The notes under the pieces: generated by a model
Seen by the model: the letters and a program-made list of their open reading frames with translations, nothing else
Database searches by the model: none
Told to the model about the DNA's origin: nothing
Shown here: positions 1-64,000 of the stretch, one piece after another
How positions within the stretch are numbered: position 1 is the first letter of the stretch
How the letters are laid out: every line of letters starts with the position of its first letter
Assembly (NCBI GenBank): GCA_004431415.1
Contig: QPMI01000686.1
Span: 1 to 64,000, forward strand
DNA length: 64,000 nucleotides
Reading direction: 5' to 3'
DNA from: Cyanophora paradoxa CCMP329
Lineage: Eukaryota > Plantae > Glaucophyta
Translations under genes and position numbers: made by a program

Positions 1-2453
1 CTGGACCTCAAGAACCCGCACGAGCGCGCCGTCGCCTGCTGGCTCCAGGAGATCGGCAACCTCGAGAAGCAGCTCCGCGCCGCCTGCCCCGACACCTCTC
101 AGAAGGCACCCGCGCCCCGCACGCCCTCTTCCTTTATCTCCCCGGCTGAGGGCGGGCAGGGGAACCGGGAGAACTGGCGGAACGAGTCCTACCTGCGCGT
201 GCCCTTCACCTACGAGGGCGAGCCCGCGCCGGCGCCCCCCCGGCTGGCCCCCGCGGCGCGCCCCTCACGGCCTCGCAGGCTGGTGGTCGGTGCCGTGGGA
301 GGGGACGCTGGAGATGGACTTCGTGGACACGCGCCGCCCGCCGCCCGACGCCGCCCCCGCCGCCCCCGAGCAGCTCCTCTGCCTCCGCCAGCAGGCCCGC
401 CCCGCCCGCCCCCGCCCGCCCCCGCCCGCCCCGAGGCCGCCTGACGGGCGGGCAGGTGGAGGCGGCGCGGATCGAGGAGATCGACGGCGTGTACGCGCAG
501 CGGCCCATCGTCGTGCCGGGCGTCGAGCAGGGGACGGCAAGCGCCCCGACGGCGGCCCGGCGCGGCGCGGCGAGTGGCAGCCGATGATCCAGGCGCTGCC
601 GCCTAAGCGCGAGGTCGTCCGCACGGCCCTCTCCGAGGCCCCCGCCGCCCTCTCCCGCGGCGGCAAGAAGGGGAAGAAGCGCGGCGCCGGCTCGCCCTCG
701 CCCTCGCCCCCGGGCAGCCGCCGGGCCTCGGCGAGCGCCGCGACCCCCGCGACGGCCTCCCCGGGGCCCGCCGCCCCTCCGCCTTCGCCGTCCCTGCCGA
801 CCCGCCGGCGGCCCCCTCGCCCTCGCCCGCCCCCGCGCCCGCGCCCTCGCCGGGGCCGGACGCGCCGGGGAGCGAGGCGTCGAGCGGGGAGGAGGGGGCC
901 CCGGCGCCGGCGGCGGTCCCCGCCGCCCCCCGCCGGCGCGTGTCGGTGCCCTCGTTCGCCGGCTCGGCCGCCTCGGGCGGCTCGGGCTCCGAGGGCGAGC
1001 AGGCCGCCCCGGGCCGCCCCGAGGCGGCCCCCGGCACCGCCGCCGCCGCCGCCGCCGCCACCTCGCGCGGGCCGCTCACGGGCCGGCACGCCGGCTCGCT
1101 GACGACGCGGCGGGGGGCGGGCCCCGGGACGGCGCGGGAGCGGGGGCGGCTGGGGGTGAAGGAGCGGAAGCAGCTGTGGGCGCAGATCCGCGTCCTCCGC
1201 TCCGCTTCCCGCGACCTCGTCTTCTCCTGCGAGCAGGTGCCCGCCACAAGGGGGGGGAGCGGCGCCCCTGGGAGAGAGGGAGGGAGGGGAAGGAAGAGAG
1301 ATCGAGAGCGCAGCGCCGCCCCCGGCGGGGCGCGCCTCGTGGCTAACGGCGGGGCGGGGCGGCAGGTGCGGGAGGTGATGGAGTGGTTCGGGGACGCCTA
1401 CTTCCAGGTCGAGGCCCTCGGTCCGCCCGCGCCTTCCAGCGCCCGCTGGCCGCCCCGCCCGACGCCGCCGCGGCCGCCCCGCCGGCCCTGCCCCTCACGC
1501 GCCGGCCGCCAGTGGTGCTCTTCGCGCGGATCGCGGACCTGCACGCGCTCTGGCCCAGCATCATGCTCCGCCTCGACCCCAGGCCCGCCCCCCGCCCCCG
1601 ACCCCGCCCCCGCCGGCTCGTGGCCCCCGGGCCGACCCTCGCGGGCCCCCAGGTACGGGACGCTGGCGGCGCACCGCATCGGCCTCCTCAACGTCATCAA
1701 CCCCGAGGTCCGCCCCCCGCCAGCTCAAGGGGCACGGAGGGACGCTTTTCGAGGCCTTTAGAGGCCTTCAAGGCCCGCCGGGCACACTCTCCTTCCTCCA
1801 CGCCCGCCGGCCGCCCGGTCTAGGAGCCCATGATCATGCTCTCGCCTCCCCGCCCCGCCGCGCGCGCCACTCCGGCCGGCCCTGACCGCCGCCGGCGCCG
1901 GCGCCGGCGCCCGCCGCAGTTCATGGAGGCCAAGTACCGGTGCGCTCTGCTGGGGCCGCCGCGGGCCCGCGAGGCGGGGTCGCTTAGGGGCGGGGCTCGG
2001 GGCCGGGGCGCGCGCGCAGGCTGGACCTCTCGGTGCGGGAGGAGCACGAGGTGGCGCACTGGCTCGCCCTCCTCGAGTCCCAGGAGCCCGGCGACAACTG
2101 GTTCGAGGAGACCTACAACGGCATGGGCGCGCCCCGGGCCCCCTCCCCGCGCCCCGCGCCCCCTCCGCCCTCCACCGGCCTGGTCTGAGCGGGGCGCGCG
2201 CAGGCTTCGAGTGCCCGTCCTTCTGGGTGCGGGAGCCGCCGCACACCGGCATCTTCACCGTCCAGGCGCGCACCCCGCCCGGGCCCCTCGGCCCCGACCC
2301 CCGCCCCGCTCCCGGCCCCGAGCTGATCGCGACTTCCGCGCTCCGCAGTACACGAGCCAGAGCCCCGACATGCGGCGGCGGCGCGAGCTGCGCGAGAAGA
2401 CGCTTATCTACCGGCCCCCCGCGGGGCCCGCCCCCGTCAACCACGCCGTCTGA
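1..2453 (+). CDS. 3' part of a multi-exon hypothetical protein with an internally repeated 'LDL..E..VA.WL...E/DNW..E' unit (uncharacterised protist family)
   Basis: Spliced exons read LDLKNPHERAVACWLQEI..ENWRNE, VPWEGTLEMDFVD, HRIGLLNVINPE, LDLSVREEHEVAHWLALLESQEPGDNWFEETYNG and end ...PVNHAV* at 2453. Introns are short and C-rich. Confidence 0.65.
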
Positions 2454-4148
2454 CCTCCATGCCAGCGGCCGGCCGGCGGCCGCAGCCGAGTTCGAGCGCT
2501 CTGCGTTTGTATGTCGTGGGATGGCATGCCATGATGCGCACTGCGGCAGGCTTCATCTGCAGCCGATATTTCACAAAAAAAAAATAAAGCTAGATCTAGA
2601 TCTGGATCTAGCTATAGAGCTACTCGGCTAGCGCTTGGCCAGCGGCCGAGTACCCGATCGCGATCGCGAGCTCGTGCTGCTCCACCTTCAAGTTGGCTTC
2701 AACTCTCACATTCGAATTCACGACGCGGAATGCGAGTATACGCATGCATGCCTCATTCGACTTTGCGTGTCAAGAGCGATACCCCTGTTCGCAGCGATGA
2801 ATCAATGTGACGCGCCAGCGATGAATCCGTGAATCAATTCGAACGTCACGACACCCGCGAAAAAACAATGCCGTTGCGGGGTACGACTTTATCTAAGCAA
2901 GGAGCTCGAGGCTGTCACTGGGCATGGGTTTCTTTTGGCAGCTCCAAAAGCAGCCGCCCCGGGGACGGCGTCGACGCGTACGGAATGCGCGCTCCAGCAA
3001 TCCCGTGCTATAGCTGGTGTATACGTAGATCCGAAGTTCGGCTCCCGTAATTCGGCTTCCGTGGGCTTGCAATTGACGTTCGGTTCGCGAATCGGCCGGA
3101 CCAGCGTGCTACCGTTACGTATACTGCTTCGCCGCACGTGTAGCGCGCCGCGGTTCCAGTTCCGAGGTTCCAGCGGCTGCAGCTGCATGCAGCTGAAGAT
3201 CGAGGCTAGCTGTAGGCTCGCGCGCGCGGCGCGGGCCGGGCCCGCGGCTGAGGATTCAGGGCGATACGCGTACGATCACTCGGCTGAGCGCGAAAGGCGG
3301 CGCAAAGTTGGCCATCTATAGGTCCGTTACACCATTTCCGCGCGCGGTCGGAGTTCTGATCACGCGGCATGCATATGTGGCATGACCCAGTAGCCATATG
3401 CGTGCCGCCCTCGAGCTCTCTTTACGTATACGCTTAGCTAAGCGGCTAATCATGACTGGACCCGTTACTTCGGCGTGCGCAGATTGCGTGTATATGTCGT
3501 GCACTCGTATCGACCCTCAATTTGCAAGCTTGCCATTCACGGCCTGGTCTCCCTTCCCACGCAGCCCAAGGCGAGTGCCACGGTGAGCAGAGCAGCACGA
3601 CCGCGACATCGGTCACATTGGACGCACGAGTTCTTAATTAAAGCGCTTCAGGCCGCGGGCTGTACATGTGCTGCTTCCAAGTTCCAAGCTGCAAGCTTAC
3701 TGAGTTAGGCAGGCCACAGGTCCGCAGCGATGGCTTTGATTCCACGCGCTCGCTTAGAGCTTGCCCAAATCCGTTTCAGCCGTCGAAATCGGACTAGTAC
3801 TCATCATCGCGTCTTGTATGCGCGACAGATCTGGGCACCACATTCTGCAACGACGCGATGAAGAAATGAACGGGGACAGCAACAACTGCGTGGCCGGAGA
3901 CATGCCTGCTGGTGGCAGGAAACGGTGAACCGTGACGACGTCGGTGTCGTTGCGGAAAGGACACAGCTACGGGCCCCTGCAGCTGCCGCAGTGCACTCCC
4001 GGAGTCCGCGGGACACATTCTCACAGGTGGGCGCCCGCTCCCGCGCGCCCGGGCCCGCGGCCGGCAAGTTAGCCGAGCGAGCTCGAGTCTTAGTCGTTAC
4101 TTACGTTGAGCCGTTTGATTTCGCGGATACGTGTGACGCGCGCGCAGG

Positions 4149-6682
4149 TTGACAACTCTGCTTTTGCAATTACGTATACCAGACTGGAACCGCTGGCCAT
4201 GGTTCGTCGACGTCCGTCGGTCGCTCTCGCTTACGACCGCCTGCAGCTGTTCGCTAGAAATAAAGAATTTGAAAGGGCTCTTCTTTCTTGCATCGGTACC
4301 TTCTTATCACTGAGTCATCGATATCGATGTCTCCATCGCAGGTCGAGAGCGGCAACAGCGTAAAGAAGAGGCCGCTGCGGCAAATCAGCTGCAGGCCTGA
4401 GCCAACGACATCGACACCCATATCCGCTCCAGCCCGGGAGCTTCCGACCAGCAGCCTGCTCGCTCAGGTGCGCGTACTGCCTGCACCTAATCCTACATAG
4501 CCAACAAATCAATTCCGCATCTCGCCAGCGTCGGATTCGTTTGACTCACGCACGCCATGCCCTCAGATAAGACGGGCGCGACAGTTGCAGCCTGCAGCTG
4601 CACTCGCAATCCACATGTCGGACGCGTCAGAGCCGCCGGCGCCGGTGCGAGTCCTGTTTTCCCCGGCCGCGGGATGATCGTGAGAGACTAGACTGGATCC
4701 CGCTTCTCGAATACGGCCTGATCGCCTGCCTGCTCGCTCCTTTGCGTCGCAGGAGGCCGGCGACGAGCGCTCGGGGGGGAAGAGCGGCCCGCGGCGTCGC
4801 AAGAGGGCTCTGGATGCGCCCGTGGAGGCCCCCTCGACGTCGCCGCCGCGACGGCTGAGGCGGGGGCATCGATCGGAGGGGGCCGACCGCGAGCTGCAGC
4901 CGCAGCCGCAGCCGGAGCCGCAGGGGCCGACTCCCGTCGGGGGCGGCGGCAGGGATTCGCGGGCCGGCTCCTCGGCCGCCCCCGCCCGCCCCTCCTCGAG
5001 CTCCGGATCCAGGCCCTCGCGGGCCCGCTCAGTGTCGATTTCCGCGCTCTGCGGGACCGACAGCCCAGCCGCGGACCCTCCCACGCATGGCCACCTGAGC
5101 CGGTCGGGCGCCGGCGTCGCCCCCTCCAGCGTTGGCGGCCCCGATCACGACGGGACCGCCTCCGAGTCGCCGTCGCCCCCGCCACGCGCCCCGCGCCCGT
5201 CCCACGGCCAGCCGCCGCCGCCTCCCGCGGGAGCGACCGCGGGGCCGCTGTCGGGTCTGGCGGCGTCCATCGCGCAGCTCCCGCCCCCTTCCTTCGAGTT
5301 CGTCGCCCCTTCGAGGACAGAGGCGCCGGCGCCCGCCCCGGGCCCGCGGCTGCGCTCCTCCGCCAAAGCACAAGCGACCCCCACCCCATCTTCTTTTCTT
5401 CCGCCCCCCATTTCTTTGTCCTCCTTTTCGGCGCACCCGATTCCTCCTCCCCGGGCGATCGTCCTCCCGCCTCCCCCCACGTACCTTGTGGCCCCGCACC
5501 CCTCCGCGCGACCCGCGCGCGCACTGCATGCGCAGCCATCACCCGCGGAGCTGTCGCCACCCCGGCCGGCGCCCCAGCGAGCGGCGGAGGCCAGCGATGG
5601 GTCGCAGGCGGGGGAGCACGCCTCCTCTGCCGCCGCGATCGCGAGCTCCCGGGACCTCGCGCCCGACCGCAGCTGCGCGGAGCCCCAGCCCGAGCGGTGC
5701 CCCCCCTCCTCTGCCCCCCTGCCGGCCGCGGCGCTGATCACGATCGCGTTCCCCCCCCATGTCTGGCAGATCCAGAGCGGGCGTGGCCATGGACGAGCTC
5801 GAGCCGATGCGGGGAGGCCTCGCGGAGCACGTGCTCGACCCGCTCGGGCACATGTCGGCGCTGGCGGCGCGCAGCCTGCAGCTCCGCGAGGAGCTCGTTC
5901 GGATCCAGGAGGAGTCCCTTCGCTTCGTCTCGCTCCTCGCCGCCCGCCCCGCCCCTTGCGGCCCCATCGCGATCGCGAGCGGCGCACACGGTTCCCCCTC
6001 GCGCTCGGCGGCACCCGCCCCGCTCCAGCCCCCGCCGCCCTGCTCCCCGCCGCGGCCGCAGCTCATGCGGCCCCCCGGGGCCTTCCCGGCGCCCCTCAAC
6101 TTTCCGCACACTGTGGCCCCCGCGGCGGCCACGGGTGCGGGCCCCCCCTCGCTGGAGCTCTTGCGGGGGGCGCCCTCCGCATCCCTCCTGCCCCCGCCTC
6201 CTCCCCTCGCCCGGGCGCCCTCCGCAGCCTCCAGCTCGAACCACGCGCAACCCGAGCACCTCCCGCCCCGCCACGGGCACCCTCACCGCCCCGCCTCCGA
6301 GGCCGGCCCCGGCCTCGGCCCCGGCCCCGGCCCCCCGCAGCCGGGGCCCGGGCCGCCAGCGCATGCTCCCCCTTCGCCCCCCGCGCCCCTCTCGAGCTCC
6401 AGCTCCGACCCCGGGAGCTTCGCCGCGCGCGTCAACTTCGCGGCCTCGACCCTGGGCCTCCCCCCGACGTCCCTCTGGCTCCCGCCCCAGCCCCCCGGAC
6501 ACATGGCCGCCCCCCGGCCTCCAGCGGAGGGCCTTCCGCCGCCCTCGCGATCGGCCCCCGGGGCCCCCGGCCTCGCCATCGCGGAGTGGCCGGCGCCAAT
6601 ATCAATGGCACCGGTACCGTGGCCAGCCGGCGCGCCGGCCCCGTGGATGCCGCCTCCGCCTCCGCCTGCGCGCGCCCCGTGA
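4149..6682 (+). CDS. Hypothetical Pro/Ser-rich protein with a short coiled coil; 5' end unresolved
   Basis: Small exons bounded by cag|..|gt (VDNSAFAITYTRLEPLAM; LFARNKEFERALLSCI), then long Pro-rich exons. The last exon contains LQLREELVRIQEESLRF and stops at 6682. Confidence 0.4.
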
Positions 6683-6927
6683 TCGTGACCATCACGGCAT
6701 GATCGTGGACCGTACGCGTCGGACGTCGGATGGAGAGCGAGGTCGAGGTCCGTGGCTGCGCGTACATGTAGGACGCCTTACACGCCCCCTTGCAATTGAC
6801 CATGTCCACGCGCTGCAGGCCTCCACGCTCCCTCGCCGGCTAGCGCTCATGATCAGGTCTAGCATTACTCTGAATATATAGTGTAACAGTTAGCTTTCCA
6901 TTGCTAGATCACGAGCTACGTATACAT

Positions 6928-7071
6928 TGTTGCGTGCAGTGTGAGGACCCGGGATGATTCGGGGAATCACTAGCCTCTCGCGAGATGGCCTATTGGTAGA
7001 ACTGCCGCCTTGACACCCCTTAGTCGTTGGTTCGACTCCGGCTGGGTCCGGGTCGCAACGCGTCCATAACA
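6928..7071 (+). repeat. 5' LTR
   Basis: Identical to 7383-7526; TG...CA termini. Confidence 0.92.
6986..7039 (+). promoter_or_regulatory. Pol III type-2 internal promoter (A box and B box) inside the LTR; repeated at 7441-7494
   Basis: A box TGGCCTATTGG at 6986-6996 and B box GGTTCGACTCC at 7029-7039, with tRNA-like spacing (43 nt start to start). T-arm GTTGG-TTCGACT-CCGGC. Confidence 0.75.
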
Positions 7072-7089
7072 TGGGGGCTGCTAACGGAC
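7072..7089 (+). other. Primer-binding site (tRNA-Pro-like)
   Basis: TGGGGGCTGC.. directly after the 5' LTR; the first 8 nt match the classical tRNA-Pro PBS TGGGGGCT. Confidence 0.6.
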
Positions 7090-7371
7090 CTGGTTCGACT
7101 CCCGACGAGGGATAGACCGGGCTTCGAATCCCACGCGGGGCGCTAGGAAGCGCTGGCTGAGGGCCGCTGCATCGCGGTACCCCGATAAGCCCGGCACCTG
7201 CATCGGTGGCCGCCGAAGAGCCTAGAAACTGCGCGCACGGAAAAAAGCGGCAGTTGCGGCTGTGTGAAGTGGGTGTCACGTGCGGCATGTGACCGAGGTT
7301 GAGATCGCGAGTTGTGAGGTGAAATGCAGCAATGGAACCGCACGGAAGGATCTCGGGGTCGAGATCACCGT

Positions 7372-7382
7372 GGCGGGGGGGA
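7372..7382 (+). other. Polypurine tract
   Basis: GGCGGGGGGGA immediately before the 3' LTR. Confidence 0.7.
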
Positions 7383-7526
7383 TGTTGCGTGCAGTGTGAG
7401 GACCCGGGATGATTCGGGGAATCACTAGCCTCTCGCGAGATGGCCTATTGGTAGAACTGCCGCCTTGACACCCCTTAGTCGTTGGTTCGACTCCGGCTGG
7501 GTCCGGGTCGCAACGCGTCCATAACA
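7383..7526 (+). repeat. 3' LTR
   Basis: Identical to 6928-7071. Confidence 0.92.
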
Positions 7527-8147
7527 ACATACATAGACAGCTGCAGATAGAAAAATATACTTGATACGGCCTAGCCTAGTAGGCCTAGCTATAGCTATAG
7601 TATCTCACACATTGAATTCGAAGCTGTACATCTTGATAAACTTGAAACAGATCAATACGTGCCAGGCTGGATATATACCTTTCTTTTTCGCTTTTCAATT
7701 TCAAAGGGGGTATGCGCAGTACCAGTACTATGCTCCTCGCCGGACTTGGCTAGCGCTTGGCTTGTAATTAGTATTGTTTTGATGCGATGTTGCCTCGAAC
7801 TCATATACTATCGATCATCGGATCGCCGGCGTCGACGTCGGACTATCGTGCATGGTATTTAGGAACAGAACTGGCAGACCATGATCATGATGGTAATAGT
7901 ACTCTGACAGATATATATTGATCATCAGACCCCCCGATTTTGTTCTTATTTCCGAGTTCTTGTGAGTGGCGTATGCCCATTAGACGTATGTGAGTGACTT
8001 CCGAGTTCTGAATTCGAATTCGAATTTAGTATGCAGCCCCCGCATGCGCAGAGCTGGTGTCGAGAGACTGTGGCCGGCAATTCACCAAAAACCACTCTGA
8101 ATTCAGTATGGCTCTCATGCGAACATGCACACCGATCGCGACGTCGA

Positions 8148-9343
8148 CCAGCCGATGGGGAGGCCGGTGCCGAGGGCGCGCTCGGCAACCCACATCAGGT
8201 GCGGCTCCCTCTCTGCGGCGGGTAAACGTCATTGCGGGGGCGGGGGGGCGGGCCCGGGGCGGGGAGCGCGCCGGGGTCGACCCCGAGGTACTTGGCGTGC
8301 TCCGCCACCAGCTGCGCCCCGAGCTCGCCGGGGGCGGGGGTACGTCGTTCGGGGAGAGGGGGGGATGCGGGCCTTCTTCCGCTCGGCGTCGCTGAGAAGC
8401 TGTACCCCGCTCGCGGAGAGGGCCCCTGCCGTCAGCGTCGAGTTCGAGCGCCCCGGCTGGGGGTACGGTGAGCGGAGGGGGGCGGGGGTACGCGGTTGGG
8501 ACCATGGAGCGCGTGTTGGAGCGGGTCGGGGGCGGGGGCGGGGACGGCGAACCTCGGCGCCACCTCCTCGCGGGTCCTCGCGCGCTGCTGGTCCTCTGGC
8601 GGACGCCTGGCGGACGCCTCGATGCGGGCCGCCTCCGACGCCGGCCCCGGCCCGCACGTCAGGCAGCTCGCCACGGCCAGAAGCTGCGCGCCGCGGATCA
8701 GAGCCGCGGTACACGCGCGCGCGGCGCGCTGGGCGAGCGCACCAGCTGGGCGTTCTGGTCCCTCGTGGCGCGGACGAGGCGGTCGGCCTTGGTGCGCAGC
8801 TCGCTCTTCGCGTCGCTGTACCGCTCCGCGACCTCGCAGCTCGGTGCACATCGTGCGGACGTGGTCGATCATGCGCTGCCGCGCCACGATCCGCAGCAGG
8901 CAGCTCCGGACCTCCGGCTCCACCGGAGGCTCCCGCGAGTCGAGGGCCAGCTGCGCCGCCGCCGCGGGGGCGCTGCCCGACCGCTGCACGAGCGCCCGCT
9001 GCTCGATCGCCGAGACGCTGTGGCCGCCGAGCGTCTCCAGCGGGGGAATCGGAGGCGGGCTGAAGCGGGACGCGGCGGAGCCGGCGCCCGCGGGGGCGAC
9101 CACGGCGAGCGCGGTCCGGTCAGCCGCCGACGGGGCCGACGAGGCGCGGGCGGCCCCTGCGCCGATCCCATAGCTCGGCTGCTCGTACACCTCCCGCATG
9201 CACGCCTTCGACGGCAGCCCGTGGACCCAGCGCTGCCGAACGCGGTCAAGCGGGCGGCGCGGACGCGCGCTGCGGGGTCCTCAAACCGCACCTGCACCGG
9301 GGGTGCTGTGCTTAGCGATCGGCAATGCCGAGTCGGCGTCGGC
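8148..9343 (-). pseudogene. Chimeric duplicated gene fragment: 5' part of the 28168 gene joined to the WW-domain part of the 9742 gene
   Basis: 9343-8603 is a reverse-complement copy of ~28150-28878 and 8527-8148 is a copy of ~12971-13358. Introns are retained, the start ATG is altered, and the WW domain is truncated after LPIGW. Confidence 0.8.
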
Positions 9344-9741
9344 TGTGAGAGGCATGCTTTTTCAAGAATTGCCGTACCCGCTGTGACCAGCGCCCCTGAG
9401 CGCCGCGCTTCGCCAGAGTCTCGGCGACGAGCTGCAGCGCGTAAAACGCTGTTAGCTAATATCGTTTACGCGTTTTACATTGCTCTGGGGTTCCCCGGCA
9501 CTGTGCTGAGCCGGCTGTCTAGATCTGAGCTGCAGTTGCCCACATAGCTCAGCTCCTGGCAGCTGTTCAAGAGCTGTGGCTAGCAAGCTGCAGTCCCACA
9601 GCAGCGCGTCGCAGCCATGGATATGAAGTGCGCTATTCGGGCCTCCCGTGACGTTCCAACGTGAAAGTTCCAACTGCGGCGCTGCGCAGAGCGGGCGGGC
9701 GGCCACGCTCGGCGACTGCGACGCCAACGGGCCCGCTGGGA

Positions 9742-12700
9742 ATGCGGCTCGGCCGGCCTGGAACGGCCGGCTCCACACCCGCCCGGTCCGGCAGCGGTCC
9801 CGCGCGCGGCCGAGTGAGCCCCCCTCTCGTCTAAGCGCGCCATCGGTCTCGCGCCCCACTCCTGACGCATAGCTCAGAGCCCCTCGCCCGTGCGCGGGGG
9901 TGGAGCGAACGGGGCCCGCGTGCTCTCCGCGCACAAGCAGCACAGCCAGTCGCTGCACTCGCTGCCCGCAAACGAGTCTGACATGTCTCTGACGGACGAG
10001 CGGCGGCATCGAGCGGAGCGGCCGGTGGCGGCGGGGGCGGGGGCGGCGGCATCGACGCCCGCGCGGCCGGCGGCAGCAGCGGCGGCGGCGGGGGCGGGGG
10101 AGCGGGGGGCGGGGGCGTGCGAGCGCTGCGGGGGGCGGGAGCGGGAGTTCGGGTCGCTGCGGGAGACGATCGCGGCGCTGCGCTCGCAGCTGGCGTCGCT
10201 GGAGGCGCAGCGGGGCGCGGCGGAGGCGGAGCGGCCCGAGTCCCACAAGCTCCTCTCCCTCGCCGCCGGCCTCGTCGCCCTCAAGGCCGAGGCCCGCCCC
10301 CCGCGCCCCTGACCCCAGCGACCCGACCCGACGGGGGCCGCAGGTGGACGGGATCCAGCGGGCCCTCGCGGCGGAGCAGCAGGCCGGCAACGCCCTCCGC
10401 GCCTCCCTCGCCCTCGTGCGCCCAGCGTACGTACCCCCCGACGCCCGGGCCCACGGTACCCCCCGCCAGGCCGAGAAGCAGCTGCTGGCGGAGCGGGCGA
10501 CCATCGTTGAGATGCGGACGACCGCCGACGCGAACCAGGCGCCCCGCCCCGCCGCCCCGCCCGAAATGCGGCCCCGGCGGGATTCGAACCCGCGCGGCGC
10601 AGCTGGCCCTGTCAGAGGAGCGCCGGCTGCGCATCGAGGCCCTCGTGGCCGCCGAGCGCCTCAAGGTGCGGTACCCCCCAGCACCAACCGCGTACCCCCC
10701 TGAGTCCTCCCCCCCCTGCAGGCGGAGATGGAGGCGCTGCGGCAAGGCGGCACCGTGCCCTCCGACGTGGCGCAGCAGGCCGCCGCCGTGCGTCTCCGCT
10801 GTACCCTTCTGACCCGCGCCCCCGGACCCCCGACGCGGGAGGGGGTGCAGGCGGCTGGCGAGCTGGCGGCGCTGCGGGCGACTGGGGCGGCGCTGGAGGC
10901 GCGCGCGGCGGCGGCGGCGGCCTCGGAGGCGAGCCCTCAGGTTGCGCGCGGGGCGGGCCGCCCTGCGCTGAAGGGAGGGCGCAGGAGCGGCTGCGGGAGC
11001 AGGTGGCGGCGGCAGCACGGGAGGCCGGGGCGGCCGGCGAGCGCGCGCGGGCGGAGGCGGCGCGGGCTGCAGAGGCGCAGCAGCGCGCGGCGGCCCTGGA
11101 GGGCGAGCTGAGCGCCGCGCGGGCCGCCCTCGCCGCCGCCCAGCAGCAGCCGCCCCCTTCGCCGCCGCCGGCGCCGGAGGCCGCCCCTGCCGGGCCCCCG
11201 CCGGAGCTGCTGGAGCGGGCGAGCCGGCCCCGCAAGCCCGCGCCCCGCACCCGCCCGACGGCCGCGCAGATCTCAGAGCTCGAGGCGGAGCTGCGGGAGG
11301 CGCGGGCCGACGCCGCCCGCAGCGTGCGCGCCCCCGCGCCCGCCTGCACCCGCACGATGGAACCCAACCCTCGGCAGGGCGCCGAGCGGGACGGACTGCG
11401 CGAGGAGCTGATTCGCGCGCGGGCCGAGGCCGTACCCCCCGCCTCCGCCGACGAGGCTATGGTGCAAAAAGGAATCCCGTACCCCCTGCCGCGCTCCGGA
11501 CCGACTCGGGTGCAGGTGGCGGCGCTGAAAGCGGAGGTCGAGGCGCAGCGCGGCGCGGCGGACGCGCTCAAGGTCGGACGGCGTACCCCCCGCGTCTTCT
11601 CCCCCTCGCTTGCGACCCCGCGGGGCGCGGGCAGGCGGCGGCGGCGTCGGCGCAGGAGGCGCAGAAGCTCGCCGAGCGCGAGCTCGCCGGCGCCCGGGAC
11701 GCCGTTCGGGCACGTACTCCCCCTCCTCCCTCCCCTACCCCCTCAGCGCGCGCCCGTGTGCCCCGGCCCCTCTGACGGCGGCGGCAGGCGGCGGAGCAGC
11801 GGGCGGCGGCGGCGGAGGTGAAGCTGGCGGCCGCGCAGGAGGCGGCCCGGGTGCGGCCGCCGCAGTGCGCCCTGCCGCGCCCCGCGCCGCCGCTCAGCGG
11901 GCGGCAGGCGGCGGAGGCGCGGGCGGCGGCGCTGGAGGCGCAGGCGGCGGAGGCGGCGCCGCGGGAGGCGGCGACGACGGCGGAGCTCGAGCGGGCGCTG
12001 GCGGAGGAGCGCGCGGCAGCGGCGGCGGCGCGCGGGGAGGCGGAGGCGGCGCGGAGCGAGGCTGCGCGGCTGCGGGAGGAGGCCGAGCGGCTCGCGGCGG
12101 CGGCGTCGTCGTCGGGGGCGCGGAGGCGCGGGTGGCGGAGGCGGAGGGGCGGGCGGCGGAGGCAGCGCGGGGGCGCGCGGAGGCGGAGGCGCGCGCGGCG
12201 GCGCTGGAGGCGGCGCTGGCGGGGGAGCGGGAGGCGGGGGCGCGGGCGCGGGAGGAGGCGGCGGCGGGCTCGCCGCCCCGCCGCCCGCCTCGCCGAGCTC
12301 GAGCGCCAGGCCCGCCCCGGCCCGCTCCCCCACGCCTCCCCCCGGCGCTGACGCGGGGCGGGGGCCAGGTGCAGGCGGAGCGGGAGGCGGCGGCGCGGCT
12401 CCGCGAGGACGCCGTCCGCGAGTCGGCCGCCCGCGAGGCCCGCCCCGCCCCCGCCCCCGCCCCGCCCCGCCCCCATTTGCTGAGGGTCCCCTTAGGCGGC
12501 GCTGGAGGAGGCGCACCGGGCGCACCGGGCGGCGGACGAGCGCGCCGAGGCGCTCGGCGCGCAGCTCGCCCGCGCTGCCTCCGAGAAGGCCCGCCCCGCC
12601 CGCCCCGCCCGCCCGCCCCGCGCCGGGAGCGAGGGGGCGCGGGGGCGCAGGGGGCGCTGGAGGAGCGGGCGCGGACGCTGGAGGGGCGCCTGGCGGCCGC

Positions 12701-14140
12701 CGAGCAGGCCCGCACCGAGCTCGCCGCCACCAGCCTCAAGGCCCGCCCCGCCCCACCCCCGCCCCCGCCCCGCCCCCAGCCGAGCGGGGCGGCAGTTCGC
12801 GGCGGCGGAGGGGCGCATCGAGGAGCAGCGCTCGCGCGTGGCGCAGCTCGAGGCGCAGGTCCGGCCCCGCCCCGCACCCGCCCCGCACCCGCCCCGAGCC
12901 CGAGCCCGCCGCCGCTCGCAGATCGCGCGGGGCAAGCCAGCGGCGCCGACGGCCTCGTCCCCCACCACGCCCCGCTCCAACACGCGCTCCGTGGTCCCCG
13001 CCGCGTACCCCCTCTCGCTTCTCCTCCGCTCACCGTACCCCCCAGCCGGGGCGCTCGAACTCGACGCTGACGGCGGGGGCCCTCTCCGCGAGCGGGGTAC
13101 AGCTGCTCAGCGACGCCGAGCGGAAGAAGGCCCGCATCCCCCCCTCTCCCCGAACGCCGTACCCCCGCCCCCGGCGAGCTCGGGGCGCAGCTGGTGGCGG
13201 AGCACGCCAAGTACCTCGGGGTCGACCCCGGCGCGCTCCCCGCCCCGGGCCCGCCCCCCCGCCCCGGCTCTGACGTGTACGTACCCCCCGCAGAGAGGGA
13301 GCCGCAGCTGATGTGGGTCGCCGAGCGCGCCCTCGGCACCGGCCTCCCCATCGGCTGGGAGGCCCGCCCCGCCCCGGGTACGCCGACCATCGTTCTGTCC
13401 CTGACGGGGGCGGGGTACAGGAGCACGTGCACGAGAACAACCTGTTCTTCTGGAACGGGTGGACAGAGGAGAGCACGTGGGAGCACCCCGTGGTACCCCC
13501 ATGCCCCCTTCCTCTGCCCCTGTGTTTCCACGAACCCGTACCCCCGCAGGATGTGTTCTTCCAACGTACCCTGGCGGATCTGCGGGCAGGGGGGGCCCTC
13601 CTGGGCGCACTTGTTACGACGCTCACCCCACAGGCCCGCCCCGAGGCGCCGTACCGCCGCCCCGGCCCCGCCTGACCCGACCCCTTCCGCAGCTCGCAAA
13701 GCATATCTCCGCGGATCCGAAGTATGGTGCGGGTCGCCTCCCTTGCCGTACCCCGGCTGTGGGGGGCCACGAACAATCCGTACCCCCCGCAGGCCTTCAG
13801 GTCCCCGAGACGGCGGGCGCCCTTATCGTCGACACGCTCCCCAACTCGGGCGCCGAGGCCCGCCCCCCGCCGGCGCCCCCAGACCCGGCGCCGCGCTGAG
13901 GCTCGGCGCGGCCGCAGAGGGGCGGCCTCAAGAGGGGCGACGTCGTCGTCGAGGCGAACGGTACCCCCGTCGAGAACGCCGCCGGCTTCGCGACTGTGCG
14001 CCGTACCCCCCTCCAGGCCCTCTGTCTCTCGTGCGGCGAGCGACGGGGCGCAGGCGGCGGAGGGGTTCGGGAAGGGCGAGCGCTGCAAGCTGCGCGTGCG
14101 GCGAGGGACGGACGGCAAGTCCTACTCCGTCGTCCTGTGA
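9742..14140 (+). CDS. Long coiled-coil protein with a CEP164-like WW module and a C-terminal HtrA/Deg-type PDZ domain
   Basis: Many E/A/R-rich heptad exons. WW region: HAKYLGVDP-EREPQLMWVAERALGTGLPIGWEEHVHENNLFFWNGWTEESTWEHP. PDZ region: GALIVDTLPNSGAERGGLKRGDVVVEANGTPVEN..KLRVRRG. Stop at 14140. Confidence 0.75.
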
Positions 14141-14921
14141 GGCCCGCCGGGTTGGGGCCCGCCGGTTGGCGTGGGCACGGATGCCCTCGAGCAGCTTTGA
14201 TTTTAATTATTGCACGGTCGTGGGCATGGGTCTCGGTTGAGATTTTCCGGAACGAATTGTTGATGCATCGATTCATTCATAGAGCATGCGCAAGAAACTC
14301 ATTCTTTTGAATGCTAGGAGTTGTTCGCGCTCGCCACATGTATACGAATTAATATTCGAATATATTAATATTAATGCACACGTACATGTGCGCATGCATC
14401 GTGACACGTAAACCCAAGTCAGAAGGACTAGGTTTCCAGTGCCATAAGGCGTGCTCTCAGAGTCTTGCGTGCTGTAGCTGTGCGGCTCCGGCAGGCTGGC
14501 AGTGCAGGCGAGCGGAACTAGTGTGATGACAGAAAGAGCAAGTGCCGGGTACAAGTGTGTCGCCGGGGGATGGACCCGGGACGGGGTACATGAAAAGTAG
14601 TGGGGATCTAATCGCGGCACTCTGCGCAAGCGACGCAGCCGCTAGTAGTGCCAAGTACCGCGAGTAACGCGACTCGGGGCGCCGGCTCCTGACGGCAGAA
14701 AGCCGTGAGGCAATGTAAGCCTGCAGCTATATACCTAATTATATAAGCGCTAGCCTGACACGAGGATCGCCTGAACACGTATACCTAAAGCCTGCAGCGC
14801 TAGCGAGCGCTGCGAGCAGCTGGACGACGGCAACTTGTTGACTGAAGACTTCACTGTATTGATTCCGACCGACGGCGCCGGCGCGCCGCGCTGTTGAGTG
14901 CCCATGGATCCGGAGGGCCCC

Positions 14922-15939
14922 AGCGTGCCGAGAGGCCGCCACGGGACTCCCGCCGTGTCGCCAGTAGCGAGGCGGGGGCTGGTGGACTGGCTCTGCCGTT
15001 GACTCCGATGTGTCGGGCTGGAGATAACGTCGGGCGTCGTCGCTGACAGTGGCGCAGTACGCCGTTGACGACGCGACGCGCTGCTGGAGGCCCGTGGAGG
15101 ACCCCGGCGTGCCGAGAGGCCGTCGCGGGACTCCCGCCGTGTCGCCAGTAGCAAGGCGGGGGCCGGTGGACTGGCTCTGCCGTTGACTCCGATGTGTCGG
15201 GCTGGAGATAACGTCGGGCGTCGTCGCTGACAGTGGCGCAGTACGCCGTTGACGACGCGACGCGCTGCTGGAGGCCCGTGGAGGACCCCGGCGTGCCGAG
15301 AGGCCGTCGCGGGACTCCCGCCGTATCGCCAGTAGCGAGGCGGGGGCCGGTGGACTGGCTCTGCCGTTGACTCCGATGTGTCGGGCTGGAGATAACGTCG
15401 GGCGTCGTCGCTGACAGTGGCGCAGTACGCCGTTGACGACGCGACGCGCTGCTGGAGGCCCGTGGAGGACCCCGGCGTGCCGAGAGGCCGTCGCGGGACT
15501 CCCGCCGTGTCGCCAGTAGCGAGGCGGGGGCCGGTGGACTGGCTCTGCCGTTGACTCCGATGTGTCGGGCTGGAGATAACGTCGGGCGTCGTCGCTGACA
15601 GTGGCGCAGTACGCCGTTGACGACGCGACGCGCTGCTGGAGGCCCGTGGAGGACCCCGGCGTGCCGAGAGGCTGCCGCGAGACTCCCGCCGTGTCGCCAG
15701 TAGCGAGGCGGGGGCCGGTGGACTGGCTCTGCCGTTGACTCCGATGTGTCGGGCTGGAGATAACGTCGGGCGTCGTCGCTGACAGTGGCGCAGTACGCCG
15801 TTGACGACGCGACGCGCTGCTGGAGGCCCGTGGAGGACCCCGGCGTGCCGAGAGGCTGCCGCGAGACTCCCGCCGTGTCGCCAGTAGCGAGGCGGGGGCC
15901 GGTGGACTGGCTCTGCCGTTGACTCCGATGTGTCGGGCT
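14922..15939. repeat. Tandem array of a 184-bp unit, about 5.5 copies
   Basis: GACTCCGATG recurs at 15001, 15185, 15369, 15553, 15737 and 15921; units are near-identical. Confidence 0.95.
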
Positions 15940-16307
15940 GAATGCGCAGCAGGCCGCGGAGCATGCGAGAGACCGCGGGTGCTGATCGAGTGGGCCGCTG
16001 CGGGAGGACGAGTCCAGCCGCCGGGGGGCCTCGCTGCGGAGGGGCAGTGCCGCGATTCGGGCGAACCCTAACACGGGCTGCCCTCACGCAGCGCCTCCGC
16101 CGCCGACGCTGGGCGTGCTCTCGGCTGCTGGAGCCGTTGCTGGCCAAGGACGGCGCTTCGGGCCGAACGTGTCGCTGGGCTGCATTGCTGAACATGGCGC
16201 TGCAAGTCGCCGAGAGGACGGCACGCGACTCCCGCCGTGTCGCCAGTAGCGAGGCGGGGGCCGGCGGGCAAGCGCTGCTGTTGACTGCGATGCGTTGGGC
16301 TAAACGA

Positions 16308-16843
16308 CGACGACGTACGGACACGCAGCCGCTACGCGAGCGGGTGCAGGCCGAAGAGGTCGACGGCAGGGTTGATGATCTTCACGAGCGGGGTGCTCTG
16401 AAGATCGACGACGTACGGACACGCAGCCGCTACGCGAGCGGGTGCAGGCCGAAGAGGTCGACGGCGGGGTTGATGATCTTCGCGAGCGGGGTGCTCTGAA
16501 GATCGACGACGTACGGACACGCAGCCGCTACGCAAGCGGGTGCAGGCCGAAGAGGTTGACGGCGGGGTTGATGATCTTCGCGAGCGGGGTGCTCTGAAGA
16601 TCGACGACGTACGGACACGCAGCCGCTACGCGAGCGGGTGCAGGCCGAAGAGGTCGACGGCAGGGTTGATGATCTTCGCGAGCGGGGTGCTCTGAAGATC
16701 GACGACGTACGGACACGCAGCCGCTACGCGAGCGGGTGCAGGCCGAAGAGGTTGACGGCGGGGTTGATGATCTTCGCGAGCGGGGTGCTCTGAAGATCGA
16801 CGACGTACGGACACGCAGCCGCTACGCGAGCGGGTGCAGGCCG
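16308..16843. repeat. Tandem array of a 98-bp unit, about 5.5 copies
   Basis: CGACGACGTACGGACACGCAGCCGCTACGC recurs every 98 bp; the ORF-track ends at 16332, 16430, 16528, 16626, 16724 and 16822 show the period. Confidence 0.95.
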
Positions 16844-17166
16844 GAAAGACGCTCGACGACAGTCTGCAGGCCGCGGCTGCTGCGTGAGCAGGCGTGACCC
16901 GCGTCCGAAGTGTTCGACTTCGCCGACGCGATTGAAAACATGAGGGTGCCGACTGCGCTGGAGGGTTTGGTCGAGCTGTCGTTGCTTATCGCAAACTGTG
17001 CTGTTGATAGTGTTGTCAACGGCTGCGGCGCCCTCAGAAGCGTGCACGAGCACGGAGATCACAGGGAGCGAAGCGACAGCAACGACAACGCGCGGTGCTG
17101 AAGAGTGCACCAGGTTCCACGTTGTCCGCCGGTGCAACGAGCTGCCCAAAAGGCAGGTCGCTACGA

Positions 17167-17747
17167 GCGTGCCGAGAGGCTGCCGCGAGACTCCCGCCGT
17201 GTCGCCAGTAGCGAGGCGGGGGCCGGTGGACTGGCTCTGCCGTTGACTCCGATGTGTCGGGCTGGAGATAACGTCGGGCGTCGTCGCTGACAGTGGCGCA
17301 GTACGCCGTTGACGACGCGACGCGCTGCTGGAGGCCCGTGGAGGACCCCGGCGTGCCGAGAGGCCGTCGCGGGACTCCCGCCGTGTCGCCAGTAGCGAGG
17401 CGGGGGCCGGTGGACTGGCTGAATGCGCAGCAGGCCGCGGAGCCTGCGAGAGACCGCGGGTGCTGATCGAGTGGGCCGCTGCGGGAGGACGAGTCCAGCC
17501 GCAGGGGGGCCTCGCTGCGGAGGGGCAGTGCCGCGATTCGGGCGAACCCTAACACGGGCTGCCCTCACGCAGCGCCTGCGCCGCCGACGCTGGGCGTGCT
17601 CTCGGCTGCTGGAGCCGTTGCTGGCCAAGGACGGCGCTTCGGGCCGAACGTGTCGCTGGGCTGCATTGCTGAACATGGCGTTGCAAGTCGCCGAGAGGAC
17701 GGCTACGGGACTCCCGCCGTGTCGCCAGTAGCGAGGCGGGGGCCGGC
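17167..17747. repeat. Second direct copy of [~1.4 x 184-bp unit + ~300-bp segment X]; X also lies at 15940-16265
   Basis: GAATGCGCAGCAGGCCGCGGAGC...GAACATGGCG is shared by 15940-16200 and 17421-17680. Confidence 0.9.
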
Positions 17748-17749
17748 CG

Positions 17750-19139
17750 TACAGGCGGCAGCGACCGCAGCAGAGCTCTCTCCGCGCGGCCTCCTCCAGG
17801 TCCCTCCTCCCGCACCGCCTCGCGCCCTGGGCCTCCTCCCGCCCCAGCGCCGCCTCCTCCATCACCTGACGTGACGGCGGCGGGTGGCAGGTTCAGCGAG
17901 GAAGAGAAGAGGCGGGAGGTGGGGGCGGGGAGGACGAGTGTCGTGTGACCGAGCCCCGAGGCGAGTCGGCGAAGTGGGGCCTGGGGCGCCCCCGCATCAG
18001 GCGCTGCAACGCGGGGCGCGCGCCCGTTTGGGCTCGCGAGAGCAATGGAGGCACCAGACGCCTCGACCCGCCTCCCGATGCCGGTCCAGATGACGTGTAC
18101 GCCTGCGAGCGGCTGAGGGGCGGCGCGAGAGGAGGGGGGAGAGAAGTGACCGTGATTGGCGGGACCGACCGCGGGGCACGAATGCAACGCGGCTAGCAAC
18201 ACGGGCCCGTGAGTGGGGGCCGGCTCGAGCGAGGGCGAGGCGGGAACTGCCCACAGCTGCAGCTCCAGCTCCCACGTGCAGAGGCCGGTTCTCGGCGGTT
18301 CTCCCGCGCGTCCAGCGACGTCATCCCCGCCCCGCCCTTGGCCGGGCCGATCAGCGCCGCCGTCCGCCGGTCCCCCAGCCCGTAGAACGCCAGCTCCAGC
18401 CGCTGCCGGCGCTCACAAGGGGCGGGCGGGCGCGCCGGGGCAGAGGAGGGCGGACCTCGGCGCCCTCGACGCGGCGCCCGACGCTCCAGGTCCCGCGTGC
18501 CTTCGCGGGCCGCGGCCGTGGGGCCCCATGCTCTCCTCGAGCCGCCCCCTCGCCGGCTCCGGCGTCCCCAGCGCCCTGCGGGTGCGATCGGGGGCGGCAG
18601 CGGCCGGCGCCGGCGACCGCGCGGGGCCGGCGCGCACGCGTGGAGCATGGGCGGCAGGCTGCTGCAGGAGCGCGAGCCGTCGATCGAGTGCGACGTGCCC
18701 CCCGGCGAGCGCGACGGGTACGCCTCCTCCACCAGGCGCGCCGCGAGGGGTATAGGGATCGGGATGGGCGCCGCGCTGTCCCGCGAGACCACTGCGCGCG
18801 GAGGGGCCGCTCGACGCCCGAGGACGGGGCGGCGGCGCCGGCGCACCGCGGCGGACGGCTTCGTAGGAGCGGGCGAAGGAGAGCGAGCGGCCCTGGTGCC
18901 CGTAGCCTGGGTCCGCCGAGGCGCGGCCGCCCAAGCGCGCGGCGATGCCGCCGGCGTGGCGGGCGAGGGCGCGGCCGGCGGCGCTGCCCTCGCTGCCGTC
19001 GCTGTCCGAGCTCGTGATGCTGCTGCCGCTCGCCTCGCCCTCGCTCGCCCCGGGGCTCAGCGCCGCCAGCAGCGCCGCCGTCGGCCCCGCCCGCGCCCGC
19101 TCCCGCGAGGGCGTCCGCAGCGCGCGGAGGCGCGTTCAT
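17750..19139 (-). CDS. Hypothetical protein or pseudogene, apparently cut at its 3' end by the repeat block
   Basis: Coding-like frames (SGSSITSSDSDGSEG; RLVEEAYPSRSPGG; VMEEAALGREEAQG) run straight into the 184-bp repeat at ~17750. Frames are inconsistent. Confidence 0.3.
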
Positions 19140-19566
19140 CCTGGATTCACGTCAGGCCTGGATTTTGAGGCGTCAGGAGAGGTACTTAAAAGTTCAGCAT
19201 CGCGATCAGCCTTGCTGACCTCGCTGTCGAGCAATGTGATCCTCTTGTCAGGTCATTGTAGCGTTGTCGATGATACGGGAAATTGTGCGCAAGATTGATG
19301 CGTCGCAATAATAGCCCCAGGGAATCAAGATCAATGATCAAGATGGAAAGTCCAGTGTTCCTAATGCGGTAGATGGCACGGGGAAATGTGTCCAGTGATC
19401 GAGTGGATATTAAATGTTTTTTAATTTTGAGAGTAGAGACTTGGTGTTGCTTTTTCGGCTGCAGTAGCTTATAGCTGCGATGCGTTGGTTGAGGCCTGCA
19501 TGTGAGCCACGGTCTTGACGCAAAGTCAGTGTTCCGGAGGCCACTCCTCAACCGCACAGCCAACGT

Positions 19567-22500
19567 CTAGCACCGTGGGGCCGAGGCCCCGGGCGACTGC
19601 GACTGCAGCACCCTGGAGCCTTCGTTCGAGAAAGTGAGGAAGCGGCCGCTGAAGTCGGGGTCGTGCAGGTAGACTCGAGGGGTCGTCGGATCGTGATTTA
19701 GCGCGTAGCTGAGCGGCAGGAACGCGCCGGGCGAGCCAGCGCGGGTGGAATGATTCGACGAAGCGCCGTCGGTGAACAAGTTCGGCAAGCGCCTCTGAGG
19801 GTCGGGGTCGTTCGGGTCCCCGTCGGAGTAACGAAGAGGGTGGACGTCGTCAATCTCCGTGTTGACGCGCAGCCGAGAACCGGGCGCATTGTAGATTTCG
19901 GTGATCCAAGTGTTCAAGGTCGTGCGCACTTCCGGGCTGTACAGAGCTTCGCCGTAAGCCGCGAAGAACGGGTCGTACCTGCCTGAATCGGGACCCGCCG
20001 AAGCTGACATAGCCGGCGTTATCATGATGCGCCGATGCACCAGATCCTCGAACTGGGCGATGCCCATCTCGACCTCGCGACGCTCGACGGAAATAGGTTC
20101 CGCCTGCGCTCCGAGATGCACATACCCGCCTTCGGAAAGCTTGTCGGCATGGAGGCACGCTTGCGTGCTGGCAGGTATGCGGAATGCGTGGGGGTACAAG
20201 GTCCGCTGGCGTTGCGACGAGGCGCTCGAAGACGCGCCGGGCTGCCAAACTTGGCGGGCCAGGTGGGTCAGGGTCGCCTGTAGCAACAGGGCCGTGAAGG
20301 CGGATGCGAAGTGGCCCGGCGGAACACGCGTCGAGTTCGGGAAGAACAGCTGGTACCAACACTGAAGTGAAGTCGAGAGGATAAGGCGCCCGTCTCCATC
20401 GTGGCAGAAGTGAAGGCTGTCCGCGTTGCGACGGATGTAGTCGTTGAGGATGCGGATCAGCGTCGTCGGGATGGGCTCTTGCTTCGTGGGGAAGGCGCCG
20501 TAGAGCGCGAGAGCCTGCGCCGCAAAGTAGCTGTAGCCGTACACCCAAGCGACGACCTTGACGGGGAACGTGATGACAGCGTGACGCGCTGCGGACGCGG
20601 GAGTCCCGGGCGCGAGTAGAGCCCACACTCCGCCCGGGCCGACGTAATTGTCGTGAAGGATGGGGAAGCCGTCGAAGTCATCTGGATGCGAATCGGTGCT
20701 ACCGAGGAGAGTTGCCCACGTCGCCATGTTGTTGGGGTCGAAGACGCGGATGTAAGATCCCGTGTAGTCTTTGCTGAGGAGTTTGCCGACACGCGGGCCG
20801 TGCTGGTCAACGTTATCGTTGGTCAGATGAGTGATGAAATCGACAAATGGCGGGGGCGAAGTGAAATCAAGAGGTTGGCTGTCCCGCCGAGTGAGCTTGT
20901 TGTTGTTCAGCGCAACAATGAAGAAAGAGAATAAGTTGCTCGTGGCGTGTTCGTTCGATGGATATATGCAGAGATCTCGGAATTCAAGTCTCGAACGATT
21001 GACACGGCGCATCTCGTCAAATCCAGGAATGCCGTGGCGGTACGGGTTCACTTCTGGGTCCGCCAGATGCCGGACGCAGCGGTCAAGTGCCTGCACGAAA
21101 CCACGGAGGCGAATCTGGTTGAGGAGGTACAGTGATCTGAATTTCGGGTTTCGTTTCATGGATCTGTCCACTTGCCAATCGCCGTGAAGAAGGTACTGCA
21201 TGTGCGCGTCGCCGAGAGGGAACTCGTCGTTTGGTTCCACACCGAGAGACGTCTGCCGTGCACTTGGAGGACGAGCCCACGAGCCCAGCGGCGTCGGGGC
21301 TCCCCACATTTCCGCAACTACTGTCGCTGCCCACGGAGCATGGCGCAGATTCTCCTCCATGGCGGCGCAGAGCGCCGTGACGAAACGCTCGTTGGCTTTG
21401 AACGCATGGGGCTGTTTGTCGACTGTGAAGGTGACATCACGGTCGAGTGCGGAGGCCACGCTTGCACTCATGAACGGCGGGTTGTGCAGGAGGATCTGGT
21501 GCGGGAAGAACGGGCGATTTGGATCATCTTTCCACAGTGCGCCGCCGAGACGCAGACGGCTGTACATGTTCTCCGCTGAGACAGATGGGGCAGCAGGGAT
21601 GCCAGGAGCAGCCGTAGACGTCGAGCTCGATGCAAGCACAGGGCTGGACCGTGGCCTGCCGTCATGCTGGTCGACAGTTGCAGACAGGCGGGTCGCCCCT
21701 GGCTTCACGAACGGATGAGCGTCGGATGCTTGCGCTGTAACGCCTTGGGAATGCGCATCGACAGTCGACATATTGCCAGGAAGCGGTTGCGGAAGCTGTG
21801 CGACGCCTCACATGAGAAAACAGATCTTTGCAAAAACACAGCGCTGAGCGTACCTCAACATTCGGCCCCTTCTCTGCTCGGCTCACCTCACTCGACACAG
21901 CAACGCTCGGCACACAGCTCTTCTCCTTTACCGCCGCCACGGCACGTGCTACGTCGCGAAGCTGGCTCTCCAGCCGCGCAAGCTCCATCTGCACTGGCTC
22001 GCTGCTTGGGTGCAGTGCTGCAGCCTCGCGAAGAGCTGCCACAGCCAACTCAATATTCCCCTGCGATTCCAGCGCCCCGGCCAGCATCAAGAACAGCTGT
22101 AAAAAACATAAGCACGAAGAAAAAAGGGGCGATGGCTTTTCTGACGCACATGCTCAGGCGCGGGAAGGCTGGCAAGTTTCAAGCTGTCGATAGCAGATCG
22201 TGCCCATAGCTCGCGCGTCTTCGGTTCCATAATGCAATTCTTCAGAACGTCAGCCGCGTCCTCGCGAGTCAAAGGAAGGTCGCCAAGGAACTCGACAGCC
22301 TCGTTGGAGCGTCTTTCGAGAAGAAGAAGTCGAGCGATAAAAATCTTCGCCTGCAGCGATGACGAGGGTCGCACGAATTCGTTGATATGGACGGCATCTT
22401 AGCAATAATTCGTACCAGAACAAATTTCTCGGCGGCCATAGGAGCTAGTTGGTGATCAGGTGGCACTCGATCAAGCACACGTCGCCACAGCGCATAAGCT

Positions 22501-25500
22501 GATCGAGCCTCCCGCTCTGCATCTTCGCGGCGGCTTTTCTGGAGGTACCTTTCCGACCTTTCCATTGCCCCCGAAGCCTCTCGAGCCAACTTCTTTGCCT
22601 GGAGCTCCGCGTGCTTCTTCCGGAAGGCCTCGTCTCGTGGGAGCACTTCCAGAGCTTCCCGAAGCACGACTTCGGCCTCGTCATCCTTGCCCAACTCCTC
22701 CATAGTTCGGATGAGCACCGAATACGCCTGCACGCGGGTTAGCTGCTTGAAACGAAAAGCGATGCCGAAATAACGCACGGTGCGCGATAGGCGAGCATGG
22801 CTCGGTCCGATTCTTCTCCAAAGCTCGACCGAGGCCCGCCCCCAGGCGACGACGATCTCGCGAGGGGCGCCCTTTTCGATCCCGACGGATGCGGCCTTCT
22901 GCAGCAGCTCGGCGCGGACGATGTTGCAGTCCCGCTCCAGCTCGACGTGGTCGGACTGGTGCGCGCGCGCCGCCCGATCGAACTCGCCGGCGAGCGCTGT
23001 GGCGGCGCGCTCGTACGCTGCAGGGTCGGCGTGCTGCTCCCTAAGAGCCTTTTCGGCCCGCTTCAAGCTCCAGGAAAGACCGCCGACCTCCCGTGCAGCC
23101 TCCAGCTCTCCGGCCCTGCGATATTACATCAGGGCGATGCAAACCTATCTGCATCGAAGCGATTTCTCTCACAGGTCGTAGCAGTCGGCTGCTTTCTCCA
23201 CGTGCCCGCCTCCCGCATCTCTGTAGAGGCCGGCAGCGCTCCTGTACAACTGTTGACGGATCTCGGAGTTGCTCTCCGACGCGGCACATGCATTCAACCG
23301 ATTCGCCGCACGCTCGCATGTCAGCCGACGCGACCTAAGCGGACGACGAAATGTCGGCTGGCGAGCGAGCGAGAATGCACAGCATAAATAGCCGAGGGAC
23401 TCACGAAGAGATGAGTTCGATCGAACCACCCGAGCTGGAAGACGGCATAGTGCCGAGGCATTCGTGGAACAAACGCACGGCGCCCACGTACAGCTTTTGA
23501 CGCAAGGCGCCATCCCGCTCCGACTCTGCCCAGCGAGTCATTCATCAACAGCTTCGATGCCAGCCAGCACGCTCAAAGCGCACCGGCCTTGTGGCATTCC
23601 CACTCCGCTCTGGTGAATACTGCCATGAACTCGTCGCCGGCGTTCTGGTAGGCTCGGGCCGCCATCTCGTACGTCCGCTGGCCCAGGAGCTGATCCCCAA
23701 GGCGCCTCCAATCCTCGGGCGCCTTGCCGCTGTCTCGCCCCCAAGCCACGCCGCGCTTCTCGCCTTTCTCAACAATCTGCGCGAGCACATCGCACCCGAC
23801 AGGGATGCGAACAGGAGATAGATTCTTCACCTGGACAACTTCTGCACTTTTGAAGAGATAAAACATGGGGTTCCTTGCATCCGATTCGTCGAATATCCTG
23901 CAATTGAAGTGGTTGTCAGCATCGAAGGTCATCGCCGCCTTGTCAAGAAAATGCTGAAATTGCACCAAACAGCAGCCTTGGCGCGGGTGAGCGCAGTGTA
24001 AAGCTGAACGCAGGAGATCAACAGGACGAAAGGATGGCGCTCTTACAAAAAGTGATAACACCTGCTTCAGCTCAGCAGCCACAAGCCGGTTCGCCAGCGG
24101 ATCGAAAGGTTTCACGCGCTTAGGCTTACTCGTTCTCTCCTAGGACGATCAAATGATCATGATTAGAAAACAGTACCCGACAATCCGCACAATTGAGATT
24201 GACGAACCTCAACGGGTTGACCGGCGGCCTCGTGAGCGCGCCTCAGAACCTCTTCCTCGGCTGCAGAGACTGCCTCCCGCCACATGGATTCGTCGGGCTT
24301 CGGCGAATCCGCGAAGAAGTTGAAACTGCACCGGACACGGAAGACATCAAGAGAGGCAACAAGCAAATAAAATTGGATAAAGAAGCCGCCGCACATAAGA
24401 ACATCCTCGAACTCCAGACCCTTCGCCTCCTCGACGGTGAGAATGATTGAAGCGCCGAGAAGATTGTTTAGCTGCTTGATGCGTTTCTCCCTGACTTTCG
24501 AATTCCCGCGAATGATGACGACCTGGTCCGCGCCCAACGAATTCTTTCCGTCTACATCGGCGAAGAGGAACGATGCGAGGCTACTCTCGTCCTTCCCCAG
24601 CAGAAGCAACGGAGGCGGGCCCTCGCGAAGACCTGGTGCCTCAATTAGTAGTCGTCGAACACCAAGTCGTGTAGTGAAGCCGGCAATGTTTAACAATAAA
24701 ATCGTTCTCACCGGCGTCCCGCGGAAGATCGTCGTCGAGCTCCTTGGGAAACAGAGTCTGGAGCATGTCGACGGCGACCGCCGCACAGCTGAGCGTTCCG
24801 GAATGGCACCTGTAGCTCTGTATGCGCACAAGATCAGCCACAGAATTGAATGCCGGTGAAAATGTAAATGCGAACAAGCGAGAGATTCAGTCGTCGAAAC
24901 TGAGCTCGATTGGTCGGGAGGATTGTGCGAATCATCGATTGGAGGTCGCAGAACCGGAACACAAGGCCACGGGCAACAGTTTGGACCGTATCACCGCAGA
25001 AGAAGAGGCTGCTGGGATTTACAGCGACCATAGCCATCAGGCTCAGCTCCGCCCCGGTAAAGTCCTGTACCTGCAACGTGCAAACATATTCGATGCATAG
25101 AATGCTTGAACGAGAGGCTTCGTAAGCTCGCCTCGTCGACGATGATCTCGTGCACACGAGGCCCGCGGAAACCGTCTTTGATCCCGCGAAAGATGTGATG
25201 AGCAATATCCTGAAGTCTCAAGCTTGTGAGAGTTTGAAAGACAGGCCGAAAAAAAGTGGAAGACCGTGATAACGTATCTGTACTTCTTATCTTGGCTCTT
25301 GAGCTTGCGGTACCGCTCGTACATCTTGTACACAAGCTCTCGTTGCTTCTCGCTGGCCATGCGCGATCGCGTCTTCCCCATCTCCTGGTACTTCTCCAAG
25401 CTCGCGTAGCCTTCCGGAGAACACAAACTCTCCGCGCTGCCACTGCGTTGCGGACGTGATAAAGCATGAGATATATGAGAGCGAATCTTCAGAATTACTT

Positions 25501-27863
25501 CAAGCTGCGACTCACGCAAGCAGGGAAAGGAACTCAGTCCAGCAGAGGAGCGGGTGCGGCGCCTGTCGAACGTCCTCTTTCGAAAGCGCCTGTCGGATGC
25601 CCTTTGGCGGCAGCCAGAAACTCGCCTCGAAGATGTCGTAGTCAATTTCCTCCTCATTCTGCCGCGGGAAGAATGACCGCGCTAGCATGCCGTCGAGCAG
25701 CCGGAGCCAAGTGCGCCGGGAAACTGAGATCGCGTTCGGCATTTCGCGGGGCTACCTACAGCAAAAACGCGCACCGAAGAGCGGATACATGTCGTCTGTG
25801 ACTTCGGCGAGGGAGGCGAAGTTCTTGAGTTCTTCATCGCCCGAGCCGATCAACTGTTCAGTCTCCTCCTGTCGGTCACGTTCGCTCTCCGGAGCGAGCA
25901 GGAGGTGCCTCGGTTCCTGCGGGATGCACTGCTCAACCGAGAGAGAACAGACGCAGGGAGACGCCATGAACGCACCAGGTTGCTCACGTCCTTGCGAACC
26001 TTGTCGAGCAACAGTGCACTTTTCGTGATATAAACGATCCGCAGGTGACCAGAGGGAAAGAGAGGCTCCCCCTGGCTTTGGGACCAATAAGCGTGGTAGC
26101 GCGCCCACAGCCTAAAGAATGCATATGTGAGGAGACGCAGATTCAAATAGGATTGGTAGCGGACCGAGCGACCGCGCATGCCGTCTTCCCCGTGCCCGAG
26201 CGGCCACACACCGCCAACGGTCCATTCGCGCAAATGATGTCGAGCTCGCCTCTGCGTATCGAAGCTCTTATGGGGAGAAGTGTATAATAATAATAAAGTC
26301 ATTGTTGCACCTAATAGCCTTCTGCTGGGCAGGCGAAAGAGAGGGGTCTGATTCTCGACCTCCCAAAACCTCTTTCGCAATGTGTTCAGCACGCTCCCTC
26401 ACTTGCTTGAGAAAAGGAAGATCTGCACGCCGCGTGAATTACGCTTCAATGCTAAAGATGAAAGGCAAACGTAGAAATTGACCAGATTCCGCTAAGCTCA
26501 AATCGACAGACTTGCCCTCGAGCGTCGGTTCGGAGCCCGGCGCGGACGGTGCAAGCACGTCGAGGGGAAGCGTGTAGTTCGGATCAAACACCGTCTGCTT
26601 GGGCTGGAACATTCCGAGTGGCAGAGACCGCGGCAGCCGGGTGAACCCTATGACGGGTTCGCGCTGCGGAGGCCGTGGCCAGCTGCAGTCGGCTAAAGTT
26701 GATCGCAGTAGCTTTCGACTGCGGAAGACATCCGATATCTGCGAGACCAGAGGTCCGACCTTGTCGTGGTGCCGCACACCCCTGCCATAGTTACGTGTCA
26801 GTTACAGCGAACAATCAGAGCAAGAACTTCGGCGTCAGTACCATATTATAATCTTGTCACGCCAGCATCCATACAGCTCTGACCAGTCCCAGACCTGCGC
26901 CGCAGCTTAGCTAGGGCAATTTCTGTGGGGAATTGGATGAGCATAACTTCCAACGCACCTCTTCCCACAGCAAACGGTGCCCGCGGATCTCATTTCTGTC
27001 CCCCATATAGCTCTCAAAGAGGGCGAGCCCCTCCTCCGCCTGCCGCCGGCAAGCGCGCATCAAGGCGAGAGGGGGGGGAAAGGGGGAAGGGCGGGGGGAG
27101 GCGGAATAGGGTGGAAAGGGGGGGCGGGGGGGGGGGGGGGGGGGGTGGGGAGAGGGGGGAGGGGGGGGGAGCTGGAAATCGCACGTGTTTCACGGGTTTC
27201 GCATGATTGGCACGCGATCGCTCTTCTCGACCCTTCATGAAGCGGATAATGAGACGCAGGGCGGAGCGTTGGATTGCTTGCCCAAGACGACGCCAGTTCT
27301 TCCGGCACGTTTGCGCGATTCGAATCTCCCTGCGGGCAGCGAAGGTGAAGCTCAATACGTGTTCTATGAAAGCTTGCAGCACAAGCTGCAGGCGGCAAAG
27401 CTTACCATAACTTCCGCTCGGACTGCGCATGCACGTCTCTTTGCTGTAGTTCGAACAACTCCTTGACGATCACTCTCAGATCCGCATCGCCATCGCCCGC
27501 GAGCAGCGCGTCGAGCGGATCGGCGTCGTCGTCCACAGCTGGATCTGCTTGGTCGACGTCGCCGTTCGGATCCAAATTTGATCCGTGCACGTGATCAGCG
27601 GCGGCGGCGGCGGCGAGCTGGATGCGGGGGAGCGCGGGCAGGCCGCCCGAGGAGGTTCCCCCCGACTGCTGGGACAGCAGAAACTGCAGCGGGTCTCGTG
27701 GCACCGCGGGGGGCTGAGTTTCCTGCAGCTGTCTGTCCACGGTCGCTACCGGGGACGCCGGTCGCGCAGCTGCGGTTCCGGTCTGCGGCTGCGGCTCCTG
27801 ACCCTGAGGCGCGAGAGCGTCCCCCGAGGACGCGCGCCCACGATCCAGAAAGCCTCTCCTCAT
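19567..27863 (-). CDS. TRANK1-like UvrD/SF1A helicase with an N-terminal RelE/ParE-like domain, TPR/helical repeats and a large unknown C-terminal domain
   Basis: Walker A GRSGTGKT (26182-26205), Walker B IIVDE|VQD, FFCGDTVQTVARG, SYRCHSG, LTVEEAKGLEFEDV and ELKQ|LYTALTRAK. TPR-like exons at 21850-23800. A phase-0 intron joins the 2.2-kb last exon in frame. Confidence 0.88.
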
Positions 27864-28167
27864 CCTGTCGAACCGCTGACGCGGAAATGGCCAGTAACGA
27901 TGCCAAATGAGTGCCCTGTGCTGGCTCAGAGAGTCTAATGCGCGGCCACCTCGCCGCAGAGGCTCGCTGGCGAGCGAGCGAAGCTCAAGTGCTCGTTCGA
28001 CGGGTACAGTAAAACAAATCCTCCCGCCAACTGTAGTGTGCCCGATTGGGCTGTGGAAGCGCTCCAGCTCAGCTCCGGCAATCCGCCGCTACGCTCGCTA
28101 CATCGGACGCCACCCGCCCCAACAGCTGCTCGATCCCACGCTTCGGCCTGCCGACGCCGACTCGGCG

Positions 28168-30195
28168 ATGTCGCTCACCACAGCACCACCGGCGCAGGTG
28201 CGGTTTGAGGGCCCCGCAGCGCGCGTCCGCGCCCCGCCCGCTTGACCGCGTTCGGCAGCGCTGGGTCCACGGGCTGCCGTCGACGGCGTGCATTCGGGAG
28301 GTGTACGAGCAGCCGAGCTATGGGATCGGCGCAGGGGCCGCCCGCGCCTCATCGGCCCCGTCAGCGGCTGACCGGACCGCGCTCGCCGTGGCCGCCCCCG
28401 CGGGCTCCGCCGCGTCCCGCTTCAGCCCGCCTCCGATTCCCCCGCTTGAGACGCTCGGCGGCCACAGCGTCTCGGCGATCGAGCAGCGGGCGCTCGTGCA
28501 GCGGTCGGGCAGCGCCCCCGCGGCGGCGGCGCAGCTGGCCCTCGACTCGCGGGAGCCTCCGGTGGAGCCGGAGGTCCGGAGCCGGCTGCTGCGGATCGTG
28601 GCGCGGCAGCGCATGATCGACCACGTCCGCACGATGTGCACCGAGCTGCGCGTCGCGGAGCGGTACAGCGACGCGAAGAGCGAGCTGCGCACCAAGGCCG
28701 ACCGCCTCGTCCGCGCCACGAGGGACCAGGACGCCCAGCTGGTGCGCTCGCCCAGCGCGCCTCGCGCGCGTGTACCGCGGCTCTGATCCGCGGCGCGCAG
28801 CTTCTGGCCGTGGCGGGCTGCCTGACGTGCGGGCCGGGGCCGGCGTCGGAGGCGGCCCGCATCGAGGCGTCCGCCAGGCTGCTCTGCCACGAGACGCCCC
28901 GCCCCGGCCGCGACCTCCGCAGGGAGCAGGCGGAGGCCTGCCGGAACCTCGCCGCCCAGCTGCAGGGTACCCGCCATCCCTCCCCTCTCCAGAGCGCTTC
29001 CCTCAGCGTACCCCGCAGAGGACCAGCAGCGCGAGATGTACGAGCTGGGCCAGGACGTAGAGCGCATGCGGCGGAGCGGCGCGAGTAAGGACGAGGCGCG
29101 CCCGCACTCTACTCCTGCGGGCTTCCCGTACCCGCCTTCCCGTACCCGCACTCTAACGACGGGTACCCAGATCATTGCCGCGCTCCGAAGCGAGGTGGGG
29201 GAGTTCAGGAGGCGGGGCGACAGGTGCGGGCTTTCCCTCGCGTACCCCCGCCCCGCGCGTCCCCACCGTCCCGCGCAGCCGCGACTGGCTCGTGAGCGCG
29301 ATGCAGAGGGACATTTCCGCGCTGCGGCAGTGCGCTTCCCTGTACCCCCGGCCCGCCCAGCTTCGCCGCCCCCAACTCCTCCCCTCCCCTCGTCAGGTCC
29401 GACGCCGAGAACCGCCGGGCAGCGAGCGAGATGGCGGTGCGCTGCCCTGTACCCCCTTTCTCCTTTTCCCCGTCCCCGCCCCCCTCGCCTTCGGACCTGA
29501 TGCCGTACCCCAGAGCGCCCTGGAGGCGGCGTCACGCCGCATCTCCGAGCTGCGTGAAGCGGAGGCCGCACTGCGGGTACGCGGCCTCTCCTCACTTGAA
29601 GGAGAAGCACTCCGCTCACGCCGTGGCGGCGCAGCGGGGCCTGCAGGAGAAGGACGAGGAGATGGAGCGGGCGCAGGCGGCGACGCGGGCGGCGGGCCCC
29701 TCGCGGGCGGGCAGCGCCGGGGGCTCGGGGGCCTCGAGCGCGGCGGGGAGCCCGAAGCCGTCCTCCTCCGCGTCCCCGCCGCCCTTCTCCCCCTCGACGC
29801 AGTCCCTCTCGCCGGAGGCGATGGCGCGGCTCCGGCGGATGGACGCGGAGCTGAGGGCCGTCGCCCTCGAGAACCGCAACCTGCGGCGCGAGCTCGAGGC
29901 CGCCCGCGCCCGCCTCTCCGGCGCCCCCTCCGAGGCCCGCGGCCCCGGGCGGCCCGCGCCCCCCGCCCCCGAGGCGCCCCCCACCGTCAAGAAGGCTGAG
30001 AATCCGCTTCCCCTCGACGCGAAGAGCCCCCTTCCCCTCGACGCCTACTCGGCCGCCATCGCAGCTGCTTTCGGGCTGCACCTCAGCCCTCAGAGCCACA
30101 AGTTCAGGTTAGCCGACGATCCCACGGCTGGCGCCTCCCCGCCCGCACAGGCGGGTCGGCCCCTTGGCCAGCCCCCCGTTGCCGTCGCGAACTAG
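28168..30195 (+). CDS. Hypothetical coiled-coil protein
   Basis: MSLTTAPPAQ|gt start; exons RLLRIVARQRMIDHVRTMCTELR and RLRRMDAELRAVALENRNLRRELE; stop at 30195. Confidence 0.6.
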
Positions 30196-30273
30196 TTTTG
30201 CTTACCGATTCTGCTGTCCATGGGCTGAGCGCTGTACAGAACAATACTACAGATTCTGTATACGGGAAGGCGC

Positions 30274-33493
<3,220 letters not shown>

Positions 33494-33838
33494 TAGCTTC
33501 GCATTTCAATGGCAACAAGGCTGATCCGCCCGCCCCACGCTGCCCCAGCCCCGCCTGCACGTTTTCTCCCCTCCCGAGTTTTTTCGTGTTGGCCCACCAC
33601 CCTATTGGCACGCCGCTCCCACATGCGGCGCTGCTTCATACGCGTGGGCAAGAGGCATCCATGGTACTCAGATGGCAAAGGACCTCAATCCTTAGCTGTC
33701 TTGTAAAACATGGGCACAAACCCTCCATCCCCCAACCCTGTCCATCTCACTCTTCCCCAGCAAAACGCCTCGGCCTGCCGACTGTAGAACTATACAGAGC
33801 ACTATCTAGGAGATCAGCTAGGGGAGGTGGGGTCTCCC

Positions 33839-35520
33839 TCAGCCCTCCATCCCCCCGGCCTCCTGGTCCGCTTGTGCCCACGCCGCGAGGGTCGTCCGCT
33901 CTGCCGCCGAAAGCCACTTGTAGTTCAGCTCCTTGTCCCCAAGGAGGTAGCACTGCGGGGGCGCGTAAGAAGGGGCCGCAGGCTCGCTCCGGCTCGAGCG
34001 TGGAGCCGCGCGCCTTCACTGTCATGTCGGAGGAGGCGGTGAAGAGGTAGGAGCCGGCGAGGAGGATGGGGTTGAAGTAGATCTTCGTGTCCGCGAAGGC
34101 GTGCACGCGGTCCTTGTGGTCCGTCGCGAAGCCCCGGCACCGCTGATGCCCGTCCCACACCTCCGGCCCCGGCCGTGAGCCCGGCGAAGGAGGGGGGGCG
34201 GGGCGGGCGGGAGGGGCCCGGGGCACCCTAACGGTCCCGTCTGCCGAGGCCGACACGAACTGGTCCGAGCCGGTGAAGCCCGGGTACAGCGTCGTCACGG
34301 GCTCGCTCGCCCGGTCCGCCGAGGTCCCCACCGTGGAGTCCTCGATGACCTTGTGCGGCCTGCGACGGGGCACCTGAGGAGACCCCGAGACCGGATCGAA
34401 TCGGGCGGCCGCACCTCAGGGCCTCGAAGTCTCGCCACTTCTTGATCTTGCCCACGTCCAGCAGCTTCACCTGCTCGGCGAGGCGCGCTTCAGGCGCGCC
34501 GGGCGGATCGAGGGGAGCAGCGGCGCGCCTTGGAGCCGGCGGCGACGAGGGTGCCGCCCTGCACGGCGAGCGCCCGAACGGGCGACTCGTACTCGGCCAG
34601 CAGGACGATGCACTGCGGCGTCCGCGGGTCGTTCCCGTCCAGCTCTCCCAGGTTCCACACCTGCCGCCCCGGGTCAGGGACCCGCGGAGTCGGCCTGGAG
34701 GGCGCGGGCGGCGGGCGCGCCTTGACGCGGCCGTCGTCGGCGCCCGAGAAGAGGAAGTCCTTGTAGGACGCCAGGCACCGGATGCCGCCCTCGTGCGCGT
34801 CGCTGATCTTCTCCAGCGCGAGCAGCCGGCCCCCGGGTTCCACGCTCCATATCTGGCCCCCGCGTGAGACCGCGCCGCCGCGCGCAGGACCGCTCGCGGC
34901 GCACGAAGATGGAGCCGTCGTCGCTGCCGCTGACGAGGAACTGCCCGACGAGCTTGACCGCCGTCACTGGCCTCGTGTGGTCCCGCTTCGTTTCCACACA
35001 CACGCTCGCCTTCGGCTTGCCTACCTTCCACACCTGCGCCCCCACCCGCGCCTCAGCGACGCGGCGCCGCGACCCGCCTCAAAGCAAAAAGCGCGCACCC
35101 TTATGCTCGCATCCTCGCTGCCGCTGTACAGGTAGCCGCCGTCCGCCGCCGAGTAGCACATACTGAGCACTGCGCCCGTGTGTCCCTGGCGCCGCGGGCT
35201 TAGCTGCGGGCGCGCGGGCGCTGCCACGGCGCAGCGGAAGCTACCTTGAGTGTGTCCCTGCACTTGAGGTCCGATAAGCTCCACACCTGCGCCCGGATAT
35301 GAGGCCGGGCGGAGGAGCTCGAGCTGCAGGCCGGCGGGGCGCACGCGGATGGTCTTGTCACTAGAGCCAGAGTATACCATGCCTGAAGCCGCTATCACAG
35401 CATTCACAGACGCCTTGTGCCCGACGAAGATGTACTGCGCTCCAGTGAGCAGGGGCGGGCAGGCAGCAGAGAAAGGCCGCGCGCCTGGCATCTCAACCGC
35501 TTGGCCATGGAGTCCGCCAT
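33839..35520 (-). CDS. WD40-repeat protein
   Basis: About seven GH..S.S.D..I/V+W repeats (GHKASV..SGSSDKTIR, GHTGAV..SGSEDASIR, DHTRPV..SGSDDGSIF and others). The start could lie further upstream. Confidence 0.88.
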
Positions 35521-35584
35521 CGCCCGCTTCGTGAAGGAGCCTTGCTTGGCAAAATTGGCTGGTGTAAATCCTGTACCCGCAGAA

Positions 35585-37387
35585 ATGGAGCACGCGTTCA
35601 TCCCCACGCCTCCGGCGCCCGTAGCGTCGCGGCGGACGCTCGTTGGACATGGTAGCACCCCGATTGCTTCGCCGCGCGCCCAACCAGCACCGCGTCAGCC
35701 GGCGCCCGCCGGATTTTGGTGCACGAGCGCGGCCAGCGATCGGCGCATGGAGGCGGTCTCTGCGCCCTCTACAAGCAGTGCTAGTCGGAGGCGATTTATA
35801 GCAGCGGTCGGGGGAGCGATCGCCGCTGTTGCGCTGCCCGCGATGACACCTTCAGCTTCTTCAGCGGAACTTGCGGTCGGCGAGCGCGAGTACATCAGCG
35901 CCGAGGTGGAGAGGCTAGCAAGGCAGGGAGCCGCGGCCTTCAATGCCAAGTACGCCCCCCTCGCCCGCACGGCACAGCCCCGCGTACGCGCACGCTGACG
36001 TTGCACGTGCGCCTCGCAGGGACTTCGCCAAGGCTGAGGCGGCGTGGACTAAGGTCATTGGTACGCAATCAACTCTATACGCAACAAGCCGCTCCCGCGC
36101 AGGCGCCGCGGCGCGACCGCCCGGCCGCCGGCGCCAGCGCTAGCTGCAGATCTTGCGCGTGCGGCGCGGCCGGGCTCACGCGCCGCTGACCGGAGGGCCC
36201 GCAGAGCTCATGCCGAACAACACGCTCGCGTGGCGGAACCGCGGGGACGCGCGGCTCGACCGGAAGGACTTTGCGGGGGCCCTCGCGGACTACGAGGAGG
36301 CCATCCGCCTCTCGCCCTCCTCCATGCCCGACCTCTACGTCGGCCGCGGCCTCGCCTACGAGGGTGAGGCTAGGGCCTGTTTGCAAGCGCGCGCCCAAGC
36401 CCGCGCTGACGCGCCCCCCGCAGGCGTCGACCGCTTTGACAAGGCGCGGGACGACTACACCACGGCCCTGCAGCTGCGGGTGCGCCGCGCGGCGCCGTGC
36501 CCGGCCGAGCTCCCCCGAGTGGAGCGTCCGCAGGAAGAGGCGGTGGATCCCGTCGCGCTGGTGTACCGCGGCAACGCGAGCGGCTCGCTCGGCGACTGGG
36601 CCGCCGCCGAGGCCGACTACATCGTGCGCTCTGCCAGGCTCTTCCGGGGGGGGCCGCGCCCGCGCCTCCAGCTCCAGTCCCTGACGCCAAAGGGGTCCCT
36701 ACAGAAAGCCGAGGAGATCTTCTCGGGGGCGCGGTACGAGGACGCCGCGACGACGTGCCGAGCCAACCAGGCGAGCGGGCCAGCGAGCATGGGGCCAGGC
36801 CGGGCCAGGCAAGGCTGACCTTCAGGTGGGGCGGGGCAGGCTCTGGCGGTGTACGAGCAGGGGAGGCGCGAGGAGAGCATCCGCCTGATGAAGTCAGTCA
36901 TCAGGTACCCCCCTTCGCCGTGCCCCGCCCCGCCCCGAGAGGGCTCCCCGGCGCCGCCCCCGAGCAGAGCCGCTGAGCGCGTGCGCAGGAGAGACCCGGG
37001 CTTCGCGGACATGCGGATCGCGCTGGCGGCGGCCTCGTGGCGGGACGAGGACTACGCGGAGTCCATCAAGCAGTGGGCGCGCCCGCAGCCGCCCCACCCT
37101 AGCTCCCCCGCCACCCCTCCGCTTTGGTCGAAGCCTCACACGAGGGCGCTCGCAGGATTTCAGCTGCGACAACATCAAGGTCGGCTGCTCCAAGTACCGC
37201 GACATGGACTGGGTGCGCGGCCTGAGCGCTCTGCGCTCTGGGGGGCCGCGTGCACGCGACCGCGAGCTTGAGGCTGATCGGCAGCCGCGCCGTACTCCGG
37301 TGCCAGGTTCGGAGGATACGGAGGTGGCCCCCCAGCCTGGCGAACGATCTCGAGAGGTTCTTGGCGGAGAAGGCGGGGGCAAAGTAG
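35585..37387 (+). CDS. Plastid (thylakoid-lumen) TPR protein of a cyanobacterial-type family ending RRWPP
   Basis: Transit peptide MEHAFIPT.., twin-Arg signal SRRRFIAAVGGAIAAVALP..ASSA, TPRs (AWRNRGDAR..ALADYEEAIRL), then PGFADMRIALAAA and KYRDMDWVRRIRRWPP. Confidence 0.85.
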
Positions 37388-37898
37388 CGCCGCCCTTCCG
37401 ATTGCGCAGCACTGCAGCTCTAGCTGTTGTCACTTCGTGTGTAAAGCAGGGAGCAGACACCAACCCATGACCGGTGCCCATGACCAGAGTGCTGAGCGGA
37501 ACCGCACAATAATCACTGTACTCCAACACGCGCGCACGAGCTTACATGGGACAATGAAGAAAAGGGGAGCAGAGGCCGGAGGGTCTGCCTGCTAGAAGTA
37601 CGAGCACTTCATACGACTAGCGAACGAGCTGGAAGGATATGAACAGGTTCAAGGCCCGGAACCAGGGAGGCGAGGACGGAAAGGAACCACCGGTCCGAAC
37701 GGAAGGGGAATGCACGGGGCAGTGGGAAGCCGGGGAAGCTCGGACCGGCAGGTGCACAGCCAGCCGGAGAGGAGACACGACTAGACGTGCGAAGAGAACC
37801 GCATCCGACGCTCGCCGAGGAGGGGAAAGGAGGCGACTGACGACGGAGCGGTGGCGAGGGAGAACTAGGGATTCCTCTCAGCACCGGACGCCGGCCGC

Positions 37899-38725
<827 letters not shown>

Positions 38726-39611
38726 GTTGAATGTGTGGATGGGCGGACTGCGGAGGCCGGTGAGCCTGGGAGGCGGCTGGCGGGAACTGTGGCGCACCGG
38801 AAAACTTTGGGGGAGGAAGAATGCTGTGGGGGTACAGACGGTTCGAGGACACGACACGTACCCGGTGTCGGCGCCGGCGAGAAGCTCGAATTGAAGGAAA
38901 CAGCTCGCGCGAGCACGGTGTGCGAGTGCGATGCCAGTGAGTGGCGCCGCGATGAGAGGCTACGTATACTGCTCCGCCGTTAGGAGGAAGGGAACGCGCG
39001 ACGCGAGCGCCGCGGCGCCGGCGCCGGCGCCCGTACGCCGCGGCGCGTGTACGTGGTCCGGCGGCGCCATATATATGCATGGGCTGACGCTGTAGCTCAG
39101 CAGCGATAGCTATAGCTATAGCGCCTGCGGCAATGCGCTGCGCCGCACGCTGTTCACGTCGACGTCAGGTACGTACGCGATATGCAAGTAGAATTCGAAT
39201 TGCAAGTAGTCTACGCCGCACGCTGTTCACGTCAAAATATGCGTATACGTAGAATTGCAAGTATACGTAGTCTACAGCTAGCTAACTATATAGAAGCATA
39301 AATACTTATAATTACCATCATCGCTTTGTCATACTATGATCAAACGTTTCAATCTGTACCTAACTAAAGTACTAGTACGAAATTCAATTGCGTAGCTCGG
39401 CAATGGAGGGGCATACATTGAAATAGGGCGACAGCATCGCCCGAGCAAATAAGAGGCGGGCGCCCCGCGCGGTTTACTTGGGCGGGGCGCCCCTGGCCTC
39501 GGGCGAAGGAGGGGGGGGGGGGGAGGGGAGGAGGAATGAGGAATTCGGGGTGTCCTGACTACCATAGCTTACAGGGTGGCGGCGAGCCATGCCGGGCGGG
39601 CCGGGGGATGA

Positions 39612-41429
39612 TCAGTGGACCATGGCGGGCCCGGGGCGGACGGGGCTCGTGCCCTCGCGCATCTTGGCGGCCTCGCGGGCGACCTCGGGGGAGAGCTTGC
39701 GCAGGATGTACTCGTTGATCGCCGGCCCGACCGAGGTGCGGTAGCCGGTGCCCGAGCCGATGAGCAGCGCCGGCTCGAAGTAGGGGTTGGAGCGGCCCTT
39801 GTAGAAGTCCTGGTACGTCGTGTGCCGCGCCGCCATCGAGTCGCCGGCGCCCATCGAGAGCGGCACCGAGCTCTTGAACGTCCGCGACGTCGTGTGCTCC
39901 GCCGCCTTCGGCTGCCCCGCCGTCTCCGCCCCCGCCGGCGTGAAGTTCCCCGTGTACTCCGTCCGAGGCCTGCCCGCACCCCCCGCCGCCCGTCAGCCAC
40001 GCGCAGCGAACGCGGGCGGCTTCGCGGCAAGGCGCACCAGGGGTACTTGTAGCTCTGGGCGGCCCGCATCAGCTCGGACTTCTCCTTGGGGAGGAGGACC
40101 CTGCGGGTGGGGGGGGGGGGGGCACGGGTCGGAACGGGGCGGCGGGGGCGGGCGGGGCGGGCGCCGGGGCGGGCGGGGCGGGCGCGGGGGCGCACTTGAT
40201 GTCGTCGGCGAAGGCGGCGCGGCTGGGCTCGCCCCCGGGGCCGAGCTGGGGGATGGCGCGCGTGCCCCCGTCCGTGGGCATGATGTGCCAGTTGGTCCCC
40301 TGCGCGTACTGCGGGTCCGTGCCGCGGGAGCCACGCATGTGCGTCGCCACCGCCCCGTGGAAGCGCGAGTAGGTCGAGCTCAGGTTCGGGTCGGCGGGGA
40401 GGAGCGTCTGCATCGCCGAGTCCAGGTGCTTCCGCGCCTTGGGGCCCTTCCGCGAGAGCGCGCCCTGGCCCGTCGGCACCGACTGCGGCCGCGTCTGCCG
40501 GGCGCCGGCGCGTCAGCGGGGCGCGGGCGGAGGGGCCGGGGTCCCTCTCGCCTTCTCGAGCATGGCGCGGCGCTTGGCCTCGGCGTGCCGGCGGATGCGC
40601 TCCAGGTCCGAGGGCGTCTCGGGGCGCGTCTTCGGGAACTCCAGGCAGTACGGCTGCGCGCGGGCACCCGCCCCGCATCGGACCCGGATCGCGCCGGGTG
40701 GGATCGAGCCGGGCGCACCTCCTCGCGCTCCTCGTGGTAGGCGCTCTTGCGGGGCGGGCGGTACTCGTCGACGTACTCGCTCTCGTTCTTCTTCTTGAGC
40801 ACGTGGAAGGCGCACATCGTCTGGAAGTAGCTCTCCTTCAGCTCCGCGTCCCGCTCCTCCTTGCTCTTGTCCCGCTGCTCCGCCCACGCCTCGCACTTCG
40901 GGCGGTCCCCGGGCCTCACGATCGCGTCCACGTACGGCCGCGTCATCCGTTGCTGCGCGCAGCGCCCGGTTCAGCGGCCTGGAGCGAATAGAGCCTGCCC
41001 TAGCAGGACTCCGGGAGGATGGGGTTTGCGCACGTAGTTTGGCCTCACGAGGCCGGCGGCATGGTCGGGTTCGCCGAATGCGCCCCTGGGCCCGGGGCGT
41101 CGGTGGCGATACTCGGATCAAGACAGGCCCCTGACGCACCGGTACTCGGAGAGGCGGGCCCACTTGCGCTCCATCTTTGAAATCGCCGCCTCCATCTCCT
41201 TCTTGCGGCTGGGCCCCGTCACGCGTGTCGCCGGGACGCTGGAGGGCCGCGGGCCACGTTTTTGTGCCTGGAAGCCGTCGTACACATCGTCGGCCATCTT
41301 TCGGTGCAGGCCCGTCGCCGCTGATGTGTCAAAGAACTCATCGATCATCTTCTGCCTATCATCCTGGAAGACTTTGCTGGGGATCTTCTCCTCCTTTGGC
41401 GCCTGTGGGTAATCAGCTGCCACCGTCAT
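39612..41429 (-). CDS. Hypothetical protein, possible ciliary microtubule inner protein
   Basis: Multi-exon. Repeated short motifs SEYVDEYRPP, STYSRFH, TEYTGNF, TTSRTF and TTYQDFY. Confidence 0.6.
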
Positions 41430-41766
41430 TTCTGTGAAGCCCGATGCGGGCTGCTGCTGAAAACGGGCTCTTAAGATTGCTGGAATGTCTTAGCTAAAGG
41501 TCCCGGGCGGACCCGCCTCGCGGCTCGGGCGTCTTCTTGGTCGGGCGAGGGCGCTCGGCTAGCTCGGTTAATCTAGCTCTGCCGGGGTGGGGTTGAGGAG
41601 TTGTGACTTCAGCCACCGGAAGCTCAGCAAGGCTGCAGCCGGTGCCGTGGCGCGCTAGCTAGACTTGTGAAAGGATACGTTGCGTGGACAAAGTTAGCCG
41701 AGGTATCTGTAGCCCCCCTCCGCCCTAACCCCCCTCAACTTCATCATAGGCCGTGTAGCGTTCGAC

Positions 41767-43981
41767 ATGGCGTTCACCGTCGCCCCCGCCCCCGCGAAGC
41801 TTAGCACAGGCGTTTCGGCTTTCGCCGGCGTCCACAGCAACCGGTCCTTCTTCACGGGCCGGGCGCGCGCGGCGGCGAAGCCGGCGGCGGCCCCGGCACA
41901 GACGACGCGCTTCTTCTTCGTCGATGGTAAGCACGTGGATCGTCTGCAGTCCGGGAGGCCGCGGCTTGCGTTGGGCTGACCTGCCTGCGCGCGCGCACCG
42001 GGGCCCCGCAGCCAAGAAGGTCCTCGTCGTCAACACCGAGTCCGGTGGCCATGCATTCATTGGTGGTACGTTACGTATCCGTCGCACGCCGGGCCTAGCG
42101 GCGCGCCGCTCGGCCGAACCGCGCTTCGCCGCTCGGCCTGACCGCACCCGCTGACGCTTCGGATTCCGCGCAGACTACCTCGCCGCGGATCTCGTCAACG
42201 CCGGCCACGAGGTTGTGTTCTTCAAGAAGGCGCGCCCGCTCGCTCGCCGCCTGCGCCCCTAGCCGCCCGCCGCTTGCGCCCGTCTGAGCGGCGCGGCGCA
42301 GGGCAGCAAGCCGGCTACCCGCAAGCTCCCGGGCCAGTCCGATGCGGACTTCAAGAAGGTCGAGTCGGCGCTCACCGTGCTCAAGGGCGATCCCTCGAGC
42401 GCGGACGAGCTCAAGGCCGCCCTCGCCTCGTACAGCTTCGACGTCGTCGTCGACAACAACGGCAAGGCGCGCCGCCACCGCCGCGCTCCCCTGCACTTCG
42501 ACTCTCAAACCCGAAATCTCAGGACGTACCGGAGACTGAGGCGCTCGTGAACGTGACGAAGCACTCGAAGCCGCACTTCATCTACGTCAGCTCCGCCGGC
42601 ATGTACAAGGTGCCCCGGCCGCCCGCGCCCGCGCTCGCGCCTCGCCATCCCAGCCGCGCTTCGAGCTTAAGCGCGCGGCGAGCAGACGAACGCGTACGGC
42701 GAGATGCCCCACAAGGAGGGCGACACCGTCGACACCAAGTCCTCCAAGGTAGCCGCGCCCCCGCGCGCGCCGCGCGCGTACCCCGAGGAAGGCTGATCCT
42801 GTACCCCCGCAGTTCCTCGCGGAGGAGATGCTGAACGCCTCGGGCCTGCCCGTTACGCACATCCGCCCCGTCTACGTCTACGGCGCCCTCAACTACCGCG
42901 ACATCGAGGTATTCGCGTAGCCCCCCAGAGAGAACCGCTGCGCCGGAAGCTGATCCGGTGCCCGCAGGCGTGGTTCTTCGACCGGATCACCGTACCCTCC
43001 CGCGGCACCCCCTCGCGGCCCGGCCGCCCCCGCTGACGCCCCTCGCCCCTCCGCAGAGCGGCCGGCCCGTGCCCATCCCCGGCTCGGGTGCTCAGGTGCC
43101 GGCGCCCCCTCCTCCACCGCCTCCCGTGCCCGCCCAACCGCGCCGGCGCAGATCACGAACCTGGGCCACGTGTCGGACATGTCGGGGGCGATCATGGCGG
43201 CGATCAACAAGGGCGAGGCCGCCGCCGGCGAGGTTTTCAACATGAGCGGTGCCCCGCCCCGGCCCCCGCCCTGCCCCCGGGGCTCCCATCTGACCTCGCT
43301 GCCCTCGCGCGCGGCGCAGGGCGGAAGTGGACGACGCTGAACGCGCTGGCGAAGCTGTGCGCCGAGGCGGCCGGCGTCGAGGACGTCAAGATCGTCAACT
43401 ACGACTCCAAGAAGTTCTGTGCGCGCCTCCTTGTTTGCCCGGGCTTCTTCAGCGGCACTCGGAGCGAGAGCGCGGGCCTGCAGCTCGGCCCTAGAAGAAG
43501 GCCGCAGCTCACACCCCCCCCTCCCGCTAGAAGCGGCGCAGAAGAGCTCCTGCGCCCGCGGCGCCGGGCCCCGCGCTCTCTCGCGCGCGAGTGCTCCTGA
43601 CGCCCCCCCGCAGCGTTCGGCAAGGGCAAGGCCTTCCCCCTCCGCGAGAAGCACTTCTTCGTCGACACCGACAAGGTGGCGCCTAACCCGCTCCCCCCCT
43701 CCCCCCCCCCGCCGTCCCCCGTGCCCCCTCTCCTCCCCTCACCCTCTCCGCGCCGCACGCGCAGGCGAACCGGAAGCTCGGCTGGGACGAGAAGGTGGGC
43801 CTCAAGAAGGGCCTCGCCGAGTCCTTCGCCGCGTACAAGGTCGTTCTTTTGCATTCGAATTCGACTTCAAGTTCGTGTTGAATCTGGTCTGACGCGCGTC
43901 TCCCCGTGTCTGCCGCAGGCGGCCGGCCGCCCCGCGAAGATCGATTTCGCGATCGACGACGAGATCCTCGGCTCGGCGTAA
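41767..43981 (+). CDS. CSP41a: Chloroplast stem-loop binding protein CSP41a (atypical SDR)
   Basis: Transit peptide MAFTVAPA..; KKVLVVNTESGGHAFIG, FDVVVDNNGK, FIYVSSAGMYK, WFFDRI, PIPGSG and KAFPLR. Confidence 0.92.
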
Positions 43982-44391
43982 GGGGCTCGCTCCCGACTCG
44001 CTGCCGGCCCGCCGGCCCCGCGCTCCCTGAGCTATAGGGGGAGCCCGGGGCCCGGCGGCCGCGCCCCTTTTTGGTTCGGCTTGCTAGTAGGCCACCCTGT
44101 ACTCTATCGATCGGCGCCGAGTGCGTTGTTGAGTTCTTTGAATCGCGTATATGTAGCGTCTTGGCCGCTTGTGCTAGCGCTCGCGGGGCCGACCGCGCGG
44201 GATGCGATGTGAGCTCGCGGCCGCGGAGGCCTGCGCGTGCTGCCGGCGCAGAGGGGCGGCCGGCGTGCCTTGTGGGGGCGCGCGCTAGCGACGATTCGAC
44301 GATGCATATGACTGGTGCTGTTGAAACACGGCTGGCACATTGTACGTATGAGATATCGATCGAATGCATGGGTGCGCGAAAAGCATGAAGC

Positions 44392-46232
44392 TCATTGAGG
44401 CACGGCCTCGGCGGGGGCGGCGGCCGGGGCGGCCTCCGCGGGGGCGGCGGCCGGGGCGGCCTCCGCGGGGGCGGCGGGAGCCGCCTCTGCAGGGGCCGCG
44501 GGGGCCGCCTCGGCAGGGGTAGCGGCCGCCTCGGCGGGGGCGGCAGCGGGGCGGCCGACTCGACCGGCGTGATAGCGTACTGACCGACGGCGGCAGCGTC
44601 GGCGGCGGCGGCGGCGGCGTCGGCGGGGGCGACGGCGGCGTCGGCGGGTGCGGCGGCGTATTGGGCGTGCGCGGCGTCGACGGGGGCGGCTGCCGCGTAC
44701 TGGGCGGCGGCGGCGTCGACCGGGGCGGCCGCGTGTTGCGCGAGGGCGGCGTCGGCGGGGGCGGCGTCGGCGGCGGCGGCGGCGGCGTACTGCGCGTGCG
44801 CGCCGTCGGCCGGGGCGTAGTGCGCCGCCTCGGGGGGGAAGTGGCCGTAGGCGATCTCGGAGAGGGAGGTCGCGGTGGGGAAGCCGTGCGTGGGCGGCAG
44901 CGGGTAGTTGCCGGGGCGGATCATGAGGAAGACCTGCCCGTACCCCGCGTCCCGCGCCGCGATCGCCTCGGGGTACATGTCCGTCGCGAAGACGAGGCGG
45001 TGCTTCTCGGCGGCGGCGCCGAGCGCGTGTGCGATCTTGTCGTAGCTCGAGGCGAGGTTCTTGGGCCCGATCGTCGTCAGGTCGAAGTGGCCGCGCAGGT
45101 ACGGCAGCAGGTCCCCCGCCGTGCTGTGCCCGAAGAGGAGCTGCTGGGCGTGGACGCTCCCCGACGAGTAGATGTACACCGACACCTGCTTCTCCACCCA
45201 CCGCCCGATCGCCTGCCCCGCCCCGCCCCGCCCCGCTCGGCCCCCCGCGCCGGCCCCCGGCGCGCGGCGCGCGGCGGACCTGCGGCACGTCCTCGTATAC
45301 CTCCCCCTTGATCGCCCCCGAGCTGTACCCCTCCTGCCAGATCTTGCCCTGCAGGCTGCGCGCCCCCACGGCTGATCAGTCGCGGCGGGGCGGGGGCGGG
45401 GGCGGGGGCGGGCGGCGGGGCACCTTTTGAGACCGACGGTCTTCTTGTTGTGTTGTATCTCCCACTCGATGCGGACTATCGCCGCCTCGAACACAGCTGG
45501 GTCCTCCAGCGCCCCCGCCGGGATCTGGGGCGTGTCCTGGCCGGCCGCCAGCTCCGACTCCGCTGCGCGCCCACCCCGCCGTCAGCGCCCCGCCGAAGCC
45601 CGGGGTCGTGGGTCGGAGGGCGGGCCCGCGGGGCTGCCCAGGCGCACCTTGCGCGCGGATCTGCTCGACGTCGGTGCGAACGGCGGGCTCCGCGATGTGC
45701 GCGAGGAGGTACTGCCGCAGGTGCTGCTTCGCGTACGGGAAGAGTGTGTTCTCAACGAACGTGATCGGCGTCGTTGTCCCCTGCCGCCCGCTCAGCGCCG
45801 CCCGCCCGCCGGGCCGCCGCGAACCCCGCACCTCAATGTCGAGGATGACCGCAAGCGGGCCTGCCATCGCCATCGGCTGCACCGGGACCGACGGCGCTCC
45901 TGTAGCGTGGTACATGTGACCGTAGGGCGCCGGCGCGGGCTCCGGCCTGCCCCCTAGTCAAGCGAATCAAAAGCCGCCGCCGCGGGAAACCATACGCACG
46001 GCTGGCCGCCGTTGTAGGAGGCGCCGGTGGAGCGTTTCTTCTTTGGCTTCGGTGCGGGCATATCGTCGCTGTCGTCTTCACCCCGGGAGTTGTCGAGGTC
46101 CTTCTTCAGCTCCTCCACGAAGGGATTCGGCTTGCGCGGCCTGGTGGAGTACCTCCTGCCACCAGGCGAGACCAGCTCGTTCCCGGAAGATGCGAATTCG
46201 CCGCTCGGCGCGCTATCTTCGCTGCCTGCCAT
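44392..46232 (-). CDS. ENOPH1: Enolase-phosphatase E1 (methionine salvage, HAD family) with N- and C-terminal extensions
   Basis: VILDIE|GTTTPITFV..LFPYA, LK|SLQGKIWQEGY, YIYSSGSVHAQQLLFGH and RPGN. The upstream exon at 46232 splices in frame. Probable 1-nt frameshift near 44550. Confidence 0.9.
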
Positions 46233-46936
46233 CCTCGCTCAGAAAGTTCGTGACCAGCTTGGGGACTCTCCCAGCGAATCAGCGATCTTTCGCCGCCCCG
46301 CCTGACTAGCCGCTAACGCGCTAACGCTCGACGATGCGGTTTTCGCGGACAGCAAGAGATCTGACGGGTACGGAGCGCGCTATGCAGGCAACTGTACCCC
46401 GCTAGCCAGGAGATCAAATTCCGCTAACGATAGATAGCTCGACATCGCCGGCGCATATGCATTCACAGCTATGAAGATATTTTGTTATCGCCCATGCATG
46501 CGCACACTCGCAGGCATCGATACCATCGAACTCTGGCCAGGGCGCTCGAGCTCGCGCCCCCAAACTCGCCATGGCCATGGCCAAACCGTTACTAAGTTAA
46601 CTAGTTCTCGCCGCGCCGCGCGAGTACATGCCGCCGCGCCAGCGAGTAGTACAGCGCGCGAGTACTCGCGCCAGCGAGCTTCCGAGTTCGCGTACGTATA
46701 CGTCTTCGAAGTTGGACGTCGACTGCCGGCGCCGCGCATTGCAGCAGTGCGCCATATGCATGCGGCTGCCACGTCTCCCAGCATCGATATCCGATGATCA
46801 CGCTCGACATCTTTGCTTCACCGAGTCCTTCCCTGCCCGTCAGGGAAGGCGCGGTTTCAAATTGGGCAGACCAAGGCGAGGCCGACGGGGCCCCATGCAT
46901 TTCGAACGCATCGCGGAGCCGCAGGGGTCGGCTAGG

Positions 46937-49060
46937 CTACGCGGCGTCGCACGAAGGGCCCGGGGCGGCGGCGTCGGGGCCCGGGCCGGGCACCCAGCCG
47001 CCGCGGTCGATCTGGTCGACGGCGTGGAGGACCCAGCGGCCGGGGCGGCGCGAGGGGATGCAGACGCCGCGCACGAAGTCGCCCGACTTGAGGCCGTTCT
47101 GCTCCATGGTGTGCGGCTCGATGCAGATGTCGTTCGGCGTCTTCTTGAACCCGTAGCAGTCCATCACCACGAAGCCCTGGCCCTTGTTCGACGTCGAGAC
47201 GAGCCCGCACACCTGCGCGCCGCGGGGCTCGGCGAAGCAGCCCGGGGCGGGGCGGGGCCGGGCGGGGCGCACGTCGAAGCCGTTGGGGAAGCGATCCGAG
47301 TGCTGCCGCGGGACGTGGAAGCCGGGGAGCGGCGGTACGGGCCGCCCGTTGACCGTCAGCGGCTGCACGAGGGCCGCGCCCGCGCCGTCCGCCGACTGGA
47401 TGGCGTGCCCGCTGACCTGCGCGCGCCCCGCGACGCCCGCCTCGAACGGCGGCCCGGCCGCGCCGCGCCCCGGCCGGCGGACCTGGTCGCCGCGCTGGAG
47501 GCTGTACCGCGAGAGCAGCGCGCAGCCGATGAACTGCGCGCCCCGGCCGGCGGTCGGCGGGCGGGGGCCGGGCGATCAGCGGGGCGCGCGGGCGGCGCAC
47601 GATGTCCTTGGAGGAGGAGCCGTGCTCGCGCAGGAAGCCGAACTTGGGCCCCGCGTCGATCTTCCCCGTGCACGAGAACCTGCGCCGGCCCCGCCCCGCC
47701 GCGTCGGCCGGGGCCGCTGGGCAGGAGAGGGCCGGTGGGGCAGGGCAGGGGCACGGCGCACCAGGAGCTCTGCACGTCCAAGTTGCCGTCCCCGCCGGGG
47801 CCCTGCTCCAGCATCTTCTCCTCTACCTCGCCCCGCGGCGCCCCGCTCCGGCCGCCCCCGCCGCTGCCTCCGACATCCCCGGCCTCGGCCTCGTCCGAGG
47901 GGCCCGGTCCACCGTACCGCCGCCGCTCGCCGCCGCCGTAGCCGCCCTCCCTGTACCCCCGCTGCTGCCGCTGCTGCTGCTGCTGATTCTGCTCGCCGCG
48001 CCCCGCCCCGCCGTGCCAGTGCCCGTTCTCGTGCCGCCAGCCTTGCCGCTCGCCCCAGTCGCCGCCGCCGCCGCTGTGCTCCGGGGGCCGCCCGCCGCCC
48101 TCGCGCTCCGCGTCGCCGGCCTCCTGCGGACCGCCGCCGCCGCCCGAGCCGCCGGGGCCGCCGGGCTCGTGCTGGCGGGGCGGCGGGAGGGTGATGCCCT
48201 CGACGGGGGCGCCGTTGACCGCGAGCAGCTCGACGAGGGCGCGCCCGTGGCCTGGCGGCCGCTCCGGCCTCAGCTCCGCCATCCCTTCCACCTCGTCCCC
48301 GTCGTGCAGCTCCCCCCTGCGCCGCTCGGTCACGCCCCGACAAGCCCCGCCCCGCCCCGCCCCGCCCGCCGCCGAGGGAGGGGGCGCGCGCACCGCTCGA
48401 TGATCGAGGGGTGCACCCAGACGTCGTGCTCGCTCCACTGGTACCCCGTCTCGGAGAAGCGGATGAAGCCGGGGCCGCGCTCCCGCCGGTGCATGAAGAG
48501 CCGCCCCGCCACCCGCGTCGCGCCCCCGCGGCCCTTCCAGTCGCCCCCGTACGAGGCCGCCGCCGCCGCCGAGGAGGAGGAGGAGGACGGCGCGGGGTCC
48601 GGCGGCGGGTGGAAGTCCGCCCCCTCGCGCTCCCGCGGCGGGCCGCGCCGCTCGTAGGGCGGCGGGCCCGCGGCGGCGCCGGACCCTCCCGCTCCGGGAA
48701 GTTGCCGCGCTCCCGCGGCGGGCCGCGAGGCGGGCCGCGGGGCGGGCCGTGCCCGCCGGGCGAGCGGGGCCGCTTGCGGGACTCGTACCCATCCGGTCCG
48801 CCGTGCGGCTCGCCGTACCGCCGTTCAGGGGGGGAGGAGTAGTCGGGTGGAGTGTGGATGGGGAGGGGCGGGTGGATCGAGTGGGGGGCGGGGGCGGGGT
48901 GGGGGGTGTGGGGGTGGCCCGGTTCGGGGGGGTACGGGCCGCCGTCCACCGGCATGTAGGGCGCATATGGAAGAGTCGTAGGTGGTAGTTGAGAGTAGTC
49001 GACGCCCTCGTAGCCGGGAGCGCTGCTGGGGTGCGCCCGGTAATCCGCGGCGAGTTCCTG
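46937..49060 (-). CDS. RNA-binding protein with three Rho-type OB (cold-shock-like) domains and Pro/Gly/Arg/Tyr-rich disordered regions; 5' exons unresolved (may reach ~49.7 kb)
   Basis: GPGFIR..DVWVHPSIIERGELHDGDEVEG..ALVELLAVNG; FGFLR..DIFI..SRYSLQRGDQVSG..ALV..TVNG; GQGFVV..NDICIEP..NGLKSGDFVRG. Confidence 0.75.
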
Positions 49061-50069
49061 TCTGGGCGTCGGGGACCGAGCGGAATGATTTTGACCGATT
49101 AGAGAAAAGGAGAGATATAGGTATCCAAAATCCAAGAAAAGAATTCCAAAACAGCGGAGGACGTCATTGAGTTCCAGGGCCGAGAATGAGCGGGCATAAG
49201 AGGCTTCCCGCGATCCAAACAATATATGGTCCAGGTAAAAAGAAAGTTCCAAAATAGCCGATGTATAAGGGATTCCAGATGGATAGCGCAAGGTAACGCG
49301 CGACGCATTCAGACGACGAGACGAGCGACCGGCGTACCTCCCGAACGATAACGCATAGGAGATCACAAACTGGGTAATCGCGTAGGAAGGGCGCCAAATT
49401 CAAGGCGCAATCCCAAGTAAAGAGGAAGAGACGAGCTCGATCTTCGCTGTACTTAACGTAGCCGACCTGCTCAGAGGCGCTGTGGACTCAGATCCGTGCT
49501 GGCGAGAGGCGTGCTGGCGGCCAAGCGCACTCGGTCCCGCCTGCTGAGCTGTTCCGCGTAATCCTTCAGAGATGGCTCCTCGGCCCCGGGCGCCGAGCGG
49601 ATCCCGAGGCTGCAGATCCACTCGCACCGCTCGCACCAGCTCACGGCTCCGCTGGTTTCCGTGCGCTGCGACACCTCGAGATCATCCCGCCTGTCGCAAA
49701 GATTAGACCGCAGACGTGTGAAAGCGGCCGCCCGTCAGTCCCCTTCACTCACATCTTGTCCCACAGCTTGCCGCTTACGACGAGCGCCTCCGCTTGGTAT
49801 CGCCTCTTGACGCGACCCGTATCCTCATCTGCACGTTTCGACCGCGCGTGAGCCCCGTGCGGCCGGCACCGCAGGACCTTCGCGCGGCAATCGCGCCGAG
49901 GCCCGCGCAGCTTCCCGGTGAGGCGGATCCGTAATCAGGCGCACCTATGCTGATGATTCTGCCGTTCCAGTTTCGCGGGGGCGGCTCCGCCCGCACGTCC
50001 ATCGCTGTGCTTTGACTCGCACTGTACCCCACCGGCGGCAGCACTTTTTCGCCGGCGCCGGCCAGCTTG

Positions 50070-50600
50070 ATGGCTCACCAGATGCAGTCGCCGCTGGCCC
50101 AGTGCACGTGGGAAGGCCGACTGAGTTTCTTCGGCGACGAGCCCGACGACTGGCAGATGAGCGTGCCAGCCCGCGCTTGGGGATGGCCTGGCGACGGCTG
50201 CAGCCCAGCCGTCGCCGACGAGATGCGGCGCGTGGGCAAGCTGCCGCTGTGCGCGCTTTCTCCGTCGCCCGCTCGGCGCGGCCGTCGCGGCTGACCGCTG
50301 GCACTGTTGTTCGCAGGCTCCCCGATCTGCGCTTCGAGGACTACGTGGAAATGTCAGAGTTCTTTGATCTCGCGGAGAAGCTGGAGACCGCTTTCTGGTT
50401 CAGCGTACAGTCCGCCGACGAGCGCTTCAAAAATGCCTTGCAGTTCTGGGACGACGCTGGGCGCGTCCCGCAAACTGACCTCGCTGCGCTGCCCGTCGCT
50501 GTCTTCGTCGTCAAATCCGAGCGCGCACGTCAGCGCTTCCAGAAGCTTCAACTCGTGCGTGGCCGGGCGGACGTCCGCAGGGAAGCGCACTGATGCGAGC
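50070..50600 (+). CDS. Hypothetical exons, unassigned
   Basis: Coding-like cag|-bounded segments (CTWEGRLSFF..; LPDLRFEDYVEMSEFFDLAEKLETAFWF..). No clear start or stop. Confidence 0.3.
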
Positions 50601-50826
50601 CTCACGCGGCGCGTTGCAGCTATGCGACGCCCCGGACGCGGTCGGCCTCGCGCTCTACACGATGCGGGACCTCTCCTCGCAGCAGAAGAAGTCGTAGCTC
50701 CCCGGCCTCGGCGCGCGCGGCTGCGGCGAAGAAAATAGCAGCGCCCCCGCTAACACCCGTGTGGCTGCCGCTGGCTAGGGTGCGCAAGCCACTGCAACGC
50801 TTTTTTCGATTCGCTTGATTGGACGG

Positions 50827-51256
50827 CAGACCCGGCGGGGGCGCTGGAGGACCCAACTGTGTTCGAGGCGGCGATAGTCCGCATCGAGTGGGAGATACAA
50901 CACAACAAGAAGACCGTCGGTCTCAAGAGGTGCAAGAGGTGCCTCGCCGCCCGCCCCCGCCCCCGCCCCCGCCCCCGCCCCCGCCGCGTTTATTCAGCAG
51001 CCGTGGGGGCGCGCAGCCTGCAGGGCAAGATCTGGCAGGAGGGGTACAGCTCGGGGGCGATCAAGGAGGAGGTCTACGAGGACGTGCCGCAGGTCCGCCG
51101 CGCGCCGCGCGCCGGGGGCCGGCGCGGGGGGCCGAGCGGGGCGGGGCGGGGCGGGGCAGGCGATCGGGCGGTGGGTGGAGAAGCAGGTGTCGGTGTACAT
51201 CTACTCGTCGGGGAGCGTCCACGTCCAGCAGCTGCTCTTCGGGCACAGCACGGCGG
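50827..51256 (+). pseudogene. Inverted partial copy of the enolase-phosphatase E1 gene
   Basis: Near-identical reverse complement of ~45116-45526 including two introns; carries a local CAAGAGGTG duplication. Confidence 0.9.
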
Positions 51257-51532
51257 ATACATGAGAACCCCCGCCGCCGAGCCCGAGCCCGAGCTTCCTG
51301 TTGCGTTCGTTGCATGCGCACTGCCACAAGTGATGCTTGCCGCAACTGTACATGTCGTATTCAATAGGACATATCTTAATAGAGCAGCGGGCTCGAGTGC
51401 GCTTCTGCATCGCGGGATCGGGCCTCTGGGGGGCTTCGAATTCTCGGGCGGTGCCCCTCCACATCTTTTCATCGGGCTTTGGCTTCCTCTACATCGCGAT
51501 GCGCTGCCGGGCTGCCCGCGGCGGTCGCCTCT

Positions 51533-53962
51533 TCAGTGCCCGCGGTGCCCGCCTCGGCCGCCGCGGCCGCCGCGCCCCTGCCGCCGCCGCCGCGGGGGTA
51601 GCCCTCGGGGGGCGGGCGCCAGCCCTCCTGCTGGGCCTGCTCCTGCTGCCACGAGAGCTGCTGCGACCTGCGCGCCGCTTGGAGGGGCGCAGGGGGCGCA
51701 GGGGAGAGCGAGTGTACCCGCTCTTGGAGTACTCCTCGGCCGCCCACGTCGGCTCGGGCTCGGCGCGCCCGCCGGGGCCGCCCCGCCCCGCCCGCCTCGC
51801 CCGCCGCGCCCGCCGCGGTGCCCGCGCTGGCCGCCCTGGTGGCCCCTCCGCCGTAGTGCTGCTGCTGCTGCTGCTGCTGCCCGGGGGCTTGGCCCGCATC
51901 GGGGGCCGCCCCCGCCCCCACCGCCGCCGCGCCGCCGCCCTGCCCCGCGTAGTAGTTCGTCCCGGGGACCGGCGCGTGCCCGTACGCGCCGGGGTACGCC
52001 TGGTGGTGGTAGCCGTAGTGCGGGTACACGTATCCCGGCGCCATGGGGTACGGGTAGCCCTGGCCGTACGGGCCGACCGGGGGGTACCCCATCGGCATCG
52101 CGTAGGGCGCCGCCGGGTACGGCATCGCGGCGGCCGGGTGGACCGGGTACGGCGCGACGGGTGCGGTCGGGGCGGCGCCGCCGACGGCGGGCTGCGGGGG
52201 CGGGGGCGGGGCGGGCCAGCTGCCGGAGGCGGCGGCGGGCGCCGGGGCGGCGGGCTGCGCCGGCGGCGAGCGGGCGCCGTGCTGCGGTGCCGTCAGCGAG
52301 GGGGCGGGGCGGGGGTGAAGGGGGGCCGGGGGCGCGCCTGGGGCTTCTTGCCCTTGTCCTTGCCCTGCTCGTGGGGCGGGGGCGGGGCGGCGGAGCGGGG
52401 AACGGGGGGCAGGCTCTGCCCCTGCGCCTGCGCCTGCGCGTTGATCTTGTTCCATAGCGCCACCACGTCGATGCCGCCGCCCTCGCCCGCAGGCGCCAGC
52501 CCCGCCCCGCTCTCCGCCCCCGACGCCGCCGTCTGCGGGCGCTGCAGGATGGCCTTCGGCTGCGCCTGCGGCTGCGGCTGCGGCTGCGGCTGCGGGTGCG
52601 CGTGCTGGCCCTGCTGGGCGAGCTGGGGCGAGGTCCAGGCGCGGTGCACGGGGGCGCTCTGCACGCGCTGCGGCGCCCCGCCCGGCGCCGGGAGGAGGCC
52701 CCCCGCCGAGGCCGGGTGCGGGTGCGCCTGCGGGCGCTGGAGGATGGCCTGCGGCTGCGCGCGCTGCCCGTGGTGGAACGGCTGCCCCTGGCCCTGGCCC
52801 TGGCCCTGCCCCTGGCCCTGGCCCTTGCCCTGCGAAGACGCCTGCGAAGCGTCCTCGTAAGCCGGAGAGCGTCGAGGGAGGGGCGCAGGAGCTCGCGAGG
52901 GGGCGGGCCTGGGCGGAGAGGCGGGGGCGGGAGAGGTTGAGGAGCCAGGCGGAGTGGACGCGCTTGCCGCGCATCTCGGAGCAGCGCCCGTCGAGGTTCG
53001 TGCCCCCGAGGAACGGCTCGTCGAAGAGCACCTCCGCCTGCCCCGCCCGCGTCGGAGGCGGAGAAGGGCGGGGGGGAGAAGGGCGGGAAGGGGGTGGGGG
53101 CACCTGGGCGTTGGCGAGGAGGCCGACGACCGTACCCCTGGCGCCGAAGGGCACCTGCCCCCCCGAGCGCAGGTTCAGGACCCGGTCCCCGAGCTGGAAC
53201 TGGCCCGTCTGGGGGGTACAGGTCAGAGAAATCAAAGGGGGGGGGGGAGGAGACGGCGGGGGTTACCTGGGAGGGGATGACGGGCGCGATGCGGGGGTCC
53301 GCCTCCTCAATGGGGCGGTACACCTCCTCGGGCTTTACCCCCTTCAGCACCACCTCCTGCGGCGAAACGTGAGAACGGAACGAAACGGATACGATGCGAG
53401 AAAGGGCCCCGCGGGGACTCGAACCTTGAACGTGGCCTGCTTGAGGATGTCCGTGTACTTGGCCGCCGCCGCCTCCACCTCCTCCAGGGCCTTCGGGGGT
53501 ACGAGAATGAGGCGGGGGCGAAGCGCTTGCGGGGGGGTACGGCGGCACCTCCTTCATGAGGGCGGAGGACTCGCAGGGGGTGAGCTGCGCCCCGTGCGTC
53601 GGGAGGGTCGCCATCCACAGCTTGAGCTCCCTGCGCCGCCCCGCCGCGTGAGCCGAGCAAGCAGCAGCAGCGGGGCCGGGGCCTGGGCGAGGGAGGGGGG
53701 GGCACTTGGCGGCGAGCTTGGGGTCGGGGGCGTCGGGGAAGACGAGGTTGGCGGGGAAGCCGCCCTCGTCCTCGTCCCGCGCCTGCGCCCCGCCACGGCC
53801 CCCCCGCTCGCTCGGGCGCGCCGGGGGGGCTAGGGGGCGGGGCGCACGTTGTTGAGGGTGTTGAAGAGGCCGGGGGCGTGCTTCATGTACGCCCGCACCA
53901 CGTTCAGCGCCTCCTCGCTGGGCGCGCCGGGGGCGGGTGAGGGGCCGGGGGGCGAGGGCTAG

Positions 53963-54001
<39 letters not shown>

Positions 54002-57000
54002 CTGTACTCCCAGCCCGGGCGCCCCGGGCCCCCGTTGCCGTCCCCCTCGTCCGGCTTGCGCCGCGAGTAGCCCTGCGGGGCGGCGGGGGCGGCGCGTCAG
54101 CGTTGGGGAGAGGCGAGTCCGGCGGGCGAGTGGGGCGAACGTTCAGCTGGAGGCCCTTGGACTGGTACTTGATGCCCAGCCCGAAGTCCCACTTCTCGCC
54201 CCCGACGTTCACCATCACCGTCCCCGTGATCTGCGCGAGAGGACGTAGCGGAGTCACGCCGGCGGGCCGGTGTGGAAGGCGGGAGGCGGGCGGGCGGGGG
54301 GCGCACGCGGCCGAGGGCGCTGGTGGTGATGCCGAGCTTGCGCGAGGCCTCGTACGACCCGAAGAAGCTGCCCGGGGGCGCGGGCGCGGGGTCGGCCCGG
54401 GAGCGAGGACGGGGAGGGGGGAGGGCGAGGGCGCGCACCGGCGGTTGGACTGGAGGGCGATGCGCTGGCCGAAGTTCGGCTCCGGGGGCCCCTTCTGCAC
54501 CGTCACCACCAGCCGCTGCCCCGCCCCCGCCCGGTCACCGAGGCGAGGGGAGGGGCCGCGGCGGGCGGGCGGGCGGGCCTGCTGGTCGAGCGGCGCGCCG
54601 GCGTTCTCGTGGCCCGAGACGAGCGCCTTGCACCCGTACATCATCTGCCCGGGCGGCTCGAGCCGGCGGCGCGAGGGAGCGGAGCCGGCCGGGCGAGCGC
54701 GGACGGACCGGGGCGACGCCGACGTAGATGACGGTCGTGCCGACAGGCAGCGCCTCCGCCAGCGACTGCCACGCCCGTCAGCCGGCCCCGGGCGAGGGGA
54801 GGGGTGGGGCGGGGCGGGGCGGGATGAGCGGGGAGGGGCGGGCCGTGGGGGCGGGGCGCTCGGCGAGGGCCTCCTGCGTGTCGCTCCCGGGGGCCCCCCG
54901 CCGCGCCTCGTACACCGCCGTCTGCCGCGCCCGCTCAGCCCCAGGACCCGGGAGGGGGGGAAGGGGGCGGGGGGAGGGGCGGACGTCGGTGGGGGGCACG
55001 GCGACGAGGGCGGGGAAGGCGGTCTCCTCCGCCGCGTACCGCCGCCGCTGCTCCCCCGTCGACTTCCTGCCCCGCCCGCCCCTCAGCCCCGCCGCCCCCG
55101 CTCCGCCTCCAGCGCGGGGGCGGACCGCTCGACGCCCTCGAAGACGCGGACGGTGAGGAGCACCTCCGCCGTGCTCACGTCCAGGCCCTGCCCCGCCCCG
55201 GCCCTCAGGCGGGAGGCGAGGGGCGGGCCGGGGCGGGCCGGGGGGCGGACCTGCTTGGACATGTAGGTGCCGGCGAGCATGCCCATCGTGCGCGCGAAGT
55301 GCTGCCCCCCCATGTTCCCCTGCGCCGCGGCCCCCGTCAGCCCCCTCGCCCCTCCCCCTCCCCCCCGCCCCTCCCTTCCGGGCGGGCCTGGGGCAGGACG
55401 CGGCCGTCGCTGCGGACGGAGCAGGTGGCGTCGGCGACGCCCACCACCAGCGCGTCCCGCAGGTACGGCCACCTGCGCCCCGCCGGTCAGAGGAGGGGAG
55501 GGGCGCCGCCGCGTGCGCCGCCCCCGGACCCGACGAGGCAGGGCTTGTTGAGGCAGGCGTCGGCCCAGGCGCGGGCGGTGGCCCACTGGGCGTGCTCGGG
55601 CTTCTTCTCGCGGAGGCCGACGTGGATCACCACGCTCTCCTTCCGCGAGTTCCCTGCCCGCCCCCCCCGCATCGGCGCCGAGGAGGAGGAGGGCGGGAGG
55701 GGTCGGCGGACCCATGCCGAAGACGTTGATGCCGGCGACCTTGCGCTCGGCGTGCATGGGGAGGGTCTTGAGGGTCGGGAAGCCGGCCGGGCAGTGCATC
55801 CCCGAGCGCGCCCCCGGCAGCCGCACCGGCACGAACCCGTGCGCCGCCTGCCCCGCCCCGCGCGCCTCAGCTCCGCGCAGGCCTGGGCCGGGCGCCCGCC
55901 GGCTACGGGCGGCGCACCTGGGGCACGGGCCGGGCCTCGACGAGGCAGCGGGAGGCCTCGAGGTCGGGGATCACGCCGGGCAGCGTCGAGGCCGCCGGCG
56001 CCGCCTCCGCCGACTCCTGCGCACGCGCACGCCCGCCCTCTTGAGGAGGCGCCCTCGAGCAAGCCGGGGGCGCAGCGGGGAGCGCACGGCCCAGCGGAAG
56101 TGGATGGCCACGCCGAAGGCGTTGCGCCGACGCTCGCCCTCGGAGAGGCTCGCCTCCACCTCCGCCTCCTCCGTTGCCGCCACCAGCCGCTGCACACGCA
56201 CACACGGGACGTCGGCCGCCGCCGCCGGAGGGGCCCCGGGCGCCCCCCTCGGACCTGGGCGTCGATGAAGGGGATGAGGACGACGCCCTCCCACTCGTTC
56301 CGCGTCCCCTCCCTGCGCCCCGCAGCGGGGGCCCGTGAGCCAGGGGGAACCGCAGAGCGGGAGCTCATATATATTGGAGTCGGGCGGGGCGGACCGGTCG
56401 ATCTTGAAGTCCTCGGGGTAGTACTCGCGGAGGGGCGAGGCGGACTCGAGCATGAGGGCGCGGTAGACGGGCGGGAGCGCGTGCGCCGAGGCCGTCGGCA
56501 GGACGCCCAGCAGCTGCTGGAAGGGCCGGAACGGCGTCCCCATCTCCAGCCGCACCTGCGCGCCACTGCTCTCAGAGGAGGGCGGCCGGCGTCTTTGAGA
56601 GGAACGGGGGGCGGGGGCGGGCCTCCTTCTGGAGCTCGACGAGGCCGCTCATGTCCGAGGCGAAGGGGGCGTAGTGGTACGGGTAGAACCAGCCCCACGA
56701 CTGCACCCTGCGCCCCCGCGTTCAGCTCGCCGGAATCCCCCGGTCGGGCCTACCCTAGCCTAGGGGGAGAGGGGAGGAGGGGGCGTGCGGGCGGACCCCA
56801 TGTTGTAGTACTTGAGGACCCAGTTGAGGGCCTCGAGGTAGGAGAGGCGCATCTGGTGGAGCTGCTCCTCGAAGGTCCTGCCCCCCTTGCCCTCCCGCAT
56901 CTCCACCTTCTCCGCGTAGTACCGCACCTTCGCCTGCCCGTGGTCCTGCACGCACCGCCGGCCCGCCTCGGCGGGGGCCGGAGGGAGCGCGGGGGCGGGG

Positions 57001-59693
57001 CGGGGCAGGGCGGACGGCGCCGGAGCCGAGGAGGAGGTCGCAGAGGTCGTCGTCCGACGGCTGCAGCGGCTCCCCCTGCCCCCGCCACGCCCCCCGTGGG
57101 CAAGACGGCGGCGGCGGGCGGGGGGCGGGCGGGCGCACGCAGATGGGGCTGGGGACGGCGAGGCGCATGGCGGCGATGGCGCGGTCGACCTGCCCGCCGC
57201 CCCGCCGGCGTCGGGCGCGCAGGCGGCGGGGCGGGGCGGCGGGGGCGGGGCCGGGGCGGACCTTGAGGCCCTCGGCGACCTCGTCCTCGCTGTCCGCGTC
57301 CGCCTCCGTGTCCTCCCCCGTCCCCTCCCCCGGCCCCACCCCCGCACCCGCCCCCGCACCCGCACCCGCACCCGCATCCGCCGCTGCTGGGCCGCGTGAG
57401 TGCGCGTGTGAGCCGGGCGAGGGGGCGGGGGGAGGGACGGGGCACCGGAGACGGCGACGAAGGGGACGAGCTTGCGGCCGGGGCCGGCCTCGGGGGCCTC
57501 CTTGGGGGCCCCCTCCTTGCCGTGGCCGGCCTTGTGGCCGGCCTCGGGCTCCCCCGTGAGGGTGAAGCCGTCGTCGTCCTTGCCCTTGCCCCGCCGCCGC
57601 GCCCGCTTCCCCCCCTTGGGCTTGGGCGTCGCCTCCATCCACTCGGGCCGCGCGTGCGCCTGGGGGCCCCAAGCAGGCGAGCGCTCAGTGCGAGACCGCA
57701 CCCGCGAGCTGCGGGAGACGGCGGGGGCGGGCGTGGGGGCGGACCTGCTTGCCCTTGAGGTACTTGTCGTCCTCCGCCCGGTCCGCCAGCACCTGCGGCC
57801 CCGCCCGCCGCCCCGCTCAGCCGCCGGAGAGGGAGGGAGAGGGCGGGGCGGGGCGGGCCTGGCGCTCGGCGTCGCCGATGGCGGCGAGGAAGCGCTCGAG
57901 GCGGGCGGGGTGGAGCTCGCTGCGGTCGACGATGTAGCCGCCGAGCTGCGGGAGGACCTCCTTGTACATGGAGAACATCGAGTCCAGCGCCCCCTCCGCG
58001 ATGTCCATCGTCGGCAGGTGCGGCACGAAGTCGTTCCCCACGAACATGCACCTGCGAGGCCCCGCGCCTCAGCGGGGCCCGCCGGCGGGGAGAAGCGGGG
58101 GCGCGCGCATGAGGATGAAGTCGTCGATGATGCGCTCGATGTCGTACGGGAAGGAGAGCTTGGCCCGCAGCTCCCCAAAGTCCTGCGGGGCAGGAGCCGG
58201 GCCCGGCGCTCAGGGGGGCGGGGGGGAGGCAGGGGCACGCGCGGGGCGCCTCGGGGCCGCACGAGGTCGAGGTACTCGCGGAGGAGGGAGATGGAGAGGA
58301 TCTGGAACTCGTCCGCCTTCTCCAGCGCCTCCGCCTTCGCCGTCGGCGCCGCCTGCCCCCGAGCGCCCTCAGACCGGGCCCCGGCCCTCGCGGAGCGGGG
58401 CGGCGCACCTTGAGCTTGTCCTTGTTCCGCGCCGCCGGCTTGAAAGAGATCACCTGGGTCGGGTTGAGGGGGGGACGTGCGCGGGGGGGTAGGGGCGGCT
58501 CGCCTCGCGGAGGAGCGCGAAGTGCGCCTCGTGGGAGGCCAGCGAGAGCATGATCAGGTCCGCATCCAGCTGCGCGCGGGGGGGTACGCGTCGCCACGGG
58601 GGGAGGGGCGCTCGCGGAGGAGGACGAGGAGGGGTACCCCGTAGAGGAGGTGGCGCTCGTTGGGGTCGTGGTCGGGCTGCGCGCGGCGGTCCCGGATCCA
58701 CTCCATGATCTTGTGCTCGCCCTCCCCGGGCACCTGGCGCGCGGGCGCCGCGCTCGGACGGGGGTAGCGGCGCGTGCGGGGGTACGGCGAATCCGGGTGC
58801 ACCTCGTGGCCGGAGAAGACGACGTGCATTCCCTGCCAGATTCGGTCCTCCTCCATCTTCTTACGGATGAAGAACTGCGGGGAGCGGGGCGGGCGCCGCG
58901 TGAGGGCCAGGGTCGCCGGGGGCGCCGCAGGGGGCCGGCGGGCGCGCCTTCAGGTGCTCAGAGAGCTTCGCCATGAACTCGGTACCCGGGGTGATGACGT
59001 TGGAGTCAAAGGGCTGCGCGGGGGACGTCGGGGGGCGGTGGGGCGGGCGGAGCGCGGGGCGGGCACCTTCTCCTCGGGGATCTTCTCGCCGCGCGCCTTC
59101 GCTGCCTGGCGGGGGGCTCGCTCGCGCTCTGAGGGAATAAGGGAGCGAGGCGTGCCTGGATGGCCTCGGCCTGGTCGCGGGCGGCGCGGAAGCGGCGGCA
59201 GCGCTGCTGGTTCATCTTCGCGCGGGGGGCGACGCCTGCGCGGGGGCGGCTCGGCCTCGCAGGCGGAAGAGACGGCAGCTAAGCGGGCGCGCCGTCGATG
59301 GCCATGAAGAGGAGCTTGCGGGGCTTGGCGAGCTGCACGAGCTTGTCCACGTACTTGAAGACGCCGAGCACCATGTCCTTCTCGCTGATGCGGTGCGCCA
59401 CGTCGTCCTTCGCGTCCTTGTGCGTGCACGCGTGGATGATCCCGTTCATGTCCAGGTACAGGTTGTCTGCCGGGCGCGCGCGGGGACGTCAGCCGAGGCT
59501 CGGGGACGCGGCCATCGGGCTCGGGTCCGATCCGGGGGGCCGCGGCGCGCGCTGACCGAACTCGGGGACAGCATTCTCGCCGACAGGGTGGTTCACGAGC
59601 GGGTATCGCTCGGAGAGCCAGCGGTAGAACTGCGCGGCGTGAGGCGCGCCCGGAGCCCCGCCGATGCCCATTTCGCACCTTCGGTATACCCAT
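51533..59693 (-). CDS. XRN1: 5'-3' exoribonuclease 1
   Basis: MGIPK|[25 protein letters not shown]|[40 protein letters not shown] and [15 protein letters not shown]1-type SH3-like domain [23 protein letters not shown]. The C-terminal frame is disturbed by G/C-run indels. Confidence 0.95.
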
Positions 59694-59954
59694 GGATCAC
59701 AGCTATGGCCCGATCGCTGGTCTACGTGCGCTTTCTCGTCCCGCGCTGGAAGACGTCGGAGCCGGGCTCTTCTGCCTATCAGAAATGCACTACTGTTGAG
59801 AGCCTAGGCCGCAGGAACTCGTCCCCGAACGTTCCTACGAAGACGCGCAATTGAAAGAGGGGTAGATGCAGCCGACCAGGGGAGGGAGCGATTTGGGGCT
59901 ACAGGTTCGCTGGGGGAAAAAAAGAGCTGAGGTGGCCGCGGCCGGACTGAAGGG

Positions 59955-62223
59955 ATGGCGTCGTCATCGTCAACGTCAGGTCCGTCTGACTGCCAGCGCC
60001 GCGCTCCCTTGTGTTTAGCTGGAGACCCCCCCGCTGCGCACGTCGATCTAGACTTCCCAACACTTCGTAGCGGGCGCGCGCTGCGCGGCCAGCTAGGTTC
60101 TTCCGGCGACTCCCTTTACATCGAAAGCTTTTGCCCGCCGCCCCACCGGCAGATAGTAGCGCACGCACATTGCAGAGCATCTCTGCCTCGCCTGATGTTG
60201 TCTGTCCTCCGCGTCCTCGCACCGACAGATCGAAGGCAACTACTACAGAACATCAACGCGCTGCGCCAGAGCCTAGGGACCCTCGAGTTCACTAAGTTGC
60301 AACCTCAACCGGACGACAGCAGCCGCCACTCCCCGGTTCTGCCCCGGACGCTCGAATCGGCGACCAGCGGCCACCACTCCCCAGTTCTGCCCCGGACGCT
60401 CGAGTCGGCAACCAGCAACTCGACCCCGCCGCCTCCTTCGCCCGGGAGCGGCCCGCAGTCGGCCCGCCATCTTAGGAGGTTCTCGGCGCCCGACGGGCAT
60501 GCGATCGAGGATCCGGAGAAGGCGAAGGCGGTGGTGCAGAGCCAGCTGAGGGACCTGTACACGCAGCTGCAGTCGCTCAGCGTCTGGGCGCACGAGGTCG
60601 CCGGCACCGAGATGCTCGACGACGACGGCGGGAGCAGCGCCTCCAACTCGATGCGCCTCGTCGCGCCGGCCGCCTCCGCCCCGCACGGCCTCCACCGCGC
60701 CTCCTCCACCGGCGCCTCCACCCCGGCCCCCTCCGTCGACTCGGAGGACGCCGGCGCCCTCCGCACGGAGCTGCGCATCGCCCGCGCGCAGGTCGCCGCC
60801 CTCGAGCACGCCCTCGGTGAGATTCGATCCCGGCCGGCCGAGATTCGATCCCGCTCGGTTTCGAGTGCCGCCGGCAGGGAACGCGGCGGCGGAGGTGCGC
60901 AAGTCGGACGGGAGCCCGAAGACGGCATCGCCCACGCAGCCGCAGCAGCCGCAGCCGCAGCCGAAGGAGGCCGAGGCCGTCCTCGCGCACTGCGACGCCG
61001 TCCTGACCCAGGTGCGCGAGGCCGCGCGCCCCCCGGATGCAGCCCGGCCGGCCGCCTCCGACCCCGCCGAAGGTGCTGAAGAGCGCGGAGAGCGGGATCG
61101 TGGGCCGCAAGGAGCGGGACCTGGTCCGCTCGGCGGTCTCCAACGCGCGCCAGCAGCTCCGCCGCCGCAGCTCCCTCTCCCTCGCGCCCCCGCCCGGGGC
61201 CCCCGGCGCAGACGGCACCCTCACCCCGCGCTCCGAGGGGAGCGCCGTCGCCCTCTCCTCCCCGGGGCCCTCCCCCCGCACCCCGTCCTCCATCCCCCGC
61301 CCGGCCTCGGCGCGCGCGGCCGCCGCCGGCGTCGCCGTGCCGCCGCTGCGCGTGCGCTCCTCGGCGCCCAAGGCCAAGGAGGCGGCGGCGGCCCCGGCGG
61401 CGGCCCCGGCGACGGCGGCGTCGCCGCGGGCGTCGCGGCCGTCGCCGCGGGGCGGGGGCGGCGCGTCGAAGGAGGAGCTGGACGCCCTGCGCGCCTCGCT
61501 CGAGTCCCAGGCCGCCGTCAACAAGGTCCGCCCCGCACCGGGCCGACTCGACGCGCCCTCCCCGCCCGAGCCGCCCCGCGCCAGGTGCTGGAGGCGGAGC
61601 TGGCGCAGCGGGCGGGCGGGGAGGCGGCGCTGCGGGCGGAGGCGGCCGAGCTGCGGGAGGGCCTCCGCCGCGCCACCAGCGAGCTCCTCGTGCGCCGCGA
61701 GGAGCTCTGCACCAAGGCCGAGCAGGCGAGGAGCTCTGCCCGCCCCCGCCACCCTGCAGGCGCCTCGGCGGGCGGCTCACGGGCCGGCCTCCCCGCGCAG
61801 GTGGCCCTCGCGCGGGTGCGGATCGCGGAGCTCGAGGAGGAGCTCGAGGCGGCGCGGCGCGCCCTCCGCTCCCGCCGCCGCCTGCGCGCCTCGGACGCCA
61901 GCGAGGGCGACGAGGAGGGCGACGAGGCCGCCGCCCCGGGGGCCGCCCCGGGGACGGCTGCGCCAAGCGCGGCCGCGTCGGCCCCGGGCCGCACAGCCAG
62001 GCGCGCCCCGCCGGCCCGCCCGCCCCCCGCTGCCGGCGTCGTTGGCGTTCGAATTCTGACCCCTTCGCTCGCGCCCCGCAGAGCTTCATCCAGGGGGTCT
62101 TCGCCTGCCTCGCCCCCAACTTCTAGGCCCGCGGCGCCCAGACCAGGCCCCAGGCCCCGGCCCCCGGCCCCCGCAAGCACCGAGAGGGCGGGCCCCCCGC
62201 CCCCGCCCCGCCTCCCTCTGTAG
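59955..62223 (+). CDS. Hypothetical Ser/Pro-rich coiled-coil protein
   Basis: Exons RRQLLQNINALRQSL, LRTELRIARAQVAALEHAL and ALARVRIAELEEELEAARR; stop approximate. Confidence 0.55.
60323..60416 (+). repeat. In-frame 48-bp tandem duplication (HSPVLPRTLESATS x2)
   Basis: CACTCCCC.GTTCTGCCCCGGACGCTCGA at 60327 and 60375. Confidence 0.9.
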
Positions 62224-62419
62224 CCATACAATGTATTTTACAGCCAGGCGCGCGCCGCGGCGTGGCGTCCCTGTGGATGTACACGTGTGCGCTAGGTAGC
62301 ACACTCGTTTGAAGTCCTTGACATTTTGCGATTAGCAGTCGAGATCGGTGCCGAGAGCTGAATTTTCATCCGAGTTCCGCTCGCGTTGCGCGTATGTACA
62401 GTTGCGAGGCCCAGGCCTC

Positions 62420-63705
62420 TCAGACGGCCACCTCGCCGCCCCCCGAGCCGGCCCCGAAGCCGTACTTGTCTGCGGGGGTACGCCCCTCGAGGTGAGCGGG
62501 GTACGCTCCTTCGGACGGAGGCGAGGGGGGCCGACCGCGGAGGGCCTGGACAGCGGGGGGGCGGGACCGGCCCGCCCTCCTGCGCCCCGGCGAGTCGGGG
62601 ATCGCCAGGGTCACCGTCTGCGGGGGGAGGGGTACGGCGTCAGGAGCGACGCCGGGGGTACATGTGCAGGAAATGCAGGAAACGGGGGTGCGGGGCGGAC
62701 GTCGTGGCGGGCGCGCTCGGCGGAGATGGCTCCAGAGATGTACATCACCACCGCCGCGTTCACGAGCTGCGGGGTACGTTATTCGAGGCGCGTGGAGGGG
62801 GTACACGTGCGCGGCGGGCCTGGATGCCCGTGACAACCAGGAGGATGATGCCGGCCGCTCTGTCGCCAGCGTCCACGGCGCGCGTGAGCTCGAGCTGAGG
62901 GTACGTGCGCGGGCGCAGGCCAGGGTGGCGGGGGCGAGGGTCGGGGCGCCTTATGTTGTTGAGGATCCAGCCTTGCACTGTGCCGCCCTGAATGTCGTAC
63001 TCCTGACTCTTCTCGTCGACAACGCGCGCGATCCTGGGAGCACTGGGTCACGGGCGGCGGCAAAGCGAGGCACGGGATCCCGGCATGCTTGGCTGCGCCG
63101 TGCGGGCGCACTGTTCGCTGCGGACAATGGCAAGGATTCCGATGACGAGCTGGATCACCGTCAGGGGCAGGAGCGCCCAGAGGTAGCTCCGCGCCCAAAG
63201 CGTCAGCCAGCCCGGCCCAACCTCGAGGCGGGAGGCGTGCGCAGTGCAGCGGCGAGCGCGGAAAGGGGCAGTTATAGCTAAGTTTTGCGCTCGAGTTGTG
63301 TCGACGCGGCCGCGAGCGCCGCACGGAGGGCGCACAATGAAAGGCAAGTCCGTGCCTTCGTCAGTACGCCGCACACGGCAAGGAGCGCTGCGGCCGCATC
63401 ACAAACGAGCCTCAGATTCAGTTGAATGTGCGCGCGGGCGCCGGCGCTGACCGAGGGCGATGATGCCAGCTCCAAGTACGATGGCGAGGATCGGCGTCCA
63501 GTTGGCCGTCCCCTTCGCTCGCACCACCACCGACGCGAAGCCGACGATAACGCATCCGAGGACCTGCGCGGGGCGCCGGGAGCTCGCATAAGACGACGAG
63601 AGCGTGTTGGCGGTCCAGGACACCGAGCAGGGCGGCATCATGGCATACCATGAGAAGCGCGTTGATGGCGAAGACGCCGCAGCGCGCGGCGCCAGCTGTA
63701 GCCAT
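62420..63705 (-). CDS. Tetraspanin-like four-TM membrane protein
   Basis: TM segments: VFAINALLM|VLGCVIVGFASVVV; ILAIVLGAGIIAL|ALLAVCGV; YLWALLPLTVIQLVIGILAIV; AAGIILLVVTGIQ|LVNAAVVMYI. No CCG motif seen. Confidence 0.6.
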
Positions 63706-63774
63706 CGGCGCTTCAAGTCGCGCTTGCGGTGCGGGGGTACCGGTGACTGGCGCTGGGAAACAGTTGCGGCGACG

Positions 63775-64000
63775 ATGGCGGGCGGTGAGCTCCGCGAGCG
63801 CCGCCTCGCACTCGGAAGGCGGCGGCGAAGCGCGTCGCCGCCGGCGTCGCTGTCCGTTGAGTCGGCGTTGACTTTTTCCATTCAGATTGGTCCAAACCCG
63901 TGTCTGGCCCTCGCGGGCAGTACGAGAAGCTCAGCGCATTCGGCAAGGCGCTATGGTCGCTGCACGCATTCTGGGTGAAGTACCAGGTCATCACCGGAAC
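63775..64000 (+). CDS. 5' part of a small protein resembling the serine palmitoyltransferase small subunit
   Basis: MAG|gtgagc..cag|DWSKPV..WSLHAFWVKYQVITGT; resembles the ssSPT W..YQ.IT motif. Truncated by the window end. Confidence 0.4.

Follow-up and report, generated by a model that had tools for sequence, protein, structure and literature searches.

A RelE/ParE-superfamily domain spread over four small exons at the N-terminus of a UvrD-type helicase-TPR protein in Cyanophora paradoxa

We analysed a window of 64,000 nucleotides (the whole stretch, positions 1 to 64,000 of contig QPMI01000686.1) from the glaucophyte Cyanophora paradoxa CCMP329. On the minus strand of this window lies a gene in which a RelE-like domain of ∼105 residues stands ∼110 residues ahead of the Walker A motif of a UvrD-type SF1 helicase, and TPRs come after the helicase (Table 1). 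The domain is encoded by exons 1 to 4, four small pieces with GT..AG borders and agreeing phases. Its opening Trp is a split codon, made up of TG from exon 0 and the G at base 27329, and another Trp codon is opened in exon 3 and completed by the first G of exon 4. The introns within the domain are 145, 64 and 60 nt long. The exons were searched singly and their joined form was represented by database models; the only computation on the joined phase was a count of stop codons, of which the domain exons contain none. A preliminary description of this DNA had proposed these four exons, and all the peptides that it quoted are present.

Table 1. Features of the helicase gene in the window (exon bases in upper case, intron bases in lower case)
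Feature	Position	Strand	Borders	Remarks
Exon 0	27405..27863	-	ends in TG, opening a Trp codon	Start codon at 27863; N-terminal low-complexity region, P0001 residues 1-153
Exon 1	27185..27329	-	acceptor cccgcag/G, donor CAC/gtgcga	Strand b1, helices a1 and a2; P0001 residues 154-201; conserved in paralogues
Intron 1	27040..27184	-	GT..AG	Contains a long C-rich stretch (coding strand)
Exon 2	26959..27039	-	acceptor ggcag/GCG, donor GAG/gtgcgt	Strands b2-b3; conserved Glu (LFES) and invariant Arg (HRLLWEE), the RelE Arg61 equivalent (alignment A1)
Exon 3	26842..26894	-	acceptor gcgcag/GTC, donor TG/gtactg	Loop and beginning of the last strand (CWRDKIII); ends in the split Trp codon
Exon 4	26484..26781	-	acceptor ggcag/G	End of the last strand with His motif (GVRHHD), helix a3, Pro/Arg-rich linker to the helicase
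Walker A exon (GRSGTGKT)	26164..26253	-		From the exon map; the piece alone gives weak P-loop family matches
Rest of UvrD/PcrA-type SF1 helicase core	23965..26113	-		∼13 exons (Pfam, exon map)
Post-helicase helical/TPR region	22231..23896	-		TPR_14 hit; tblastn of paralogues

The exons also agree with an existing protein model, P0001 (EukProt tig00021720_g23177.t1, 1253 aa), onto which exons 0 to 4 map at 100% with the same junctions. In seven paralogue models the four domain pieces are contiguous and their order is unchanged. When the pieces were compared exon by exon using BLASTP (in a database of only 25 proteins), the E-values were 3e-19, 2e-12, 8e-9 and 2e-24 for paralogue P0002 and 4e-9, 8e-7, 1e-5 and 2e-9 for P0005, and by this sequence comparison the matches lie far above chance. 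The exons are real and belong to the helicase gene, as had been proposed. P0001 has an extra intron (26759-26664) inside exon 4, which is probably a modelling error because the residues concerned are retained in P0002, P0026, P0004, P0005 and P0006. The 3′ end of P0001 is doubtful as well: its good exons stop at 22593, while paralogue P0003 aligns on to 22231. A 746-residue ORF at 19570-21807 has no relation to the paralogues.

Could the small exons be chance ORF pieces, or parts of another transcript, with only a coincidental resemblance to RelE? The gene models of P0001 and its paralogues come from one prediction pipeline, and in P0001 at least one intron is doubtful, as is the 3′ end. However, the pieces keep their order in the paralogues, they run on into the helicase both in fungal models and in cyanobacterial ORFs that lack introns, and together they are modelled as one confidently predicted domain. 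We therefore regard an artefact as extremely improbable.

The helicase part is readily recognized. In P0001, Pfam matched UvrD_C_2 with 31.4 bits (cutoff 27.4) and UvrD-helicase with 25.2 bits (cutoff 23), and the protein carries, besides Walker A, a Walker B motif (VDEVQD), GDTVQT, the UvrD_C motif EEAKGLEF and motif VI (LYTALTRAK). With these motifs and with both UvrD N- and C-terminal domains, it belongs among the UvrD/Rep/PcrA-like SF1 helicases. Residues 312-619 of the P0026 structure model matched PcrA, Rep and UvrD at Z 10-11, and UvrD and PcrA were also matched in a PDB search using profile A1. PADLOC gave only a generic GajB-type UvrD similarity.

The N-terminal domain is much harder to see. 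It had been described as invisible in the ORF lists, and it is invisible to Pfam too: neither the single exons nor 12 full-length family members gave a RelE/ParE match. No toxin was matched in PDB sequence searches (phmmer/hmmsearch) with exon 1, profile A1 or two fungal proteins. Exon 1 contains the motif NWRRLG (compare EWRKLG in RelE), and its BLASTP comparison with E. coli RelE yielded only a 10-residue match. Profile A1 aligned with the single RelE sequence in the right register, at only 9.6% probability. We then compared profiles with each other. A combined domain profile of 11 sequences (eight Cyanophora paralogues and three fungal relatives) matched the E. coli RelE family profile (110 RelE-family proteins and E. 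coli K-12 RelE) in hhalign with a probability of 95.4% (P 1.9e-8) and 70 columns in register, with exon 1 placed on RelE residues 1-40. The Cyanophora sequences alone gave 85.5% and the fungal sequences alone 74.9%. As controls, the reversed profile gave 0.1%, and the best of 200 column shuffles reached 21.9 vs 47.9 observed. At the level of sequence, the similarity of the domain to the RelE superfamily is thus detectable only from profile to profile. Almost nothing new came from homologous-protein searches that started from A1 or from the domain region of the fungal proteins, and an HMM of the Cyanophora domain barely detected the distant relatives L008 and L004. Alignment A2, which mixed short domain pieces with long proteins, gave scattered short rows and was left out of folding.

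The fold evidence on the algal side comes from paralogue P0026, which is 72% identical to P0001 in the domain and was modelled with AF2 as part of a 619-residue model. Residues 113-231 of this model form b1-a1-a2-b2-b3-b4-a3 (pLDDT ∼65-89), that is, the RelE/ParE superfamily (BECR) arrangement of a first strand, two helices, a three- to four-stranded antiparallel meander and, often, a C-terminal helix. The region equivalent to exon 0 is predicted to be disordered except for one helix directly before the domain. In Foldseek, the only matches to the small domain were RelE, YafQ, YoeB and Cami1 (probability 0.72-0.96), with a target TM of 0.59-0.71 for the stand-alone toxins. VIA-align placed the domain at Z 6.8-7.8 to YafQ, RelE, HigB and an S. 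pneumoniae TA-module toxin, covering 86-88 of ∼90 target residues; over the whole domain stretch, the matches in this range were to RelE, YafQ, HigB, YoeB and Cami1 only. The domain of a cyanobacterial homologue, folded alone, reached a pLDDT of 85.4 and Z up to 10.3 in an unbiased search. All 17 chains that it matched at Z ≥ 8 were RelE/ParE-superfamily toxins, and unrelated folds did not exceed Z 5.7. The RelE/ParE-like fold first proposed from the letters alone is borne out by the P0026 model, by both structural comparisons and by the hhalign match. The four exons form a real RelE/ParE-superfamily domain, closest to the RelE, YoeB, YafQ and HigB ribonucleases, and we hold this identity together with the gene structure with high confidence.

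The fold comparison also matched ParE structures, at Z 9.2 and 8.6, and the language-model neighbours of the fungal domain, which we use as a lead only, include a ParE_like cluster next to a RelE cluster. A ParE-like domain would act on topoisomerase or another protein instead of RNA. We consider this very improbable, as the top structural matches are the RNases RelE, YoeB, YafQ and HigB, and no sequence-profile link other than that to the RelE family proper is significant. Moreover, ParE toxins are not known to conserve basic residues or a His beyond the final strand.

Which residues could be catalytic? The preliminary description held that the central Arg is kept while other catalytic positions differ, and the alignment agrees with it. 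The equivalent of RelE Arg61 (YoeB Arg65) is invariant in Cyanophora. Most of the remaining RelE set is replaced (Lys52 by Glu, Lys54 by Tyr or Trp, Tyr87 by Gly), and the Arg81 column varies among the paralogues, with Arg in P0001, P0002 and P0026 only. The domain thus lacks the full set of RelE proper (Lys52, Lys54, Arg61, Arg81 and Tyr87). The acid-base set of YoeB consists of Glu46, Arg65, His83 and Tyr84. A conserved Glu lies on the strand neighbouring the Arg strand, the YoeB Glu46 column itself being Lys, and a His occupies the His83/Tyr84 columns, or a position beside them, in all eight Cyanophora sequences, in 13 prokaryotic sequences and in two of the three fungal ones. A single-sequence hhalign to YoeB was weak (P 0.05).

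These substitutions leave room for a domain that has the RelE fold but is no nuclease: a degenerate module that binds the ribosome, RNA or a partner protein and positions or regulates the helicase, comparable to inactive members of other toxin folds. The loss of most E. coli RelE catalytic residues, the variation at Arg81 and the absence of the central Arg from L008 and L004 all point this way, and the lack of an encoded antitoxin would be more easily tolerated if the domain were harmless. On the other hand, ∼20 positions are invariant in seven members of the Cyanophora family whose overall identity is 34-67%, and these positions include Glu, Arg and Asp residues of the sheet. The Glu, Arg and His appear to lie where YoeB-type enzymes keep their catalytic residues, and active sites are known to differ among RNases of the RelE superfamily (PMC3710099). 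Weighing both sides, we find a binding module without nuclease activity rather unlikely. By analogy with the known toxins, RNase activity of the domain is a tentative but realistic possibility. In the account given in PMC11980606, which cites Andreev 2008, E. coli RelE cleaves mRNA on eukaryotic ribosomes.

The domain is not confined to Cyanophora. Proteins L012-L024, L029 and L030, from cyanobacteria and a Heimdallarchaeon, have the N-domain, the UvrD helicase and the TPRs in intron-free single ORFs. Their helicase can be aligned over ∼600 residues, and their N-domain lies at the same distance from Walker A, has the RelE/ParE fold and shares the Glu, Arg and His positions, but it lacks the opening Trp and the WRxLG motif. 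The combined Cyanophora and fungal profile matched the cyanobacterial one with a P of 0.007, and the fungal profile alone matched it with a P of 8e-6. The cyanobacterial N-domain profile had no significant sequence match to the RelE profile; the link of this branch to RelE rests on predicted structure together with a chain of profile matches. At the fungal loci L001-L003 there are introns within the domain, and hence they provide no domain-only reference. The family comprises many Cyanophora paralogues; relatives occur among fungi, other protists and cyanobacteria and in a Heimdallarchaeon, and the three-part layout is common to all. The cyanobacterial gene neighbourhoods are mixed, with housekeeping genes at several loci and occasional defence genes, and a small Xre-type HTH ORF lies upstream in only two (L014 and L024) of the nine cyanobacterial loci inspected.

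The Cyanophora domain shares with the type II toxins RelE, YoeB, YafQ and HigB its fold and topology, the homology to the RelE profile, the central Arg and a His near YoeB His83. Those toxins are stand-alone proteins of ∼90 residues with an adjacent antitoxin gene, whereas the Cyanophora domain is the N-terminal module of a eukaryotic protein of more than 1200 residues and is divided among four exons. The gene is monocistronic and has no antitoxin-like exon, and in this respect no type II pair was found. A further parallel is the placing of a RelE-fold module on a sensor or motor, as in the CARF-RelE effector Cami1 and in a Tiamat-adjacent helicase with an N-terminal RelE-like domain; the partner is CARF in Cami1, while in Cyanophora the partners are the UvrD-type SF1 helicase and the TPRs. 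Fusions of RelE to SF1 helicases had been described as known in bacteria, and this holds: the cyanobacterial proteins have the same domain on an SF1 helicase, and the Tiamat 2026 preprint mentions one RelE-helicase fusion, the bacterial helicase next to Tiamat. Neither a 2025 survey covering RelE/ParE toxins of the mono- and multidomain kinds nor a 2026 BECR classification mentions a helicase, UvrD or TPR. The layout of effector, NTPase and repeats also resembles that of tripartite receptors of the STAND/NLR type, but the central NTPase in Cyanophora is an SF1 helicase and not a STAND NTPase; the only NACHT signal was a sub-threshold P-loop match in the fungal protein P0018 (18.8 bits vs a cutoff of 26.7). 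Animals have a large protein of unknown function, TRANK1 (TPR and ankyrin repeat-containing protein 1), that combines a UvrD-like helicase with TPRs. Pfam listed TPR families and no ankyrin repeats in P0001 and five paralogues, which therefore do not show the ankyrin and TPR combination of TRANK1.

As a whole, the locus is best explained by a RelE-superfamily N-terminal module, a putative RNase effector, on a UvrD helicase with TPRs, and we consider this explanation reasonably likely. The domain would be an effector endoribonuclease that uses the conserved Glu, Arg and His on the sheet face at which mRNA is cut in RelE and YoeB; at the minimum, it may be a module that binds RNA or the ribosome. 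When the domain acts, and on which RNA, would be decided by the TPR array together with the ATP-driven helicase. With no antitoxin encoded separately, any control would have to be intramolecular or come from partners. The paralogue expansion and the occasional defence-gene neighbours in cyanobacteria may point to a role in conflict or RNA surveillance rather than in housekeeping, although a role in defence, argued from architecture, paralogue expansion and analogy, is doubtful at present. More speculatively, and with a still lower likelihood, these proteins could form a widespread family, in prokaryotes and eukaryotes alike, of helicase-coupled RelE-type endoribonucleases acting on translating or foreign RNA, in which the TPRs would sense a trigger, the motor would engage the RNA and the RelE domain would cut it, perhaps in the ribosomal A site. 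The Cyanophora paralogues would then make up a repertoire for innate immunity that was inherited from cyanobacteria or is shared with them.

The usual view of RelE-type toxins is that of stand-alone prokaryotic RNases controlled by antitoxins. In Cyanophora, the RelE fold occurs inside a large eukaryotic helicase-TPR protein, where routine domain annotation overlooks it. Should animal TRANK1 really share this module, that so far poorly understood protein would turn out to be a helicase armed with an RNase. The finding gives uncharacterised UvrD-like helicases a hypothesis that can be tested by mutation, namely RNA cleavage through a Glu/Arg/His site, and it further lengthens the list of conflict modules from prokaryotes that eukaryotes have reused.

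Translating 26400-27500 of the minus strand in three frames, within DNA that is GC-rich and eukaryotic, recovered the peptides quoted in the preliminary description, which had proposed four small exons (E1-E4) with phase-consistent splicing. The phases of E1-E4 agree, two Trp codons are split by introns, and the introns between them measure 145, 64 and 60 nt. No stop codon was present in the phase-joined exons; the joined reading was used solely for this count, and the exons were searched one at a time. Querying proteins with the helicase stretch at 24166-24990 of the minus strand gave 25 matches, the top one being the EukProt model tig00021720_g23177.t1 (P0001, 1253 aa). P0001 aligns 100% to the upstream exon E0, to E1-E3 and to the beginning of E4, and its junctions are exactly those proposed. 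The four pieces are also contiguous and in unchanged order in seven more Cyanophora models (P0002, P0026, P0004, P0005, P0006, P0008 and P0009). The exons belong to the helicase gene. The P0001 model runs over ~27 exons, reaching 21708. It drops as an intron a segment encoding 32 residues that the paralogues conserve, and its final exon appears arbitrary; the alignment of the paralogue P0003 extends to 22231. These two features indicate local annotation errors. The P0001 model needs small repairs, none of them within the RelE-like domain.

Exons of the helicase gene and other features of the window
Feature	Position	Strand	Description
E0	27863-27405	minus	start codon and low-complexity N-terminus, upstream of E1
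E1	27329-27185	minus	junction contexts, AG acceptor and GT donor
E2	27039-26959	minus	junction contexts, AG acceptor and GT donor
E3	26894-26842	minus	junction contexts, AG acceptor and GT donor
E4	starts 26781	minus	AG acceptor
Tract in intron 1	27060-27170		~110 nt, most of the intron; G-rich on plus strand, C-rich on coding strand
Segment dropped in P0001	26664-26759	minus	
Final exon of P0001	21708-21794	minus	
Inverted duplication	8605-9270 and 28221-28879		660 nt or more; arms separated by ~19 kb, complementarity 94-99%
Tandem repeat arrays	about 14750-17900		long; larger units recur at 14.7-17.9 kb
Recurring ORF translations	16300-17060		shift of ~98 nt
746-residue ORF	19570-21807	minus	immediately downstream of helicase gene
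PLP-enzyme-like ORF	30918-33500	plus	possibly threonine synthase; ordinary gene by eye
WD40-like ORF	34200-35700	minus	ordinary gene by eye

Between the two arms of the inverted duplication, whose ORF translations are nearly identical, lie the helicase gene and its upstream, repeat-rich DNA. The 746-residue ORF had no Pfam match and does not resemble the helicase paralogues; it may represent a gene of its own, with a single exon.

In P0001 a Walker A motif (GRSGTGKT) lies ~110 residues C-terminal to the RelE-like domain. Pfam placed UvrD-helicase and UvrD_C_2 above cutoffs and TPRs toward the C-terminal end, and a whole-protein profile of seven Cyanophora family members (A1) matched UvrD, PcrA and AddA in a PDB sequence search. 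PADLOC reported a generic GajB-type UvrD similarity and nothing more specific.

For the N-terminal domain, no RelE/ParE match was found in Pfam with single exons or 12 full-length relatives, and PDB sequence searches gave no toxin match. We compared an alignment of 11 domain sequences (8 Cyanophora and 3 fungal) by hhalign to a RelE profile consisting of E. coli K-12 RelE and 110 proteins of 80-110 residues, drawn from 120 RelE-family proteins. The combined alignment matched RelE with 95.4% (P 1.9e-8, score 47.9) over 70 columns (domain positions 2-83 versus RelE residues 1-74), and the matches of the Cyanophora sequences only (85.5%, P 5.7e-6, score 35.5) and the fungal sequences only (74.9%, P 2.6e-5, score 32.7) shared this register. 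As controls, the reversed profile gave 0.1% (P 0.68, score 8.5) and 200 column shuffles gave at most 11.4% (score mean 11.0, SD 2.4, maximum 21.9). The best local match of A1 to a single RelE sequence was b1-a1-a2 of the domain. RelE and ParE_like clusters are among the neighbours that a language model gave for the fungal domain, which we regard as a lead only.

The same domain precedes the helicase in the fungi Tulasnella (P0018, P0039) and Serendipita (P0027, P0014), and hhalign aligned the Cyanophora domain with the fungal one (67.4%, P 5e-5). Members of the family stand in tandem in Serendipita vermifera, where another large UvrD-helicase gene (2290 aa; L003:9571-10098) begins ~1 kb past P0027. 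A variant of the family with two helicases is found on a protist-like, AT-rich JGI contig (L008), where one ORF at 1268-4111 has the RelE-like domain between a SEN1/Upf1-like helicase (AAA_11/AAA_12) and the beginning of a UvrD-like helicase. This contig also bears transglutaminase-elicitor genes. A divergent form of the domain occurs on a marine contig (L004). Scanning prokaryotic genomes with A1 yielded 19 loci, mostly from cyanobacteria (Pannus, Scytonema, Calothrix, Nostoc, Trichodesmium, Okeania and Microcoleus) and one from a Heimdallarchaeon. At 15 of them (14 bacterial, mostly cyanobacterial, and the Heimdallarchaeon) a single ORF of ~870-1575 residues contains an N-domain of ~100 residues, a Walker A motif at about residue 205-230 and a UvrD core; of four such ORFs examined with Pfam, three, all cyanobacterial, had clear TPR matches. 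The cyanobacterial domain aligned with the fungal one over 99 columns (83.6%, P 8e-6) and was not significantly similar by sequence to the RelE profile (hhalign 0.3%, P 0.22).

The preliminary description had named a structure comparison as a check of the RelE/ParE-like fold, and two predicted models bear the fold out. Because the domain of the P0001 gene has no single-piece reference, we folded its paralogue P0026 (619 aa), whose domain shares 72% identity with that of P0001, with an 11-sequence alignment. Residues 113-231 were predicted as b1-a1-a2-b2-b3-b4-a3 (block pLDDT 65-89). Among the Foldseek matches listed for the whole model were helicases and, as small-domain targets, solely those of RelE/YafQ/YoeB/Cami1 type (RelE1, T. 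thermophilus RelE, RelE2, YafQ, archaeal RelE, YoeB and Cami1), with probabilities of 0.72-0.96 and target-normalised TM of 0.59-0.71 for stand-alone toxins. VIA-align, as a second look, assigned model residues 110-215/233 to the following: an S. pneumoniae TA-module toxin (Z 7.8), YafQ (Z 7.5; 87/90 residues, rmsd 2.4), Cami1 (Z 7.3), RelE (Z 7.1; 87/89 residues), HigB1 (Z 7.1) and archaeal RelE (Z 6.8); residues 312-619 resembled PcrA, Rep and UvrD (Z about 11). The Trichodesmium domain, folded alone with a 15-row alignment (A4), reached pLDDT 85.4 and pTM 0.76. Its best 50 Foldseek matches were nearly all RelE/ParE-superfamily toxins, with YoeB at the top (E 2.6e-3, TM 0.74). In an unbiased VIA-align comparison with 48,161 chains, all 17 chains with Z>=8 belonged to this superfamily, including S. 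pneumoniae TA-module toxin (Z 10.3), YoeB (10.1 and 9.9), YafQ (9.6), RelE (9.3-9.6) and ParE (9.2), and unrelated folds scored Z <=5.7.

As the preliminary description had suggested, the central Arg is kept and other catalytic positions differ. In the joint alignment the Arg of HRLLWEE, invariant in the Cyanophora and prokaryotic sets, aligns with RelE Arg61 and YoeB Arg65; the distant relatives L008 and L004 do not have it. RelE Lys52 is replaced by the Glu of LFES (all Cyanophora and prokaryotic sequences, one of three fungal), RelE Lys54 and Tyr87 are not retained, and the Arg81 column has Arg solely in P0001, P0002 and P0026. A His just past the last strand (GVRHHD in P0001, DHDD in cyanobacteria) lies at or adjoining the YoeB His83/Tyr84 columns. 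This Glu/Arg/His arrangement resembles the acid-base sites of YoeB and microbial RNases. With this set, and with alternative active sites known among RelE-fold RNases (PMC3710099), RNase activity of the domain, as predicted from the alignment, is plausible.

Fusions of RelE to helicases had been described as known in bacteria; a 2026 preprint notes a RelE-like domain at the N-terminus of one bacterial helicase beside Tiamat, and our 14 bacterial ORFs carry the N-domain in front of a UvrD core. Helicase, UvrD and TPR are mentioned neither in a 2025 survey that covers RelE/ParE toxins, both mono- and multidomain, nor in a 2026 BECR classification, and none of the papers searched links TRANK1 with RelE or UvrD. 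Multidomain RelE proteins, such as the CARF-RelE Cami1, are known defence effectors, and according to a citation in PMC11980606, eukaryotic ribosomes can support mRNA cleavage by E. coli RelE.

The cyanobacterial neighbourhoods are mixed: an Xre-type HTH gene lies upstream at two loci, a Type ISP restriction enzyme and a pPIWI_RE RNase H gene occur at one locus each, and the remaining loci inspected have housekeeping neighbours. The HTH ORF (72 residues; L014:3076-3291 in Calothrix, L024:3075-3293 in Nostoc) lies ~150 nt upstream of the gene for the N-domain, UvrD and TPRs, does not occur at any other locus inspected, and might act as a regulator or as an antitoxin-like partner. No antitoxin gene is present. 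Given these mixed neighbours and the lack of an antitoxin gene, we go no further than to infer a role in defence or surveillance, with the helicase and TPRs as the gate. That the domain has the RelE fold and is fused to a UvrD-type helicase and TPRs is strongly supported; its functional reading as a gated RNase in defence is only plausible. With a putative effector followed by an NTPase and a repeat array, the protein echoes the tripartite NLR/STAND-type immune receptors: the RelE-fold domain would be the effector, and the helicase and TPRs would gate it.
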